Shown: positions 1-64,000 of the stretch, piece after piece | Layout: each line of letters starts with the position of its first letter | Numbering within the stretch: position 1 is the first letter of the stretch | NCBI GenBank assembly: GCA_021817785.1 | Contig: JAKAFY010000005.1 | Location: 553-64,552 of the forward strand | DNA: 64,000 bases | From: a bacterium | GTDB taxonomy: Bacteria > Patescibacteriota > Microgenomatia > UBA10105 > UBA927 | Direction of reading: 5' to 3' | The notes under the pieces: generated by a model | Seen by the model: only the letters and a program-made list of their open reading frames with translations | Databases searched by the model: none | What the model was told of the DNA's origin: nothing | Program-made: the position numbers and the translations under genes

Positions 1-268
1 GCGTTTGATTTTTGAGGGGGACTTTCTACAGTACGAGAGGACCTAGAAGGACGGATCCCTGGTGTGTCTGTTGTCGCGCCGTATGGCCGGCACCGCAGAG
101 TAGCTAGATCCGGTTGGGATAAGCGCTGAAAGCATCTCAAGCGCCAAGCCCGCCCCGAGATGAAAAATCGTTATAGACCCGTTGTAGATGACAACGTACA
201 TAGGCAAGAAGTGTACGCGCTGTGAGGCGTTTAGCTTACTTGTACTAATCGGTCGAAGTTGTGGGGAA
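1..268 (+). rRNA. rrl: 23S rRNA, 3' terminal ~270 nt (5'-partial)
   Basis: Matches the conserved 23S 3' domain: ...gtacgagaggacc..., ...gataagcgctgaaagcatctcaagcg..., ...gtactaatcggtcgaag.... These are collinear with the E. coli 23S 3' end (helices 95-101). Confidence 0.85.
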
Positions 269-473
269 CAAAGGATGTCCCGAATGGGACTGCTGTTTCC
301 GCATAAAATGAAATGACACGTGACGGAGGAAATGTTCCCCCTTACGAGGCAATTACACATACTAGCAAGATGGCAAGAGAGTAAGATAGTTCATAGTGAA
401 GCAAAGCAATTAACTATGAACCATGAACTTTTCTTGCTATGAACCAGCGAGCTTTCAGCTCGCATCCTTGAGC

Positions 474-596
474 CTTTCGGTCTCTTTAGCGACATGGCAC
501 CACCCTTTCCCATTCCGAACAGGGAAGTGAAACATGTTAGCGCTGACAATACCTATTTCGCAAGGAATCGGGAAGATAGGTCGAGGCCGGGGGACT
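474..596 (+). rRNA. rrf: 5S rRNA
   Basis: Conserved 5S core ...ggcaccaccctttcccattccgaacagggaagtgaaac... aligns with the E. coli 5S region GGUCCCACCUGACCCCAUGCCGAACUCAGAAGUGAAAC. It is flanked by a complementary processing stem (atccttgag at 463-472 pairing with ctcaaggat at 595-603). The ends are approximate. Confidence 0.7.
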
Positions 597-753
597 CAAG
601 GATCCCTACGTCTATTGATAACCCTTGATTATCTATCCTATTAGTTTCATTAGGTCTTGGCCTTCGCTAAAGCTACGGCCGGTAAACCGGGGGACTCAAG
701 GATAGATTAGTTTATAGTAAGGCCAGTTCACAGAAAAACAAAAGAAACAATAT

Positions 754-781
754 ATCCCGTCAGTAATGGCGGGATTTTTTG
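754..781 (+). terminator. Rho-independent terminator ending the rRNA operon
   Basis: Palindrome atcccg...cgggat followed by TTTTTT (776-780). Confidence 0.6.
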
Positions 782-1143
782 TGGCTAACGAATGTATAAA
801 TACCATGCCACCGCGAACGAGATTGTTAAGACGAGGCTAACTCTACCAATGCTTATGTGGTTATTTGAAAACCAGAAGTGTTGATTTATTACATTCTGTT
901 TGTATATTTTGATAGTCGTTTTCATGGTATTGAATTTGTCGTCACATATTATTATCAAAATAAATTATCTCTTGTATGGCTATTTGAACATATTCAAAGT
1001 TCGAGTCAAGCGTATAAAATCGTTTGACCGGTTTGCAAATCAAGTCCCTAATAAACACAAAAACCACCCGGGGGGTGGTTAGGTACCATATAAATATTAT
1101 ACTCCTATGCTATTTTCTAAAATTTTTCTGATATAGTATCTCC

Positions 1144-2232
1144 ATGACATTGTACGATATCCCACAACTCCGTCTCGCAAATCAGAAGATTTCTTCTACA
1201 GCGTTTACTACGCCCGAGGAAGTGGTGTCATGGATGGGCGCCATGCAGGCACAGGATTATTTGATGAGTTTGTGGGCGGTGGGGCTGCGCACCAAAAATT
1301 GCACGGAAAAGGATGTAGAACAGGCGATAGCAAAGCGGAAAATCGTACGGACGTGGCCTATGCGTAGGACGCTGCACTTTGTAGCTGCCGAAGACGTCCA
1401 CTGGATGGTACGGCTCTCGAGCGAGCGGATCATCAAAACCTATGCTGCCCATATGCCGCAGTTAGGGTTGAGTGAAGAAGTTATTAGCAAGGCCAGGAAG
1501 ATAGTAATAAAAGCATTAGAGGGCGGAAAGTGTAAAACTCGTGACGAGATTTATCGATTATTTGGTGAAGAAAAAATCCCGACGGACCAAAGCAGGGGAA
1601 TCCACATCTTGTGGCGGTTGGGACAGGAGGCAGTCGTCTGTTTTGGCCCCCGGGAGGGAAAACAGCAGACATTTACGCTCCTTGACGAATGGGTACCCAA
1701 AAAGCGCCTTTTGGCGCGTGATGAAGCCATCGGTTCGGCCGTGCTGCGGTACTTTACCAGCCATGGACCAGCAACAATTGCTGATTTTTCCTGGTGGAGC
1801 GGGCTTACGATGACGGATGCCAAAAATGGCATCACATCTGTCAAATCCAAGCTGGTCGAAGAGGTTATTGACGGTACATCATACTGGACGGGAGTAAGTT
1901 TCGGTAAAGCGCCGAAAGCTGACGGCACCTATTTACTCCCGTCGTTTGACGAATATTTTATAAGCTACAAAGACCGCATAGCAGTTATCGATCCCAAGCA
2001 TATCCCGGAGGTGAATAGGGGTTTAAATGGCATGTTTAACCCAATTATCGTGGTCGACGGTCAGATTGTCGGTACCTGGAAGCGGGAGATACAACGGGAT
2101 GCATTGATTGTTTTTCCGCACTCGTTTACTTCGTTTTCCAATGCTGATCAAAACACAATTGCCACGAAAGTGCAGCATTACGGCGTATTTTTAGGTCGAA
2201 TAGATGGGGCAATTATGAAATCTAGAGTATAA
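1144..2232 (+). CDS. winged-helix DNA glycosylase-like protein (AlkZ/YcaQ, DUF1006-like)
   Basis: 362-aa ORF. The N-terminal MGAMQAQDY segment contains a Q-x-Q motif like the catalytic motif of AlkZ-family interstrand-crosslink glycosylases. Length and overall pattern recall the YcaQ/AlkZ (HTH_42) family. Recognised from memory, not searched. Confidence 0.45.
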   Translation: MTLYDIPQLRLANQKISSTAFTTPEEVVSWMGAMQAQDYLMSLWAVGLRTKNCTEKDVEQAIAKRKIVRTWPMRRTLHFVAAEDVHWMVRLSSERIIKTYAAHMPQLGLSEEVISKARKIVIKALEGGKCKTRDEIYRLFGEEKIPTDQSRGIHILWRLGQEAVVCFGPREGKQQTFTLLDEWVPKKRLLARDEAIGSAVLRYFTSHGPATIADFSWWSGLTMTDAKNGITSVKSKLVEEVIDGTSYWTGVSFGKAPKADGTYLLPSFDEYFISYKDRIAVIDPKHIPEVNRGLNGMFNPIIVVDGQIVGTWKREIQRDALIVFPHSFTSFSNADQNTIATKVQHYGVFLGRIDGAIMKSRV

Positions 2233-2253
2233 TACCGATCTAAAGAGGAATAT

Positions 2254-2721
2254 ATGAAGGAACAATCGACATATGCAGATCAGCTGATCACCAATGGTAT
2301 TCGACAAATGGGTAAGGGGATTGAAAGAACTATTTCATCCGAAATCAGAGTAGGAATTCCGAGTAGCATTATTGGGCTCGCAATAGGGGCGGGTGATAGT
2401 GCATGGCATAATAGAGATGTAATTCCAAGTATGGTTCGGGGAGGCGGCAGTGGAGCAGTGGTTGGAATAATAGCGGGTTGGGAATATGCAATGCAGGAGT
2501 ATAACGCCAATGCAGGATCTGAGGGTCTACCGCAGGCGGAATGGTATGATTGGCTGATAGCACATGTACTTATCGTCGGCATGTTGGTTACTAATAAAAG
2601 AAATGTGTCCAAACATGGCCTCATTGCGGAGACTGCGATTGTCGCCCAGGGCATCAACCCTATTACCGTGTCTGGCGCTCGGCACGTCATCGGAGGAACG
2701 ATAACGAAAATAATTGGATAA
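2254..2721 (+). CDS. hypothetical Gly-rich small membrane protein
   Basis: 155-aa ORF with a strong SD (aaagaggaa) 6 nt upstream of the ATG. Gly/Ala-rich hydrophobic segments (IIGLAIGAGDSAW, GGGSGAVVGIIAGW). Confidence 0.5.
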   Translation: MKEQSTYADQLITNGIRQMGKGIERTISSEIRVGIPSSIIGLAIGAGDSAWHNRDVIPSMVRGGGSGAVVGIIAGWEYAMQEYNANAGSEGLPQAEWYDWLIAHVLIVGMLVTNKRNVSKHGLIAETAIVAQGINPITVSGARHVIGGTITKIIG

Positions 2722-2725
2722 AATG

Positions 2726-2986
2726 TTATCTAAACCATCCTCTTTGTCTACCCAATTTTATCTCTTCTGCAATTACCTCGCCGCCTTTGTTTTCAGCTAT
2801 TACACTAAATAACTTAGTCAAGACCTCATTATCGGCAGAAGAAACATGAAATACAGAAAGTATAGCTAACCGTGCTTCTGCAGCAGTATGAGGATGTATG
2901 AAACCCTCGTTGCGTAATTCTCTTTTTGCATTTCTGAATGCCCGTTCCCCTTGAATGAGAGGAAAATGTATTTGTGCAAACTTCAT
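2726..2986 (-). CDS. hypothetical protein (86 aa)
   Basis: ORF with an ATG start, divergent from the downstream regulator gene. No recognisable motif. Confidence 0.35.
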   Translation of the reverse strand: MKFAQIHFPLIQGERAFRNAKRELRNEGFIHPHTAAEARLAILSVFHVSSADNEVLTKLFSVIAENKGGEVIAEEIKLGRQRGWFR

Positions 2987-3062
2987 ATCATCACCATCCT
3001 TTCATTATTTGATTGGACTATACAGACGGTGTATACTTATATGCAAATATCTGTTCGTTTAT

Positions 3063-3902
3063 ATGAACAAACAACTCATTTCAAGTCAATTGTCTCAATA
3101 CGGATTGGACGAGATTGAGGTTCAGATTTACCTTAATCTCCTTGGGGGAGGCGCCAAGACGCCACTTGACCTATCGCGTGAAACAAACATCAATCGGTCA
3201 AAGATTTATCGGTATCTGGACAGGTTGAAACTCAAACATCTGATTGAAGAGGCAGACAAGGGCCGGGGATTGAGGCTAAAAGCAGCAAGCCCGGACAGCC
3301 TCAAACTCTTACTTTTAGAGAAAGAGCAGCAGCTATCCAATCAAAAAGAAGTACTGCCGGAGCTTCTCAAAGAGTTGTCTCTATTGCCCGGTGGTATGCC
3401 GAGTGGGTTTGAGATAAAGCATTATCATGGCACAGAAGGATTAAAACAGATGCTTTGGAACCATTTGCGGGCAAAAAAGGAAATCCTGGTGTTTGGATAC
3501 GAAAACCGTAATAACATTGCCGGCAAAGCATTTGCGGAAACCATTCGCTATGAGCAGGTGGCACGAAAGATTACGAAAATCGAGATCGAAAACGCCACCG
3601 ATCAGGGAAATTATTGGTATACCAAAGTACCGAATTGGGGAAAATTTTACCGGTCCCGGTATATTCCACCCACCATTCTCGATATCCGGCAGTATCAGGT
3701 GGTGTTTAATGATACGCTTTCTATCTTAAGCTGGGCAGACGGCAACAAAATCGGCGTGGAGATTACCAACAAATCGTTTGCGGATATGTATCGACAGATA
3801 TTCTGGAAGTTTTGGGATATAGCGGAGGGATATATTGAGGAGGGGAGACGACTGGAGGCATCCAAGAAACAAAATCCTTCTGCAGCTTCTCGCCGGAGCT
3901 AG
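3063..3902 (+). CDS. TrmB-family (winged HTH) transcriptional regulator
   Basis: An internal ATG at 3063 gives MNKQLISSQLSQYGLDEIEVQIYLNLLGGGAKTPLDLSRETNINRSKIYRYLDRLKLKHLIEE, a typical TrmB N-terminal wHTH. The track ORF starts at 2955, but that N-terminus (MRGKCICANF...) looks non-native. Confidence 0.5.
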   Translation: MNKQLISSQLSQYGLDEIEVQIYLNLLGGGAKTPLDLSRETNINRSKIYRYLDRLKLKHLIEEADKGRGLRLKAASPDSLKLLLLEKEQQLSNQKEVLPELLKELSLLPGGMPSGFEIKHYHGTEGLKQMLWNHLRAKKEILVFGYENRNNIAGKAFAETIRYEQVARKITKIEIENATDQGNYWYTKVPNWGKFYRSRYIPPTILDIRQYQVVFNDTLSILSWADGNKIGVEITNKSFADMYRQIFWKFWDIAEGYIEEGRRLEASKKQNPSAASRRS

Positions 3903-3942
3903 CGGCCGAGCCTTGACGGATTTTCCCGCATGTTCTCACTAT

Positions 3943-5046
3943 TTATGCCATATCAGGAGTAGGTGTACCGAACGTATTACTGAGAAGCTCTAATTCATCC
4001 ACATCAACGGTTTTTGACACGGTTTTGGCACGGTTATACGCTGTAATGGTTTGATGTGCCGGAGATGAAGCTACCGGGTGACTTCGGAGATAGTCGCTAA
4101 ATGCTTTCGCCGTAGGAAATTCCTTTATCTGGTTAAATAATTTGACGTACCGCAATGTTGCACTGCGCAGCGGGCCCGGGATCATAGGCTGCGCCGTATG
4201 TGCCGGCAGGATATGAATAGGGTCTTTCAGAGAAAATAGGATAGAGGTGATGGAGGTATACAGTTGTTTGCTCATAGCCTCCTGATCGTTTCCGGGGCTT
4301 GTATGGCTTATGGCATCGACAAACAGCGTGTCACCGCTTATGAGAAACAATTCGTCAAACAATATGGATACGCTTTCCGGCGTATGCCCCGGGGTTTTGT
4401 AAAATGTGATACTTGCGCCGACGGCAAGCTTCGGGAGGCGCTCTTCCAGCACGTCAAACGGAAATTCTACCACGGACCCTTTTGGCAAAAGATACGGGGC
4501 AGACAGGTTTTTGGCAAGCAGACGCCCTCCTGACAGGTGATCCGTATGAATATGGGTATCTACGATGGCAACGGCGTTCCAGTGATGCGTTTTGAGAAAT
4601 GCCGTATAGGTTTCCGTGTGGTGCGACGGATCAATGATGATGACCGATGTGTTGTCCGGCAGGACGACAATATAGGATAAACATCCCTTTCCCAGACGTT
4701 TTACCTGATATAGAGTGAGTGAAGATCCACGTTCGGGTATCGGAACCACGTCGTACATCGCGTTCCATGCTTTGAGTCCGCCCTCCAATGCCACCGACGG
4801 AATTCCTTTGGCCGCCAATTGTCCCGCGGCCTTGCGCGAAACCGCACCATAGTTGCAAAAGGTGACCACAGAGGCGGCCTTGCGAAGCGACGATGCTTTG
4901 CGCGGGATGTCGAGCACCGGGATATTGATGCTCTCATAGAGCGATCCCCGGGCGTATTCTTCCGGCGTACGCACGTCAACAAGGGTAATGGGAGACTGGG
5001 ATTGTAACAGGGTAAAGAGGGATTGTGGGGTAATAACCTTCGCCAT
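3943..5046 (-). CDS. rhodanese domain / metallo-beta-lactamase-fold fusion protein (persulfide dioxygenase-like)
   Basis: The N-terminal rhodanese-like segment has an active-site Cys context (VVTFCNYGAVSRKAA). The MBL motif HxHxDH is present as THIHTDHLSG, plus a downstream His (KTPGHTPES). Confidence 0.7.
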   Translation of the reverse strand: MAKVITPQSLFTLLQSQSPITLVDVRTPEEYARGSLYESINIPVLDIPRKASSLRKAASVVTFCNYGAVSRKAAGQLAAKGIPSVALEGGLKAWNAMYDVVPIPERGSSLTLYQVKRLGKGCLSYIVVLPDNTSVIIIDPSHHTETYTAFLKTHHWNAVAIVDTHIHTDHLSGGRLLAKNLSAPYLLPKGSVVEFPFDVLEERLPKLAVGASITFYKTPGHTPESVSILFDELFLISGDTLFVDAISHTSPGNDQEAMSKQLYTSITSILFSLKDPIHILPAHTAQPMIPGPLRSATLRYVKLFNQIKEFPTAKAFSDYLRSHPVASSPAHQTITAYNRAKTVSKTVDVDELELLSNTFGTPTPDMA

Positions 5047-5124
5047 TCTGTATCTATTGTAGCACTACAACGCGATATCCGGCAAATTTATCCATTCAAT
5101 GCATAGCGTTATTCGTGTGCATCA

Positions 5125-5901
5125 TTGTCTACCATAAAACGATCATCTTATTGGCGTGCGAAAGAGGGTGTAATTTGTTACACTCTCTTTATGGGAGAAG
5201 GACAATCTATACGGGAAGTTGAACCAAATATGCCGCTTGCGGATGCAGTGACGGCGATATTTGAACGCAGGGCACACCATGGGGAACGTCATCTTATCCT
5301 GGAAACGTATCAAAAAAAGTTTGAAGAAATCCTAGAACATTTGCCAAAGGAAAAACGAAACACGACCGCGATACAACTGCAGCGACTGTCCGTCACCATA
5401 GGCGGATCGATTGCCGAGTACTCATCACGACTGTCGGATTTTGTCAGAAATATAGTCAATTGGCCAATGGTCGCGGCAGTCGAAGATTTTCCGAAAGATA
5501 AATATTATCAGATTGAATTAGCCCGGGCGCAGGCGTGGGGGGAGTTTGCTGTAAACACAACAAAAACGGCTACCGCGGAGCGTATGGCATATAGGGATCA
5601 TTTTCTTCCGAACGCGTTGGTCGGGGCGGGAACGCTTGGGTCACTTGGATTGGTTGGTGGTTTAGCAGCGGGAGCACTCGAGGGTGGGAAAGTGGGACTT
5701 CTCGGTGGTCTTCAGGGGGCAGCCATAGGTGCTGCGGTCGGTGCTGCGGTGGGAGGAGCCATAGGCGGAGCCTCATCCTTGGTGTTGCGGGTGAAAGATA
5801 TGTTTTTAGGTCCGCCCGCGGCATACTATCATCTGGGAGTCTGGGCGGGTTCTGTAGCCCCGTCATCGGGTTCATCCGGCATACCGTTGGGATCCGCATA
5901 A
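5125..5901 (+). CDS. hypothetical protein with C-terminal glycine-zipper membrane segment
   Basis: 258-aa ORF. The C-terminus GAGTLGSLGLVGGLAAGALEGGKVGLLGGLQGAAIGAAVGAAVGGAIGG is a GxxxG-type repeat. The start is uncertain; internal ATGs at 5188 and 5236 are possible. Confidence 0.4.
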   Translation: MSTIKRSSYWRAKEGVICYTLFMGEGQSIREVEPNMPLADAVTAIFERRAHHGERHLILETYQKKFEEILEHLPKEKRNTTAIQLQRLSVTIGGSIAEYSSRLSDFVRNIVNWPMVAAVEDFPKDKYYQIELARAQAWGEFAVNTTKTATAERMAYRDHFLPNALVGAGTLGSLGLVGGLAAGALEGGKVGLLGGLQGAAIGAAVGAAVGGAIGGASSLVLRVKDMFLGPPAAYYHLGVWAGSVAPSSGSSGIPLGSA

Positions 5902-5907
5902 ATATCT

Positions 5908-6246
5908 ATGGACGATTTTGATGTCAAAATAACACATATCCTTACGTTAATTGCTGAATCGTCGCTTTCTGATACGGAAAAAGCAGATATTTACGTGCAG
6001 CTCAATGTTGGGATGCGGCGTCTTGTATGGCCCATACTTCTGTCACATATTCCCCAATACGAGCTGGATGACATGATAAAAGACCCTAATACCATGACCA
6101 TGGAACGATATGTTACATGTATCCAATCCACACTTCAAAATCCCGCAACCCCCAAGGAAATCCATGATGAAATACTGGGCGCCCTGGGAGAAGTCGAGGC
6201 GTTGCTTGTAAAGCGACTTCCGAAGCCCCCTGCCCCTGCGTCTTGA
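5908..6246 (+). CDS. hypothetical protein (112 aa)
   Basis: Compact ORF immediately downstream of the previous gene. No recognisable motif. Confidence 0.4.
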   Translation: MDDFDVKITHILTLIAESSLSDTEKADIYVQLNVGMRRLVWPILLSHIPQYELDDMIKDPNTMTMERYVTCIQSTLQNPATPKEIHDEILGALGEVEALLVKRLPKPPAPAS

Positions 6247-6271
6247 GCAGAAGACAGAAACCGTGTATAAT
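6244..6271 (+). promoter_or_regulatory. sigma70-like promoter upstream of rpsA
   Basis: TTGAGC (6244-6249), a 16-nt spacer, then a perfect TATAAT (6266-6271), about 35 nt upstream of the rpsA start. Confidence 0.5.
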
Positions 6272-6305
6272 CCCCATATCCCTAAAGAAAGGCGGATATA
6301 CATGA

Positions 6306-7514
6306 ATGGCAAAAACAGCAAAAAGTGATGAGTCAGTAGTGCATAGTAAGAAAGAAGCAAAAGAGGAAGTAAAACCTCAGGAAGCGCCCAAAAAATCTTC
6401 ACCCACCTCCGCTTCAGCTACGGCGGGCAAGAAAGCAGCAACCTCGATGGAGGAATTGCTCAAAAGCTCCGGATACACGCTCAAAGGCATCAAAAAAGGC
6501 GATACCGTGACGGGAACAATCACCCGGATTGCGGCACGTGAGATCGCGCTCAATATCGGCGGCAAGACCGAAGGTGTGGTCATGGACCGCGAACTCGAAA
6601 CCTACAAAGATATGCTGTCTCACCTCAAGGTAGGAGATACCGTGATTTGCCAGGTGATCGTCGCAGAAAACGATCGCGGGCAGAGCGTTCTTTCCATCCG
6701 GAAATCCTTACTCGAAAAGCGATGGGAAAAATTGGTCGAGTTCCAAAAAGCAGGGGAGCCGGTCGATGTGGTGCTGCGCGAGCAGGTTCGCGGCGGAGTA
6801 TTGGTCGATTACGGCGGCATCCGTGGGTATATTCCATTGTCCCAGCTGGATGCAGCTCTTTCCAAACAACTCGATAAAGTATCCGGTCGCCGCATTAAAG
6901 CAAAAGTGATTGAAGTAGAATCCGCGGCCAACCGCCTGGTCTTTTCCCAGCGCGCGATTACCGAAGAAGCAGCGCTTTCCAAGCAAAAAGAGCTTCTGGA
7001 TGCGGTGAACGTAGATTCTACGGTAGAGGCGACGATTACCGGGGTGGCCCCATTTGGCGCATTTGCCAAATTTAGCGTCGAAAAGGATGGCGAAAAGCAC
7101 GATATAGAAGGACTCGTCCATATTTCCGAAATCGCATGGGAAAAAGTCGACGACCCGAACCAATACTTAAAGAGCGGCGATGCGTTAAAGGTCAAAGTGA
7201 TCGGCGTCGATGCGGCAACCGGCAAGGTGACGCTGTCGTTAAAACAGCTTCTGCCTGATCCGTGGGAGCATGTGATGGATCAGTTTGAAAAAGACAGCCA
7301 GGTCAAAGGGAAAGTCACCCGGACGACTCCGTACGGCATATTTGTCGAGCTGACCCCGGGCGTAGAAGGGTTGATCCATATATCTAAAGTCACTCCGGGA
7401 ACGGAGCCCAAAGCGGGGGACGAAATTACGTGTTTGGTCGAAGACGTGAAGCCGGATCAGCGGAAAATCAGCCTCTCTATGGCGCTTACCGAAAAACCCA
7501 TCGGCTATCGGTAA
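6306..7514 (+). CDS. rpsA: 30S ribosomal protein S1 (four S1 domains) with Lys-rich N-terminal extension
   Basis: Repeated S1 OB-fold pattern: GDTVTGTITRI..., GEPVDVVLREQVRGGVLVDYGGIRGYIPLSQL, EATITGVAPFGAFAKF..., VKGKVTRTTPYGIFVEL.... The N-terminal ~45 aa are K/E/A-rich. Confidence 0.85.
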   Translation: MAKTAKSDESVVHSKKEAKEEVKPQEAPKKSSPTSASATAGKKAATSMEELLKSSGYTLKGIKKGDTVTGTITRIAAREIALNIGGKTEGVVMDRELETYKDMLSHLKVGDTVICQVIVAENDRGQSVLSIRKSLLEKRWEKLVEFQKAGEPVDVVLREQVRGGVLVDYGGIRGYIPLSQLDAALSKQLDKVSGRRIKAKVIEVESAANRLVFSQRAITEEAALSKQKELLDAVNVDSTVEATITGVAPFGAFAKFSVEKDGEKHDIEGLVHISEIAWEKVDDPNQYLKSGDALKVKVIGVDAATGKVTLSLKQLLPDPWEHVMDQFEKDSQVKGKVTRTTPYGIFVELTPGVEGLIHISKVTPGTEPKAGDEITCLVEDVKPDQRKISLSMALTEKPIGYR

Positions 7515-7680
7515 GAGAGTTCGGGACGGCGCCTACGGTTCCTTCCCGACGATCCTCCTCTCAATGAGGCGCACCGACAGAAGTTCTTCTGTCGAAATCA
7601 GTGCGCAGGATTTTACATCTTCGATTTTTTCCGTTGTGGCCTGTCTTGACAGTAGGGGATTTGGCAGGTAGAATGGGTCT

Positions 7681-8352
7681 ATGGCAGGAGAAACGTCACC
7701 TAACTTAGGGTTTCGCGCACAGATCCGGGAACTTCTTTCCCGTGAATCAACGGTTCTTGTGCCGGTGACCGAAAAAAATCTTCCCCGGTTTGATGCAACC
7801 CTCACCGATTTAGATGCACGGTCCAAAGCGGATGACGGCATGCTCAACATCAATCTGAAACCGTCAGAAACGAATGCGGAATGGGTAGGTAACGTCAAAG
7901 CACTGTGGGTGTTTGGCCCCAAAGAAGCAAATCTGGCGTTGCCCGATCAGGCTACGGGATTTGTAAACGTTTATGAGCCGGAGCATATGGACAAGATAAA
8001 TACTATGCTTAGCGAAAACGGAAAACGTGCATATGATGCGGGCGCCGTTGTAGAATTCGCGTCCTATGCCAAGAATTTTCCAACGAATGTCGATGCTGAA
8101 GAAAGTGCGGTCAAACAGGCACTTGCTCATGTATTTATAGACGAGACGTTTAAAGATGTCCGTGCGGTATCGGTGTGGGTGACACACGAAAAGGACAATG
8201 TGCTTGATGTCAGGCAGGAAGAAGCTCTGAAAAAAATCGGCGCGATGAAACTTGGGTCTTTGCGATATGCGCCGGAAGAACAGGTCGACAGTACGGCGTT
8301 CATTATCCCCCGTAAGGCGTTTTTGGATAGACTGACTGCTCCACAAAAATAA
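7681..8352 (+). CDS. hypothetical protein (223 aa)
   Basis: ORF with a tagaat -10-like element upstream. No recognisable motif. Confidence 0.4.
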   Translation: MAGETSPNLGFRAQIRELLSRESTVLVPVTEKNLPRFDATLTDLDARSKADDGMLNINLKPSETNAEWVGNVKALWVFGPKEANLALPDQATGFVNVYEPEHMDKINTMLSENGKRAYDAGAVVEFASYAKNFPTNVDAEESAVKQALAHVFIDETFKDVRAVSVWVTHEKDNVLDVRQEEALKKIGAMKLGSLRYAPEEQVDSTAFIIPRKAFLDRLTAPQK

Positions 8353-8373
8353 TCATTGGTGTAGAATACCTCT

Positions 8374-9678
8374 ATGAAGCTTCGGTCATCGTATGTGTGC
8401 CAACAATGCGGGTATGAAACGGCAAGTTGGTATGGAAAATGTCCCAATTGCGATACATGGAATTCGTTGATCGAGACGGTCAAAGAGGTTGGAAAACAGC
8501 AAGAAAGCAAGACAGCAAGGCCAGAAGGAACTAAACCGCAGAAGTTGTCCGAGGTACGGCACATTGAGAAAAATCGATTAAAAAGTGGATTAGAAGAGTT
8601 TGATCGGGTGATGGGTGGGGGGATCGTACCGGGCTCCGTGACGCTTCTTGCTGGAGATCCTGGCATAGGGAAATCGACGCTCCTTCTTCACGTACTCGCG
8701 GCAGCCGGAGGGCTGTACGTATCCGGGGAAGAATCTGCAGAACAGGTAAAGCTGCGGGCAAAACGGCTGGGGGTAGATGGGAAAAATATCTCTATCCTTG
8801 CAGAAACTTCTGTTGAATCTATCGTAAGTACCCTAAGTACCCTAAGTGACCTAGGTAACTTAGTAATTGTTGACTCTATACAAACCTTGTCTTCAGATGA
8901 CCTGGATGGTATGGCAGGCTCCGTCGGGCAGATACGAAGAAGCGCCGAGGTACTCATACTGGCGGCCAAAACACATGGTATCCCGATTATCATCGTGGGA
9001 CATGTGACCAAAGAGGGTGCGATAGCGGGTCCCAAAGTGTTGGAACACATGGTGGATACCGTGCTGTATCTGGAAGGAGAGCGCTTTGCGAACGCGCGGA
9101 TACTCCGGACACTGAAAAACCGGTTCGGTGCCATAGAAGAAGTGGGCATTTTTGATATGAGCGATTCCGGGCTTAAGGAAGTATCCAATCCTTCCGCGCT
9201 TTTTCTTCAAGATCGGGTAAAAAATGTCCCCGGGTCTGTGGTGACCGTTATTCTGGAAGGAACGCGCCCGATGCTTGTCGAAATCCAGGCATTGGCGGTC
9301 CCCACCCAGCTTGCGATGCCCAGAAGAGTGGGTAACGGCGTGGACTATAACCGGTTACAGCTTCTGGTGGCTATCCTGCAAAAACGGCTGAACCTGCCGC
9401 TCGGAGGATATGATCTGTTCGTCAATGTATCCGGCGGGCTAAAAATTGCAGAACCCGCGGCAGATTTGGCGATTGCGCTTGCCATACTTTCCTCGTTTAA
9501 AAATAAAGCCATTGATCCCAAAACCGTCGTATTCGGAGAGGTGGGATTACTCGGTGAAACGCGCCGGATCGTATCCGAAGAACGCAGAATCAAAGAGGCA
9601 AAACGGTTAGGATTTAGTGCGGTATGTGCGCCGTCTAACACGCCATCCCTTTCCAAAGCCGCCCAGCTTGTGGCATAA
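8374..9678 (+). CDS. radA: DNA repair protein RadA/Sms
   Basis: N-terminal C4 zinc finger (CQQCGYETASWYGKCPNCDTWNS), Walker A (GDPGIGKST), the RadA-specific KNRFG motif (LKNRFGAIEE), and a C-terminal Lon-protease-like domain. Confidence 0.9.
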   Translation: MKLRSSYVCQQCGYETASWYGKCPNCDTWNSLIETVKEVGKQQESKTARPEGTKPQKLSEVRHIEKNRLKSGLEEFDRVMGGGIVPGSVTLLAGDPGIGKSTLLLHVLAAAGGLYVSGEESAEQVKLRAKRLGVDGKNISILAETSVESIVSTLSTLSDLGNLVIVDSIQTLSSDDLDGMAGSVGQIRRSAEVLILAAKTHGIPIIIVGHVTKEGAIAGPKVLEHMVDTVLYLEGERFANARILRTLKNRFGAIEEVGIFDMSDSGLKEVSNPSALFLQDRVKNVPGSVVTVILEGTRPMLVEIQALAVPTQLAMPRRVGNGVDYNRLQLLVAILQKRLNLPLGGYDLFVNVSGGLKIAEPAADLAIALAILSSFKNKAIDPKTVVFGEVGLLGETRRIVSEERRIKEAKRLGFSAVCAPSNTPSLSKAAQLVA

Positions 9679-9762
9679 CTATTTTTCAGCGAATCTTCAG
9701 CGCGCTCTATGGTATGCTTTGCATAGACCGTATTGCGGGGTATACTTATATCCCTCACGCAT

Positions 9763-10566
9763 ATGAAAAAAACCGTACCAAAATCATTGAAAGAAAAACA
9801 AGCGCCTCCGGCCGCTGGAAAAGAGCGTCCGACGATGGTAAAGCCGACGAATGCGTTTACCCAGGCGCTGGCCCGGGAGATCGTAAAAAATCTCACTGCT
9901 CTCAGTGAAATTACGTCACGGCCGTTTCACCGCCCTGCCTCACCTGAAACCAAGGAATCTATCGGCGATCACCCGACGCTTGTGGATACCAGTGTCCTCA
10001 TAGACGGCAGGATTTTGACGATCGTCAACAGCGGGTTTCTCACGGGCACGCTCATCATCCCGCAGTTTGTCTTGCAGGAGGTGCAGCATATCGCAGATGA
10101 TAGTGATCCGTTAAGGAGAGCGAAAGGCAGGCGAGCGCTTGATGTGATTAACAAGCTGAAAAGTCAGAAGGTAAACCCGTGGGCAAAAATGAAAGTAGTA
10201 TCGGAAGATCCCACCGATATAAAAGAGGTAGATAGCAAGCTGGTGGCGTTGGCTAAACGGTGGGATGGGGTGCTACTGACCGTTGATTTTAATCTTGCTC
10301 ATGTGTCACGTGCGCAGGGGGTGCGGGTGTTAAACGTCAATGATTTGGCGCAGGCCATGAAGGTGGCATTGGTGGCAGGAGAGGAATTTACGATCAAAAT
10401 TACCCATGAAGGCCGTGAACGGGAACAAGGCGTCGGGTATTTACCGGATGGCACGATGGTGATCGTAGAGAATGCCAAAGGCAGAGTAGGGGAGGAGCTG
10501 GCCGTGATGGTGACCAAAATCCATCAAACGCCCGCGGGCCAGCTGTTTTTTGCCCGGATGAAATGA
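9763..10566 (+). CDS. PIN/TRAM domain protein (YacL-like)
   Basis: PIN-like core (LVDTSVLIDGRILTIVNSGFLTGTLIIPQFVLQEVQHIADD) plus a C-terminal TRAM-like beta region (FTIKITHEGREREQGVGYLPDGTMVIVENAKGRVGEELAVMVTKIHQT). The probable start is the ATG at 9763 (MKKTVPK...) rather than the track's 9733. Confidence 0.7.
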   Translation: MKKTVPKSLKEKQAPPAAGKERPTMVKPTNAFTQALAREIVKNLTALSEITSRPFHRPASPETKESIGDHPTLVDTSVLIDGRILTIVNSGFLTGTLIIPQFVLQEVQHIADDSDPLRRAKGRRALDVINKLKSQKVNPWAKMKVVSEDPTDIKEVDSKLVALAKRWDGVLLTVDFNLAHVSRAQGVRVLNVNDLAQAMKVALVAGEEFTIKITHEGREREQGVGYLPDGTMVIVENAKGRVGEELAVMVTKIHQTPAGQLFFARMK

Positions 10567-10765
10567 TGCGGGACCTGTCACACGAAACAATCCCGCCAGT
10601 ACTCCTCTTCACCGAACTCCGTGTATTTGTTATAGCCTATTGATGGTGTCAGTCTCTTCTTACCTCTTTGTAGGTTCCAGTTATGTTCGTTCAGAGGTGC
10701 GTGCTGTCGGGAGCCCTTTTCGTGTGCCACCCGCTAAATAAGATGGTGCCGTCAAAGAAAATTTG

Positions 10766-10785
10766 TTATCCATAAGTTATCCACA
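10766..10785 (+). promoter_or_regulatory. two tandem DnaA-box-like 9-mers
   Basis: TTATCCATA (10766-10774) and a perfect TTATCCACA (10777-10785), spaced 11 bp apart, inside a ~1 kb AT-rich non-coding region. Confidence 0.35.
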
Positions 10786-10876
10786 AAGAATTGATAGATT
10801 TTATTTGGGGCTATAGAACAATGTTTTTCTCGATAAAATAATTATAAGATATGCCTTTGTACTACTAAAAATAATT

Positions 10877-11089
10877 ATGGGACTTGACAAAGAGTTTGAA
10901 AAGGAGTTTACTGAAATAGTGAATAAACTAGCTTTGGGTTTGGGATCCATACTAAAGGCCCTGGGAGTGGGCAAGAAAGCCAGGGTAAGCCCGTTTGAAC
11001 GGGAGAGACGTTCGTATGAAGCGGATGTCCGCAAGGAGTTTCTGAAGCTTAAAGAAAAGGGATTGAGTATACCGGTGTTTACGTTATGA
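10877..11089 (+). CDS. hypothetical small protein (70 aa)
   Basis: Short ORF in an AT-rich intergenic region with a weak RBS. Contains an LALGLGS segment that recurs in a downstream fragment. Confidence 0.25.
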   Translation: MGLDKEFEKEFTEIVNKLALGLGSILKALGVGKKARVSPFERERRSYEADVRKEFLKLKEKGLSIPVFTL

Positions 11090-11623
11090 GAGCAGGGTAT
11101 TCACGATCAGATAAAGCTATTGTGAATTGCTCATGCTACATTTGAAGGTTTACAAGGTTGCCAGATAATAAAAAAGCATCACTACCGCTAGCTTTGGGTT
11201 TGGGACCGGCTACGAATAGTAATGCCTTTTATATGTGGCACCATTCGCAATGGGCAAAAGGAATGATACCGAAAGCGAGAATACCAACGGTATGATTTCT
11301 TGTCAAATAAAATTGCGAGGCTAAATTTTGTCCCCCGGATTGTTACAATCAGTAAAAATCAACGAGCTTTTTTGTTTCCCTTTTTTGTGTCATTTTTTTC
11401 TCTATCAATTTTCATTGTCGGTAGTATTTGCGTGATTGACAATCGTATCTTTTTGGTGTTACTATCGCTGCGATTTCGATCTGAGGTATCATTTCTGGGG
11501 TATAAAAGTATTCTAAAGATTGAAGAGTAGTTTACTAAAACGTACTTTGTGTGGAGGATTGATAGTTGGGCAGGCTGTCAATCTTCCATAGAGAGTACGT
11601 TTTTTTGTGATATCATTTATGGC

Positions 11624-12229
11624 ATGGCAAAACCGATTGTCGTAGGATTTGATTTCGACGGAGTCGTGGCATATAACCCGGCGCGGCTTGCGCGGTACCC
11701 CATATCGTTTATCAAGCAGAACATACTGGGCATACACACGGTTTCTTTTTTTATTCCAAAAAACGGTATCGAGCGCGCCTTTTGGTCGCTGGCCCATGAG
11801 TCCAGTATGTTTCCTGCTTTGGGAGTCACGCATTTGCGGCATCTTGTATCTGAGGGCGTCATAGAGGCCCATTTGCTGACTTCCAGATTTGGATTTCTGG
11901 AGCCGAATCTTCGGAGATTTCTGCGTTTTTGGAACTTATCCAATGTATTTACCTCGGTAACGCTCAATACCCGCGAAGAACAACCGCATCTGTTTAAAGA
12001 ACGGATTATCCGGGCTAAGAAATTTGAATACTTCGTAGAAGATAATTGGGATATCGTATCCCATCTTGCCGCTAACCTGCCTCGCCGGCAGAAGGGGACC
12101 CGGTTAACGACGGTCCACTGGATCTACAACATATTTGACCGGAATCAGCCGTATCCTCATAAATATCCGTATCTGGAAAAATCACTGGAGCATATCGTGA
12201 CGGGCCGTACAATCAAAGCGACGCCGTAG
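11624..12229 (+). CDS. HAD-superfamily hydrolase-like protein
   Basis: An ATG at 11624 gives MAKPIVVGFDFDGVVAYNP, which is HAD motif I (DxDG[VT]). The track ORF begins at 11549 in the same frame. Confidence 0.5.
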   Translation: MAKPIVVGFDFDGVVAYNPARLARYPISFIKQNILGIHTVSFFIPKNGIERAFWSLAHESSMFPALGVTHLRHLVSEGVIEAHLLTSRFGFLEPNLRRFLRFWNLSNVFTSVTLNTREEQPHLFKERIIRAKKFEYFVEDNWDIVSHLAANLPRRQKGTRLTTVHWIYNIFDRNQPYPHKYPYLEKSLEHIVTGRTIKATP

Positions 12230-12235
12230 TAAGGT

Positions 12236-13366
12236 ATGAAGGTATTATTTACGATTACGTATTATCATCCGTATGTTTCCGGACTGACGATTGCCGCATC
12301 GCGGTTTGCCGAAGGATTGGTAAAAAAAGGACACCGGGTGACCATACTTGCCATGCGCCATGACAGGGCATTACGGATATCTGAAACGATACGCGGAGTC
12401 CGGGTTGTACGCGCAACACCCTGGATCCGAATGAGCAAGGGATTTCTTTCCTGGGATTGGATCCGCCAGTCATGGCGGCTGGTAGAAACCCATGATGTGA
12501 TCGTGGTGAATTTACCGCAGTTTGAAGGCATACTTCCCGCGCTGCTGGCCAAATGCATGGGGAAAAAGGTTATTGCCGTGTATCATTGTGAGGTCGTGTT
12601 GCCAAAAGGATTCGGGAACAGCATCATCCAATCGCTTCTGGAAATTTCCAACATGGGTTCACTCCTGCTTGCCGATCGGGTGGTGACCTATACCAAAGAT
12701 TACGCCAAACAGAGCAGATTATTACGACATATTTTTCCCAGACTTTCCTGTATTGTTCCTCCCGTTCTGCCGCTCCGCGCGCATCCCGTCATGCTTCGGA
12801 AATACAAAAAGATGATTGGGGAAGCGGATGCGGTCATAGGAATTGCCGCGCGGTTGTCTGCGGAAAAGGGGATGGAGTATCTTTTCAAAGCAATTCCACA
12901 GCTCAAATTAAAAACTTCAAATTACAAATTTAAAATTGCAGTGGCGGGTCCCATGGATCCGGTCGGAGAAGCATCATATAAGGAAAACATTATGTCATTG
13001 GTGAAACAGTACAAAAAACGCGTCGTATTTCTCGGCGAAATTTCTCCGCGTGAGATGGGATCATACTACCAATGCATCGATGTATTAGCAGTTCCGTCGG
13101 TAAATAGCACGGAAGCCTTTGGATTGGTCCAGGTGGAGGCGATGCTGTCCGGCGTACCGGTGGTCGCCAGCAACCTGCCCGGTGTGCGTGTGCCGATTAC
13201 AGAAACAGGCATGGGGATCGTAGTGCCACGTATGGATACCAATGCATTGGCCAGGGCAATCAATCTCGTGATAGCGCACAGAGAAGACTATATCCGGAGT
13301 CCGGAGGAGATACAAAAAATATTTTCTGCGGACACGTCGATAGAAGCATTTAGTACATTACTATAG
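12236..13366 (+). CDS. glycosyltransferase family 4 (GT-B, retaining)
   Basis: C-terminal E-x7-E-like motif EAFGLVQVEAMLSGVPVVAS and a GT4-type domain organisation. Confidence 0.75.
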   Translation: MKVLFTITYYHPYVSGLTIAASRFAEGLVKKGHRVTILAMRHDRALRISETIRGVRVVRATPWIRMSKGFLSWDWIRQSWRLVETHDVIVVNLPQFEGILPALLAKCMGKKVIAVYHCEVVLPKGFGNSIIQSLLEISNMGSLLLADRVVTYTKDYAKQSRLLRHIFPRLSCIVPPVLPLRAHPVMLRKYKKMIGEADAVIGIAARLSAEKGMEYLFKAIPQLKLKTSNYKFKIAVAGPMDPVGEASYKENIMSLVKQYKKRVVFLGEISPREMGSYYQCIDVLAVPSVNSTEAFGLVQVEAMLSGVPVVASNLPGVRVPITETGMGIVVPRMDTNALARAINLVIAHREDYIRSPEEIQKIFSADTSIEAFSTLL

Positions 13367-13542
13367 TTTCCGTGTTCTTTGTTTGCCCAAAGAACATGGA
13401 GGAAGAAAGGGCAGACGGGTGATTTTTTCAATTTTTCTACCGTCGCACGCTCGGGCGGAGCCTCCCTGCACGAAAGGCAGGGTTTCCGCACGTTCTTGCT
13501 CCGTAAGAAAAATTATGAAAAAATTTCAATCGGCATAATCAT

Positions 13543-14313
13543 ATGCAAGATACCAAAGACTATATTCGCATATATGCGAAAGCGAGGCCGGTATTTTTGT
13601 CCGTTTTGCGCGGCAAAGAAGCGGCACTTTATCAGCAATTTTTGCCGCTCAAACACCCGATATTGGACGTGGGGTGCGGGGACGGATTTTTTGCCAGTGT
13701 AACATTCGGAACAAAAAAAACTGACGTCGGATTAGATACGGAAGAAAGTAGGATCAGGGAAGCGGCAGCAACGGCGGCATATAAGAAGATTGTGACGTAT
13801 GACGGGTATACCATCCCGTTTCCCAACCGATCGTTTCAGACCGTCATCATAAATAGCGTATTGGAGCACGTGGATGATCTGCCGCGCGTCCTATCCGAAG
13901 TGAAACGGGTGCTCAAACCAAATGGCGTGTGTTATGCGACCGTTATGGCGGCCCCCTGGGAACGATACTTATTTGGGTCAAAAATTTTTGGAAACGGGTA
14001 TACGCGATGGATGAAGAAAAAGCAGGTGCACGTAAATTTATTGTCCTACGGAGAATGGAAACAGGCGTTTGTCCGGGCAGGCTTAACGCCTACCGCCACA
14101 CTGCCGTATCTAGGGCCCTCGGCAGGAGGATTGCTGGATATATTGCACTATGTGTCGCTGCCCAGTCTCATAAGTTATATGCTCACAAAACGTTGGGTGC
14201 TTTGGCCCGGCGGGACAGGCATATATCCGTACTCCCGGTTTGCATCTGCGATGGATGAACCTGTTTCGCGTGATGATGCAGGAGCACTTTTTTTTGTACT
14301 GAAGCGCACATAA
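13543..14313 (+). CDS. class I SAM-dependent methyltransferase
   Basis: Motif I ILDVGCGDGFF, motif post-II/III (VLKPNGVCY), and an acidic residue after beta2 (GLDTEES). Confidence 0.75.
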   Translation: MQDTKDYIRIYAKARPVFLSVLRGKEAALYQQFLPLKHPILDVGCGDGFFASVTFGTKKTDVGLDTEESRIREAAATAAYKKIVTYDGYTIPFPNRSFQTVIINSVLEHVDDLPRVLSEVKRVLKPNGVCYATVMAAPWERYLFGSKIFGNGYTRWMKKKQVHVNLLSYGEWKQAFVRAGLTPTATLPYLGPSAGGLLDILHYVSLPSLISYMLTKRWVLWPGGTGIYPYSRFASAMDEPVSRDDAGALFFVLKRT

Positions 14314-14317
14314 CGCT

Positions 14318-15823
14318 ATGAAGCGGTTACTTATTTTCTTCGGAGTATTTCTTATTTGCTTCGGCGTCGGGATGTATAAGCTGACGGCTATTCCCGGAGA
14401 TTGGTATGGGGATATTTCCATCGTCCATGAATATGTAGCTTCCATACTATCCGGCGGCTTTCCCTGGCAGTACATGACCTCTGCCGGGCCGTTGTATCAC
14501 TACCTCATCGCACCCACGGTATTGGTGTTTGGTCACCAGTACATCGTCTACAAAACCCTCTCCGTATGTGTCGGCATGATTGCGCTTACCGGAATGTTTT
14601 TGCTGGCTGCTGAGTTATTGGGATTCGAGTGGGGCATGGTGACGACATTGCTTGCCGGTACGTCGTTTTGGTGGTTGGCGTGGGAGCGGACCGGCAATTC
14701 ACAAATTCTTATCGTGGTACTTACGTCTTATACGATCTGGTGTGTGCTCAGATGGCGCACAACCGGCGCACTTCGTTTCGTCGTGTGGGGCACGATCCTG
14801 TCGTCCCTGGGGTTATTTTTGTATCCGCAGACGTGGGTGTTACCTCCGCTTTATGTATTATTGTTCATTCTATCGGGACGGCCACGGTCATATTGGGCAG
14901 GAGCATGGATGTTGATCATACTTTCTGTCGTTGCTGTGTCGTGGTATTTCGTTGTGCGAAATTCCGGCACTATATTTGCAGGAGGATACATCGGATCAAA
15001 ACTATGGCCTGTGTTTACGGTATCGCCCATAGTGATGCTGTCGAGATTTGCGCTATACGTATGGCGGACGGTCCTTATGCTCCATATCCGGGGAGATGGG
15101 GTATTCCGCGTTAATGTCCCCGGCAGTCCGCAGCTGGACGGTGTTTCCGGCGTGTTATTTCTTATCGGTATATGTTGGTGGATGAGGCGAAACCATACCA
15201 ACCTATTTCCCTTTCTTTGGATACCAATCATGGTGTTGATCCTGCCGTCAGTTTCCCCGGCGCTGCCTATCGCTGAAATACCCAATAGCGGCAGAACCAT
15301 CGGAATACTGCCGTTTGTTATGGTACTCGTAGGCAGCGGGGTGCGAGCGCTTTTTGAACGTGTGCCAAACGCATACCGCCGGTGGCGGACAATCGGAATA
15401 GGGATATTGCTTATCAGCGTCATCGGGCTGAATGGTTATAAATACTTTATCCAATACCCGCAGGGATTGCCGAACCACAATATCCCGACCGCCCGTTTGA
15501 TCGCGCAATTTGTAGATACGATACCACAGTCGGTTCCGGTCTATTGGTCAGATTGTTGTTGGGAAGACCATGGGCAGCCGGAGCCGAAAGCGGTGTATTA
15601 CCAATTACATACCACCTACGGAAGAAATAATTTGCTGGCAGCAGAAAACCTTGCGTGTCGCGATATTGAGAGGAAGCACGGTGCATACGTCATCGGTAGG
15701 CCTGATGTCACCTGGACGCAACCCATAGCTGCATGCGCAACGAACGGAATATTTACCCTGCATACGGATAGTGCGGGTAGGGATTTGTTTGGCTCGTACT
15801 ATTTGCCGAGCAGTGCGGAGTAG
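14318..15823 (+). CDS. polytopic membrane glycosyltransferase, GT39/GT83 (ArnT/PMT)-like, GT-C fold
   Basis: 501 aa with more than 10 hydrophobic helices. The N-terminal loop has the PLYHYL motif typical of ArnT-like enzymes. Confidence 0.55.
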   Translation: MKRLLIFFGVFLICFGVGMYKLTAIPGDWYGDISIVHEYVASILSGGFPWQYMTSAGPLYHYLIAPTVLVFGHQYIVYKTLSVCVGMIALTGMFLLAAELLGFEWGMVTTLLAGTSFWWLAWERTGNSQILIVVLTSYTIWCVLRWRTTGALRFVVWGTILSSLGLFLYPQTWVLPPLYVLLFILSGRPRSYWAGAWMLIILSVVAVSWYFVVRNSGTIFAGGYIGSKLWPVFTVSPIVMLSRFALYVWRTVLMLHIRGDGVFRVNVPGSPQLDGVSGVLFLIGICWWMRRNHTNLFPFLWIPIMVLILPSVSPALPIAEIPNSGRTIGILPFVMVLVGSGVRALFERVPNAYRRWRTIGIGILLISVIGLNGYKYFIQYPQGLPNHNIPTARLIAQFVDTIPQSVPVYWSDCCWEDHGQPEPKAVYYQLHTTYGRNNLLAAENLACRDIERKHGAYVIGRPDVTWTQPIAACATNGIFTLHTDSAGRDLFGSYYLPSSAE

Positions 15824-17583
15824 TCTGCCGTCGCAGTCTTTTTGAATATAAGCACTTTCGGGTGATCGTAGACGGTGAACGTTTCATCCGCTCCGTCATC
15901 CCTGATGGTGATTCCTGTTTTTCCACACGGGGTGAGCGGATCCGCTAAAAATCCGTAGGAAAAACCCGGGATGGTGATGCAGGTGGTAACATACGGCACG
16001 GGAATAAACGGCCGAGACGTAAATTGTGCAACGAGCGTAAATCCCAATGACCCGGAAAAAAGATCCTGATAGTACCGGTATGTCTGGGGATACCGGTTCC
16101 GAACGCGCCCCATAGCTCCATAGCCGCGGTTGCTTGAGAGGATAAGATAGTCCGCGCGTGAAAGAGTGTCTGTGATTTTGTTCCATTTGTCCAATGAGTC
16201 CGGGTCAAACACCGGCAAGGGCGGGGTGTGATAATCACTTGGTGAAAATCCATTGCGCGGGAACGGAAGCGGATCGTCCCAGGATTCCCATGTGATGGTA
16301 GCGTGTTTCGGAATATGCGTATATATCCAGGTATTTGCCGCAATCCGCGTCGTCGGCGTGGTGTAGATATGAAGATAGGCGATGGGCCATACGACGAACG
16401 ATATACAAAGGAACACCGCAACTAGGTAACGAAAGAGCCGGAGAGGTGTGGATTGCAAGAAAGAAGACAGCGTTATGCCGATAAGTACGGCAAATGCCGG
16501 GTAGATGGGCCAAAAATACCGCATGGGTTTAGCAAACTGGACTGCCTGATATGTTTCCAAAACGACTATCCACGCGAGTATGATGAGTGCGGGCGAGTTC
16601 CGCGATTTTTTCTGTATCGCCCGGTATCCCGCTGCAATCACGGCGATTGTCGATACTATCCCCATGGGAATACCCATACCCCAAACGAAAAGGTCCAGTA
16701 TCGGCTGCATTGGCTGCACGGTAATCCACTGCAGTCCCGGCGGGAACGTGGTAGTCGGAGAATCAAACGAGGCCAATTGACGCCAATTACCCACAACCAA
16801 CGGGTTTACTGTCCATCCCGTGAACAGATAGGGGTACACGATGCGAAGCGTAAGAAAAAAACTTACGGCGCATATGACGGCATCGATGAGAAGATGTTGC
16901 CGGCGTTTATCGGCAGAAGAAGATGTTTGTGTCCACGGGACTGCAATAACAAACGCCACGGCCACAAGAGGGAGTATGAGTGCGGCCGATGCCTTTGCTC
17001 CTACGGCAAGTGCAAGCATACATCCGGTCATGGCATCAAATTTCTGACGTATAATCCGCCAGATACCTATAGTCATAAAGAGCGTGACATAGGGGTCTAC
17101 TGTGAAAAAATGGGAGAGCTGGATGGGGAGGACCATGACGGCATAGCAGAAAGCGGCAAGAAGACCGGCGTACGGCGCGAGTTTTGAGAGACGGGTATCG
17201 AGAGAGGCAAGATAGCGGGCGATAAGAAATACCGTGACGATCGTCAGAAGATCCGCAATACCGGAGAGCGCTCGTCCTACGAGCGTGATGCCATCATACG
17301 TATCTTTACGGATGAGTGATGCGACAAACTTGGTAAGGTATATGGGATATGTGCCATACACAAAAAAAGAAAACCCGCGGTTTTGGGGATTGAGCGGCGA
17401 ATGACCGGTATCAAAATATTCTGCAATGGTTTTCGGCCACTCGATGCCGGTAGCCACCATGGTAAGAAACCGTTCGTCGGGATGGAGGTGGGCATTGTCG
17501 TCCCAATTCAAACCGGTAAACCGGAAGACGGCGCCGATGATTACGATCACACCCAACACGGTTATAGGAATATATTTTTTCAT
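15799..17583 (-). CDS. polytopic membrane glycosyltransferase, GT39/GT-C-like
   Basis: 594 aa. First loop HLHPDERFLTMVATGIEWP carries a DE motif as in PMT/ArnT first periplasmic loops. Multiple TM helices. Convergently overlaps the previous gene by 25 nt. Confidence 0.55.
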   Translation of the reverse strand: MKKYIPITVLGVIVIIGAVFRFTGLNWDDNAHLHPDERFLTMVATGIEWPKTIAEYFDTGHSPLNPQNRGFSFFVYGTYPIYLTKFVASLIRKDTYDGITLVGRALSGIADLLTIVTVFLIARYLASLDTRLSKLAPYAGLLAAFCYAVMVLPIQLSHFFTVDPYVTLFMTIGIWRIIRQKFDAMTGCMLALAVGAKASAALILPLVAVAFVIAVPWTQTSSSADKRRQHLLIDAVICAVSFFLTLRIVYPYLFTGWTVNPLVVGNWRQLASFDSPTTTFPPGLQWITVQPMQPILDLFVWGMGIPMGIVSTIAVIAAGYRAIQKKSRNSPALIILAWIVVLETYQAVQFAKPMRYFWPIYPAFAVLIGITLSSFLQSTPLRLFRYLVAVFLCISFVVWPIAYLHIYTTPTTRIAANTWIYTHIPKHATITWESWDDPLPFPRNGFSPSDYHTPPLPVFDPDSLDKWNKITDTLSRADYLILSSNRGYGAMGRVRNRYPQTYRYYQDLFSGSLGFTLVAQFTSRPFIPVPYVTTCITIPGFSYGFLADPLTPCGKTGITIRDDGADETFTVYDHPKVLIFKKTATADYSALLGK

Positions 17584-17586
17584 ACG

Positions 17587-19260
17587 TTAGTTATGGCTCT
17601 TGCACAGGGTGTCCCTGCTATAGAGTGTAAGGTGTGTGGCCTGATTCTCATAGATAGGAGGTAGAGAATTCCACAGCTGCCAATTCGGCGAAAGATACGC
17701 TTCCGGACGGGGATTCAATTCAATATAGGAAACGTTGTCTTGGGAAAGGAGCGCGCATAGCTCGGTTTTTGTCGGAGCCGAATATATGGCCCTAAGTTGC
17801 TGTTCGCGCGCAGACTGATCGTATCCGTACGACCACGTAAAATATGTATAACCGGAATATAACGCACGCCCGGCAATGGATGCGGGATGATAAAACCAGG
17901 TGGAATTGGCAATGACGGCGTCCGGCGGAGTGTGCCGGAGGATAAAACGCGCATCCTGATTAGCCGCAATGTCAGGGACTGCCCCCATGGTGTCGTTGAT
18001 AATAGGGAAAAGATCAATGAATCCTGATGCCGTGAGCATGCCGATAAGCACGATGCCCACAAAAATCTGCAGCGGTATGCGCCATTGTTTTCTGGGTATG
18101 GTACCCAATTGTCTCAGAACATATATGACGGCATAGGCAGAAAACATGTTGCCGATGATCAAAACAAAATTGAAGAATTTATGATTATTGATCATGTCCG
18201 GAGAAAACCGCAGAAGATTCGGAAGGATACATAGTACCAGCAGCGGACCCACGAATATGCGGCGGATGCGTTTTGGCGCAAGGATAAGCCCTACGGGGAT
18301 AAGGACAAGGTGAAGTCCTATGTTGTCTATCCAAAATTGAACGATGGATCGTGGATCCGTATGTGCGGCAAGGTAGCCGGGTTGCCATACGATATCCGAG
18401 CCGATGTGTGCCACCCGGGTAAGCAGTACCAGTGCCGGAAGGCTGAGAGTTCCCGCAATAAGAAGCGGCAAACGCGTTTCTTTGCGCGCTATGAATACCG
18501 AAGCGCAACACATAGCGAGGATGAGCGCCGCCGGATAATTAAAAAAGAGCAGTAAACTGGCAAGAACCGCAATCAGTATGCCATACCGCATCACATAATG
18601 AATCCGGGTTTTAATAGGCCGCAGCAGGAAAAAAAGTATCGTGAGAATGATGCCGTACGACAGGGCGAGATGCCGCTGGTTTGTGTAAATATTGAGGTTC
18701 CAAAATGCAGTAATGGTATTGCCGTCCCACGGGCCAAATGCCGGGAAACGGGAATTGGTGATAATGTCGGAAATCGTATGGGGATTCAGCGGATGTCCTG
18801 CAAAAAATCGGAGAAATGCCAGGGATCCGTTGAAAAGAAAAAAGAGAACGGAAAGAATAGCAACATAGTGATTCGTAAATAGCAAGAAAGTAAGAGAGTA
18901 GATCGTGCATATCAACAGGAAAAAGCCGAGTGCGCTGGGAAGATTTAATGCCCAGTCTATCCGAAGCCCAGCTTTTTCCAGAGCCCCAACAAGCGCGTAA
19001 AAGCCGAAATGATACCGTATGGGTTCTCCGGGGAAAAGGGGGGACTCTATCGGTTGGCCATGAAATAATCGAGTGAGATTGGGGCCGTAGGAAAATGAAC
19101 GGATCATCGGGATATGGGCACCAAAATCGCTCCAGGCTTTACCGGCAATCAGCATGCTCTGGGTGCGCGTGTCGTAGGAAAATGTGTGGAACATGAGGTA
19201 GAAGGAAAAGAGAAAGGCCGGTAACGCGAGCAAGATAGAAAGAAAGCAAATTCGTCTCAT
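17587..19260 (-). CDS. polytopic membrane protein, putative GT-C glycosyltransferase
   Basis: Many TM helices and a large C-terminal soluble domain. The probable start is Met-22 (MRRICFLSILLALPAFLF) at 19260, abutting the stop of the upstream gene at 19257-19259. The track ORF extends to 19323. Confidence 0.5.
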   Translation of the reverse strand: MRRICFLSILLALPAFLFSFYLMFHTFSYDTRTQSMLIAGKAWSDFGAHIPMIRSFSYGPNLTRLFHGQPIESPLFPGEPIRYHFGFYALVGALEKAGLRIDWALNLPSALGFFLLICTIYSLTFLLFTNHYVAILSVLFFLFNGSLAFLRFFAGHPLNPHTISDIITNSRFPAFGPWDGNTITAFWNLNIYTNQRHLALSYGIILTILFFLLRPIKTRIHYVMRYGILIAVLASLLLFFNYPAALILAMCCASVFIARKETRLPLLIAGTLSLPALVLLTRVAHIGSDIVWQPGYLAAHTDPRSIVQFWIDNIGLHLVLIPVGLILAPKRIRRIFVGPLLVLCILPNLLRFSPDMINNHKFFNFVLIIGNMFSAYAVIYVLRQLGTIPRKQWRIPLQIFVGIVLIGMLTASGFIDLFPIINDTMGAVPDIAANQDARFILRHTPPDAVIANSTWFYHPASIAGRALYSGYTYFTWSYGYDQSAREQQLRAIYSAPTKTELCALLSQDNVSYIELNPRPEAYLSPNWQLWNSLPPIYENQATHLTLYSRDTLCKSHN

Positions 19261-20567
19261 TGTAGTATTGTGCGTGCGGCGCGCATGCCCAGTTCTACCG
19301 CATAATTGGTTCCCCGGTCCCAAGGATAAATATAGTCCATATTCGCAAGGTATATACCGGGAAGCGGCGTGGCAATCGGCGGAATGTTTTGTGAGTAATG
19401 ACGTTCGTGCACCGGTTGGGCAAATGGGGCGACAAATAATTTTAAATTTTTAATTTTAAATTTTGAATCTGATGCAATGCGACGGATAAACGGCAAGAAT
19501 ATGGAGAGAAGTTCTTTTTCAGATAGAGATAGATATGGATGGTCCGGCGGGAGATAATTGCCAAAATACGTGAGATGATGGTTGCCATAGTGTTTCCTGT
19601 CCATGAAGTTGGTGTGGGCCACAGCGGCAAGAAACGGGAATGACCGGTCAGTGACGTTGAGCCAGTAGACATTTTTAAGTATGGGCCGATCCGTCTCGAG
19701 AATCAGCGTTTGTGCGGATAGGTGGGGAATAGAGCGCAGGGGTAGGGTATATGTATGAGGTAGTATGGGTAGAATAGCAGTAACGAGAGGTGTTGGTATG
19801 GTAAACAGAACTTTATCAAAAAGTTTTTTTGCCCCACTCCATGATACATAATACGTATTCCCTGATTCTCTTTGGACCGATGTGACAGTTTTTGAGGGGA
19901 GGATGTGTCCACCCTGATGCTTGATTTCCTGTGCTAGTGCAGTGATCAGTGTGTGGAATCCGCCCCGGATATAGCAAAGGCGTGGCGTTCGTTTTTTTAT
20001 TCTCGCCCAAAACCATGATGCGGCAACGCGCGGCGCATACGTACCGAATTTTCCATACAAAAGAGGTTCCCAAATTGTCTTATACGCATGATTTCCGCCT
20101 ATTGAAATCAATAATTGTTCAGCAGTTATCCCCTCGAGTGGCTGCCAATACGGATTGAGTTTGAGAAAGCCCAACAGCGCCGCAGTGCGCACCTTGTCTA
20201 GGAGCGATAACGTAGGAAATCGCAATAGCGAGGTTGGGCTATCTAAGGGGACGATTGGGACGCCATCCCCAAATTCAAAGCTTAGCTTTGAATTTGGGGG
20301 GAGGAGATTTGCAGTGATCGGCCGTTTTCTGATGAGGCGTTCCGAAAGCCCTAATTCTTCGAGGAGGGAAATGATGTAGCGATCATTGGTGAACAGATGA
20401 TGATACGCGCCTTCCATATGCCAGTCCCAATTCGGTTGCTTAAATCCATACGCTAATCCGCCCAGTGAGGATTCTTTTTCAAAAACCGTGACACGATGCC
20501 CCCGTTTTGTAAGCTCGTATGCGGCGGTCAATCCGGTCAATCCGCCGCCTATGACTGCAATGTCCAT
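19257..20567 (-). CDS. FAD/NAD(P)-binding oxidoreductase (amine oxidase / phytoene desaturase-like family)
   Basis: N-terminal Rossmann dinucleotide-binding motif MDIAVIGGGLTGLTAAYELTKRGHRVTVFEKESSLGG. Confidence 0.7.
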   Translation of the reverse strand: MDIAVIGGGLTGLTAAYELTKRGHRVTVFEKESSLGGLAYGFKQPNWDWHMEGAYHHLFTNDRYIISLLEELGLSERLIRKRPITANLLPPNSKLSFEFGDGVPIVPLDSPTSLLRFPTLSLLDKVRTAALLGFLKLNPYWQPLEGITAEQLLISIGGNHAYKTIWEPLLYGKFGTYAPRVAASWFWARIKKRTPRLCYIRGGFHTLITALAQEIKHQGGHILPSKTVTSVQRESGNTYYVSWSGAKKLFDKVLFTIPTPLVTAILPILPHTYTLPLRSIPHLSAQTLILETDRPILKNVYWLNVTDRSFPFLAAVAHTNFMDRKHYGNHHLTYFGNYLPPDHPYLSLSEKELLSIFLPFIRRIASDSKFKIKNLKLFVAPFAQPVHERHYSQNIPPIATPLPGIYLANMDYIYPWDRGTNYAVELGMRAARTILQ

Positions 20568-20669
20568 GGGTAAATTGTATCGTTTTGATGGACATGGTGC
20601 CAGAGAAGGGTTTTAAGGTATGCGATTTGTTGCATCCGTAATTGCGGTGAACGGATACTGATTGTATGA

Positions 20670-21272
20670 TTGTTCTCAAGTATGGAAACATCTGTCGTTG
20701 AACCGATACGGAATACATCGTCTATACCGCATTCTGTACGCGAGCGGATTATCGCGGTACATGATGCATATTTACATGTGTCGCCCATACGTGAGGATGC
20801 CGTACGGCTATTTCGGGATATTGCACCGATGATGCGGTCAGATCGCGGAAAAGCATGGGTGGAACGTATGAACGCGAACATAGAAACCTCTGCAAAAAAT
20901 GTTGAAGTCGCTGCCGCATCTGCCGATGTTGTGATCGGGGTCGTGGGCGCAGGACTGAGCATTAATCTGCTCCGGGCCATAAAGAATAATCGTTCTGCAT
21001 CTTCAGATATGGCAAAAGTAAATCATAGGAATAGGTCAGCCGCTGTTACAGGGCGCGTTACTCATACGGATTATTTTGTCGGCCGCGGCACTGCCGGAAT
21101 ATTGATCCTCGGCGGATCAATATTGCGTCCGGTCACAAGAATAACGGATTTTGCATTCCGACACGGGAAACCTGTTGCTGGGTATGTCGCGCGGATGGTG
21201 GATGCTATCCTGCTTCGTCAGGAACAAAAACGCGATGCAAAACAAATATTTGTGGGTCAGGGGAAAGCCTGA
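20670..21272 (+). CDS. hypothetical protein (200 aa)
   Basis: ORF divergent from the oxidoreductase gene. No clear motif. Confidence 0.35.
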   Translation: MFSSMETSVVEPIRNTSSIPHSVRERIIAVHDAYLHVSPIREDAVRLFRDIAPMMRSDRGKAWVERMNANIETSAKNVEVAAASADVVIGVVGAGLSINLLRAIKNNRSASSDMAKVNHRNRSAAVTGRVTHTDYFVGRGTAGILILGGSILRPVTRITDFAFRHGKPVAGYVARMVDAILLRQEQKRDAKQIFVGQGKA

Positions 21273-21290
21273 TATTCCGTCATTACTTTT

Positions 21291-23570
21291 ATGCCTGTTT
21301 CCGATTTTTGGATTGTTATGCGGTGGTGGGGGACACTGTTCCTTATTGGAGCTGCGGCATTTCCGCTGACGAGCCTTTTGTTTCCCCGATGGCATGATAA
21401 GGGATATCTCTTCAGTAAAGCGGTAGGCATGGCTATTGTGACCTGGATTGTGTTTATATCGGGTATGGCGCATATTGCGCCGTTTGCTAACATAACGATC
21501 TCGGTGGCGGTCAGTATCGTATTTTTTGGCGGCGCGCTTGGTCATATAACACAGAAGCCGAATATGCGCGATCGCAAACTTTTCGGCATCATCGTCGCGG
21601 AAGAAGTGTTTTTTTTCGCGGCACTCCTGTTTTGGTCGTGGGTGAAAGCGCATGAACCCAGTATCCGGGGGCTGGAAAAATTCATGGACTACGGATTTAT
21701 GAATTCCATCCTGCATTCCCGGTATTTCCCGCCGGTTGACATGTGGTATCCGCCGTATTCCATAAATTATTATTATTTCGGTCATCTGACGACGGCTGTC
21801 CTGACCCGGCTTTCGGGTTTGGATTTAGGATATACGTTTAACCTCATGCTGGCGACCATTTTTGCGTTGTGTCTCACCATGAGTTTTTCGATCGGGTATG
21901 CCGTCATCGGCATGATAAAAGGAATACGCGGGGCGGGGAAGGTCGTGGGGGCTATATTGACGGCATGGCTCGTAACACTCGCCGGCAATATGCAGACGAT
22001 TTATGCCTTTACCCGGGGGTATAGCGGAGATGCGGTACAACCTTTTTGGAAGCTGTTTTGGCCGTTGTCTGATGTGCTCTCCAAATATCCTGAAGGGCTT
22101 GCCCGGTACTGGTATGCCAATGCCACGCGGTTTATTCCCTATACCATCCACGAATTTCCGAGTTATTCGTTTGTCGTATCCGACGTCCATGGGCACGTGT
22201 TGTCTATTCCGTTTGTGCTTCTGGCGATTGCGCTGCTTATGACCTGTTTTGTCGGTGTCCGGGAAACAGTATCCAAACGCGTACGCTATGCCAGCGCGGA
22301 GTTCTGGAACGGGTCGCTTACGCCGTTTATGCTGCTGTTTTACGGTTTTCTGACGGGTATTCTGCTGATGACGAACGCATTGGACGGCCCGATATACCTT
22401 GGGTTATTCCTCATGCTGCTTCTGGTACTGTATCCGGGTGACTGGTCGGAACGTGACTATTGGGTAGCGTGGGGGAAGCGCGCAGGAATAGTACTTCTTG
22501 CTGCCGGCATCTCTAGTCTGCCGTTTCTTGCGCATTTTACGTCATTTGTAAACGGGGTCGCCATTGATTGTCCGCCGGCGCTGTTGGCAAACAGCCATAT
22601 CGGGCCGATTTTGTTTGAATCCGTTGAAAAATGCCAGAAATCCCCGCTGTGGATGATGTACTTGCTCTGGGGATTTTTTTGGTTTAACGGGATATGGCTT
22701 ATCGTTACCAGAAGCGTAGTGAAAAAATCAAAGGGAAAAATAACATTATCATGGCAATATATAGTGCATATATGGAACAATAATTTTACTCAGATAGAAA
22801 AAGTATTGGTGATCTGTTTTGTGTTCTCGACACTGCTTATCATTTTCCCCGAGTTTTTTTACTTTAAAGATATTTATCCCATGCATTTTAGGAGTAATAC
22901 CATGTTTAAACTGGGATACCAGGCATTTATCCTGTATTCCATACTGTCGGCATATGTCATCATCGACGCGCTGCGGACCGTGCGCACCACGCTTTCCGGC
23001 AAAATTTTTCTGGTATTGCTTATCCCGCAGTTATTTTTGGTTTCCATATATCCGTGGTTTTCCGTGCGCAGCTATTTCGGCGACCTGCGTACATATCAGG
23101 GAATATGGGGATTGCAGTGGCTTCAAACCGAGTACCCGGATAACTTTGCGGCGATAGAGTGGCTCAACAACGAGTGGCGAGTAGCGAGTAACGAGAAGAA
23201 AAGCTCGATACCCGACACCCGATACTCGAACTTGGTCGAGGCGGATGGAGACAGCTATACGGATTATGATCAGTTTTCGGTGTTTGCCGGAACTCCGACC
23301 GTCATCGGGTGGGCTGTGCACGAGTGGCTGTGGCGGGGGAGCTATGACGTCGTAGCTCCGCGCCGGGAGGATGTGCGGAAGATCTATGAATCCCAGGATA
23401 TCGGCGAAACGAGGATGCTGCTGGACCGTTACCGCGTACGGTATGTCATCGTCGGCACACTGGAACATCAGAAATACCCCGCCCTACAGGAGCAGAAGTT
23501 TGTGACCATGGGGCGCGAAGTATTCCGTCACGGGGAAACTGCGATATATGACGTCAGTAGGGCAAAGTAA
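21291..23570 (+). CDS. large polytopic membrane protein (DUF2298-like, putative GT-C glycosyltransferase)
   Basis: 759 aa. About 12-14 TM helices followed by a C-terminal soluble domain. The architecture resembles the DUF2298 family of CPR and archaea. Recognised from memory, not searched. Confidence 0.5.
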   Translation: MPVSDFWIVMRWWGTLFLIGAAAFPLTSLLFPRWHDKGYLFSKAVGMAIVTWIVFISGMAHIAPFANITISVAVSIVFFGGALGHITQKPNMRDRKLFGIIVAEEVFFFAALLFWSWVKAHEPSIRGLEKFMDYGFMNSILHSRYFPPVDMWYPPYSINYYYFGHLTTAVLTRLSGLDLGYTFNLMLATIFALCLTMSFSIGYAVIGMIKGIRGAGKVVGAILTAWLVTLAGNMQTIYAFTRGYSGDAVQPFWKLFWPLSDVLSKYPEGLARYWYANATRFIPYTIHEFPSYSFVVSDVHGHVLSIPFVLLAIALLMTCFVGVRETVSKRVRYASAEFWNGSLTPFMLLFYGFLTGILLMTNALDGPIYLGLFLMLLLVLYPGDWSERDYWVAWGKRAGIVLLAAGISSLPFLAHFTSFVNGVAIDCPPALLANSHIGPILFESVEKCQKSPLWMMYLLWGFFWFNGIWLIVTRSVVKKSKGKITLSWQYIVHIWNNNFTQIEKVLVICFVFSTLLIIFPEFFYFKDIYPMHFRSNTMFKLGYQAFILYSILSAYVIIDALRTVRTTLSGKIFLVLLIPQLFLVSIYPWFSVRSYFGDLRTYQGIWGLQWLQTEYPDNFAAIEWLNNEWRVASNEKKSSIPDTRYSNLVEADGDSYTDYDQFSVFAGTPTVIGWAVHEWLWRGSYDVVAPRREDVRKIYESQDIGETRMLLDRYRVRYVIVGTLEHQKYPALQEQKFVTMGREVFRHGETAIYDVSRAK

Positions 23571-23771
23571 TGCGTTTTTGACGGTACAGTAGGGCCTTAT
23601 ATACAATCGAGGTATTGACAATTGAGGAAGACTCTGATTAAATAGGGCAAGATTAATGAGTTCCCTCTGTAGCGTATTTGTTTTCCCTTGAATTTCTGAA
23701 AACAGAGAATTTGTGCAAACTTTCTTAATTTGACGTAACAAACCAACGAACGCAGCTTCTTTTATCATTGT

Positions 23772-25571
23772 ATGGCCTTTAAAGCATCACGGAAACCAAC
23801 AGCAAAAAAATCTCCCAGTACGGTTCGAGACGAATCGTCTGATGCTCCCCGCGGAAAGGCGGTAAAAACGGCAGCAAAAACAGCTGCAGAAGACGAGTTT
23901 GTACACGCGAAGCCGGAACCGGAGGCGACACCCAGTATCAGCATAGAAGATCTGGTGGGTGCTCCCCAACATGAGGTATCTGAGACCGTGCTTCCCGAAG
24001 AATCCATAGAACCAAAGCCACAATCCGCATCCAATGCCCCTGCGCCGTATGTGCGGGGACCCATAGCGGACAATCGTGCCCCACGGCAGGATTTCGGACG
24101 CGGGCCGTCTCCGCGGCTTGGTGGCTCCCGTCGCTTTGGCGGAAATACCCGGGGCGGATACGGACAGAACCGATCCGGAGACCGTTTCGGTTCCCAGGGC
24201 GGGTATCGGCGCGGCGGATCCGGTATGGACCGCGGCGGATGGCGGGATCGTCCGCAGAGCGACCGGTATGGCGCTCAAGGCGGATACGGCCGTGACACCT
24301 ATGGCGGTGAACCGCGGCGGGATTACAATGACCAGGGCTCCTCGCACGCATATATAGATCCTGCAGCTCCGGCAGGTTTTACCCAGGATATCAATGTCCC
24401 GACGGAAACCGTCCGCGGCGTTTTGGATACGATGCCGGAAGGGCACGGATTTTTGCGGCCCAAATATACGCCGAGCGATCGGGATGTCTATATCTCCCAA
24501 TCACAGATCCGACGGTTTTTACTGCGTAACGGCGATATGGTGGAGGGCCAGGCCCGGCCGCCCAAAGATAACGAGCGGTATTGGGGATTGCTGAAAGTCG
24601 AAAAAGTCAACGAACTGGCAGCAGAACTCATGGAGAAACGGCCCCGGTTCGAAGATCTGGTGCCGGTGTATCCGAATAAGCTCTTGCGTTTGGAGACGAC
24701 GGAAAACGTATTGTCTACCAGGATGATTGATTTGCTGGCGCCGATCGGATTCGGGCAGCGCGGACTGATCGTTTCCCCGCCGAAAGCCGGAAAAACGACC
24801 GTGCTCAAAGAGCTTGCCGCTGGCATCTCCGCAAATTATCCGGATGTACATCTTATGGCAGTGTTAATCGGCGAACGGCCGGAAGAAGTAACCGATATCA
24901 CGCGAAACGTAAAGGGCGAAGTCTATGCATCCAATTTTGACGAAGCGCCGGATCACCAGACCAGGGTGGCTGAAGTGGCATTAGACCGCGCGAAACGATT
25001 GATCGAAATGGGACATGACGTCGTCATATTGTTAGACTCTATTACCCGATTGGCACGCGCATACAATCTGGTCGTCAATCCTTCCGGCCGCACACTGACC
25101 GGCGGATTTGATCCGGCAGCGCTCTATCCTGCAAAAAAGTTTTTGGGAGCTGCCCGCTGTAATGAGCCATTCGTCACCCCCGAAGAAGAAGCTAAAAAAG
25201 CCGCCGGAGAAACACCGACGGTCAAACGGGTGACCGACGGCGGATCGCTTACCATCATCGGCACGGCGTTAGTCGAGACCGGCAGCAGAATGGATGATTT
25301 GATCTATGAGGAATTCAAAGGCACCGGTAACATGGAGCTGCATCTGTCCCGCGCATTGCAGGAACGGCGGATATTTCCGGCAATCGATGTCGCGAAATCC
25401 GGTACCCGGCATGACGAACTCCTGCTTGGCGAAGACAATATGAAAAAAGTAACGACCCTGCGGCATATGCTGGCATTATTATCCGACGAAGAGCGCACCA
25501 TGATGCTTATAGACCGGTTGAGTAAAACAAAAAATAACGCGGAGTTTATAGAAGGATTGGGAAAAGGGTAA
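23772..25571 (+). CDS. rho: transcription termination factor Rho with ~190-aa disordered K/A/E- and RGG-rich N-terminal extension
   Basis: CSD-like RNA-binding segment (GVLDTMPEGHGFLR), P-loop PPKAGKTT, and LLDSITRLARAYN, all diagnostic of Rho. Residues ~100-190 are RGG/YG repeats (RGGYGQNRSGDRFGSQGGYRRGGSGMDRGGWRDR...). Confidence 0.85.
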   Translation: MAFKASRKPTAKKSPSTVRDESSDAPRGKAVKTAAKTAAEDEFVHAKPEPEATPSISIEDLVGAPQHEVSETVLPEESIEPKPQSASNAPAPYVRGPIADNRAPRQDFGRGPSPRLGGSRRFGGNTRGGYGQNRSGDRFGSQGGYRRGGSGMDRGGWRDRPQSDRYGAQGGYGRDTYGGEPRRDYNDQGSSHAYIDPAAPAGFTQDINVPTETVRGVLDTMPEGHGFLRPKYTPSDRDVYISQSQIRRFLLRNGDMVEGQARPPKDNERYWGLLKVEKVNELAAELMEKRPRFEDLVPVYPNKLLRLETTENVLSTRMIDLLAPIGFGQRGLIVSPPKAGKTTVLKELAAGISANYPDVHLMAVLIGERPEEVTDITRNVKGEVYASNFDEAPDHQTRVAEVALDRAKRLIEMGHDVVILLDSITRLARAYNLVVNPSGRTLTGGFDPAALYPAKKFLGAARCNEPFVTPEEEAKKAAGETPTVKRVTDGGSLTIIGTALVETGSRMDDLIYEEFKGTGNMELHLSRALQERRIFPAIDVAKSGTRHDELLLGEDNMKKVTTLRHMLALLSDEERTMMLIDRLSKTKNNAEFIEGLGKG

Positions 25572-25581
25572 ACAAGAGAGC

Positions 25582-25678
25582 GTAGGAAGACCAGAGCTTA
25601 GGAAGACCAGAGCTTAGGAAGACCAGAGCTTAGGAAGACCAGAGCTTAGGAAGACCCAGGGTATCGTAAAAGGTCGGG
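25582..25678. repeat. 16-nt tandem repeat (ttaggaagaccagagc) x ~5.7
   Basis: Perfect head-to-tail copies at 25582, 25598, 25614, 25630 and 25646, with a degenerate sixth copy. They start 10 nt after the rho stop. Confidence 0.9.
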
Positions 25679-25819
25679 CGTTAGTACACTAAGCACCTAG
25701 TGAACGAAATACCATTTTCTTACCTCTCAACTCTCAACTTGAAACTCTAAACTCTCAGTTCTAAACTCTTTCCCTCACATTTGTAACTTCATTTTTCACG
25801 TGTTACCATACGGTATCTC

Positions 25820-26920
25820 ATGAGAAAATCGCTCCAGTTATTGCGTGACGATATCCTATTGTGGTGGGCCGGATGGTATAACTACGGCTCTAGAAGACTC
25901 CGGCGGTTCGGCGTGTGGTTTGAAACCAATAAAGACATATTGGTAGATATCCTGATGGCCAGGCGTGGCGGCTATCAACGGCCGTTCCTTCATTTTTCTC
26001 TCAGTGTTCTCGTGTTGACCGCCGTACTTGCTGCACCCATATTAGCCAATGCCTATCCGGGGCGGTCCACGGGAGTGCTTGCGGATTTTACCCCTCCGTC
26101 TGCCGTCGTATCTTCGCTGGATTTATCGGACTACGGCATTCAGACGCAGGTATCTGAGAAGCCAAGAGATCAAACGATAACATACGAGATACAAAGCGGA
26201 GATACCCTATCATCCATCGCGAAAAAATTTAATGTATCTGTTGATACCATAAAATGGGCAAATGATACAAAAAGCGATACTTTGACTGTAGGAGATTCAC
26301 TGAAGATTCCTCCGGTGACCGGTCTGGTCATAAAAGTGCAGGAAGGGGATACCATCTATTCCATCGCCAAAAAGTACCGCACGGATGCACAGAAAATATT
26401 GAACTTTCCGTTTAACGATTTTGCGGACCTAAACACCTTCGCGCTAAACGTCGGTCAGACCCTGATTGTCCCTGACGGCGTCATGCCCCAGGCGGCTCCG
26501 ATAAATTATCCGTCATCATATCTTGCGGCTGCGGTCGTGCAGGGCAAAGGACTGTTGTCCTGGCCGACGGTTGGCGTCATCACCCAATGTCCGATTTGGT
26601 ACCATATGGCGTTTGACATCGCCAATCCGTCCAGCCCGCCGATTATGGCTGCAGCAGACGGGACCGTGACGCTGGTCCAGTACCTGACGTATGATTACGG
26701 GCGCCACGTGGTCATAACCCATGATAACGGGTATCAGACGCTCTACGCCCATATGATAGAAATCTATGTCAAACCAGGAGAGCGGGTGACCCGGGGGCAG
26801 GTCATCGGCAAAATGGGTTCGACCGGACGGTCAACCGGTACGCATCTGCATTTTGAAGTGAGAAAAGACGGACGGATATTAAATCCCACGGGATTTTTCT
26901 CGACGCAGTGCGGAGGCTGA
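25820..26920 (+). CDS. LysM-domain M23 family peptidoglycan metalloendopeptidase
   Basis: N-terminal TM anchor; two LysM repeats (YEIQSGDTLSSIAKKFNVSVDTIKWAN and VQEGDTIYSIAKKYRTDAQKIL); C-terminal M23 signature (HxxxD ... GSTGRSTGTHLHFEV). Confidence 0.8.
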   Translation: MRKSLQLLRDDILLWWAGWYNYGSRRLRRFGVWFETNKDILVDILMARRGGYQRPFLHFSLSVLVLTAVLAAPILANAYPGRSTGVLADFTPPSAVVSSLDLSDYGIQTQVSEKPRDQTITYEIQSGDTLSSIAKKFNVSVDTIKWANDTKSDTLTVGDSLKIPPVTGLVIKVQEGDTIYSIAKKYRTDAQKILNFPFNDFADLNTFALNVGQTLIVPDGVMPQAAPINYPSSYLAAAVVQGKGLLSWPTVGVITQCPIWYHMAFDIANPSSPPIMAAADGTVTLVQYLTYDYGRHVVITHDNGYQTLYAHMIEIYVKPGERVTRGQVIGKMGSTGRSTGTHLHFEVRKDGRILNPTGFFSTQCGG

Positions 26921-27044
26921 TTTTTTGGTATAATTCCATAGTTGGGCCTGTAGCCCTGCCCGCAATGCTTCGCATAGCGATGCAGGCGGGTTAGTTGATA
27001 TATAGGTTCATACCTACTGTATTTGTGTTGATGAAGAAATTGTT

Positions 27045-27117
27045 GGGCCTGTAGCTTAGTTGGTAGAGCGCCGCATTCGCATTGCGGAGATCAGCGGTTC
27101 GACTCCGCTCAGGTCCA
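27045..27117 (+). tRNA. tRNA-Ala (anticodon CGC)
   Basis: Canonical cloverleaf folded by hand. Acceptor GGGCCUG/CAGGUCC with the G3:U70 Ala identity pair; anticodon loop UUCGCAU; T-loop UUCGACU. CCA is not encoded. Confidence 0.85.
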
Positions 27118-27187
27118 CAACATAATTTTTAATTTTAAATTTACAATTTTCAATGAAAATTAAAAAGTGAAAATTTCAAATTTAATG

Positions 27188-27258
27188 GGGCCTGTGGTAT
27201 ACCGGTAACACGTCGCTATGGCATAGCGAAATAAGGGGTCCGATTCCCCTCAGGTCCA
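27188..27258 (+). tRNA. tRNA-Ala (anticodon GGC), atypical
   Basis: Same acceptor stem with G3:U70. Anticodon stem UCGCU/AGCGA with loop AUGGCAU. It has a 4-nt variable region, one A:C mismatch in the D-stem, and T-loop UCCGAUU instead of UUCxAxU. CCA is not encoded. Confidence 0.55.
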
Positions 27259-27287
27259 CAAAAAAAGAAGCCCAAGGGCTTCTTTTT
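27259..27287. terminator. bidirectional intrinsic terminator
   Basis: GAAGCC-CAAG-GGCTTC hairpin flanked by an A-run (27259-27266) and a T-run (27283-27287). It serves both the tRNA pair (+) and the small minus-strand ORF ending at 27302. Confidence 0.6.
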
Positions 27288-27301
27288 ATCCTCACAACAC
27301 A

Positions 27302-27517
27302 CTACCGGGATGTCTGCACTCCGGCTACCACCGGCGTATTGGCCGCTGACTGCTGGTTCAGATATGTTCCGACAACCGCCCCTAATCCGAGCATGAGCGC
27401 GAACATAACAAGCAGCATCCAACTACGGACGACGACTAAATAACTTTCCTGAGGTTTCGCAGCACGTGAACTTTTTACCGCATGGTGTTTGTGGTGGACG
27501 ACATGTTTTCGTTTCAT
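27302..27517 (-). CDS. hypothetical small membrane protein (71 aa), His/Lys-rich N-terminus
   Basis: MKRKHVVHHKHHAVKSSRAAKPQES followed by one hydrophobic helix (LLVMFALMLGLGAVVGTYL). It ends at the bidirectional terminator. Confidence 0.4.
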   Translation of the reverse strand: MKRKHVVHHKHHAVKSSRAAKPQESYLVVVRSWMLLVMFALMLGLGAVVGTYLNQQSAANTPVVAGVQTSR

Positions 27518-28070
27518 AAAACCAGTTTGTCTAAATTTTTTTGTTTTGTCAATCCCTCAGTTTTTTTGACAGCAGAATACGGGTAATTTATTTCGCCAAT
27601 TATCCCGGGATGGGGGAAGGGTAAGGAATTCTTTACTGAAACAAAAACGTATAGGAAATGCGAATCAGGGATTTTGATGATATAGTTAGCATATGTTTGA
27701 AATGGTCATAAAAACACGTGTTTATGCGCACTTTTTAAAAAATAAAGAACCGATTGCTGAGCTGTACTGATATAGTCGGGGATAGTTGTGAAAACCGCTC
27801 CTTGACAGTGCTTACTAGATATCATCATAGTAATAATACTGCACCTGATGTATGGGGGTTTGGGGACACCGGGTGATTTGTCTTTGAGGCGTGTACTTAT
27901 CTACGATAAACAAAGCAAAGAATACAGTCAATACCCCTGCTTGCCCGCAAGACATTGAACTATCCTCTCATTTGTATCACTTCTTTATAGATCGATATAC
28001 AAATAAATTTCACAACCGTATCGAATCCACTGAAAACGGTTTCGCACAAATCCTGCCGCTCATCCTGCTT

Positions 28071-31000
28071 ATGGTGTTTGCGCTCTCAACGTTTCTGATC
28101 GTCTGGCGGGTGGGCCAGCAGCGGCAGACCGGGGATCTGCGGCAGTTTGCGACGGGAGACGTGTATCAGAATTGTGTCGGGTTAAGCGGACTAGACTTGA
28201 CGATCTGTCAGGAGACAGGCGTGCGGCCAACGCAGCCGCCATATATACCCCCACCAAGTCCGACTAATGCTCCACCAGCCGCAACAAAAACTCCTGATCA
28301 GATTTGTGCCGCACAACCGCAAAACCAACAGGATCAGTGTTATTTGAACCTACGCAAACCCACGGCGACCGCATATGTAGTGCCGCCGCATGTAACATTT
28401 CCCCCTACGCCCATACCAACGGATCGTGTGTGGTGTACGCTACGATGCAAAGGTGACGCGGGCTGCATTTCGGGATGCTCTCTGGGGTTACCATACAGCA
28501 CTCCTGTACCGACGGTTCCCACGAAAGTTCCGACTGTTGTAACCCTCGCTCCCATTCATTCGATTTCCGAGGGGATTGGAAACGGATGTTCTGATCCGAA
28601 ATTAACTGCAGATCAGAGGAGCAAATGTCTAGCTGCTGCAGTGGGCAATATTTCCGTTGCTCCTTCGCCGGTGAGCGGAAACTTCAGCAAATCCTGTCAA
28701 GCCTGTGTGAGTGTGCGCGGATCGGTTGGTGCATGCGCTAGTGCGTGCGGACTTACATCATCGGTGACTCCTGCGCCGTCTCTTATCGCGTCCGTTCCCA
28801 CGCTCAAGGTGACCCCGGCCCCACAGGTCGGAGCCAGGATAGGATTTGGAGTCGGTACAGGGGCATTTACTATTCCTATCGTCACTCAAGCATCAATTGT
28901 CAGCACTGTAATGAATTTGTGGAATCAATATATCAGTCATACTACACCAACGCCGGCTCCTGCTCCTTTAACAGCTACAGGGGGTAATTCGAATGTAAAC
29001 GCCTCTGCTGTGAAACCGACAACGCTCATCCCGGGGTCAGGATGCTCGATACTTCCGTGGGACAGCAATAACTGTAAAAATTGTCCGGGCGGCAAATGGC
29101 ATCCCGGGTGGACGGCATCCTGTGATGCAAACCCCGCGCCTCCGGCAAATCAAAATCTAAGTAACAACGCACCCTCGACCGTGCCGTCTCCTGCGTCCGA
29201 AATAGCACATCCGGTGAATCAATCGCCGGATAATCTGACTATCGTTCCGTCGACTGTTCCGCCGCCCGTTGTGACACCTATTGTCCCTACGGTTCCTCCG
29301 AATCCCGGAACATCGGTGACTCCTGCCGTTACCCCTATTATTACACCCATGCCTGGCGCTGGTCTGGCATGTTCGGGAAGTAATGTGACCGTGGGCAACG
29401 TTGCCGTCGGAGGACAAAAGTACGGTCCGAATGGCGATGTAACACGAAAATGTACATATGACCCAACAACGCACGAAACCGCATGGGTGGAGTGCCCGGG
29501 GTGCAAAGTGACCGTCGGCACGCCGGAAGTCATGGCTGCGTATAAGGCACAAAATGACGCATTTGATGCCCAACTCAATATGCTGACGCAAAACATACTG
29601 AATTGTATGTCGAGCGGCAAAGACCAGGTGACCTGTCAGGCGGAATATTTATACGGACTCGGAAAACAATCCCCGGCATATCTTGGCTTATTGCAGGATC
29701 AGATCTCTGTCCAGATAAAGACAAGCGAAGCGCAGGCCACCTATAACCAAAAAATGGAACAGCATGATTTGTGTATAGCACAGCATCAGGACAGTCCGAA
29801 CCAATGCCGCGGGTATGAACAGGCAGCGCTTATGGCGTTGCAACAGGTGGGATACGACACTACAGACGCAAAAACAATGGCAGCGCTCACAACCGCGTAC
29901 CAGACGTATATAGCTCAAAAGGCATCAAACCTATTCCTAAGTGCGGAGGTTGCATACGCCGGATGTGTGGCACAGCAAAAACAAGATGCCGGTATAAATT
30001 GTTCCCAGTATCAGAAGAACGCAACTGATGCGATGACGTATGGCGGCACGCCTACGGCAGAACAACGGGCCGCGAGATTGCTGCGATATAGTAACTATCA
30101 GAAAGCAACAGATATATGGAATACTCCGAATAGCGTGGTCTGTCCCACAGTAGATTGCGATCCAGAACAAAGAAAACAACAGCGTGTAGCCGCCCTTAAT
30201 ATGGATCCAAACGATGCGCAGTTGGCTCATGATAATTGGTTTGCAAATATTGCCTATAGTTTGCAATACGGCACCGTAGGAACTATCGAAAGGGTGGGGA
30301 AGATTCTGGCGACCAAGCCCTCGGATTGTAAAGATACCGCATCCTGTCTAGATGTTTTGAAAAATACGTTGACGGGTGAGCAGTATGCACAGGTAAAAAC
30401 GCGCGTGGATCAGTTAGCGCTCGCCGATATAAACAATGCGCCTGATACGACTGCACTCTCATTCGCAAAAGATCACAAGAATGACCCCATGTTTAAAAAT
30501 GTGGATACAAATGACATAAACGCCGTACGTTTGGCGATAGATAATTCATTGCCGCAAAATTTGCGACGGGCATCTCTGGCTCACCTAGCTCAGCCTGCGT
30601 CGAGCGGTGGTACAACTGCCGCGTCGACAGAAACACCGCTTGCTAAAGCATATGCGGCTTATCGAAATGATCTATCTCTTGACGCTTCTACACGAACACT
30701 ATTGGGAAAACCCTCTTCAGACCCATCGCTCACCGTCGCAGAAGCAAATTTTTATACGACGCAGCAGAATAATTTGAATACACTCTGTTCGCACGTAAGT
30801 GTTCAGGATTGTGCATTATATTCCGCACAATTTAAGGCAGGAACTATTGTTCCCTCCGATGCTGCCGCAGCGTACCAGAAATCTTCCCTAAGTTTTTCTT
30901 TCCGTATTCCGACATTTTTGACCACATCCCAATCAACAAAAAAAGTAGGCGCTGGAAAATCAGGGACAGTCACCGTGACGACTCCATTATCAAAGGTACA

Positions 31001-34000
31001 AACCGGATCTATCGATATCAATATTGCGCCTGTACAATGGATGGATTCTGCATTCAACTGGATCCAAAGGCAACAAATTGCCCTCACCCCGTTCCGTCCT
31101 GGAGACTATGCGCAAAAAAATACGGAAGCACAGTTGGTGTTACTCGCAACTGATCCCGCAAAGCAAAAGGCTGTATTTGCTGCACTAGATCAAACCGCTG
31201 ACTACCGCAAATTTGCAGCCTCGCTGCATGCGAGCAATGTAGATCCACATGAGGCGTACATTACCCAACAATTGACGAAATTTTATCAGAATGAAGGATA
31301 TTTACAGAATGCTGGAAAATTTGCGCCAACAACGGTTGATAACAGTAAGCAAGATTACGTCACATTGGTGATGCGGGGAGATGTGAACGTTTCGTCTGCT
31401 GTTTCGTCCATTGGGTTGGGGAAGATGGTTGGAGGCGTGTATGCAAATACGTTAACTGCGGTAGGTGATACCGTATTAAGTCCCATACTTAAACTGACCC
31501 ATCTTACTCCGACAATAAAGGTTGCAAATCTTGTAAGTGGCGGTGTGACACCCGAGGAAAATCAGACAGCAGATACGGTTGTTACCGCCTTGATAAGAAC
31601 GAATAGTGCTGCATGGGATGCGTATGTGCAGCAAAAATCCAAAGATCCGGAGTATCTCGCCTGGGCGCAGAATAATCCAAAAGATTCATCGATAGTCGCG
31701 TTTGCCAAATGGCAGTACGCGCAATCGCTGGCGCTTACCGAAAATATGAAAGCGGGCGGATATGAGTTATCGAGTGCTCAGGATCTATTTACCAAGAGTC
31801 CAACGTGGCTAACCGACGGGGTGCTTGCCGGAAAAATAAATATCGGGGACATCAAATCCATCCTTTCTGCCAGCCAGCAATCCGTGACGACCGATTTAAA
31901 CCGCAACCTGACAATACTCGAAACAAATAACACCAACCTTCCGACTTCTTCGTATCAAGCACGCCGTCAAGCTGCGTTTGCACAGTTGCAAACAAGTGTT
32001 CTGAATGCCCAGGCAGATGCATTGGTAAAGGTATATCAGGAATCGCAAAATACCCCGGAAGTACTGGCAGCCCTGCAATCTAAACTTACCGCGCAGCACA
32101 TCACGACAGACCCACTTGTCTATCAGCAGCAGCAATTGAAGGCGTACTTATTAAATCCCGATACGACGTTTTTATTGGGAAGCGGAGGCACCACAGTTGA
32201 TGTGGCAGGGATCATGGATGGAACGTACGATATGGCCGCTGCCAGCCGTGCATATAACGACCTCAATAAACGTCCGCTGGAATCGTTTGTTTTTGCCATT
32301 AATAAATTTGAAAAGGGCTCGTATTTACAAGGTCAACAGTTGTTGAGTGATCCAAATTCTTCCCTCTATGACAAAGGGAGAGCGGTTGTGATGATGACGG
32401 CAAAGCCTGTGGGCACGGTGTTAATGTTGGCCGCCCCTCCGTTGCGAGTTCTTCAAATCGGCGTGAATGCAGTGACCGCGGCAGATGTGCTTGCTATCGG
32501 CGGTGAGGCACTTGGATTTCAGATGACGGGCTCCAGCGCGGCGGATACGGCGGTAGCCTGTACATTGCGTCCTGGTATGGACGCAGCCGGATGCGCGACA
32601 AATTTTGGCATGATGGTATTTGCCGGATGGAGCACCCTTTCGTCTGTCAACGCCGTGAATTCCATAGCTGAAACGGCGATGATCAAAAGCGGACAAAATG
32701 TAGGATTTGTTGAGCGATTCATGAATTCAAACAAGCTCTTGTCTGGCTTGGTGCCTGACGGAGATAAAGCACTTATTCAGGCAGCGGCATTGCGAAATGG
32801 TGTGATACCGGCGACCGCAGACAATATCGCTGCGCTTGAATCTGCGGTTGCAAAGGCATATGCGCCGGTGGCGCACAATGCATTTGCGGAAGGAGCACGC
32901 AATGCATTAGGGACGGCGGTGTTTGGGTCTGCGGCAATTCAAGCATGTTCGCAGGAAGGCCTGAATGCAGATTGTCTTTCCCGGGCAAGTCTCGCATTTT
33001 TGTCGTTATCCCGGACGATCCTTCCTTCTCAAGTGGTTTCCAATACGAATGCACTCGCTGGGCAGACTGTCATGCGGGCAGATCAGCTCACTAATGCCGC
33101 CCTTGCAGGGCTTTCGTGTAGTGCGGCGGCGTTGGGTAAAGGAAGTCTGGATGACTGTATTACCACTGCCATGATGAGCGGGATGACGTTTGCCGGAGAA
33201 GCAGTCCAAAAGGCTCAATCCAGCTCAAACGGCCTCACGCTAAAAAATCCGTTTGCTGCCAAAGAGCTGGCAATAAAAGATTTGTCGTTGCTTGAAAATA
33301 TGAAGGCTACCGATCCGCCGATTATCATGGACGGAACACCGGTGAATTTTCTTGATCGTACGGTAGCGGCAGATTCTGTTCGCGCGCGCTTAGTGCAAGC
33401 GACGATCGAATCAAGAATCATTATCGCACAGGGAAGTGCTTTGGCGGCGGGATTTAAAACATTGCCCGCAGCAGATCAGACGATTGCGCAGCATGCGGCG
33501 GTGACAGCTGGGGATGCATGGAATAGTTTGTTTACGGATACCGGTGCGCTCCGCCCTGGAGTTGCGGATCAAGTTATGGGTGCGCGTCAGGCATTAACCA
33601 TTGCCTCATCCGAGTTAGCACGGGAAACTGCGTTACTTACCGATCCCCGAAACGGAGCGCAACAGGCGGTAGATCGGTTATTGGGGGTGAGAAGCAAAGA
33701 TGCTGCCGCATTGGCGGACTTTCATACCGCGCGTGAGGCATATCTTGAGCTTGCCCGATCCGCGGAATACGATCCGGCAACCGGAGTATTACGCAATGGA
33801 GAAACGTTGGCGATTGCCGAACAACGACTGGCCCGTGCGGGCGAGACGCTTTCGCTCGTAAACGCATCGCGTGGGGAGATATGGTATGCCACGCATCTTA
33901 ATCAAACCCGTGATGCGTTGGCAGTTATCAACCGTCAGATTGATATTGAAACGCTTCAACAGCAATTATTATTGGATCAAGCCAAACTTCCGGATGTGCG

Positions 34001-37000
34001 GCGGCTTGCCCGCGAACAGGCAGATGCTGCCCAGATACATCTTCGTACACTCGAACAGACAAATGCTTCCCCGGAGGTGCGCGCTATTGCACAGGAAGCG
34101 CTGCGTTTGGCAACCGAACGGCTGTCTGCGGCTGAAGACGTCGCAACGCATATCCAAAATCCTGCTGACATTGCGTTATACAGAACAGAACGCGCCAATG
34201 CCTTGAGCACATTACAAGCACGGGCAGAAACAATACAGGGAGAAATGACGCTGTTAGCCGCAGGACAGAAGGCGGCACAAACGTTTGGCGGCAGGCTGGC
34301 GATCGCAGTACTGGGTCTTCCTGATCAGCCGACCCCGTTTGCGGAATTGATTGGCAGAACTCCCGAGCAGATCGTACAAGCCCGGACCACGGCGATTACT
34401 GAAGTAGGCAAGCGGTCGCTTTCCAATATCGAAGATCTTGTTAATGAAACGATTGATGTGATGCGCGCTTCCAGTGATGGGACGATAACGCGGGAACGGG
34501 CGATAGAAATCGCCATGGATGAATTGTCTGCTACTGATGCGAAAGGAAATACAAAGATCTATACTGATGCGCTCGCTCAGGCCAAGGAAGCATTAATGAA
34601 GCAGGGGATCACCAATGAAACAACCCTTGCCCGGGAATCCATGCGCATAGCCAGAACTGTTGCGGATCAGTTTGTCGCAAACAATGAGGCTATCCGCGCC
34701 GCACTGGCAAAAGGAGAAAGCCCTGATGTCGCGTTTGCCATCAGGCAGAGTACGGCGAGTAAAGTATCGACTGCGATCGTAAATTTTATAGAACAAAATA
34801 CCGTCGGCCGCATAAAGGTATACCAGATCCGTCAGGAAAATAAGGCCATGCTCTCCCAGCTTCGGGTTGCGCTCAAAGCCGAATACAAACCTTTGGTAGA
34901 AAAATTGGCAAATATCAATAATGACCGGGGTGGCATATCACTGTCGCAGGAAACCAAACCCGGCGCGAATGATGCATTGATCGCTTATGATACGCATAAA
35001 AGTGTAAAGCCCGGAAAATTAGTCGTCGATGACATCAAACTGACGGATACCGGAAGAAAAGCAGGACTGACCGAAAAGGATGTCACCTTCCTCAAAGATA
35101 ACCTTCAATCGATCCAGGGCGTTCAGGGATATACCGCCCATACGGAGCAAGTGGATTATATCCTGGCGTTTTTGGAATCTCTGGGAGACGGAAACGCCCG
35201 CCGTATATACGGCGCCGTCATGGGACTCGGGAAAACCGATTTCGTCATGCCGGCAACCACATTACTTCAGGCACAACTATCGGATCAGACGCAGGTGATC
35301 GTATTTCCGGAAGACAAACTCATGAACCAATACCTGGGCGGGAACTCACAAAAAATGCTGGATTTGTTTAAAGCAAAAATTGATCCCAAGGGGGAGGGGT
35401 TGGTGCTGGTGGTAGATCCGTCCAAGCCGCCGTCCGCTGAAGCCATCGCCAAGGCAAAAGTGATCATTACCACGCGTGATATCGCGTTTCTTCTGGATGC
35501 AACCGATGCATCAGGGCTTGCGATGCGCGCCAAATGGCGCGGGGCGTTTATCCAGTCGGATGAGGGACACTGGACGCTCAATGCGACGGAAAGCTTCCGG
35601 ACGAGTTTTGGAAAACAAACACAGATCATGCAGACGGATTCCGGTAAGATGAAACGCGTAGCCATAGCCAGTGTCGAACAATTACAAAGCGTCAGAGAAC
35701 TGATTGATCTTGCGAAAACGGGAAAACTGACGGACGCCGAGGTCAGGCGGAACGCGGATAAAACAGGAAGTTTTACGGACCCGACTGAGCAGGAAATTCT
35801 CCGTGAGTGGTTGCAGAAGAAAAAGAACGCAGGGCAGCTGCCCCCAGCCTTAGAGGCGGCATTGCAGGCGGGTTCCGTTGCGGATATGCGGGCAAAGATA
35901 ACGGAATTTTTTGATACCAACGCGTCTGCCCGCACCGGTCCGTTGGGAGCGGAGATTTCTGTAATCGGCAAGCTTGCAGATTTGTTTGCTGCAACCCCCA
36001 AGGTAGAGTATGGGGCTGCGTCGTTTGATAGAAACGGTACGTTGGTTGATATGATTGCGCCGCTGGATATGACAAAGGCAACCGGCCGCATGTACCAGGG
36101 GGAATTGGAACAATTACTGTACAACACCATCGGCGCGGAGATCGTCGGAAAGAATATAGATCTCACTAATCTTGTGTCAAATAGCCAAAGCCGGGACATA
36201 AACTTCGGGCTGCTTATGTTGGAAGCCAGCGGGTTTGCTATCTACACCGGTACTCCGGAGCTTATAGCGCCTTTGTATAAAAGTGCATATGGCATTGATC
36301 TGACGCAGTATGGATTAAACGCACATGAGGTGGTAACCAAACAAATAAATACGGGACTGGCGTCACAACAATCTCAGGTGTTTCAATCAACCGACGATGC
36401 ACTGACAAACAGACTCCATAAAGGAGAGCCGGTCGCAATAGTAAATCTCCGTGATACGCTCTACCGCACGAATGAATCCGCGTTTGAGACGATACAGCGT
36501 CATCTCGATACGGGTGATCGGCTGTATGTTGCGAAAGCCGCCGGGGGATTTGAAGAATATGTCCGTCTTGCGGATGGCTCTATGCAGAGGGTAGCAGTGT
36601 ATACGGATAAAACCGGGATAAATGCGAGTATCGCTAACCATATAACAGAGCCGATTGTCGTAATGTATGAATTCGGGGCACATACGGGTGTAGACGTGAG
36701 TCTGCCCGACAATACTCGGGAACTGGTGTTGACGGACACGAACTCCCGCATCAATGAAACCGTGTTTGATCAGGGGGTCAAACGCGTACGTCCGGATACT
36801 GCGTTAGTTGATGTCGTGCATGTGGGTGGAGACGGGACAATTGAGTCGGTGTATAGACAGTTAGATGTTCAACAACGGCAGGACATGGCGCTTGCGGAAG
36901 TGCAATTTAAAGAGACGCTGCTTCGCAATTCCGTCGATCAATTATTGTCCCGCTTGAATGCCGTACAAACGACAACTGCAGGCGGTATCACCCAGGGAGT

Positions 37001-40000
37001 GGATTATGCGGCACGTCTGAAAGCGCTGCAAGATCAATGGCAGGTAACGAAAGATCTTTCCTACGATTTGTCGACGCATAATATATCCGCACAAGATAAA
37101 TTACAGCGAACACTGGATCAAGTGAAGTCGATGTATGGGGAAATCTACGCGTCCATACAAAGCGACGTAACACTACGTGCCGCTTTTGCCGTATCCGCCG
37201 GGGATACAAAAGATCTTGCAATTAATTTACAACCGGATCCGAAAGGAGTGCATAAGCTTTCAGCGGTGTCGTCGCTTGCGGATGTGGTAACGTATATCAA
37301 CAAAAGTACCGACCCCAAGGTTATTGCCGATGCGGGGGTGACGTTCACCGAACGGGGGCCGTCTGCTGAAGCGGTGACGGCAGATGCACGCAATGTGCAG
37401 CCGACCAACATCATCGCAGATGGCGACGCAATAACTGCTGAAACGATAGCCGCGGAAAACCAAGCCCGTCAGGATGCGTTGGCTAAAAATTCCGGCAACG
37501 GAAATAATCCGACGTTGCCGGGCTCCGGCCCACAGACCCCCGGCGGTAGCGGCCCTGTACAGCCCGGTGGTGCGGGAGGTGGGCCGGCAAATAATGGTGG
37601 CGGTGGTACGACAAACACTGGCGGTGGGGGCGGGACAACACAATCAAACGGTGGTGGTTCCACACAAAATACCGGCTCAGTCAATACTGGTTCGAATACA
37701 ACCGGTCCGACGACCGTGTCGCAGATGACGTCGCAAGCACGGCAGGCAGTCATACGCGCTGCTGTAGACACATCGGGTACACAACCCGTGGTGCGTGCAG
37801 GTATTTCTCCGCAGCAAACGCTTCAAGCACTCGCTGCTGCAACGATTGAGGCGCAAAATCTTCGGAATAATCCATTTTCCCGCATACGAATATTACCGAT
37901 TGCCCGAACACTTGAGAGGCAGGAACAAGCGGAACTTGCCTTGGCGGATGCGCTTCAAGGGCCGGTACAAGCGGCGATTGAACAGGAACTTGGGGTAACA
38001 CTTTCGGGAAGCGGATTGCCCGCCATCGCGTCTGCCCGGGATAGTGCCGTAAGTTATTTGGCGGCGCTTGCTATAGGAGATGCTGATGTCGCGCAATCCC
38101 ATCTGACCGATTTAAACAAAGCAATTGAAAATGTGGCTGCAGCACAAGGGTCGGCATATACAGGGAGGCAAACTGCGGACATAGCGCCGCATATTGTTGC
38201 TGCATTTCTGCCGCCATCTGCAGTGACAGCGAAACCCATAATTCAAACCATATCAGGGCAAATCAATACGAATACGGTATCAAATCCGTCGACATGGAGA
38301 GCCACCATAGGAATTATGTGGTCGGGGATCAAACACTACGGCTTTAACCCGAATCCATTAACGCTGTTTACGATATTCGGCAGCACAACAAATCGCTGGG
38401 ATGTATTGGGACAGGTGGGGGGGTGGATAATGTTCCGTATCGCCCCGCTCTTTGTACCCGGTGGTCAGTTTGTCGCCGTACCGCTTTTGGCGTATGACGG
38501 TGTCCGATTGATAACTTATCCGTTCCGTGCGTTGGCCCGATTTATATTCACGCGTCCGATGATTCGGGATATTGTAATTGGGAAGTCCGTCGCCCAATTA
38601 GCACTCCGATGGCATCTGAATCAGACAATGCTCAATATTTTGGCGGGGAGCCGGAACGGATTTTTTGAAAGCTATGTCAACGCCGTTCCCGGTTGGCCGA
38701 AAGGGACGACATTTTTCAAGGGATTGATTGGGACATTTACGTGGGCGAGTCGTTTTCAGGCAATGTGGGGATACGATGCATTCCGGTTATTGCGGCGGTA
38801 TACGCAGCAGATCAATCATATCGCTGATACCGATATGCCACTTCACCAACTGCCGGTGACCCAGCCGAATTATTGGGACACAAACGGATTCCTACTGGGG
38901 TTTGTCCCCCGGGCACTGGTGAATGCAACCCCACGGAATAATCTTTTTGGATATTTATTGACCCGATGGCTCGTACCCATCGTTATCACGTCTCTTGTAG
39001 CGCCTCTATTAATGTTGATACCGGTCGTAGGTCCGTACATTGCCGTCATGGTGGTTGCCATCATTATTTCCATGCCGCATTCATATGATTCCCATAGGTT
39101 GTGGCATGAGGGAGGATGGCAACATGCCGATATCTGGAATACAAAAAAAGGTCATATTACTCCATGGGCATCGTGGGGCGCGACCGTGACGATTACCGTG
39201 CCCGCGCCGCAACAGTTTTCGAAGGGAGTATTGGAAGCAGGACACACGTTGGTTCGCGGGGCAACGATAACGGTTACCCGTCGGGACGGAAGCGTGGAAA
39301 CCGCAATACTGGATACCGTATCCAATGATCGTATCGCAGCAAATAATTCCTGGACCATCCGGTCTGCTGCAGATAATTCCGTCATTGGCTGGGTAACACA
39401 AGGAGATATTACGGTAAATATGTCACCCGCCATAGCATCACAGCCCGTTGTCCCAATACCGTCAGGAGGTCTGAGCGCTGCTGATATCGACGCATTTGCG
39501 GAAGCGCTCACGGGTCCACAGGTTCAAACCTTGTTCCAGCGTGAAATCGCATTTCTCCCGTTAGGCTGTTCGGAGTGTACTGATTTCGTAAAACAGAGCA
39601 TAAATACACATCTTGCTGCTGCGCAGCAAAAGATTGTGGCTGGAGATCTGGCGGGTGCGATTGCTCAACTGGATCAAGCGCTTCATGAGATAGATATGCA
39701 TGTCAAAAATCACACCGGCGGTCCGGTAAATACGATGCTCTTTAATCTGGTGCGCTATGTTATATTGCGTCACCAGGCTGCGTTGTATACCGCTCTCGGT
39801 GATACAAAACATGCAGCCGATGTCATGGCAATAGCCCGTTCGTACCGCGTAAAAGCGCTTATTGAAATAGATACTAAAATCCATGCGTATAACGCAGGAG
39901 ATACGCGGTTTGAAGCGATCAATGACGCACTTTCGTACTATACCGCGCAACGGGAAAAAGATTTCAGTGACATTCTTTTGATGCAGGACGCAAACCAAGC

Positions 40001-43000
40001 TCAGCAAGCGCTTGATGATCTGACGGCGGAGATTTCAAACAGACCGACGAACCCGACCTTGTGGGATCGTGTTACGGCCATGGCTGCGCGGATTCTTGTC
40101 AAACAGCCGGATCCGCTTGCCGGATATGCCACTGAAATTGCGAATGCAAACGCACATATAGCTGCTCGTCGAAATCCTCCGGTACGTCACGAAGCCAGAG
40201 TGGGGGATACGTATCGGTTTGCCCCGAGCGCGTACCCAGCAAACGTCAACGCATTAACGGGTGCTTCCATCGGAGGAGACACGACAAGTAAAATTTTGAT
40301 TCCGGGCCTGGGTCTCGGACTCTATGCATCCTTTGACAATGGCCGTTGGCAATTACATCACCAAGATCGTTTTAAATCGGGCGTCTTTATAAATACAACA
40401 CCGGTCCCTGTAAATAAGCAAGGGCCATTATCCTCTGGTGATACGATCGTCATCGGGGACGTGCGGCTTGTGGTGACTATAGATAGCGACAATAGCCTGA
40501 TGATTCATATCGAACAGCTTGTTTCCGGCCAGCCGGCGCAACACCCGGTTGTTCATAAAAATGACACACAGCATTTTGCCGCAAACGATTTTACAACACC
40601 CGACCAGGTTGTGACGCTGGGAATCAATATCTACTCGACAATCCGGTTTGATCCTGGTCAGGCACCAAGTATCCAACCGCATCATGCGCATGTCTTCAGA
40701 AATTCCGGTTCATGGATTATTACATCTGCGGATACACAGGCTACCGGCACTATCCGACGACCTGATGGTTCTGAATATCCATTACAAGGTCTCACGGGAT
40801 TGCATGACGGCGACATCCTATACCTTGGAAGCGACGTCGTCATAACGGTGAACGTTGACCCGACAACTCATGACCTCACCTTACTTGAAACGACCATAGG
40901 CGATAGCGTCGAGGTGGCACGGAATAAGACAGAAGCGCGTGCGAAGCTTCAGGCGATTATTGATCTTGGAAAGAATCCTGCAGGCTACGACAACGCGAAA
41001 TTATCAGCGTATGTTTCCGATCTGCAGACGGTTGCCGATGGGCTTGCACAGGCGGATCAGGCCGTATTTGGCACAAATACCACCGCATTATCCGGACAGT
41101 TGCATCAGGCGGCGCTTGAGCTCGGGCAGCTTGTCGTCGGGTATCATACACGCGTGTACAACAACAACGCTCCGTTCTTTGATTTTAGCCGGGTGCAGCA
41201 GATGGAAGATGATGTGAATACCATTCCGGAGCTTACGAAGGAAGAAAAAGCGCAGGTGTGGGACGGTTTCGAAAAGACGGTGTATCGGGATTATATCGGA
41301 TCGGTGTACGGCTCGATTGCCGGGATGGAAACCGAAATGTATGGTTCTTCACACTCGCTCCCGCCGTCGGACCTCGATAGCATGTCTCTGGCGGATTTAC
41401 AGAGAGAAAAAACAATGGCGGAAGGGACTTTTGCGGTGACAAACGACGCATATAAAGAATTTTTACGGGATAAGAATCGTTTTGAAACGAATCGGAAAGC
41501 GATACAGGCAAAAGCCCGGGCAATGGCGGACGCAATGAACACGGCGTTTGCTAAAGGTCAGATGACGAAAAATATTCGTGTAGAAGTAAGCCAGGAAGGA
41601 ATAATTCAACTTATTCCAGCTGATAATAGCCCGCTATTAAGTCTTCGAATTGGACTAGACACTCCGCAGGAATATATATCAGATCAAAGAGATGATGGGG
41701 CGGTTCATATAATTTTAGGGACAACCGGATTATCGGTGGCACCAGCAATACTCAATATTGAGTCAAGAAATGTGGGGTCTGGTGTCGGAAATGAAGCGTT
41801 GTCGATCATAGAAACGGTTGTTAAACGTGCAGGATTCGGTGGGATGTTGGTGCAGGGGAATACATCAGTATTGTCGTTTGGTTTTTGGTCAACAAACGAA
41901 TATTGGGTGGCGGATACAAAGCAAAATTTGGATGAGTTGCAACGGTATAGCCGTGCACGTCAAATGTACAAAATATTCGGTAAAGCATTACCGAAGCCAA
42001 CACAAGAAGTATCACGACGTGAGCAGATTAATCGATTACAGGCACAAATCTTTGGATGGTTGGCGCTGGCTCGTAGTATTAATATGTCATCCGACGAATT
42101 ACGTACGAGCATGTCTCCGGATGATTTACAAAAGTTGGTAATTGGAAAGACCAATATCTATATCGCGGGAGCGCTGGTTCCCGACGGTCTGCCGTTGGCA
42201 TGGCAGGAGCCGATTATTCTAGCGCTCACCGATCTTGAAGCCGGCGTGCCGCCGCTGGGCATGTACGATACCTCTGTACGCGTCCTGAACCGTCCGGAGG
42301 TCCATAATGCGCTCATCCAGCTTATTGGAGCAATCAAAGCCCAAACCGATGGCGGCGGCGAATATCTGAAAGCACTTGGGGAGGCAATCGTTGCCGGCGC
42401 CAACAATCCGAAAGAGATGGCAAAATTGCTGAATAACCTTACTTCGTATTGGACTACCCCTGCGAAAATACTGAAAGACTCGTCGTTGCCCGGGCGGCAG
42501 CAATTTATCGACACCTATGGGCCCGTCATCGCCAAAGGCGAGTCAGGCAATCAGTTTGCGGATGCGCTCTATACACATTACAGTGCATTGAAAAGCGAAG
42601 AGCAGGATGCTCTCGCGGCGTTATTCGCGGATGATGGAACAATGCGTACGCCGGTTGCGCACGCAATACAAACGCTGAAGCCATCGTATGCCCAAAAACG
42701 AAGGGAAGATAGCCTGACGGTGGCTGCGCGCGACGCGTTGTTGCCGGAGATCAAAACGCTTCATGCGTTCACCTTTCTGTCCGACGATGAAATAAAGAAC
42801 GAGATACCGACGGACATCACGAATCAGGTGGTCGAGGGTGCGTACGTCATGGATACGAACGTGAGCGGGGAGTTAAGCGCGCTTGCGCCGCAGCAGCAGG
42901 CTGTGGTGCGCAACGGTTTCGATGTGCGCGCGGATATCGTACGCGACGCGTGGGCAAAAAGCGATATCAGCCCGTTCGGCGCACTTTTTGATACGAATGT

Positions 43001-46000
43001 GCTGTTTAGCTCCTTGGTGTCGCAAATAGCCGATCTGCACGAGGCAGATGCCGTCAGTCAGTTCCGTGCGGCACTGTCTGCATTCCCATCGGATTTGTAC
43101 GCATCGATGAGGGCACGGGATACCGTGAATAAACCGGATGCGTATCAAATACAAGCTGAAATACATGCGAAGTACGTCGCCGCGACAATACGGGGGAAAA
43201 TAAGTAGTTCGTTCCCGATGCAAGAGCAAAGATTGTTGGCGTTTTTGAACAACGGATTACTTGAAAACAACAATCATCCCCCGTTCCCCAATTTGGAATC
43301 GTTATTGAAGTATCTGCTGATCGGTGACGTGCCGTCGGATCAACAATTCGACGAAGCGTCATTACGGGAGCGCGTTGCCTCCATGGATACCGGAGTGACG
43401 GGCCCGCTTATGGATACGCTTGCCAAAGCGATACAACAGATGCTTCCTCTTCTTGACGGGATTGTTGCCCGTTCCGAGCCGCTGCCCGCCGTAAATATAG
43501 CGCCGGGTACGACCACCACGACGCATGTCGCGTTGCTCCGTGCGATGCATGACTATAACGACAATGCGCCGCGTTCGATGCGGTTTACGCCGGCATCCGA
43601 TTTTACCCTCCGGCCGATAGAAGATCAGGTGAACGAGTTTCTGACGTTTGTCGAAAACCGCACAGGTCAGTGGACGCGTCAAACCTCCCCACGGGAGGGG
43701 AAAGTGGGGGTAGCAAATACGTTTAATGGAATGACGTTCGCTGAAGGGAAGGCCCCGTTAATCATCGGCACGAGTAAATCGAATACGATTTGGTTTGATT
43801 CAGCCGTCGCAAAATCGGTAGCAGAGAAGCACGCGGAGATATATTTGGAACTTCATTCGGATAGTCCAAACAAGCTTTGGATTCGGGCTGTAAGCGACAC
43901 TACCCCGATTACCATTTTCGATCATCGTGGTGAGAAACTACGGACTCAATCTGGTGCTGTACTCGGAGATGGATATACGATACAACTCGGATCAGACGTT
44001 GTACTTTCCGTAAAATATGACAATTATTCATATCAGTTCACTCTCACCCCGACGAAAGTAGGGGAGGCGATTACTGCGGATGCCCTTGACCAACTGCTTG
44101 CCAAATTGATCCCCGGGTATGACACGCAGAAGCTGCCGCCGGAACAGGTTACGGCGATCCGTAAGGCCGTCTACGGCTTGGTACCGGCAGGAGCCGCAGC
44201 AGAAAGCCTGGATGCCGCGCTCAAACAGCCCGCGGTGCAGGAATTCTTAACCACACTGCAGACGAATATCAATGCGCTGACCAAAGCGCAGCTTCCCAAT
44301 GTGCAGGCGATTATCGGTAATGTCCAGACGGACTATCAGACCGTCCTTGCCCGTCTACCGATATTTATCCGAGTGTTGGGGTCTGTAAATATTGCGGATG
44401 TGAACAATGTGACTATTGCACTGACTTCTATGAACGCTGCCATACAGGTTGCGGAAACAAATCCACAATTATCTGCTTTAGCGGTGGCATCGTCGGACCG
44501 GAACAGTTTTGTGGAGGATCAATCGGTCATAAATTTGCTTCGGGGAATCATTTTGAATGCCTTTGGTACCCACGCTATCATCGTTTCAGAGCTATCTCCG
44601 GATACGTATAGCTCTCTTGTTACCTCGCTAGGGGAATATGTTTGGTCACTTGCGGTTAAAACGCCATCTCTTGATGGATTTTGGGATGCTGATAGAGGTG
44701 CAATCCTTATACAAAAAGCATTAGACGAAAAAGATAATCGGACACCAGTATTACCGGAATTTGTTGAGCTCACCAATCAGGCAGTTGGATCAGATAAAGT
44801 GCTTTATATGGAAGTATATGCGGAAGAAATTTTGACGAATCGCGAAATTTTGTATTTTTTGGATTTGGCACGAACCAGAATCCTCGCACAGCAACAAAAA
44901 TTAGAAAAGTATAACGCAGATTGGAGACGCCTACAGCTTGCCGCAGAGCAGGATCCAGCTATCAAAATTGGCAAAGAATTAGAAAAATTATATCCGTTAG
45001 AGTCGAACGCTCTCATGATGCAGTCAGCGGGTGGATCACTTCAGCTTGACGAAGCCAATAGGGCTATTTCGTATATCACCGGCGTACCGATTGAAGAGGT
45101 GCAAAAAGGGAATTACCCAAAGGGTACAAAGCCGGATTTGACGCCGGAGGTGATACGTTCACGGCTCGTTGCTCACGGCGATTATGATCATGTTTTGAGT
45201 GAAACTGAAATAGGAAGACTGATGATAGCCGAGGATGAGAAAGATCATTACGATATCATGCGTACCCGTACACCGAGGTTTGCGCCGGTTGGCGGTACAT
45301 TAGATCAAAATCCGCTGGTAAATTTGCTGTTTGGACTCACCGGCAAACGGTACCGTATCCCCGCGGATAATGCGGCACTGACGGAGGAGGATGTCGTCGT
45401 CGCATTCGAGCGGAATTACGATTTTCTCGTGCAGGATTACGCTCTTCCGACACTCATTTCATCAAGTGGAAAGCCGGATGTATATTTCAATGCGCTGATG
45501 GTGGTCGCGCAAGAGAACGGAGTAGAAGTAAAACTTGTTTCCGACCCCTCGAATCCTCAACCGCAGGCCCGGGGTCTGTTCCATGGCACGCCAACAAATA
45601 AAACGATCTATATTCCGACATTGGATAGTAATTCCAACAGGGAATTAGCGCATGAATTGGTCCATGCGCTGCAGTTTATTAAACATCCCGGCATGTCCAG
45701 ACTCATGCGCGAATTTGAGGCATATCTGATATCGGATTATCCGAAAAATAGAGTACCAAAAGTCGGATATCTGAGGAAATTTTTGCAGATTATTGCGGAC
45801 ACTGTCGGTCCAACATATGTTGCCGTAGGACAGCCGATTCCGTGGGAATTTCAGCCGGTTGATGTTTCCAATAGTGCACCGGAGGGATCGGATATATCGA
45901 CGCCAGTTGCTCTTGACCAACTACTTGCAAAGCTGATTCCGGGGTATGACAAACTGAAGAAAGATCAACAGACTGCGGTTCGGAAAACGATATATGGGCT

Positions 46001-49000
46001 CGTTCCGGGAATTAGTTTTGGAGAAAACATAGATGATGCATTGCAGCAACCCGCGGTGCAGGAATTCTTAACCACGCTGCAGACAAATATAGGCGCATTG
46101 ACCAAAGCACAGCTTCCGAACGTGCAGGAGATCATCGGCAATGTCCAGACGGACTATCAGACCGTCCTTGCCCGTCTGCCGATTTACGCCCTGGTAATGA
46201 GTTCGGCGAATGTGACGGATGTCCCGAAAGCCCTTATTGCGGCACAGAAAGCGATCGATGAAGTCGAGCATAGCCCACATCTTTCCGTTGGAGCGCAAAC
46301 CGCGGCGAGCGCCAGCGTGTTTACAGACGATATGAAATTTTCAGTGACGGAGAATGTAATGCGTGCATCTCTTGGATCTCAAGGGTATACGGGGACAGCA
46401 GAAGATATTGCATTGATACATCAGCAGTATGGTATCTCAGACGACGAGTTGAATACGCTGATAACCGCTTTGTGGACGTATGTATGGAATAGAGAGAGTC
46501 GAGAAATCCAAATTCGTGATCAGTTGAATAGCATCCTTTCGGATGCCAGTCCGGAATTTAAGGCATTACCTGAATTTGAACGCGACGACATTATCGAAGC
46601 ACTGCGTATTTCTTACCCCGATAATACAACACTTGCCGCGGTCGCGACTGATTTTTCCGAATCCGGCAAACGGGCGAAAGAGTTGCATGCGTTAGTGACC
46701 TTGTTGGCACAAAAGACGTCGATAAACGATTATGTGTTAACCAGTATTATGTTGCATACGCCTCAAAATCCGGAAACATGGAGCACGTTGTACGATACAT
46801 CGATAAAGGTCAGCGCACTCCTAGAACAGGTTTCGGAATCCAATAGACAGGACCAGTCGAAACAAGCGTATCAAGTATTATTGCAGGCGATCAAATTGAT
46901 CGGGAATGATCAGACAGTCTGGTCAGTGATGCAGCGTGAAGCCGATCGTTTTATAAACGTCATCGCTATTTTAGCTGCAAAGCGTTCGGGGGGCATTACT
47001 CCCAAAGATGCACAAGCGCTGTATACTGCTCTGCGTATTCCGGTCGCGCAAAAAACGAAATATGATGGTTTATTAAATAAATCGGATTTGTCAGTACTGG
47101 GCGCTCCTGAAGCGGATTCGAAGTGGGCGGCATTTGATGCATTAGCGGTTGTGTACTTCCGCAAGGTTCCCGAAGCTCCATCCGAAGACCCACGTGTGCA
47201 GGAAATTCGCGGGCTATATGGAAGATTTGTACGATCATTATCGACGGTGCAGGGAGTGTACGTGATAAAAATGTCCAGTGAATGGGCAGCTGTTTTAAGT
47301 CTTTTGAAAGGCGGGTCTATTGTTTATGTTCCGAACGGAGCGTTGGATACAAAGTTTGAGCCGAAGGCTGTTGTCGATGCCGCAACGTTCCAATCCGGAA
47401 TTCGTGAAGCGGTGGATTACATGAATTTTCCTTCCAAAGAAGCGTATGCGAGAGCAAAAATAACCGTATGGATATTGGACAAAATGTTGTCCGTGGAGCA
47501 GTATTATGCGTCGAAGAATACGTTGAGTGTGCTGCAACAAAAAAGCGGAGAACTTGGCCAGATTGATCAACAAATAAGTGCGTTGTTGCGGACCGATCTT
47601 AGCTCTGGCACGACGCAGGAATCTTTGCAGCAGATATATGCCGCCTTGTACGCACTTCTGCCGGCAGATAGTGGTTTTCCGGCCGATGATACGAGTGAAA
47701 TAGACGCATTAATAAGCAGCATAAATACTTTTGGACAACCGAAAGAAGTCCGTCAGGTTGTCACTCATCTTGCGACAACATTCGGCATTCCGGATGAACA
47801 GATCAAACAGGTTGTCGATCAGGTGGTGGCTAATCTTAAGGATTCCACGGCTGCCGGTACGGTTCCGGCCTGGAAAGCGATAGAGGATGCGCTGAATGCA
47901 AAGCCGAAGTTTGCGAAAGACGTTTTACCGCTTATAAAGAATCAATTCGCAGCGCTTCAGAAGGCGCAAGCGGACGTATCCCGAATACAGGCGTTACTCA
48001 CTATCTACGCCCGGACGCTCATCTCCATCCCGCTCGGGAAGATAGCTGAAGCGCCAACGGTCTTATCGCAGGAACAGAAAGCGATTGCAGCGCTGGAAGA
48101 ATCAAGTTCCGGGTGGGTGTCGGATGCGACGACTATCGATGAATTCCTCGCGGACAATACACGTACCGGTACCACCAACGAAGTCCGCATTCAAACAGGC
48201 CTCAAAGATACCAAGATTCTCCAGCCGAAAGATGACAAAACCCCGAATGCGTTCGGCATAAGTCTCACAAATTACACGCGTATCGTTTCCGATATAGGGC
48301 AGTATTTGTGGAAGAAGGGGGAGGATGTCCGCACGAAAGCGATTCTTGCGATGGTAGAACCATATGATGCCCAGCGCGATGCGTCATACATCTCACGAAT
48401 CGAACAAGCGGCAAAAACGAACGGATTGCAGATTAAAGTAGTTGGATATATAGCAAAAGGAGCGCAAGGATATGTTTATTTAGTGCAACTATTAAATGCA
48501 AAACAAGTCAACATACCCGAATATGTAGCAGCTAAAGCCGACGATTTGGCACAAAAGCTAGGTGTAAATGATGCGCCGCATGAGTATGAGCTTGCCGGAA
48601 AATTACGGCAGGCAGAACAAACCGGCGAATTCGACATCAGCGACCCCTCGAAATTATATACAGTTGATCCATATGCAGTTGACGCAAAGAATAAAGTGCT
48701 ATTTGAGGAGCTGGTTCTAACGCAAAAATGGGATGATGAAAGTCAAGACGCGAAGATTTCCCGCGCAATGCAATTTGGTCATCGTACGTATTTAGTTCGT
48801 CAAGCTGGTTTCTATAATCAGGATAAGATCGGTGATTATCTGGCGGATATTAACAATAAACTTCATTTCTTTGATTCATCTTCGTATGGTACAAATCCGA
48901 AACTAGCGTTAGATGCAAATAGCCGGTTTATTACGCGCATTGTTGAAGCGCTCTATCCCGCCTCCGGTGCGACCGTAGAAAACATTTTTAGCGCACAATT

Positions 49001-52000
49001 CACAAATGATACCAATAGGTTAAATGTATTGTTGCAATCCCGACTTTTTGTTTCTCTACCGAAGATTATTCAGTACAACATACTTCTATTACTCGGAAAA
49101 ATATCAAGCAACTCGGGTCAGAATCTAAATAGTGCCGCAGCATTTAAAGAATTATTACTGGACATGCTTTCAGTTACGGCGAATAACCACATAGACAGTA
49201 AATTCATACCTGCTGAGTTGCATGGTGAATATCAGCAACAAGCGATCATTCACCGATTTTCTCGATTCGATAATGAAAATATTCTTGGTATGGCTGGAAT
49301 CACGATTGAGCAGGGGGCAAATGCGGAAGATAAATTATTAATATCGAATATCGTTCAAAGCCCTTCGCTTAATTTGATCTATTCATGGCATGATTTTAAT
49401 GTTGGAGTACCATACGAAAAATATTATGCTGGAATATTTATCAATCTGACGACACAAGAAAAAATAGATCACATTATTGGACTTGATCTTTCGCAATTTG
49501 ATCTGTCTCCAGAGGATTATGCTGTCATGCGCGTCATCCAATGGCACGCACAATATGTGAGGTATGGGTTTATGATGACTGGTCATCCTGATGTGAATAA
49601 TGCTTCAGCGATGAATCCATCGGAAAGCGCAGTGGCGCAACAACTCCGCACGTACGGCGTCATTAAAGTTCTTAAAAAGATGGGATCTCGAATGGAATTA
49701 GAGGCTGCACAAGGCCACCAACAGGCGGTTGATAAAGAATTATTGCCCTCCATGCGGGCATTCCAGGATGCCTTCGTTCAAAATATTTTTGGAGGGGATA
49801 AGCGCAAATTGAATAAACAGGATTTTCCGCTTACGCCCGAGCAGGTGAAGAAGGATATCGATAGTTATGTGCCAAACACAGCCAATACCGTTTCTACCCA
49901 ACTTACCGCGCTTATTTCCGATGCCACGCCGCTTAAAACCGATGAGCAGAAGGCGCAGATCAAAGCCGTGGTGGATGCGACTCTTGCCGAAATGGATGCC
50001 GTCACATTGCCCCAGGATATCTCGGCCCTGAAACCGGCAATCAGTGTGATCTACGGCGACGGCACGTCTTTGGTTCAACTTCCGGATTTCCTGAAACGCT
50101 TGCCGGTATTCATCCGTGAGCTTGTAGCAGCAACTCCTAAAGAGATGGAAAAATTATTGATCGGAACCAATACTGCAGTCACCGCGATGAAAAATTTTCC
50201 GATTGGTTTTAATAACCCGGCCGGAACGACAGAGGATGCATTCGTCAAAGACGTAAAGAATCGAACGTTTGTCCGGGATATGCTGGTAGACGGACATCTG
50301 TATCCTGCAAATTATTCCGGCATACCGATTACAGATGCCATTATTGAGCAAATACATACAGATTATGGCCTCACATCAACAGAATTCGACGGCGTTGTAA
50401 CGGCGATTCTTCACTATCTCTACACACCGACGGAGGAGGGTGGAACGGAAAGTATTCTTGGCGCGTCGCTTATTAGTCAATTTGGTATTACGGCTGATGC
50501 GGATAAACAAGCTGTTCAGAACTCTTTACGTGATGGCCTTACCGGCGTGACGCTTTCCGGGCCATTGGTTACTGCACTTTCGGATCCAAAGAGTGCGCCG
50601 TCTCAATTTACCGGAACAGTTATCAAAGAGCTTCGTGCAGACGGCGCCACAGCCCCGGCTATATCACGCATTTTGCCCACGATATTGTGGGTCTACGATC
50701 ATGCGGCCGCCGACAAAAAGCCGCTCGTGGCAACTACCCTGATCCCAAAAATTAATGAGGTTGATGCCGCAAACGCGATTATGTGGAAAACGTTTGTGGA
50801 TGGAAACGCAACCGAGCAGTATTTCATTGATACAGGAAGTGTTGTGGTAGGTACGTCCTTTGACACGGTTCTATCTTCGTTATTGCCCGATCAGGCGGCA
50901 GATGCACACTCAAAAGTGGTAAACGCCTATTTGCGGTACGCTCGGATCAAACACGGATCACGGGTGACGACGGAATTACAGTCATTTTTGGGTTATGTAA
51001 CACAACCGGAACATGTCCCGATGCCGCCCACCGCTCCCCAGGTATTTAAAGATATGCAAAAAACGGTGGAGGAATCCCCGTCACAAACAACAGCATATGA
51101 AGTGCAGGCAATAAACCAGCTTGCTTCGTTATACCGGACTGACCTGACGGTGAAGCGTACAGGTGGCGCGGAGGGGAAAGCACCTATGGTAGAAGTAAAC
51201 GGGAAGGAGCTTCTTCCGATTGCCGGACATATGTATCGGTACATTTATAAGCTTGATGATACACATGTGTTGAAGTTTGATATGGGAGGGCAAAATGAGA
51301 GTGAATTGGAACTAGAGGCACTAAATGATAATGTCCGGGCCGTATCCCCGATACTCGGATGGGGGATTGCATCGGATGGTTCGGTATTTCTTATAGAAGA
51401 ATATAGCGATGTCGTGATAAGTCAGTCTGACAATACCCAGCTTCGTGGTGATATACAGGGAATTATTGAATTATGGAATAGTGCGTACGTGAACAGTTCC
51501 GTAGCAGAACAGCAGGCCTTTTTGCATGAATATGGATTGCAAAGCGCAGATGAAATCAATCAGCTCGAGCAGATTGTGAAGGTAGACGAACAGATACATC
51601 TTGATGATTTTGCCATGGCTTCCCAAAATAAGCCTGAATCCGGGCAAATCGGACGCGGGCGGATAAGCCATAGATTGCAGCTCATAGATTTCGGACAAAA
51701 TAGCGTTCGGTCAGGCTATGCTCCCTATCTGCGGAGCTTCACCCATCTCCAGGAGATAGTGGACAAAATTGTAGCGGACAGAAAATCCGGCTCCGTCGGC
51801 GGGGAGGTCTCTGCGTTGGCGACACAGGCGTGGGATGCAAAAAACGAAGCGTGGGTAGATGCTGCCATAGAAGCTCTATCGCATGAAGGGTTTACCGACT
51901 GGAACGGGCTTCTTGTCTCATATTTTAGAGCGTATCGTGGTCCCAAAGATGAAATGCTGACTCCAAAACAGGTGGAGGATGCAGTAAATCATTACGAGCC

Positions 52001-55000
52001 TACATTTTTAATCTCCATACTCCTGAAGGCGGATCGAAATCAGGAAGTGGTTGACCCGCTATTTGCCGATCTAACGCGACAGATACGACTCTTACTCCCG
52101 TTTGATAAAGAGCCTGATGTACAACTTGCTACCATGCGCATGGTTCTTACGATTCTTCATGGAATCAAAGCCGGGGCGTTTCCGGCAGAGACGCTTGTGC
52201 GGTTTATCGGTGAAGCGGACGCCAATGTAAGTGGCGCATTCCGTGTGTTTGCATCATCCATCAAACAGCCTTCCGTACAGAACGTATTCATGCAGATGTC
52301 TGATGTAGTGGATGAGGCAAGTTCATTCCAGGATGAAATCACCATGCAAATGGCCATGTTATTTGAAATTGTTCGGTCAGGGGATATAGCGCATCTGCCC
52401 AAAGTGGCCACTACATTGCCCTCTGTATTGCAAAAATATCAGACGCGCACAGCAGGAGTGCCCATCGGTGATAACGCAGTAGGCTATGGCGCTGCCATGA
52501 CAAAAATACACACCCAGTTTGGACCAGATACTTTGAGGATGCGGGATGCGTCGCTTGAAATCATGCTCGTTCAAACCAATGAAAAGAAAGAGCGATTGGA
52601 AAACATTATCGATGACATGATCCGCGAATTGGGAGTACAGTCGAATAACCCATCGCAGCGGAAGCGGTATCAGCAGTTGTTCGTGAATATTTTGAGTTTT
52701 ATGTCGAGAAGTGATCAGCGAGCTACAAACCGTTTGAGCGCGAAAATAGCGCACGAAGTTGAGTTGCTTGACCATGCGTTAAACGATACAGTCGAGTCGC
52801 AAAAGATACTTGCGGAGATCGCAGTAGATGCGAAACCATTGCTTCCAACATTGTTTGCTACTCCTGCAGGAAGATCAGAAGTACGGGAAGCAGTGATACA
52901 ACAAACGGTTGATACAGTATTGCGCCGAAGGCTTCCGCTTGCCGCGTCGGATGATGAGGCAACGAAAAAAAATCCAACATATCCCCGATATACATCTGCG
53001 TTGAGAGAGTGGCACAACGCCGCATTGTTGTATATAGAGCATCAACATGGGGCTCCATCAGAAGCTATCGCAGTGCTACATGCGTTTCGGGATGCGGCGC
53101 ATGCAAATATCACAAATCCTCGGGATCGAGCACTTCGATTGATTCGGGAAGCGTATACAAAACGAAATAGTGACCCGGTCATATCTAGTGCCTTGACGCC
53201 GAAAGAACAGGATTTGTTGTTTGGTCATTATCTTTATTATTTATTTAACCAACAGGATCGTATCGCACAGTTCCCGACACTCGATAACGTAATAGGCAGA
53301 GATAATCTGGCGTTTGTGGGGAGTGTACGGAGAGATGATACTACCCAAGCAAACGCATTGGCTGCCAAACTCAAAACATCGCCTCTATTGTTGCAGCTTG
53401 ATAAAGATTTGGGCCCGATCGTCGCGGAATTGCAGGCAATAAAAAGTGCCGACACGACGTCGATATATGCCAACATAAAGTTTGGAATGGAGCAGCACTT
53501 TTCCATGACGGAGCGGTATGACCTCATTGTAAACCTGCTTGATTCGGATCAAGCGATATTTGATACGGCGATCAAATGGTTTACCGATAAAGGATTTGCT
53601 CATGTGAAGGAAGATTTCGGGACATGGGATGGCGGTGGAAGTAGTACGACAAACGCATCAGGTCATTTGGCACAGAATGCTGCTCCGGCGGCAAATGATA
53701 TCAACGCGCAAATTGCGAAGTTTGTGGGTGATATACAGGCCGCAGGGTACCCCGCAAACTATCCCGTGGTACTAAATGGAGTAGTACAGGATAAGTCCGT
53801 TGTTTTGAAGATTGATGTTTCTCGATTACAAGCTCAGCTAGAAAAGATAAGTACGGCGGCCAATCAAAGCTTTGATATTACGATTTCGTTAGGGAATGCT
53901 GAGGTGCTATTTGGAAGTATTGCTCGGTCAGGCGGCGTTACACGAATCAATCCCTACGATCGAAGTGGCGCGCGTACGATATCAAATGTAAGATTCGTGC
54001 TCCGACAACATATACAGTCTTTAGATCTTGCTCTTCGTGATAAGGCGAATGTGGATTTAGCTGTACTCAATAAGGTTTTATACGGTTTTCTTAGTAGTCA
54101 GACCGGCCCGACGGTGACGTTGACGCAGGACCAAGTTCTCCAGCTTATCGATGCCATGCGAAGCGAAATGAATCTTCAGGATGTGCCGGGACCTGTTAAA
54201 TTCGCCCTCGGAGCAGTCGGAATAAACGACAAAAGCATGGCGGCGATGACGATTGAGCCGAAGTTTTCAAACGGTATATGGAGTGTCGCAATACAGTTGG
54301 CAAAATTTAGCTTTACCGCTGAAATTCATACGAGCCAGACATCCGATCAGGGGTTTGAGATAGCGGGCTTACCCGGCGCGCTCACGCGTTTTGTGACGCC
54401 GGCAGAGATGATGCGAAGCATAAACAAACGACTGGCCAGGCACGGCGTTTCACGTCCCATTTCAAAACTTGATATTCAAAAGGATGGGAGTATCGTCGCC
54501 ACGTTTGAAGGGCAACAATCACAGATCCCTCGAGCACAGGGACAAGTACGGACCGGATTTGCCATATCGCTTGGCGTGGCTGCAGCGTATATCCTCAAAA
54601 TTCCGGTTGTGTTGACGGCGGCACACGCGGTACAGTCCATACTTATCGCTGCTGGGCATATCACTATTCCGATTTATTCATGGTTCCCGGATATGCAGCA
54701 TCAGATTTCCGCACTGTTCCAACCAGTGACGCTCCAATACGCTCTTTCTCTCGTAGGTATATCGGGAGCACGACCAGCTCCGTCGAAGGTTCCTGACATA
54801 CTCTCCGGTCCGACGCATACGATGTCTATGGCGGATAAACGCCAGATGCTTTCGCTTATCCCGCAGGGATTCCTCCAGGCGATCGTGACGCAGGTGTTGC
54901 GGAAACCGGGAGCGACATTTGCCAATTTCCGTGCCACGGTAGATCGGTATCGCTTTGTGACCGTGATGTTTGATGACCATCGCCCTGGGTTTGCCGCGTT

Positions 55001-58000
55001 GCAGCAGAACGTTGCCAAAGGAAAAATCGATGCTGCGGTGCTTCGGCAGTTCCGTATGATTTTGACGGAGCGCATCCTGAATGCCTTTATGGCGCATACC
55101 GGCAATATGATGATGACGCCAAAGACACCGTTGTATCAGTACGTGTTTATTTCAATGGCACAAAATCGTTCGACATTTTTACGGTCACTTCGGGAGTTTA
55201 TCGAAAGTAATGCCGCGGGAGAGGTGATCCAGCAGACGCTGAGAGAATATAAGCTCGATGGAATACTTCCGTACCGCAGGACCGGCGATTATCTTGGATT
55301 TTTCGTCGGCGGTGATCCTACGCAACCGCTCGTTCTTGAGAATGTCGACGGTAAACTTGTACAACATACACCATCGAGCCCTGATATTTCGGATACGGTG
55401 AATGCGGCACCTCTCGGAGTAGAAATCGAACAGGCAATTTCTATGGATCCAATCACTCTTCGGGCGTGGCAGGATACGGATTCATTGCCGATTTATATCG
55501 TAAATGCGCCGCAGGGACCAGGCGTCGTATCGGTCATATCAGATAAAAAAGGCGGCATTCCGATCTCCGTACGGCCGCTTGCCGTACAGGATATCATCGG
55601 ACCAGACGAACCAGCCCCCATAGTAACCGTAGCATCATTAACCGGGGATGAGATAGCCACGTTAAGTTCCCTTGCTCCGGATACGTATATCACACTTACG
55701 GATCTTGGCGCACATTTATCGCGGGCCGACCTGGATCGTATGGCCCGTGGGGAAACGATATATCTCCATGGCGCTTTGCACTCAGTCGTCCAGATGTCCC
55801 AGGAGATGAAAGAAGAAGGAGGGGTAGTCCATCAGGTTACCGCCGTGGATCTATCGCCGTTTAGTCTCATAAGTAAAGTGTTAAGTAATCTCCCGGATGC
55901 GGTGAACCTTCAGTCCGGATTCCAGGATGTATTGTCGTACTGGTACAAGCTGGTTGTTGCAGAATTTCGGAGTGTGGGACTTCATGCAGGACTCTTTGGT
56001 GGGGATGGTATGCAGGCGATCGGTAAACTTGATTCGCTTGACCAGTTGGTCGCGTATATGGATTTTGAGAAGTTGTTTGAGCAGGCACTTCGTGACGCAA
56101 AAGACGGCAAGATTTCTCCAAACGCTGCGGCCGCGGCGGCGGTGATTTTGGATCCGAAAAACGGTATCGCCGGTAACATCCTTGTGAAGGTCGGCTTCGT
56201 CCAAACTGAGGGAACACTGCGGATACTGCAAGGCAGTACGGAGTTTATTTTTGATGAAAACCCCGACGATATTTTGGCGACGAGGAAAAAGTTCCAGCCA
56301 GTGGCAGGGGAGAGCTACGACTCGATCGTCGCGCTGAATGCAGCGGCAGCAAAAGATATACAGGAGCGCTTTGGTAACAAATTTGCTTCCCGTGGATTAA
56401 AGATCATCCAGCAGGGGCAGAATTATTTCCTGGTGCGTCAGAAAGAAGCACAAAAAATAACAGTAAGTGAGACGCCCGTGGTTATCCCGCAACGACATGC
56501 TTCGTGGTGGCAACGAATTATGGATCAGGGGAGGCGTGTGATTGGAGGCGTGTGGAATTTCATAAAGACGGAAGCGCTTCGTTTTGCGGTAAGTAGTGAA
56601 AAGGGAAGATTGGTGATATCCGTACCGGGATCATCGAAGCTTCCGAAGGGGTTTGAGAATCTGAAAACGGTGGAAAATCGAATACATCAGACTGCCCCGG
56701 CGTCGTATCGCGCAACGATTGATGCACATTGGACGGAAATCATGACAGCGATTTTTAGCGAGGAAAAACGCTATAGAAACGGGGATGACAGGGGACTAAT
56801 AAACGCCATCAAAAATGCGTTATGGAAATTTACCGATAGCAAAGACGACACAGAAACAGTACAGTTTTTGGCGAATGTCGTACAGGATTACCGTGGTCAG
56901 ACCGTCGGATCATCACAAACACAAACAAAACAATCAGCGCCCCAAGCTGTCAAAGCACAGCCGCAAGCTTCTACGACGTTGGCTAAGCCAATCGTGACGA
57001 TAAGGAATATCGGGCGTAAATATATGCCCAATAAACTTGCGGGTAAATACCATCACGATAATCAGGACGCTGTTCCCGAGAGCGTTAAATGGCATGGAAA
57101 TTTATTTCAACTAGCGGCAGACGGCGTGACACGTGACGAAAACGGGGGCATATCCAAAGAGAGTGGTGTGATTGCATCACAGGCTGTGCGATGGCTTCAT
57201 AATGAGTTGCTCTATCTTTCCGACTCCACGGCAAATATCTTCGCAAAAATTAAACGAGTGCTTGATGACGCGAATGCAAACATGTTGTATAGACCGGCTG
57301 GTGCGCTTGCAACGGTCGCATTTACGTATGTCGATAGCTCTAATGGCGCTGTGTACGGCGCACAGGTGGGGGACGCCACGTCGTATGCCATATCGCTCGA
57401 CACCAATGAAATATATCTTCTGACGGATACGAAAGTCCTCAAAAAGGGAAAGCCGTATGACGGACAGCGCGTGTATTCAGTCTTAAAAGACGGTCAAACA
57501 CTGTCATCGGTACAAGGAGATGAAGTTGAGTCGGCATTTGGCGATAATTCTGTTCTAACAAGCATCCGGAAGAATACATTGCCTTTTGGCAAATATGTCA
57601 TCATTACCGGTTCGGATCAGGTAACGAAACTTCTGGAGCCCTATCTGGTGAAGCGATCTGTTCCGAATAGCGACCTTCAGCGTTTTGAGGCGACGGGAAA
57701 GCTCAAAGATGAGCTCTATTCATTCCTTCGAATATTACCGGGAGCCAAAAAAACAATTCTGGATATATTGAGCGAATTCCAGGACGCAACCGGCTCGCAA
57801 GATGACCTAAGTGTGACGGCTGATGAAGTAGAGATACGCATGCCGTCTGCTTCGTCTACTCTGCGTTATGGTTTTGATGTACAGATGCCGCAGCTTCAGG
57901 AAGCGTATCCAGAAACGGTGAAATGGTGGAAGGATCGGATAGCCGCAGTTCGGAATTTTGTATCCCACGCCTGGAACACCTGGGGCTACTCGCCGCGGGT

Positions 58001-61000
58001 AGTGGCGCTCGGGGAGGATCTCGATGCTGCGCGAAAGACCTATGCCAAGAAGACGATTGTCGATGCGATGGTGGGCGAGGTGCGGATTGACGGCGATATG
58101 CTGTATGCGTCGGGATTCCGTCCGACAAACGGGTTGTACGGCACGACGGATACGCCGGTTCTCTGGATGATCAAACTGACCCCAAGTCAGCAGAAGTTGT
58201 TTTCCGGATTAAGCCAGGAAGAGCGCCATACGAGAGTCGTCCAGATGATACATAATGCTACCGAAGTGATCGTCGACCAGCATGGGTTCCAAGCCGACCG
58301 GCGTGTGTTTGCCGAGCCCATGCAGCACATCATGGCGCCATATGGAGTAGCCGGCATCAATCAGGTTGCGGTCGCGCCTACCTTGGGTGGCGGGGAGGGG
58401 AGCTTCTCCGGGAAAACATCATATCTCTATGAAACCATGAAAGCCCAGTTTGCTGATTTTTTCACCGGGCTTGCAGGCGTCGTAAATGTAGATGGTGTGC
58501 GATTTCGGTTTATCGGCCACTCGACCGGCGCGGATATCGTCGCGTCACTTCTCCATGACCGGCCGAATTACGTGAAACCCGGCACCGATTTCCTCCTCGT
58601 GTCGCCGTATGTCGAGACGTTTGAAAAACAGATCATTGCGTTTCATTACGCGCCGAACGACGTAGTGTGGGGACCCCTGTATCAGTTTGTGAATACACGG
58701 TATGAAAACGTCTTTGTGTCCGCGTTTCAGCGTTTTCTCATCGTTGCTGCACGGTTGACCGGGCTTGACCGCATCATCATAGACACGCGGTTAAGTGGTT
58801 TGGCGGGTGATCCGGCTGTTGCCGACGCCGCAAGTGTGCATGGCATATATCAGCAGGCGATCGAAGCTGCGATGCGTTGGTATAACGACGTCCTCACACA
58901 GAAGCCGAAGCTCGTATTGGATCAAACTGTGGAGGAGTTGCGAGCCCGAGGTGTCGAGATTACTACTGTTGCATCGTTTGACGGCGGAGATCATATCGTC
59001 AATCAACAAGAGACAGAATTTTTTGCCGAGGAACACAATATACCGATGAAGAATTTTCCCAACAGCGGCCACTATCTTCGTTCAGAAGACTGGCAGGTAC
59101 TCGGGGATGCGTACAATCATAGTAGCGACATACAGGAATACGTCGTGAAGACGCTCCTGACAACGGCAAAAGACGTAACTGTTGCACAGTGGGAAGTCGG
59201 GGATAAAAGTCTCCTCCAAAAATGCGCGGCAAACGGGTGTACGACCGTGGCTGCGGTCAACGCTCTTCCCAACGGGCGCGATTTCCAACCGGAGCTCGTG
59301 TTTGGACATCGGGATGCGGTGTCTAAAGATGGGTATGTATTTGTTGCCCGCGTCATGATACTCGGAAAACCGTATGTCATCGATTTTATGGCCGAGCCGG
59401 GGAAAGTGGTTATATTGCCGTGGGATATGTACCAGAAGATGTATGCATTTACGCCCTACGAGTCCCCAGATCTCGTCCCGTCGTTCGGCTTCCCAGTAGA
59501 TCAAGAAGCAGATCTCGCCCGAAAGTTTTGGCCGGAACTGAAGTCACGGCACACGTTGAGTCTGACGACTCTTACGTCGCTTGATCCCAATGTCACAGCG
59601 GCAAAGGCCATGACGTTTGAACAAGGAGTGAAAGTGTGGTTTGCCGCGGCAGTCGCAGACACCGAAACACCACTGATACAGGAAGAAGTCCAACCTTCAC
59701 AATCAGATTGGATTGCAGCCCTTGAAGAGCCGGAATGTTGGGCGATGGCGCCGGTCGCGTATGCACAAGGCCCGAGTGGGGGAGGAAAGCCATGTTCTGT
59801 ACAGGTCCGCGCGGCGTTGAAAGCGCTCCCGGCGCTTGGCATCGGATCGGTCGTAAACGTGTGGCACTACAGTAAGCAGTTTGTGGGGTGGGCCGGTCAG
59901 CTGTGGCAGGGGATATTTCGATTGTTATCGCAGAATGATGGTGGGTATGCAGCTCCGATAAATCAGATAAAAGCTGTTACAGGTGTCATACGTAGTGTAG
60001 GCACGACAGGTGCAATGCACTCTGCGCTCGATCAGGTGTCGCAAATTATTGATCCCATAGAGCGGGAATTTCCGTTTCCGAACGAAGAGATAAAACAGTA
60101 TACAGACGCGGATTACCGAAGTATGTTCGGAGGCACTCGAAAGCAATTTATCGCTGCATTTAATGATTTAACACAAACTCTTTTGAGAGTAGCACGTACC
60201 GATTCCAATGAAGAAGTGCGGCGAAGATCGACCATTATTCTTTCGTCAATGCAGCAAGTGCGTTATACGTTTGGTATGACGGCTCAGACATATACGCGGT
60301 ATAACTTTGATGAGTGGTACGGGGCGCTTGATAACGATATGCTTCGGTTGTTGCGTTTACTTACTGGATTGTGGGTAACCCGCGGTCAGGAAAAGGTTCT
60401 TGCCCAGAAAATGCTTACAGATCACGAAGTGCTCCGAAAAAAATATAATCTTCCCGCTGATGATCTCTACGAACTCAATCCCACAGAATATGCAAATAGT
60501 CTTGAGTCACTCAGGCAGAAGTATGATATATCGGTTACATCAATGCGGGAGCGTGATTTTAACGCAATTTTTACACCTGGAGATGAAGAACACGCTGCGG
60601 GTGGAGCGACGTTACCCAATGGATCAATAGTTCTAAAAGACCGCATCATGAATACGTGGAGGACGGATCCTACGAGTATGCATCTTTATGAACATGAATT
60701 GATTCACGCGATTCAAAAGAAACTTTATCCGGGATTGTCTCATGAAGAGCAAGAATACGAGGCATATGTCGCAGAAAGGTATTTAATTCATGAATTACAA
60801 CTAAGTCAAGATAAGGGGCTTGAGTTGTTTATGCGCGGTTTCCAGACATCAATTATTGCGCTATACGCGAGGCAAGGAAAAACGCCACCATGGGCTTCTA
60901 TTATTATTCCAAGGGATATTGAGTTTTTGGAGCCTGAACAAATGTTAAAAGATATAGAAGCGGAATTCCCTTCTCAACGATATCAATTTGACCGGCCGAA

Positions 61001-64000
61001 TTTGCCTGAACTTCAAGTTATTAATGAACAAACAATGGCCCGATGGGACGCGTTTTTGCAGCGCCTTCGCTCTCTGTGGCAGGGGATGAGGCTAGGAGAA
61101 ACACAGACGAGCACGGTAAAAGTAGATATTCAGAGTCCAGTAAGCGCATTATCAGCAAGTGTTTTTAGTTTGGCGAGGCTTACTACTGTTCCTTCTGATG
61201 CGACGCTATTGGCGAGTCCAAACTTTTTATCAACATTTCGTAACGATATACAAATAGAAGGATGGCCAGGAGATAGCTGGAAAGAAGCATTACGTCGGAC
61301 ATTGGCGCCGACGCGGTATAGAAATATACCATCCACACAATTGCCAGACTCACTTATTACTTATACATTACGTTCCTACGGAAGAGCAGATTTTGTTATA
61401 CCAACAGCGCCTCTCATTGATGAAAAAGGTATTCAGTTTCCTGTAATTCAACGGAAAGGGATCGGAGCGGCTCAAGGTAATATACAAATTTCCTCAGATG
61501 CATTTGGTGCCCCCGTGGAGAAACGACAGGACGTAACAACATACGGATTTACTGGTCAAATGTCATTTCAAGAGGATGCTCAAGTAACAAAGGAATGGGA
61601 AGACGTCGGGATGCGAGTCCGCAAGCCAATCGCGGCATTCGATTTAAATCAGGTATTTGCTCGATCGGTTACATCAGGGAAGGGAAGTGGAGCTTTGACT
61701 CCGGAATTGTTACAAAAAGAGGGGTTTGATATATACGGAAATCCTGTTATTGCGCTTTGGGCGAGACGGAATCCATATACCTTTCAGGATTTTATAGGAT
61801 TGACTGATGATATGCGTCGGCTTCCATCGCACCCGACTCAGCTTTCCAAAGACGCCCTCAGAGAGCGTTTGGATCAGTTTTTGCAAATCCAGGCATCATT
61901 TTTGCAATATGATTCTGATCCTGAAGCACGGAGGATTGCCTCATTACTGGCTCGGGGAAATGGAAGCGGACTTAACGAATGGATGAAATGGTTATCATCT
62001 AGATACGGAGAGCAGGAAGGGAACAAAGTTCTCCATGGGTTGGTTGATGGCGAACAACATCGTCAAAACAGAGATTTTGGAGTAGAGTATACCGATTTAG
62101 CTGATTTAGCACATCACAACTACGGATCATACGAACAAGCTCCGCGGATGGAGCAGGCCGAATTGGCGAAAGAGGTCATGTTTACATATTTGCCTATCGT
62201 AGAAGTGCAGGTCGCATTTAATCTAGCAAACAATAAACCATGGGATACAGATTTGGATACGGTAAACTCAAATTTTTTCCGCAACTTTTTTGCAGTGATC
62301 GATACTAAACCCGATGTGGCTAAAAGTGTCTCTCAATATTTTAAATTAGAGCCTATGTCTGAGTACATCGGGGGGAGTGGTCTGTACGGCATAAGTGATA
62401 GCTATTTTGTAAACGATTCGACACCTCCGGTTGTTGTAGGTGTGCCATTGAATATTGTGAGCGCTTTAGAGGAGAAATTGTATATGCAAACTATAACAAT
62501 AAATACGCTCAATTCTCTCAAAATACTGCCCTCCGAGTTTCTAACTAGAGTGTTATATAAGTCAATTTATGCGATATTTTCTATTGGCACGCATGGTTAT
62601 ATAGGGGTGATCCGTTTAGCTGATAGATTCCAATCGCAGAGTGGGAATATAGGACAAAAGTTATATAGTGCGTTTTTTCCGAATGGGAGGAATAGATACA
62701 CAGCGGATGCAAGACGGTATATACAAACATTAGGATCAACGCAGGCAGTCATTCGATTTGTCGTCGCCTCTCTTTCATCTTCAGATAACAATCAATTTAC
62801 AAACATGCCGTACAGGGCTATAGAATCTAACTTTCAGTATCTATTAGCAGTTAACGTTCGTGAACAATTGCATATACCAGAAGATAGTTATGACTCATAC
62901 CCCATTGCTGCCGAGGTTATGCGACTTACTGGAATTAATACACTCATAAATCAAATATACGAAGCGATTCCAGAACAAAGACCTGTTATTTTACGCGCCT
63001 GGCAACATGCATCTCAAGATCCTTGGTGGCAACCAGCCGTAGTCGGAGCAGAACGATTCTGGCAGAGTATTTTGAATTCAATAAACGATCAGTCATTACG
63101 GAGCACAAATAAACAAGTGATGGCAGTCGGGGAAATGACCGACCGTATCTTCGGCTTTTTCCGCTCTCTGTGGCAGGGGATAGTAAACCATTTCATGCCG
63201 GAACAGCAAGCCCCGTTTACCCAAAGAAGACCGCAATTTGTAAAACAATTGATTGAACAACAATATGCCATTGTTGTACGTCCTCCAGTGTTTGGTATAC
63301 ATAAATATCCACTTGAAGGGAAACCGCAATATCAGTTCAAACATTTTACGAGTACCGATGTTATCAAGTTAAAGCTTCAAGATGCCTCTGGTATTGTGAA
63401 AATTACGGATTTAGGTACTGCAGATGCTTCATTTTTATACGAAACATCTCGCGTCTGGAAAGATCGCGTGTTTGTAACAGGAATTTCTGCCTATAATTAT
63501 TCTCCAGTAGGCTTGCCGTCTCGTAATACACGGTATATAAGTGGCGAAGAAGCACAAATGGAGACGCTTTCCCAGCGCAATACGATAGCACACGGATCGC
63601 AAGACGTTATATTTGCTAAAAATACATTAAATTATGCCGTCGATCCACTGGGCACATTGTCTGAACTGTTTGAATTATTGAAACCAGGAGGTTTTATCGT
63701 TGTTGATAATTCATTTCCACCGACTACTATTTCCGGTCTTACTTCACAGCAGTATGGCGGCATGATCGCGTGGATGAATATGCACGGATATCGTATAGTT
63801 TCAAATTGGTCTTATGATCCTGTAAGCCGAACCAATCAAGTTAATAGTTTTATACTCCGAAAAACAACAGAGCAACCCCACTTGTCTTGGCCGCTCCAGT
63901 ATGGGCAACAGAGATTGGCACCTAATTCTTCAGTATCTATTTCATATGTCATTGATCCAAATATTCCGATTTTGCATAGTCAATCGATCTTTGATGGGAT
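28071..64000 (+). CDS. giant multidomain protein, N-terminal >=11,976 codons (3'-partial; ORF runs off the window)
   Basis: Frame (position mod 3 = 0) is open from the TGA at 27885-27887 to position 64000. The first ATG is at 28071 (MVFALSTFLIVW...). In-frame alternative starts are GTG 27891 and TTG 27972. Frame continuity was checked by hand at 35280, 45900, 52140, 60000 and 63960. No + strand frame-0 ORF appears in the supplied track, which is consistent with a single unterminated ORF. All minus-strand ORFs across these 36 kb are short. The domain-like motifs are listed separately in the findings. Confidence 0.85.
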   Translation, partial: MVFALSTFLIVWRVGQQRQTGDLRQFATGDVYQNCVGLSGLDLTICQETGVRPTQPPYIPPPSPTNAPPAATKTPDQICAAQPQNQQDQCYLNLRKPTATAYVVPPHVTFPPTPIPTDRVWCTLRCKGDAGCISGCSLGLPYSTPVPTVPTKVPTVVTLAPIHSISEGIGNGCSDPKLTADQRSKCLAAAVGNISVAPSPVSGNFSKSCQACVSVRGSVGACASACGLTSSVTPAPSLIASVPTLKVTPAPQVGARIGFGVGTGAFTIPIVTQASIVSTVMNLWNQYISHTTPTPAPAPLTATGGNSNVNASAVKPTTLIPGSGCSILPWDSNNCKNCPGGKWHPGWTASCDANPAPPANQNLSNNAPSTVPSPASEIAHPVNQSPDNLTIVPSTVPPPVVTPIVPTVPPNPGTSVTPAVTPIITPMPGAGLACSGSNVTVGNVAVGGQKYGPNGDVTRKCTYDPTTHETAWVECPGCKVTVGTPEVMAAYKAQNDAFDAQLNMLTQNILNCMSSGKDQVTCQAEYLYGLGKQSPAYLGLLQDQISVQIKTSEAQATYNQKMEQHDLCIAQHQDSPNQCRGYEQAALMALQQVGYDTTDAKTMAALTTAYQTYIAQKASNLFLSAEVAYAGCVAQQKQDAGINCSQYQKNATDAMTYGGTPTAEQRAARLLRYSNYQKATDIWNTPNSVVCPTVDCDPEQRKQQRVAALNMDPNDAQLAHDNWFANIAYSLQYGTVGTIERVGKILATKPSDCKDTASCLDVLKNTLTGEQYAQVKTRVDQLALADINNAPDTTALSFAKDHKNDPMFKNVDTNDINAVRLAIDNSLPQNLRRASLAHLAQPASSGGTTAASTETPLAKAYAAYRNDLSLDASTRTLLGKPSSDPSLTVAEANFYTTQQNNLNTLCSHVSVQDCALYSAQFKAGTIVPSDAAAAYQKSSLSFSFRIPTFLTTSQSTKKVGAGKSGTVTVTTPLSKVQTGSIDINIAPVQWMDSAFNWIQRQQIALTPFRPGDYAQKNTEAQLVLLATDPAKQKAVFAALDQTADYRKFAASLHASNVDPHEAYITQQLTKFYQNEGYLQNAGKFAPTTVDNSKQDYVTLVMRGDVNVSSAVSSIGLGKMVGGVYANTLTAVGDTVLSPILKLTHLTPTIKVANLVSGGVTPEENQTADTVVTALIRTNSAAWDAYVQQKSKDPEYLAWAQNNPKDSSIVAFAKWQYAQSLALTENMKAGGYELSSAQDLFTKSPTWLTDGVLAGKINIGDIKSILSASQQSVTTDLNRNLTILETNNTNLPTSSYQARRQAAFAQLQTSVLNAQADALVKVYQESQNTPEVLAALQSKLTAQHITTDPLVYQQQQLKAYLLNPDTTFLLGSGGTTVDVAGIMDGTYDMAAASRAYNDLNKRPLESFVFAINKFEKGSYLQGQQLLSDPNSSLYDKGRAVVMMTAKPVGTVLMLAAPPLRVLQIGVNAVTAADVLAIGGEALGFQMTGSSAADTAVACTLRPGMDAAGCATNFGMMVFAGWSTLSSVNAVNSIAETAMIKSGQNVGFVERFMNSNKLLSGLVPDGDKALIQAAALRNGVIPATADNIAALESAVAKAYAPVAHNAFAEGARNALGTAVFGSAAIQACSQEGLNADCLSRASLAFLSLSRTILPSQVVSNTNALAGQTVMRADQLTNAALAGLSCSAAALGKGSLDDCITTAMMSGMTFAGEAVQKAQSSSNGLTLKNPFAAKELAIKDLSLLENMKATDPPIIMDGTPVNFLDRTVAADSVRARLVQATIESRIIIAQGSALAAGFKTLPAADQTIAQHAAVTAGDAWNSLFTDTGALRPGVADQVMGARQALTIASSELARETALLTDPRNGAQQAVDRLLGVRSKDAAALADFHTAREAYLELARSAEYDPATGVLRNGETLAIAEQRLARAGETLSLVNASRGEIWYATHLNQTRDALAVINRQIDIETLQQQLLLDQAKLPDVRRLAREQADAAQIHLRTLEQTNASPEVRAIAQEALRLATERLSAAEDVATHIQNPADIALYRTERANALSTLQARAETIQGEMTLLAAGQKAAQTFGGRLAIAVLGLPDQPTPFAELIGRTPEQIVQARTTAITEVGKRSLSNIEDLVNETIDVMRASSDGTITRERAIEIAMDELSATDAKGNTKIYTDALAQAKEALMKQGITNETTLARESMRIARTVADQFVANNEAIRAALAKGESPDVAFAIRQSTASKVSTAIVNFIEQNTVGRIKVYQIRQENKAMLSQLRVALKAEYKPLVEKLANINNDRGGISLSQETKPGANDALIAYDTHKSVKPGKLVVDDIKLTDTGRKAGLTEKDVTFLKDNLQSIQGVQGYTAHTEQVDYILAFLESLGDGNARRIYGAVMGLGKTDFVMPATTLLQAQLSDQTQVIVFPEDKLMNQYLGGNSQKMLDLFKAKIDPKGEGLVLVVDPSKPPSAEAIAKAKVIITTRDIAFLLDATDASGLAMRAKWRGAFIQSDEGHWTLNATESFRTSFGKQTQIMQTDSGKMKRVAIASVEQLQSVRELIDLAKTGKLTDAEVRRNADKTGSFTDPTEQEILREWLQKKKNAGQLPPALEAALQAGSVADMRAKITEFFDTNASARTGPLGAEISVIGKLADLFAATPKVEYGAASFDRNGTLVDMIAPLDMTKATGRMYQGELEQLLYNTIGAEIVGKNIDLTNLVSNSQSRDINFGLLMLEASGFAIYTGTPELIAPLYKSAYGIDLTQYGLNAHEVVTKQINTGLASQQSQVFQSTDDALTNRLHKGEPVAIVNLRDTLYRTNESAFETIQRHLDTGDRLYVAKAAGGFEEYVRLADGSMQRVAVYTDKTGINASIANHITEPIVVMYEFGAHTGVDVSLPDNTRELVLTDTNSRINETVFDQGVKRVRPDTALVDVVHVGGDGTIESVYRQLDVQQRQDMALAEVQFKETLLRNSVDQLLSRLNAVQTTTAGGITQGVDYAARLKALQDQWQVTKDLSYDLSTHNISAQDKLQRTLDQVKSMYGEIYASIQSDVTLRAAFAVSAGDTKDLAINLQPDPKGVHKLSAVSSLADVVTYINKSTDPKVIADAGVTFTERGPSAEAVTADARNVQPTNIIADGDAITAETIAAENQARQDALAKNSGNGNNPTLPGSGPQTPGGSGPVQPGGAGGGPANNGGGGTTNTGGGGGTTQSNGGGSTQNTGSVNTGSNTTGPTTVSQMTSQARQAVIRAAVDTSGTQPVVRAGISPQQTLQALAAATIEAQNLRNNPFSRIRILPIARTLERQEQAELALADALQGPVQAAIEQELGVTLSGSGLPAIASARDSAVSYLAALAIGDADVAQSHLTDLNKAIENVAAAQGSAYTGRQTADIAPHIVAAFLPPSAVTAKPIIQTISGQINTNTVSNPSTWRATIGIMWSGIKHYGFNPNPLTLFTIFGSTTNRWDVLGQVGGWIMFRIAPLFVPGGQFVAVPLLAYDGVRLITYPFRALARFIFTRPMIRDIVIGKSVAQLALRWHLNQTMLNILAGSRNGFFESYVNAVPGWPKGTTFFKGLIGTFTWASRFQAMWGYDAFRLLRRYTQQINHIADTDMPLHQLPVTQPNYWDTNGFLLGFVPRALVNATPRNNLFGYLLTRWLVPIVITSLVAPLLMLIPVVGPYIAVMVVAIIISMPHSYDSHRLWHEGGWQHADIWNTKKGHITPWASWGATVTITVPAPQQFSKGVLEAGHTLVRGATITVTRRDGSVETAILDTVSNDRIAANNSWTIRSAADNSVIGWVTQGDITVNMSPAIASQPVVPIPSGGLSAADIDAFAEALTGPQVQTLFQREIAFLPLGCSECTDFVKQSINTHLAAAQQKIVAGDLAGAIAQLDQALHEIDMHVKNHTGGPVNTMLFNLVRYVILRHQAALYTALGDTKHAADVMAIARSYRVKALIEIDTKIHAYNAGDTRFEAINDALSYYTAQREKDFSDILLMQDANQAQQALDDLTAEISNRPTNPTLWDRVTAMAARILVKQPDPLAGYATEIANANAHIAARRNPPVRHEARVGDTYRFAPSAYPANVNALTGASIGGDTTSKILIPGLGLGLYASFDNGRWQLHHQDRFKSGVFINTTPVPVNKQGPLSSGDTIVIGDVRLVVTIDSDNSLMIHIEQLVSGQPAQHPVVHKNDTQHFAANDFTTPDQVVTLGINIYSTIRFDPGQAPSIQPHHAHVFRNSGSWIITSADTQATGTIRRPDGSEYPLQGLTGLHDGDILYLGSDVVITVNVDPTTHDLTLLETTIGDSVEVARNKTEARAKLQAIIDLGKNPAGYDNAKLSAYVSDLQTVADGLAQADQAVFGTNTTALSGQLHQAALELGQLVVGYHTRVYNNNAPFFDFSRVQQMEDDVNTIPELTKEEKAQVWDGFEKTVYRDYIGSVYGSIAGMETEMYGSSHSLPPSDLDSMSLADLQREKTMAEGTFAVTNDAYKEFLRDKNRFETNRKAIQAKARAMADAMNTAFAKGQMTKNIRVEVSQEGIIQLIPADNSPLLSLRIGLDTPQEYISDQRDDGAVHIILGTTGLSVAPAILNIESRNVGSGVGNEALSIIETVVKRAGFGGMLVQGNTSVLSFGFWSTNEYWVADTKQNLDELQRYSRARQMYKIFGKALPKPTQEVSRREQINRLQAQIFGWLALARSINMSSDELRTSMSPDDLQKLVIGKTNIYIAGALVPDGLPLAWQEPIILALTDLEAGVPPLGMYDTSVRVLNRPEVHNALIQLIGAIKAQTDGGGEYLKALGEAIVAGANNPKEMAKLLNNLTSYWTTPAKILKDSSLPGRQQFIDTYGPVIAKGESGNQFADALYTHYSALKSEEQDALAALFADDGTMRTPVAHAIQTLKPSYAQKRREDSLTVAARDALLPEIKTLHAFTFLSDDEIKNEIPTDITNQVVEGAYVMDTNVSGELSALAPQQQAVVRNGFDVRADIVRDAWAKSDISPFGALFDTNVLFSSLVSQIADLHEADAVSQFRAALSAFPSDLYASMRARDTVNKPDAYQIQAEIHAKYVAATIRGKISSSFPMQEQRLLAFLNNGLLENNNHPPFPNLESLLKYLLIGDVPSDQQFDEASLRERVASMDTGVTGPLMDTLAKAIQQMLPLLDGIVARSEPLPAVNIAPGTTTTTHVALLRAMHDYNDNAPRSMRFTPASDFTLRPIEDQVNEFLTFVENRTGQWTRQTSPREGKVGVANTFNGMTFAEGKAPLIIGTSKSNTIWFDSAVAKSVAEKHAEIYLELHSDSPNKLWIRAVSDTTPITIFDHRGEKLRTQSGAVLGDGYTIQLGSDVVLSVKYDNYSYQFTLTPTKVGEAITADALDQLLAKLIPGYDTQKLPPEQVTAIRKAVYGLVPAGAAAESLDAALKQPAVQEFLTTLQTNINALTKAQLPNVQAIIGNVQTDYQTVLARLPIFIRVLGSVNIADVNNVTIALTSMNAAIQVAETNPQLSALAVASSDRNSFVEDQSVINLLRGIILNAFGTHAIIVSELSPDTYSSLVTSLGEYVWSLAVKTPSLDGFWDADRGAILIQKALDEKDNRTPVLPEFVELTNQAVGSDKVLYMEVYAEEILTNREILYFLDLARTRILAQQQKLEKYNADWRRLQLAAEQDPAIKIGKELEKLYPLESNALMMQSAGGSLQLDEANRAISYITGVPIEEVQKGNYPKGTKPDLTPEVIRSRLVAHGDYDHVLSETEIGRLMIAEDEKDHYDIMRTRTPRFAPVGGTLDQNPLVNLLFGLTGKRYRIPADNAALTEEDVVVAFERNYDFLVQDYALPTLISSSGKPDVYFNALMVVAQENGVEVKLVSDPSNPQPQARGLFHGTPTNKTIYIPTLDSNSNRELAHELVHALQFIKHPGMSRLMREFEAYLISDYPKNRVPKVGYLRKFLQIIADTVGPTYVAVGQPIPWEFQPVDVSNSAPEGSDISTPVALDQLLAKLIPGYDKLKKDQQTAVRKTIYGLVPGISFGENIDDALQQPAVQEFLTTLQTNIGALTKAQLPNVQEIIGNVQTDYQTVLARLPIYALVMSSANVTDVPKALIAAQKAIDEVEHSPHLSVGAQTAASASVFTDDMKFSVTENVMRASLGSQGYTGTAEDIALIHQQYGISDDELNTLITALWTYVWNRESREIQIRDQLNSILSDASPEFKALPEFERDDIIEALRISYPDNTTLAAVATDFSESGKRAKELHALVTLLAQKTSINDYVLTSIMLHTPQNPETWSTLYDTSIKVSALLEQVSESNRQDQSKQAYQVLLQAIKLIGNDQTVWSVMQREADRFINVIAILAAKRSGGITPKDAQALYTALRIPVAQKTKYDGLLNKSDLSVLGAPEADSKWAAFDALAVVYFRKVPEAPSEDPRVQEIRGLYGRFVRSLSTVQGVYVIKMSSEWAAVLSLLKGGSIVYVPNGALDTKFEPKAVVDAATFQSGIREAVDYMNFPSKEAYARAKITVWILDKMLSVEQYYASKNTLSVLQQKSGELGQIDQQISALLRTDLSSGTTQESLQQIYAALYALLPADSGFPADDTSEIDALISSINTFGQPKEVRQVVTHLATTFGIPDEQIKQVVDQVVANLKDSTAAGTVPAWKAIEDALNAKPKFAKDVLPLIKNQFAALQKAQADVSRIQALLTIYARTLISIPLGKIAEAPTVLSQEQKAIAALEESSSGWVSDATTIDEFLADNTRTGTTNEVRIQTGLKDTKILQPKDDKTPNAFGISLTNYTRIVSDIGQYLWKKGEDVRTKAILAMVEPYDAQRDASYISRIEQAAKTNGLQIKVVGYIAKGAQGYVYLVQLLNAKQVNIPEYVAAKADDLAQKLGVNDAPHEYELAGKLRQAEQTGEFDISDPSKLYTVDPYAVDAKNKVLFEELVLTQKWDDESQDAKISRAMQFGHRTYLVRQAGFYNQDKIGDYLADINNKLHFFDSSSYGTNPKLALDANSRFITRIVEALYPASGATVENIFSAQFTNDTNRLNVLLQSRLFVSLPKIIQYNILLLLGKISSNSGQNLNSAAAFKELLLDMLSVTANNHIDSKFIPAELHGEYQQQAIIHRFSRFDNENILGMAGITIEQGANAEDKLLISNIVQSPSLNLIYSWHDFNVGVPYEKYYAGIFINLTTQEKIDHIIGLDLSQFDLSPEDYAVMRVIQWHAQYVRYGFMMTGHPDVNNASAMNPSESAVAQQLRTYGVIKVLKKMGSRMELEAAQGHQQAVDKELLPSMRAFQDAFVQNIFGGDKRKLNKQDFPLTPEQVKKDIDSYVPNTANTVSTQLTALISDATPLKTDEQKAQIKAVVDATLAEMDAVTLPQDISALKPAISVIYGDGTSLVQLPDFLKRLPVFIRELVAATPKEMEKLLIGTNTAVTAMKNFPIGFNNPAGTTEDAFVKDVKNRTFVRDMLVDGHLYPANYSGIPITDAIIEQIHTDYGLTSTEFDGVVTAILHYLYTPTEEGGTESILGASLISQFGITADADKQAVQNSLRDGLTGVTLSGPLVTALSDPKSAPSQFTGTVIKELRADGATAPAISRILPTILWVYDHAAADKKPLVATTLIPKINEVDAANAIMWKTFVDGNATEQYFIDTGSVVVGTSFDTVLSSLLPDQAADAHSKVVNAYLRYARIKHGSRVTTELQSFLGYVTQPEHVPMPPTAPQVFKDMQKTVEESPSQTTAYEVQAINQLASLYRTDLTVKRTGGAEGKAPMVEVNGKELLPIAGHMYRYIYKLDDTHVLKFDMGGQNESELELEALNDNVRAVSPILGWGIASDGSVFLIEEYSDVVISQSDNTQLRGDIQGIIELWNSAYVNSSVAEQQAFLHEYGLQSADEINQLEQIVKVDEQIHLDDFAMASQNKPESGQIGRGRISHRLQLIDFGQNSVRSGYAPYLRSFTHLQEIVDKIVADRKSGSVGGEVSALATQAWDAKNEAWVDAAIEALSHEGFTDWNGLLVSYFRAYRGPKDEMLTPKQVEDAVNHYEPTFLISILLKADRNQEVVDPLFADLTRQIRLLLPFDKEPDVQLATMRMVLTILHGIKAGAFPAETLVRFIGEADANVSGAFRVFASSIKQPSVQNVFMQMSDVVDEASSFQDEITMQMAMLFEIVRSGDIAHLPKVATTLPSVLQKYQTRTAGVPIGDNAVGYGAAMTKIHTQFGPDTLRMRDASLEIMLVQTNEKKERLENIIDDMIRELGVQSNNPSQRKRYQQLFVNILSFMSRSDQRATNRLSAKIAHEVELLDHALNDTVESQKILAEIAVDAKPLLPTLFATPAGRSEVREAVIQQTVDTVLRRRLPLAASDDEATKKNPTYPRYTSALREWHNAALLYIEHQHGAPSEAIAVLHAFRDAAHANITNPRDRALRLIREAYTKRNSDPVISSALTPKEQDLLFGHYLYYLFNQQDRIAQFPTLDNVIGRDNLAFVGSVRRDDTTQANALAAKLKTSPLLLQLDKDLGPIVAELQAIKSADTTSIYANIKFGMEQHFSMTERYDLIVNLLDSDQAIFDTAIKWFTDKGFAHVKEDFGTWDGGGSSTTNASGHLAQNAAPAANDINAQIAKFVGDIQAAGYPANYPVVLNGVVQDKSVVLKIDVSRLQAQLEKISTAANQSFDITISLGNAEVLFGSIARSGGVTRINPYDRSGARTISNVRFVLRQHIQSLDLALRDKANVDLAVLNKVLYGFLSSQTGPTVTLTQDQVLQLIDAMRSEMNLQDVPGPVKFALGAVGINDKSMAAMTIEPKFSNGIWSVAIQLAKFSFTAEIHTSQTSDQGFEIAGLPGALTRFVTPAEMMRSINKRLARHGVSRPISKLDIQKDGSIVATFEGQQSQIPRAQGQVRTGFAISLGVAAAYILKIPVVLTAAHAVQSILIAAGHITIPIYSWFPDMQHQISALFQPVTLQYALSLVGISGARPAPSKVPDILSGPTHTMSMADKRQMLSLIPQGFLQAIVTQVLRKPGATFANFRATVDRYRFVTVMFDDHRPGFAALQQNVAKGKIDAAVLRQFRMILTERILNAFMAHTGNMMMTPKTPLYQYVFISMAQNRSTFLRSLREFIESNAAGEVIQQTLREYKLDGILPYRRTGDYLGFFVGGDPTQPLVLENVDGKLVQHTPSSPDISDTVNAAPLGVEIEQAISMDPITLRAWQDTDSLPIYIVNAPQGPGVVSVISDKKGGIPISVRPLAVQDIIGPDEPAPIVTVASLTGDEIATLSSLAPDTYITLTDLGAHLSRADLDRMARGETIYLHGALHSVVQMSQEMKEEGGVVHQVTAVDLSPFSLISKVLSNLPDAVNLQSGFQDVLSYWYKLVVAEFRSVGLHAGLFGGDGMQAIGKLDSLDQLVAYMDFEKLFEQALRDAKDGKISPNAAAAAAVILDPKNGIAGNILVKVGFVQTEGTLRILQGSTEFIFDENPDDILATRKKFQPVAGESYDSIVALNAAAAKDIQERFGNKFASRGLKIIQQGQNYFLVRQKEAQKITVSETPVVIPQRHASWWQRIMDQGRRVIGGVWNFIKTEALRFAVSSEKGRLVISVPGSSKLPKGFENLKTVENRIHQTAPASYRATIDAHWTEIMTAIFSEEKRYRNGDDRGLINAIKNALWKFTDSKDDTETVQFLANVVQDYRGQTVGSSQTQTKQSAPQAVKAQPQASTTLAKPIVTIRNIGRKYMPNKLAGKYHHDNQDAVPESVKWHGNLFQLAADGVTRDENGGISKESGVIASQAVRWLHNELLYLSDSTANIFAKIKRVLDDANANMLYRPAGALATVAFTYVDSSNGAVYGAQVGDATSYAISLDTNEIYLLTDTKVLKKGKPYDGQRVYSVLKDGQTLSSVQGDEVESAFGDNSVLTSIRKNTLPFGKYVIITGSDQVTKLLEPYLVKRSVPNSDLQRFEATGKLKDELYSFLRILPGAKKTILDILSEFQDATGSQDDLSVTADEVEIRMPSASSTLRYGFDVQMPQLQEAYPETVKWWKDRIAAVRNFVSHAWNTWGYSPRVVALGEDLDAARKTYAKKTIVDAMVGEVRIDGDMLYASGFRPTNGLYGTTDTPVLWMIKLTPSQQKLFSGLSQEERHTRVVQMIHNATEVIVDQHGFQADRRVFAEPMQHIMAPYGVAGINQVAVAPTLGGGEGSFSGKTSYLYETMKAQFADFFTGLAGVVNVDGVRFRFIGHSTGADIVASLLHDRPNYVKPGTDFLLVSPYVETFEKQIIAFHYAPNDVVWGPLYQFVNTRYENVFVSAFQRFLIVAARLTGLDRIIIDTRLSGLAGDPAVADAASVHGIYQQAIEAAMRWYNDVLTQKPKLVLDQTVEELRARGVEITTVASFDGGDHIVNQQETEFFAEEHNIPMKNFPNSGHYLRSEDWQVLGDAYNHSSDIQEYVVKTLLTTAKDVTVAQWEVGDKSLLQKCAANGCTTVAAVNALPNGRDFQPELVFGHRDAVSKDGYVFVARVMILGKPYVIDFMAEPGKVVILPWDMYQKMYAFTPYESPDLVPSFGFPVDQEADLARKFWPELKSRHTLSLTTLTSLDPNVTAAKAMTFEQGVKVWFAAAVADTETPLIQEEVQPSQSDWIAALEEPECWAMAPVAYAQGPSGGGKPCSVQVRAALKALPALGIGSVVNVWHYSKQFVGWAGQLWQGIFRLLSQNDGGYAAPINQIKAVTGVIRSVGTTGAMHSALDQVSQIIDPIEREFPFPNEEIKQYTDADYRSMFGGTRKQFIAAFNDLTQTLLRVARTDSNEEVRRRSTIILSSMQQVRYTFGMTAQTYTRYNFDEWYGALDNDMLRLLRLLTGLWVTRGQEKVLAQKMLTDHEVLRKKYNLPADDLYELNPTEYANSLESLRQKYDISVTSMRERDFNAIFTPGDEEHAAGGATLPNGSIVLKDRIMNTWRTDPTSMHLYEHELIHAIQKKLYPGLSHEEQEYEAYVAERYLIHELQLSQDKGLELFMRGFQTSIIALYARQGKTPPWASIIIPRDIEFLEPEQMLKDIEAEFPSQRYQFDRPNLPELQVINEQTMARWDAFLQRLRSLWQGMRLGETQTSTVKVDIQSPVSALSASVFSLARLTTVPSDATLLASPNFLSTFRNDIQIEGWPGDSWKEALRRTLAPTRYRNIPSTQLPDSLITYTLRSYGRADFVIPTAPLIDEKGIQFPVIQRKGIGAAQGNIQISSDAFGAPVEKRQDVTTYGFTGQMSFQEDAQVTKEWEDVGMRVRKPIAAFDLNQVFARSVTSGKGSGALTPELLQKEGFDIYGNPVIALWARRNPYTFQDFIGLTDDMRRLPSHPTQLSKDALRERLDQFLQIQASFLQYDSDPEARRIASLLARGNGSGLNEWMKWLSSRYGEQEGNKVLHGLVDGEQHRQNRDFGVEYTDLADLAHHNYGSYEQAPRMEQAELAKEVMFTYLPIVEVQVAFNLANNKPWDTDLDTVNSNFFRNFFAVIDTKPDVAKSVSQYFKLEPMSEYIGGSGLYGISDSYFVNDSTPPVVVGVPLNIVSALEEKLYMQTITINTLNSLKILPSEFLTRVLYKSIYAIFSIGTHGYIGVIRLADRFQSQSGNIGQKLYSAFFPNGRNRYTADARRYIQTLGSTQAVIRFVVASLSSSDNNQFTNMPYRAIESNFQYLLAVNVREQLHIPEDSYDSYPIAAEVMRLTGINTLINQIYEAIPEQRPVILRAWQHASQDPWWQPAVVGAERFWQSILNSINDQSLRSTNKQVMAVGEMTDRIFGFFRSLWQGIVNHFMPEQQAPFTQRRPQFVKQLIEQQYAIVVRPPVFGIHKYPLEGKPQYQFKHFTSTDVIKLKLQDASGIVKITDLGTADASFLYETSRVWKDRVFVTGISAYNYSPVGLPSRNTRYISGEEAQMETLSQRNTIAHGSQDVIFAKNTLNYAVDPLGTLSELFELLKPGGFIVVDNSFPPTTISGLTSQQYGGMIAWMNMHGYRIVSNWSYDPVSRTNQVNSFILRKTTEQPHLSWPLQYGQQRLAPNSSVSISYVIDPNIPILHSQSIFDG
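44082..44366 (+). repeat. intragenic duplicated module, copy 1 (~285 bp)
   Basis: Encodes ALDQLLAKLIPGYDTQKL...AVQEFLTTLQTNINALTKAQLPNVQAIIGNVQTDYQTVLARLPIF. The core 44233-44366 is about 90% nt-identical to 46051-46190. Confidence 0.85.
45909..46190 (+). repeat. intragenic duplicated module, copy 2 (~282 bp)
   Basis: Encodes ALDQLLAKLIPGYDKLKK...AVQEFLTTLQTNIGALTKAQLPNVQEIIGNVQTDYQTVLARLPIY. It includes the 25/25 identical run ccgcggtgcaggaattcttaaccac. Confidence 0.85.

Follow-up and report, generated by a model that had tools for sequence, protein, structure and literature searches.

A giant protein of a Patescibacteria genome carries two modules of a probable zinc-peptidase family

The giant gene and its two modules

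The window, that is, the whole stretch of 64,000 nucleotides analyzed here, contains a giant reading frame which is open from about position 27885 to the window end without a stop codon. It encodes at least 11,976 amino acids and runs past the window end. Its likely start is a TTG codon at 27972 (or a GTG at 27891), the first ATG being located at 28071. The N-terminal hydrophobic anchor, FAQILPLILLMVFALSTFLIVW, is followed by ~500 residues rich in Pro, Thr and Cys. The reading frame is reproducible, as P0003, a protein of 5,470 amino acids from another assembly, is 99.98% identical to residues 4596-10064 of the giant protein. Being the same gene, P0003 was rejected as an independent giant homolog and left out of the independent tests. 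The locus lies on the chromosome, with Rho, RadA, S1 and rRNA genes around it, and has the following features:

23772-25571: Rho gene, forming with the LysM-M23 gene the conserved neighborhood of module-carrying giant genes
25820..26920, + strand: LysM-M23 peptidase gene (Pfam)
27972..64000, + strand: giant open reading frame with both modules
28041..28106, + strand: N-terminal hydrophobic anchor
45324..45872, + strand: copy 1 module, with HELVHALQ at 45651 and REFEAY (independent HMM match)
60324..60950, + strand: copy 2 module (HMM envelope, residues 10752-10960 numbered from the ATG at 28071)
60441..60455, + strand: K-Y-N-L-P block, closing the first N-terminal helix of copy 2
60534..60638, + strand: predicted three-stranded sheet (model residues 58-61, 81-83 and 89-92; DSSP on the AF2 model)
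60693..60716, + strand: HELIHAIQ, putative active-site motif HExxHxxQ (HELIH at 60693-60707), on predicted helix 103-121
60753..60767, + strand: E-Y-E-A-Y, on the following predicted helix (model residues 127-137)

In-frame translation of 60600-60860 yields ...WRTDPTSMHLYEHELIHAIQKKLYPGLSHEEQEYEAYVAERY..., identical to the sequence quoted in a preliminary description of this DNA, and confirms both the sequence and the positions which had been assigned there to HELIH and EYEAY. The HELVHALQ motif of copy 1 lies 15,042 nucleotides upstream of the copy 2 motif in the same reading frame, the two modules being spaced by ~5,000 residues. The giant frame has exactly two HExxH sites, for a chance expectation of 0.15 from its composition. 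Both copies were retrieved by an independent family HMM, trained with no window sequence, with scores of 110.9 bits (E 5e-27) for copy 2 and 52.1 bits (E 5e-9) for copy 1 (1.84e9 proteins). Copy 1 is the more divergent of the two, yet it keeps all invariant residues. No third or degenerate copy was found in the giant frame or in the rest of the window.

The preliminary description had proposed a metallopeptidase-like module similar to copy 1 across the domain. This proposal held, since all family-invariant residues are present in both copies and the zincin order of elements is predicted. The copies and their homologs align over ~170-190 residues, beyond the short motif, the aligned region taking in a K-Y-x-L-P block ~85 residues upstream of HExxH. 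At the DNA level, similarity is confined to stretches of 18 and 15 nucleotides at the two motifs, and the copies have therefore diverged in nucleotide sequence, as had been noted. The further claim of an old module duplication within the gene is unsupported, because the copies were sister in 0 of 100 neighbor-joining bootstrap replicates (capped Kimura distances). When the 144 domain instances are ranked by their BLAST score to copy 2, copy 1 comes 137th; ranked by their score to copy 1, copy 2 comes 71st. The best matches to copy 2 are modules of other giant proteins, P0042 and P0055, and the best match to copy 1 is the module of the syntenic P0118. The copies are two distant paralogs within a family of 242 clusters, for which independent recruitment or fusion is just as likely an origin as a very ancient duplication.

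A family centered on Patescibacteria

The HExxH motif marks a real domain of ~190 residues, belonging to a hitherto unannotated CPR family of probable zinc peptidases. Its fold is of a familiar type, but neither the family nor the giant protein that carries it has been described before. A profile search recovered 242 family representatives at 50% identity (E<=1e-3; 186 at E<=1e-10), none of which has a curated-threshold match in Pfam, NCBIfam, PHROG, PADLOC or the PDB. Members from named sources are all annotated as hypothetical proteins and come mostly from Patescibacteria; on this sampling, the distribution is CPR-centered and largely restricted to that phylum. No relative was found among 50,697 phage records, 72,556 plasmids and 2.9 million IMG/VR contigs, and a phage, plasmid or viral origin of the module was rejected on this ground.

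The family signature, K-Y-x-L-P ... HExxHxxQ ... E-x-E-A-Y, is intact in 137 of 151 proteins. Over 144 domain instances, conservation within HExxHxxQ is 100% (H), 99% (E), 99% (H) and 99% (Q), and within E-Y-E-A-Y 99% (E), 93% (Y), 97% (E), 99% (A) and 85% (Y), while in K-Y-x-L-P the Tyr is invariant (100%), followed by Pro (98%) and Leu (95%). For H, E, H, Q, E and E to be almost invariant among domains of ~25-30% overall identity is the pattern of catalytic residues. The tandem second copies found in P0007 and P0060 have lost HExxH. A second 'HENIH' site in L007 was rejected as a module, as it falls outside the family.

Most family members are standalone proteins of ~220 residues, and a signal peptide or transmembrane segment is absent in 98 of 102 of these. 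Such proteins cannot serve a giant protein as its cis-processing domain. The neighborhoods of their genes are not conserved, and no conserved partner gene was found in those inspected. The standalone genes in L018, L019 and L020 have overlapping small ORFs downstream, which bear no relation to one another, nor to the module or the giant protein. One standalone member (L018) adjoins a VirD4-like gene.

The large carriers have little in common besides their N-terminal anchor and the module. They share a conserved SIMPL / LysM-M23 / Rho neighborhood, LysM-M23 and Rho also flanking the giant genes of P0127, P0118 and P0137, and a SIMPL gene being located downstream in L016, L017, L022 and L023. 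Comparable single N-terminal anchors are found in P0055, P0127, P0118, P0137, P0046, P0078 and many carriers of 600-950 residues. The module is located anywhere from 26% to 99% of the protein length: it is C-terminal in many of the 600-950-residue anchored carriers, is followed by hundreds of residues in most giant carriers, and is internal for both window copies. With Pfam, the whole giant frame returned nothing beyond a weak methyltransferase-like signal, corresponding to a motif-I-degenerate stretch which is the sole other recognizable region, and no RHS or filament repeats were detected. Among 13 other carriers, Pfam returned only weak CHAP, weak PRTase-CE and one FHA domain; the weak CHAP match is C-terminal in P0118 and the FHA domain accompanies the module in P0046. 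The topology around copy 2 is ambiguous, because a hydrophobic segment at residues 8830-8848 of the giant protein is marginal.

Predicted fold and candidate functions

An AF2 model of the copy 2 core (60363-60920) was obtained from a 96-sequence alignment with a pLDDT of 90 and a pTM of 0.87; a 4-sequence run gave a poor sheet region. In this model, helix 40-53 precedes strands 58-61, 81-83 and 89-92, the predicted sheet including an A-G-G 'edge strand' block. HELIH corresponds to residues 111-115 within helix 103-121 (DSSP), directly followed by helix 127-137, which bears E131 (99% conserved) and E133 (97%). This succession of a helix, three strands, the HExxH helix and then the Glu helix is the order of elements of zincins, and it agrees with the published definition of the minimal zincin MPTase core, in which a sheet of three or more strands, flanked by an N-terminal helix, comes before the active-site helix (Iyer et al., 2017; PMC5512222).

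Structural searches with the model returned no significant match to solved zincins (Foldseek against the PDB, best E ~1) and none in BFVD (best E 0.076). The top BFVD matches, all non-significant, were IrrE-like, ART-PolyVal, Peptidase, SprT-like and M48, headed by an IrrE N-terminal-like domain (probability 0.97, TM 0.39). PDB sequence and profile searches with the 4- and 96-sequence profiles gave only spurious antibody and YaxA matches. For the module and the family, Pfam and NCBIfam contained nothing at curated threshold, and NCBIfam, PHROGs and PADLOC gave only sub-threshold matches. The weak recurrent Pfam matches were mostly to zincin families (Peptidase_M91, DUF6782, BSP, SprT-like, M78 and Tox-MPTase4), eCIS_core and M76 each appearing as single weak matches among family members. 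The most frequent PHROGs match, also weak, was phrog_87 metallo-protease. Together with the BFVD names, these weak library matches point to zincins.

We tentatively propose that copy 2, an intact domain, is a Zn-dependent endopeptidase of a minimal-zincin (gluzincin-like) family which would process its giant precursor, a reading that we consider possible though somewhat short of probable. From what is known of zincins, H111 and H115 on the predicted active-site helix would be the Zn2+ ligands, and E112 would act as the general base activating water. The third ligand would be one Glu of the E-x-E-A-Y helix (E131 or E133), probably E133, which is favored by the register with the [FL]-E-x-E-A motif of DUF4157. 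The predicted three-stranded sheet would hold the substrate in an extended form. The domain sits twice in an N-terminally membrane-anchored giant protein of a Gottesmanbacteria-like CPR bacterium, where its most likely task would be endoproteolysis of this precursor, in cis or in trans, to give functional fragments at the cell surface.

By analogy, an effector or processing activity of the giant protein is plausible, following published reasoning on comparable systems. A processing role has been proposed for the PVC-metallopeptidase (Zhang et al., 2012; PMC3482391), for the MPTases of polyvalent proteins (PMC5512222) and for the peptidases of Omnitrophota giant proteins (West-Roberts et al., 2023; bioRxiv 10.1101/2023.11.21.568195), and the interspersion of several peptidase domains in giant proteins is a hallmark of processing peptidases (PMC5512222; bioRxiv 10.1101/2023.11.21.568195; PMC3482391). 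Processing is supported by the module being nearly the sole segment common to otherwise unrelated giant carriers at a conserved locus. Counting against it are the C-terminal placement in the 600-950-residue anchored carriers, commoner for a payload or toxin than for a releasing peptidase, and the fact that most members are standalone and without export signal. In a broader version of the processing reading, which we hold to be improbable, the module would be the constant 'releasing peptidase' of CPR-specific giant hypervariable surface proteins encoded at a fixed locus in Microgenomatia, with the chromosomal order TPR / SIMPL / giant gene / LysM-M23 / Rho. Tethered by a one-helix N-terminal anchor, these proteins would be cleaved by the HExxHxxQ domains they carry, and the resulting fragments would serve host-cell attachment or attack; the standalone cytosolic genes would represent orphans or versions acting in trans. 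If true, the processing of MARTX, polymorphic toxins and eCIS effectors would have a lineage-specific functional analog here, in bacteria that lack all of these delivery machines.

The main rival retains the same fold and chemistry and differs in the substrate: as an effector or toxin-type protease, the domain would act on proteins of another cell, be it the host of the episymbiont or a competitor, or on envelope proteins, and would leave its own carrier uncut. On this reading, the giant protein would serve as a multi-enzyme weapon or adhesin displayed at the surface, and the standalone genes would be orphan cassettes. The location of the module at the extreme C-terminus of many 600-950-residue single-anchor carriers reproduces a polymorphic-toxin layout, and the PVC-metallopeptidase is sometimes itself a terminal toxin (PMC3482391); both window copies, however, are internal, and most giants continue for hundreds of residues past the module. 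The standalone, signal-less copies are common and resemble orphan toxin cassettes, and the mutually unrelated overlapping ORFs in L018, L019 and L020 are as expected of variable immunity genes, but a conserved immunity-like partner was not found beside the standalone genes. The best recurrent sub-threshold Pfam match is Peptidase_M91/NleD, a T3SS effector protease, Tox-MPTase4 is matched too, and P0118 joins the module with a weak C-terminal CHAP match. None of the carriers yielded a recognized domain for secretion or trafficking, nor any RHS or filament repeat, and the locus lies among housekeeping genes, not in an obviously variable island. Taken as a whole, we regard an effector as rather unlikely, if a serious contender.

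The lack of export signals in the standalone members would also be explained by a cytoplasmic housekeeping or regulatory role of a zincin-derived domain (an ImmA/IrrE-type site-specific protease or a non-peptide amidase) captured by the giants. The IrrE-like top match in BFVD and the phrog_87 matches are consistent with such a role, as is the pairing of the module with FHA, typically an intracellular signaling domain, in P0046. Moreover, a transmembrane course of the segment at residues 8830-8848 would place copy 2 in the cytoplasm together with the methyltransferase-like region. We nonetheless consider this role quite unlikely: no HTH/XRE repressor gene adjoins the module in any context inspected, the standalone neighborhoods are not conserved, M78 is matched negligibly (by 2 of 96 members, with E values no better than 0.039), and the module as the one conserved island of anchored giants is left unexplained. 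A domain that has lost catalysis, or that is no metalloenzyme at all, with HExxH...E kept for structural reasons or arising by chance in a helical domain, is very improbable in view of the near-absolute conservation described above, to which both window copies conform, and of the low chance expectation for HExxH in the giant frame; the domain is detected regardless of motif context (E 5e-27). Non-catalytic versions do exist, as exemplified by the tandem second copies of P0007 and P0060, and the absence of a significant fold match to solved zincins would fit a dead domain as well.

CPR/Patescibacteria are abundant, tiny and host-dependent bacteria, whose host-interaction machinery is poorly understood, since recognizable domains are lacking in the majority of their large surface proteins. 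For a CPR genome of ~1 Mb, the giant ORF probably represents several percent of the genome. The two modules are the only regions of this ORF of at least 36 kb which several libraries tie to a chemistry, and the module is almost the sole element common to the syntenic giant proteins of related genomes. Should it be an active peptidase, it would add a new family to MEROPS and Pfam, with 242 clusters and none annotated, and provide both a sequence marker for such loci in other CPR genomes and a testable handle on whether giant bacterial proteins are cut at all into pieces, a question left open by the giant-gene literature. If it is only a remote branch of DUF4157 that performs the usual function, this would be a useful annotation and no surprise.

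Comparison with known systems

The closest known signature is that of the PVC-metallopeptidase/DUF4157/eCIS_core family (PF13699), whose HExxHxxQ-E pattern is identical and which has been proposed to be a releasing peptidase, sometimes a terminal toxin (Zhang et al., 2012; PMC3482391). Both families have a three-strand core followed by the HExxH and Glu helices, and both are embedded in large multidomain proteins, sometimes twice per protein. They also share an E-x-E-A after the motif, present in 4 of the 10 DUF4157 proteins that were validated and in 97-99% of the module family. In contrast, the linker from HExxH to Glu is of 15-17 residues in the module family and ~30-40 from the second His in DUF4157 (four ExEA sequences); and a single Q replaces the QQ of DUF4157. 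The module family has in addition a three-helix N-terminal region with the invariant K-Y-x-L-P and, unlike DUF4157, a CPR-centered distribution. The Pfam model of DUF4157 matches neither the window copies (E<=1) nor the family consensus (E<=10), and only 1 of 96 members (E 0.0023), for a gathering score of 22 bits and scores of 90-110 bits in genuine members. With hhalign, the family alignment matched the 10 validated DUF4157 sequences at a probability of 34-36% (E ~4e-4) over 20-21 columns only, and a greedier alignment placed the strands in register at low confidence. As the probability stayed at ~35%, the family was not filed under DUF4157. The tail-sheath, baseplate and AAA+ genes of eCIS/PVC are absent in the window, L016, L017, L022 and L023, and the eCIS/PVC placement N-terminal to a variable toxin domain is not matched by a module whose position varies so widely. 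With polymorphic toxin systems, the carriers share the anchor and, in those of mid size, a C-terminal module; the window copies are internal, RHS and filament repeats were not detected, and the ORFs downstream of standalone genes are mutually unrelated.

Peptidase_M91 (NleD-type effectors) and M78 (ImmA/IrrE) resemble the module in their small size, their short sheet and an HExxH with a Glu downstream of it. M91, the best recurrent sub-threshold match, is hit by 6 of 96 members with E values down to 1.6e-3 and aligns with the family consensus from the sheet through HExxH (E 0.055, 14.2 bits for a cut-off of 25), all M91 and M78 scores being under the curated cut-offs. Neither a T3SS nor an adjoining repressor gene surrounds the module. 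To our knowledge, the HExxHxxQ and ExEAY signature and the K-Y-x-L-P region are not hallmarks of either family.

The minimal zincin core of polyvalent-protein MPTases fits the AF2 model, and these MPTases are scattered, in one to five copies, along giant polypeptides of multi-enzyme make-up (Iyer et al., 2017; PMC5512222), to be compared with two copies ~5,000 residues apart here. As in the giant carrier, a methyltransferase-like region is found in the same protein, and ART-PolyVal and 'large polyvalent protein-associated' were among the non-significant BFVD matches. Polyvalent proteins are nevertheless encoded by phages and conjugative elements, whereas the module lies at a chromosomal locus and has no relatives in the phage, plasmid and IMG/VR collections. 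Its carriers have an N-terminal membrane anchor, unlike polyvalent proteins, and the partner domains ArdC-N, SNF2, ART and primase were not detected in them.

The giant proteins of Omnitrophota, with their C39 and S8 peptidases, provide a further parallel (West-Roberts et al., 2023; bioRxiv 10.1101/2023.11.21.568195). The phylum is different, Patescibacteria being absent from the phyla listed as rich in proteins of >=10,000 residues, and the glycoside hydrolase and SecA-like domains of Omnitrophota giants were not detected in the window giant ORF. The catalytic class differs too, Cys and Ser peptidases in Omnitrophota versus a predicted zinc HExxH domain here. The carriers are likewise huge, membrane-associated and mostly unannotatable, and SAM-methyltransferase-like regions are also present in the Omnitrophota giants. 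These also come from ultra-small, host-dependent bacteria, and their embedded peptidases have been proposed to cleave the precursor.

Two modules in one giant reading frame

A second HExxH...E metallopeptidase-like module had been proposed in the preliminary description as an old duplication of a first one. Translation of 60600-60860 reproduced the peptide of this second copy (copy 2), with HELIH at 60693-60707 and EYEAY at 60753-60767; HELVHALQ...REFEAY, the motif of copy 1, shares the frame and begins at 45651. Since this frame is devoid of stop codons from 27885 to the window end, both motifs belong to one ORF, encoding at least 11,976 aa from its first ATG (28071). This ATG lies inside a hydrophobic anchor, and TTG 27972 or GTG 27891 are therefore likelier starts. 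The long frame is reproducible, as another assembly encodes P0003, a protein that matches residues 4596-10064 of the giant protein with 99.98% identity.

Features of the giant ORF and its upstream region
27045-27118 (+): tRNA-Ala(cgc)
27188-27259: tRNA-Ala(ggc), then a terminator-like hairpin GAAGCCCAAGGGCTTC and a T-run
27972-64000 (+): giant ORF, at least 12,000 aa (at least 36 kb), 3' end past the window
28041-28106 (+): N-terminal hydrophobic anchor
38964-39080 (+): hydrophobic segment, aa 3632-3670, long enough for a hairpin
54558-54614 (+): marginal hydrophobic segment, aa 8830-8848

The window starts with the 3' end of a 23S rRNA and a 5S rRNA, followed by AlkZ-like, S1, RadA, glycosyltransferase, DUF2298, Rho and LysM-M23 genes, the two tRNA-Ala and finally the giant ORF. 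The closest named RadA homologues (76-80% identity) are from Candidatus Gottesmanbacteria and Patescibacteria, and Rho is identical in GCA_021842445.1 and GCA_027424485.1; the genome is that of a Gottesmanbacteria-like CPR bacterium. A 'tmRNA' called by ARAGORN at 26944-27118 (+), overlapping tRNA-Ala(cgc), is probably a false positive because Rfam gives only tRNAs there. A 304-aa ORF on the other strand (35285-36199, -), wholly within the giant ORF, is most likely a spurious shadow ORF.

In the giant protein, a Pro/Thr/Cys-rich stretch comes after the anchor, and the two internal hydrophobic segments, judging from sequence, could place copies 1 and 2 on opposite sides of the membrane. Its Pfam-recognisable content is essentially nil. 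A weak class-I SAM-methyltransferase-like region at 63408-63711 (+) gives sub-cut-off matches to Methyltransf_31/12/11/23 (E 5e-4 to 9e-3), with an LLKPGGFIVV block and a degenerate motif I (ITDLGTADAS). Patescibacteria are not named among the phyla rich in proteins of at least 10,000 aa in a survey of giant genes (bioRxiv 10.1101/2023.11.21.568195).

A conserved domain family and the origin of the two copies

Two HExxH sites are observed in the giant ORF, versus 0.15 expected from its composition. BLASTP between the two regions aligned about 90 residues from HExxH onward with 29% identity. A search with the copy 2 region retrieved two proteins of about 220 aa and, once these were aligned with both copies, the similarity reached about 110 residues further upstream, including [RK]-K-Y-x-L-P and a strand-like A-G-G block. 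An independent HMM of 141 domains, built without any window-derived sequence, detects copy 2 (110.9 bits, E 5e-27) and copy 1 (52.1 bits, E 5e-9; both in a 1.84e9-sequence space), so the likeness of the copies extends to the whole domain and is not confined to the short motif. As anticipated, their nucleotide sequences have diverged, DNA similarity being limited to stretches of 18 and 15 nt at the motifs. No third copy was found, whether in the giant ORF or elsewhere in the window across all frames.

A four-sequence profile (the two ~220-aa proteins and both window copies), searched exhaustively against 1.84 billion representatives, matched 242 proteins at E<=1e-3 and 186 at E<=1e-10. Over 144 domain instances, conservation in H-E-x-x-H-x-x-Q is 100% (H), 99% (E), 99% (H) and 99% (Q), that of E-Y-E-A-Y is 99%, 93%, 97%, 99% and 85%, and the Tyr of K-Y-x-L-P is conserved in 100%. 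The module thus defines a conserved domain family with invariant HExxHxxQ and ExEAY motifs, both intact in the two window copies.

Curated Pfam thresholds were missed throughout, by both window copies, the family consensus and 96 members; matches in NCBIfam, PHROGs (phrog_87 metallo-protease) and PADLOC were all sub-threshold, and PDB sequences gave no match even with a 96-sequence profile. The recurrent weak Pfam matches are nearly all to zincin peptidases (Peptidase_M91, DUF6782, BSP, SprT-like, M78 and Tox-MPTase4), with eCIS_core and M76 each seen once. In a profile search of a 5.8-billion-protein collection, all 104 matches were free of Pfam domains, the named ones being 'hypothetical protein' from 'Patescibacteria group bacterium' or 'bacterium'.

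The old duplication is not supported. The copies are not nearest relatives: among 144, copy 1 ranks 137th by BLAST score for copy 2, which is matched best by the modules of P0042 and P0055; for copy 1, the module of the syntenic P0118 comes first and copy 2 71st. They share 22% identity over match columns, the median for copy 2 versus other members being 27%, and were sisters in 0/100 neighbor-joining bootstraps computed with capped, saturated distances. With distances this saturated, an ancient duplication is about as likely as the fusion or recombination of modules that had evolved apart, which fits the sequences equally well; there is no positive evidence for a duplication within the gene. 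Other parts of the protein are duplicated at the protein level: a ~190-aa unit flanks copy 1 on both sides (~44082-44648 and ~45909-46490, +; 71% identity over 63 aa, then 41% over 137 aa), and aa 4181-4350 resemble 5230-5390, as aa 6002-6139 do 7312-7451.

Forms and genomic contexts

Reference-genome carriers belong to Shapirobacteria, Woesebacteria, Saccharibacteria, an unclassified Patescibacterium and two MAGs labelled Gammaproteobacteria. The latter contigs (L007 and L011, 'uncultured Gammaproteobacteria') reflect either a family extending beyond CPR or mis-binning; L007 is a single ORF of more than 3,687 aa, open at both ends. No relatives were found in sequenced phages, plasmids or IMG/VR.

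Most members are standalone proteins of ~200-260 aa, 98 of 102 lacking an N-terminal hydrophobic segment. Some proteins of ~420-450 aa carry two copies in tandem, both intact in P0004 and P0035; in P0007 and P0060 the second has lost HExxH (HNFEHGIL; DEQFIRAMQ), which suggests, from sequence, either partners that are pseudo-enzymes or action as a dimer. Mid-size proteins (600-950 aa), often with a single N-terminal anchor, bear the module at their extreme C-terminus, and in giant proteins it is internal. The neighbours of standalone genes vary (TA, IS, NUDIX), and the contexts inspected contain no conserved partner. At locus L018 (3191-6644), only 4 nt separate a standalone member from the gene before it, which encodes a 924-aa VirD4/TrwB-like coupling ATPase (DUF8128 and a weak T4SS-DNA_transf match), the sole hint of a link to conjugation or T4SS. 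An in-frame stop divides the Saccharibacteria homologue (L008, ~3415-3990) into pieces of 141 and 172 aa, both matching the family HMM; a pseudogene, a sequencing error or recoding may lie behind this.

Large carriers adjacent to SIMPL genes
P0127: 4,099 aa
P0118: 3,013 aa
P0137: 2,009 aa
P0046: 1,687 aa

These four mostly adjoin LysM-M23 as well, accompanied or not by Rho, and a TPR protein is often close by; such common neighbours indicate a conserved locus whose giant gene differs several-fold in length. BLAST similarity between them and the window ORF is essentially confined to the module, the N-terminal anchor also being common; subgroups of carriers share additional regions. A new feature is that, in Microgenomatia, the module serves as the conserved island within an otherwise hypervariable giant-protein locus. 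A pre-module region of ~130-170 aa with C-x-x-C is common to P0042 (1875-2007), P0055 (5083-5211) and P0064 (113-241); upstream of copy 2 (~60000-60320) there is only motif-level resemblance to its last ~100 residues. In 13 scanned carriers, the only other recognisable domains were an FHA domain right after the module of P0046 (aa 1045-1107; 25.6 bits, above the Pfam cut-off) and a weak CHAP-like region at the C-terminus of P0118 (aa 2878-2971). Small ORFs abut or overlap the giant-gene stop at two syntenic loci, L016 (22300-22656, 118 aa) and L017 (19026-19400, 124 aa), each with an N-terminal hydrophobic segment and without BLAST similarity to one another.

Predicted fold, possible roles and comparison with DUF4157

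A confident AlphaFold2 model of copy 2 was obtained from 96 sequences (pLDDT 90.0, pTM 0.87).

Elements of the model, in order
First elements: three N-terminal helices
58-61, 81-83, 89-92: strands
103-121: long helix with HELIH
127-137: helix with E131 and E133
After 127-137: two more helices

The predicted element order is zincin-like. By analogy with known zincins, H111, H115 and E133 (or E131) would bind zinc, E112 would act as general base and the sheet edge would bind the substrate. Processing of the giant protein, the precursor being cut into fragments by its own domains, is tentatively the single most likely role by analogy. Somewhat less probable is an effector or toxin-type protease targeting other proteins, a reading favored by the C-terminal position of the module in mid-size carriers and by standalone copies without a signal. 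Less likely than either of these are a regulatory protease of the cytoplasm and a domain without catalytic activity.

The PVC-metallopeptidase (now Pfam DUF4157/eCIS_core, PF13699) has an 'HExxHxxQ-E' signature with three strands and three helices, and was assigned as a releasing peptidase for most versions and a C-terminal toxin for some (Zhang et al., PMC3482391). Ten DUF4157 proteins from plasmids, retrieved with a consensus serving only as probe, were compared with the family; PF13699 membership was confirmed for five (E 1e-25 to 5e-32). In four of the ten, [FL]-E-x-E-A follows HELTHVVQQ about 30-40 residues past the second His, sharing E-x-E-A with the EYEAY of the family, whose HExxH-to-Glu linker is only 15-17 residues. 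The family also has an extra N-terminal three-helix region with K-Y-x-L-P, and eCIS genes are absent from its inspected neighbourhoods. Profile-profile comparison gave 34-36% probability (E ~4e-4) over only ~20 columns, and a greedier, low-confidence alignment put the strands in register. Given this low probability and these differences, DUF4157 is regarded as the closest analogue known, possibly a remote relative, and the family is not placed in it. The chemistry and the concept of peptidase domains within giant proteins are already known; what is new here is an unannotated family of 242 clusters, centred on CPR in its distribution and marked by a signature and an N-terminal subdomain of its own.

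Follow-up and report, generated by a model that had tools for sequence, protein, structure and literature searches.

The giant open reading frame

The DNA analysed here (the window) is a stretch of 64,000 nucleotides from a member of the Gottesmanbacteria (Patescibacteria), and its + strand carries a giant open reading frame (27888..64000) of at least 12,037 codons without a stop, the 3′ end of which lies beyond the window. The preceding stop is found at 27885-27887, and from 27888 onwards the frame runs without interruption to the window's edge, thereby occupying more than 36 kb of a genome whose size, as suggested by related assemblies, is about 1 Mb. We number the residues of this protein from its first ATG (28071 = residue 1). 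Nevertheless, given that the full N-terminal membrane helix (ILPLILLMVFALSTFLIVW) straddles this ATG, the true start is probably located upstream of it, at TTG 27972 or GTG 27891. An ENA contig contains a 5,470-aa fragment (P0003) that is 99.98% identical to residues 4596-10064 according to BLASTP.

Apart from the hydrolase module discussed below, only FHA and methyltransferase domains were detected in the window protein with Pfam, and domain searches found no SecA_DEAD, glycosyl hydrolase, or GGDEF domains, RTX-type repeats, or CPD autoprocessing protease. Other modules had been guessed from motifs, namely a helicase-like region (~2,370-2,500), a GNAT-like region (~4,560), a kinase-like region (~7,720-7,880), a PP2C-like region (~9,690-9,920), a Cys-protease-like region (~10,385-10,450), and an HExxH motif at ~10,880, and none of them found support in Pfam or PDB sequence searches. 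The hydrolase module is among the very few footholds for assigning functions to this protein, whose more than 12,000 residues are almost wholly unannotatable.

Anatomy of the hydrolase module

The module corresponds to residues ~9,999-10,363 (58065..59159, + strand), with boundaries defined by the extent of similarity to homologues. It begins with an N-terminal extension (58092..58256, + strand) formed by a beta hairpin (MLYASGF ... TPVLWMIKL, which includes the family motif G-T-P-x-x-W) and a two-helix insert before strand beta3; this extension is conserved in the alignments that we call A3 and A4, and in the AF2 model it appears as E7-11, H15-22, and H26-38 (model numbering), with a pLDDT of 63-88. 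Next come strand beta3 (EVIVDQ) and the predicted oxyanion-hole motif H10071-G10072-F10073 (58263..58289, + strand). A family-specific loop with the consensus V-A-P-(S/T)-L-x-G-x-x-G-(T/S), derived from A3 and A4, follows beta4 (58365..58409, + strand), and its residues V10099 and G10107 are invariant.

A preliminary description of this DNA had read an alpha/beta-hydrolase catalytic arrangement in the region, with a GHSTG motif at 58515-58529, an Asp at 58989, and a His at 59070, and it advised looking for an oxyanion-hole HG upstream of the serine. Translation of the + strand frame through 58515 (...VDGVRFRFIGHSTGADIVASLLHD..., ...VASFDGGDHIVNQQ..., ...NFPNSGHYLRSEDW...) places all three elements in a single frame exactly to the base, and the spacings that had been claimed, 156 residues from Ser to Asp and 27 residues from Asp to His, are also exact. 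The HG was found at 58281-58286, 79 residues before the serine, in the context VIVDQ-HG-FQAD. It lies directly after AF2 strand E42-47 (model numbering), it is kept in every homologue that covers that position, and it aligns with the HG of the D14L esterase, 5h3h, and 7dq9.

The nucleophile elbow, G10149-H-S10151-T-G10153 (58515-58529, + strand), with Ser10151 as the predicted nucleophile, sits between strand E121-127 and helix H129-140 of the AF2 model and aligns with the nucleophile of YbfF, 5h3h, and 7dq9. Between beta6 and beta7 there is a predicted helical cap, or lid, of ~105 residues (58626..58946, + strand; from AF2 and alignment A2), which AF2 models as helices within H163-269 with low confidence (pLDDT 29-57). 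This cap contains a subfamily motif conserved in A2, D-R-x-I-x-x-x-R-L-S-G-L-x-x-D ... V-H ... Q-Q ... R-W (58764-58880), whose many polar residues (R, D, H, Q, Q, R, and W) give no clear pointer to an acyl-chain pocket.

Asp10307 (58989-58991, + strand) is the predicted triad acid, and its context, G-G-D-H-I-V, fits the canonical G-x-x-D-x-hydrophobic-hydrophobic pattern found after beta7; the role could also fall, with lower likelihood, to D10304, which precedes it by three residues. The predicted triad base is His10334 (59070-59072, + strand; context N-S-G-H-Y), located in the loop before the last helix of the AF2 model, H315-326. The order of nucleophile, acid, and histidine (S10151, D10307, and H10334) is the canonical order of alpha/beta-hydrolase triads. 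A thioredoxin-like similarity around NSGHY...DAYN (E=0.1) was rejected, since there is no CxxC and the segment coincides with the loop that carries the His and with the final helix of the hydrolase.

In a protein of this length, motifs by themselves are weak evidence for a hydrolase. For instance, G-x-S-x-G alone is observed 5 times in the giant protein against 3.3 expected, which is not significant. The combined HG...GxSxG...D...GH pattern, at canonical spacings, is present a single time (10071-10334), and when the residues of the same protein were shuffled it arose in 2 of 300 trials. The decisive evidence that the arrangement reflects more than chance is that the catalytic motifs are conserved in homologues.

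Relatives and conservation

When 1.84e9 representative proteins were scanned in full with HMMER, and metagenomes were scanned as well, about eight relatives came to light, and all of those with a taxonomic label belong to the Patescibacteria. The protein scan yielded P0001 (7,694 aa, E=3e-39), P0002 (E=3e-14), P0004 (phmmer E=3.3e-8 in the 1.8-billion-protein library; BLASTP 2e-18), and P0006 (E=5e-4), and further members were found in the metagenome loci L085 and L086. BLASTP aligns residues 6253-6598 of P0001 to 9999-10349 of the giant protein, residues 250-583 of P0004 to 10010-10363, and residues 107-443 of P0006 to 10024-10349, and residues 3325-3672 of L086 also align to 9999-10349. A protein of 2,331 aa (P0005) gave six short matches to query residues 299-335 and was not counted as a relative because it has no BLASTP match to the giant protein. 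Several other searches recovered little: the word-indexed homologue search found no relatives with the window domain or with the P0004 domain as query, and only P0006 with profile A1, while a scan of genome contigs with the domain, a first metagenome scan with a single sequence as query, and a scan of viral contigs found none.

Family members are either standalone proteins of 450-590 residues or modules within giant proteins. In fact, the module (~9,999-10,363) is the only segment that the window protein has in common with other giant Patescibacteria proteins, and one giant Patescibacteria relative has two copies of it, L086 holding such a second copy. The family moves in modular form among giant proteins that are otherwise unrelated. 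Inspection of the sequences of the standalone relatives showed no signal peptide, and their gene contexts offered nothing informative.

Alignment A4 contains 7 sequences at 17-35% identity and just 7 invariant columns, 4 of which correspond to G-x-S-x-G plus the His. The position of the acid is occupied by D or E throughout: the window sequence, P0004, P0006, and the second copy in L086 have D, and P0001, P0002, and the first copy in L086 have E.

Family models and structural matches

The preliminary description proposed abhydrolase HMMs as a check, and their outcome was divided: the window sequence falls below every Pfam and NCBIfam abhydrolase model, while its relatives P0004 and P0006 pass Pfam cut-offs. 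With the window domain, Pfam returned only chance-level Picorna_P3A and Ligase_CoA_2 matches and no abhydrolase, NCBIfam gave no abhydrolase match, and phmmer against the PDB found nothing significant, the best match being the receptor-hydrolase D14L at E=1. Given that the window sequence alone has no significant match in these three collections, assigning the fold depends on transitive and profile evidence. P0004 scores 30.4 bits against PF12146 Hydrolase_4 (gathering cut-off 27; residues 305-557) and 26.7 bits against PF12697 Abhydrolase_6 (gathering cut-off 26.3; residues 349-570), and these two matches jointly span the HG, Ser, Asp, and His. P0006 matches Abhydrolase_6 over residues 150-431, and it also scores 29.1 bits against PF02089 Palm_thioest (cut-off 26.8), covering only profile positions 3-122 of 254. 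The equivalents of the acid and the His in P0004 and P0006 fall inside the Abhydrolase_6 matches, and the Pfam matches of these two relatives take in every catalytic position.

Searching the PDB with the A4 profile gave the solved abhydrolase 5h3h as the best match (E=6.9e-4), with the HG and the nucleophile aligned, and all matches at E<=0.1 (11 of 11) were alpha/beta hydrolases, as were 38 of the 40 at E<1 in another PDB profile search; P0004 alone had no match in the PDB. Among named families, those closest to the module are Hydrolase_4/monoglyceride lipase, EstV-type lipase, and esterase YbfF.

Fold prediction, the other check that had been proposed, also pointed to an alpha/beta hydrolase, which is the fold of all 50 best Foldseek matches in the PDB to a model with a pLDDT of 54. 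This AF2 model was built from 5 sequences and has a pTM of 0.56; its N-terminal half reaches a pLDDT of 65-88, while its C-terminal half, including the Asp and His regions, beta7, and beta8, stays below 50. A single-sequence AlphaFold run gave a pLDDT of 39 and was unusable. The order of elements in the 5-sequence model is canonical (strand-HG, strand-Ser-helix, cap, strand, His, helix), with strands at 42-47, 75-80, 121-127, 150-154, and 273-275 (model numbering) and helices between them. The best Foldseek match had E=4e-5 and TM 0.45/0.53, and the top 50, with probabilities of 0.92-1.00, include haloalkane dehalogenase, human and mycobacterial monoacylglycerol lipases, ABHD6, FphE, and APT1.

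Predicted activity and alternative explanations

Taken together, conservation among homologues, the Pfam passes of relatives, the family profile, and Foldseek support the arrangement that had been read from the sequence. The module is homologous to alpha/beta hydrolases, it conserves the HG, GxSxG, D/E, and H, and it is portable. We estimate a probability of roughly 0.85 that residues ~9,999-10,363 form an alpha/beta hydrolase with an intact predicted catalytic apparatus, belonging to a small and very divergent family so far seen only in the Patescibacteria (CPR). The module is best read as a predicted active Ser-His-Asp hydrolase with a helical cap. It would most likely be of the esterase or lipase type, acting most likely on a carboxylic ester of a lipid kind (in the manner of a lysophospholipase, a monoacylglycerol lipase, or an esterase), as the nearest named families are lipases and esterases and the helical cap is large.

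The established chemistry of the superfamily suggests how such an enzyme could work. His10334, oriented by Asp10307, would deprotonate Ser10151 at the strand-turn-helix elbow of GHSTG, and the serine could then attack the carbonyl of an ester, a thioester, or possibly an amide. Phe10073, which follows H10071-G10072, and Thr10152 would stabilise the oxyanion through their backbone NH groups, and water would then hydrolyse the acyl-enzyme. The cap between beta6 and beta7 would cover the site and set its specificity.

That the motifs are a coincidence in a very long protein, in a region that is not an alpha/beta hydrolase, might be argued from the expected frequency of GxSxG, from the lack of a direct Pfam match for the window sequence, and from the low confidence of the model. 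This explanation is effectively refuted by the homologues that pass curated Pfam cut-offs, by a family profile that matches solved abhydrolases (E=7e-4), by the uniform fold of the best 50 structural matches, and by the conservation of the catalytic residues, whose columns vary least among the homologues, and the rarity of the full pattern among shuffles also speaks against it. A different possibility is that the fold is genuine and used in a non-hydrolytic manner, for instance as an acyltransferase, a D14/KAI2-type ligand receptor, or a structural or protein-interaction module. The alpha/beta-hydrolase fold is known to have been reused for such roles, the best single-sequence match in the PDB is D14L, albeit at E=1, and D14, KAI2, and cofactor-less dioxygenases are found among the Foldseek and profile matches. 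However, the Ser, His, acid, and HG are kept throughout the relatives, whose identities are 17-35% and which include both L086 copies, and such retention is what catalysis demands; moreover, D14 and KAI2 receptors are hydrolases too. We thus consider a non-hydrolytic use very unlikely.

A more serious question is whether an active hydrolase of this kind would be a thioesterase (acyl-protein or acyl-CoA) or an S33-type aminopeptidase instead of a lipid esterase, in which case it might have host-cell proteins as its targets or take part in the processing of the giant protein. P0006 scores above the gathering cut-off of PF02089, a palmitoyl-protein thioesterase family, the Foldseek matches include the APT1/APT2 acyl-protein thioesterases and an NRPS thioesterase, PF12146 is described as "serine aminopeptidase, S33", and the conserved polar residues of the cap fit a polar or peptide substrate. 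On the other hand, the Palm_thioest match involves a single relative and only the N-terminal half of the model, the window sequence matches none of those families, and most structural and profile matches are carboxylesterases or lipases. We regard a thioesterase or peptidase as a possible but less probable outcome than the esterase or lipase-type hydrolase.

The biological setting may suggest a role for an esterase or lipase-type hydrolase. The module may work alongside other enzymatic modules in a giant protein anchored to the membrane of an episymbiotic bacterium. CPR bacteria lack lipid synthesis and show an enrichment in lysolipids (PMC7242380), and the CPR predator Vampirococcus has been proposed to capture host lipids by means of a secreted phospholipase (PMC8080830). 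One could speculate, while rating the idea as rather unlikely, that the module is a (lyso)phospholipase-type effector, presented or delivered by the giant membrane-anchored protein, with which episymbiotic Gottesmanbacteria harvest or remodel the membrane lipids of their host. A host-facing lipid esterase would have a direct bearing on how CPR bacteria acquire lipids, and a phospholipase effector would provide a concrete Patescibacteria-specific enzyme family for both their lipid supply and their enrichment in lysolipids.

Comparison with known systems

The superfamily is already known, and assigning a sequence to its fold is routine in itself; nevertheless, a small alpha/beta-hydrolase family restricted to the Patescibacteria, and missed by curated models, can be defined from this module, and while the fold of the module is ordinary, its place within a chain of over 12,000 residues is not. 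Like Abhydrolase_6, Hydrolase_4, and family-V-type esterases (PF12697, PF12146, and PF00561), it has an HG following beta3, a G-H-S-x-G elbow at the junction of beta5 and helix C, a helical cap inserted downstream of beta6, the acid behind beta7, and a G-H ahead of the final helix. Unlike the members of these families, it is too divergent in the window to score against curated models, it has an additional N-terminal hairpin (GTPxxW) and a two-helix insert before beta3, it carries the APSLxGxxGT loop and the cap motif DRxIxxxRLSGL...VH...QQ...RW, and it is embedded near residue 10,000 of its protein.

The window protein as a whole resembles the "Archaeovorins" of Omnitrophota (bioRxiv 10.1101/2023.11.21.568195) in being giant and mostly unannotatable, with membrane segments and scattered enzymatic modules, in this case FHA, methyltransferase, and hydrolase. 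It differs from the Archaeovorin type in organism, in SecA_DEAD, and in its set of modules. Its host belongs to the Gottesmanbacteria (Patescibacteria) and not to the Omnitrophota, its visible part comprises at least 12,037 codons as against 30,000 or more residues for Archaeovorins, and SecA_DEAD, an Archaeovorin hallmark, is present in the relative P0001 and was not detected in the window protein. The modules reported for Archaeovorins are a SecA_DEAD-like motor, glycosyl transferase/hydrolase, peptidase, methyltransferase, and NUDIX, and alpha/beta-hydrolase, lipase, and esterase domains are absent from the domain list of that paper (bioRxiv 10.1101/2023.11.21.568195).

A further parallel is offered by the MARTX toxins of Gram-negative pathogens, which differ from the window protein in their size (about 3,500-5,200 aa), their RTX-type repeats, and their CPD autoprocessing protease; in addition, nothing named MARTX appeared among the matches in PDB searches with the module or family profiles. 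The ABH effector domain of Vibrio MARTX is a PI3P-specific phospholipase A1 (PMC4640098), and, like our module, it is a Ser-Asp-His alpha/beta-hydrolase module that a very large protein carries as cargo along with other enzymatic modules, a likeness that is one of architecture and probable mode of use only. If the module did prove to be a phospholipase effector, a portable enzyme found in several giant proteins, and twice in one of them, would represent a CPR analogue of MARTX-style effector arrays.

A divergent alpha/beta-hydrolase module

The segment of the giant protein spanning residues ~9,999-10,363 (58065-59159, plus strand; residues numbered from the ATG at 28071, boundaries set by the extent of homologue similarity) represents a highly divergent, Patescibacteria-restricted new family in the alpha/beta-hydrolase superfamily, and we put the probability of an alpha/beta-hydrolase fold with an intact predicted triad at about 0.85-0.9. 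The plus-strand frame through 58515 reads ...VDGVRFRFIGHSTGADIVASLLHD...VASFDGGDHIVNQQ...NFPNSGHYLRSEDW... and contains a nucleophile elbow, G10149-H-S10151-T-G10153 (58515-58529), followed by Asp10307 (58989-58991) and His10334 (59070-59072). The preliminary description had proposed a hydrolase triad from these residues, and its positions and spacings (156, then 27 residues) are reproduced on the translation within one frame. It had also suggested looking ~70 residues ahead of the Ser for an oxyanion-hole HG motif, and one is present 79 residues upstream, as H10071-G10072 in VIVDQ-HG-FQAD (58281-58286, plus strand). No other substantial ORF overlapping the module region was found on either strand.

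The G-x-S-x-G motif is not significant by itself, as it occurs five times in the giant protein with 3.3 occurrences expected by chance. The combination of HG, GxSxG, D and GH at canonical spacings occurs once in the protein and arose in 2 of 300 shuffles, but conservation among homologues is a stronger argument against chance than these counts.

Homologues and conservation

On its own, the module sequence matched no family in Pfam or in NCBIfam, and its sole relevant match among PDB sequences was the esterase/receptor D14L (E=1), in an alignment that already matches HG to HG and GHS to GHS. When 1.84 billion representative proteins were scanned with HMMER in filter-only mode, six matched: P0001 (7,694 aa, E=3e-39), P0002 (a 241-aa fragment, E=3e-14), P0004 (587 aa, E=3e-8), P0006 (454 aa, E=5e-4), P0003, which is a fragment of the giant protein itself (99.98% identity across 5,469 residues), and P0005, which was dropped as a relative since it gave six short matches to one query segment and no BLASTP match to the giant protein. 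Two further loci came from scanning metagenome contigs with a degenerate pattern: L085, which holds a partial module copy, and L086. All labelled relatives are Patescibacteria (MCL4200211.1 for P0001; HEX9008192.1 within the P0006 cluster), and no relatives were found in scans of GTDB species-representative genomes or of viral contigs.

Known abhydrolase families, to which the module sequence itself gave no match, are matched by two of its homologues. P0004 exceeds the gathering scores of Hydrolase_4 (30.4 bits against 27, residues 305-557) and Abhydrolase_6 (26.7 bits against 26.3, residues 349-570), while P0006 exceeds that of Palm_thioest and matches Abhydrolase_6 at residues 150-431; in both proteins, the matched regions take in HG, Ser, Asp and His. 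Searches of PDB sequences with profiles from successive family alignments point in the same direction: alpha/beta hydrolases made up 28 of 30 matches for the first (A1), 38 of 40 for a later one (A3) and all 11 matches at E<=0.1 for the last (A4), whose best match, the abhydrolase 5h3h (E=6.9e-4), places HG opposite HG and Ser opposite the nucleophile. The hydrolase reading is supported by these two lines of evidence together with the conserved catalytic residues and the Foldseek results.

In A4, which comprises seven sequences with 17-35% identity to the window module, only seven columns are invariant, namely Gly, Ser and Gly in the elbow, the catalytic His, and V10099, G10107 and Q10126. For the elbow, the window module has GHSTG, the P0001 group has GQSTG and the other members carry GHSMG or GHSLG; HG is kept by every sequence covering that region. 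Four members (the window module, P0004, P0006 and the second copy in L086) have D as the acid, and the remaining three (P0001, P0002 and the first copy in L086) have E.

Predicted structure

A single-sequence AlphaFold2 model was unusable (pLDDT 39). With A1 (five sequences), the model reached pLDDT 54 and pTM 0.56, with values of 63-88 across most of the first 150 residues and below 50 in the Asp and His regions. In model numbering (residue i is protein residue 10,023+i), it predicts strand 42-47 followed by HG at 48-49, a helix, strand 75-80, helix 97-114, strand 121-127, Ser128, helix 129-140, strand 150-154, a helical cap at ~163-269, strand 273-275, Asp284, His311 and helix 315-326, and this modelled order is that of a textbook alpha/beta hydrolase. 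The fold that had been anticipated is also recovered by Foldseek against the PDB, with 32 matches at E<=1e-3 and alpha/beta hydrolases as 50 of the top 50, including haloalkane dehalogenase 8ooh (E=4e-5, TM 0.45/0.53), monoglyceride lipases, ABHD6, FphE, APT1/2 and D14. Specific to the family are a hairpin at the N terminus that bears a G-T-P-x-x-W motif, two helices inserted ahead of beta3 and a conserved loop past beta4, APSLxGxxGT; a cap motif, DRxIxxxRLSGLxxD...VH...QQ...RW, is specific to the giant-protein subgroup.

The giant protein and its surroundings

The ORF carrying the module (27888-64000, plus strand) runs for at least 12,037 codons without a stop and continues past the window end. 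The upstream-encoded RadA is 75-83% identical to RadA from Candidatus Gottesmanbacteria MAGs, which identifies the organism as a CPR/Patescibacteria bacterium, and since related assemblies are contigs or chromosomes of ~1 Mb, the gene would take more than 3% of the genome. Such an ORF is extraordinary for a genome of this kind and almost unannotatable; for the CPR predator Vampirococcus, the largest proteins reported are <=4,163 aa (PMC8080830). In the stretch 27891-28110, the first ATG, at 28071, sits within a predicted membrane helix, ILPLILLMVFALSTFLIVW, and translation probably begins at TTG 27972 or GTG 27891; the product would then have a short, basic tail in the cytoplasm and one membrane anchor, followed by the Pro/Thr/Cys-rich region at residues ~40-480, presumably extracellular.

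Pfam recognised only FHA domains and a class-I methyltransferase fragment: two FHA domains at residues ~4,030-4,290 (40158-40940; 27.7 bits, above the cut-off), a borderline third at ~5,200-5,340 (43668-44090; 19.7 bits), and a SAM-methyltransferase-like segment in the last visible part of the ORF (63228-63998; Methyltransf_11, 23.1 bits, cut-off 21.2), all on the plus strand. The FHA regions contain paralogous segments (residues 4181-4350 and 5230-5390), ~200 residues are duplicated at 50% identity (5338-5526 and 5947-6140; 44082-44648 and 45909-46490), and residues 6002-6139 and 7312-7451 are more weakly related. Hydrophobic hairpins occur at ~3,625-3,672 and ~8,830-8,870, and a Gly/Thr/Asn/Ser-rich low-complexity linker at ~3,135-3,215 (37470-37720). 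Two paralogous HExxH segments (29% identity), HELVHALQF at ~5,870 (45651-45884) and HELIHAIQK at ~10,880 (60693-60938), may be zinc-metallopeptidase-like modules, but Pfam and PDB sequence searches gave this no support. Nor did those searches confirm resemblances noted by eye to PP2C just upstream of the hydrolase (DG..., GD..., SD..., DD...; 57100-57830), a Cys/His/Asp protease just downstream (59220-59420), a Walker-A/DExH helicase (35100-35600) and an HxDD...DFG kinase (51200-51700).

Elsewhere, the window starts with a 23S rRNA 3' end (1-268) and a 5S rRNA (476-592), and the giant ORF is closely preceded by two tRNAs (27045-27117, 27188-27258). A cluster of large polytopic membrane proteins of 501, 594, 578 and 759 aa (14318-23570), resembling ArnT/PMT-type glycosyltransferases by eye, adjoins genes for a putative glycosyltransferase (12236-13366) and a methyltransferase-like protein (13543-14313), and a putative LysM plus M23-like peptidase gene lies at 25820-26920.

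A portable module and its possible function

P0001 is encoded at 1111-24195 of a Patescibacteria locus (GCA_023382895.1, JAHDXG010000014.1) and is annotated solely as 'GNAT family N-acetyltransferase'; we found SecA_DEAD and acetyltransferase matches, the former being likewise reported in giant Omnitrophota proteins (bioRxiv 10.1101/2023.11.21.568195). In L086, on the 144-kb metagenome contig Ga0172374_1000017, an ORF of >7,005 codons is open throughout the 21-kb locus (1-21017) and carries two module copies, at residues 3325-3672 and 4866-5214 of the locus protein, the second more divergent and retaining HG, GHSLG, D and S-H. The module is the only segment that these two giant proteins have in common with the window protein, which makes the hydrolase a portable component of such giant multi-enzyme proteins; it is also found as a standalone protein.

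The best-supported reading of its activity is standard serine-hydrolase chemistry, in which His10334 and Asp10307 would activate Ser10151, with an oxyanion hole made up of the Phe10073 and Thr10152 backbone NH groups. Among named families, monoglyceride-lipase-like Hydrolase_4, EstV-type lipase and esterase YbfF come closest, and because of these and the large cap, a carboxylic or lipid ester is the favoured substrate class; the module may instead be a thioesterase or a peptidase. That the substrate is a lipid-type ester is a tentative suggestion, at clearly less than even odds. A role in the use of host lipids is plausible, given that CPR bacteria, which lack lipid synthesis, show an enrichment in lysolipids (PMC7242380) and that a secreted phospholipase has been proposed to capture host lipids in Vampirococcus (PMC8080830). 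In function, the closest analogy, one of architecture, is with the MARTX-toxin ABH effector, a phospholipase A1 specific for PI3P within a multi-effector giant toxin (PMC4640098).
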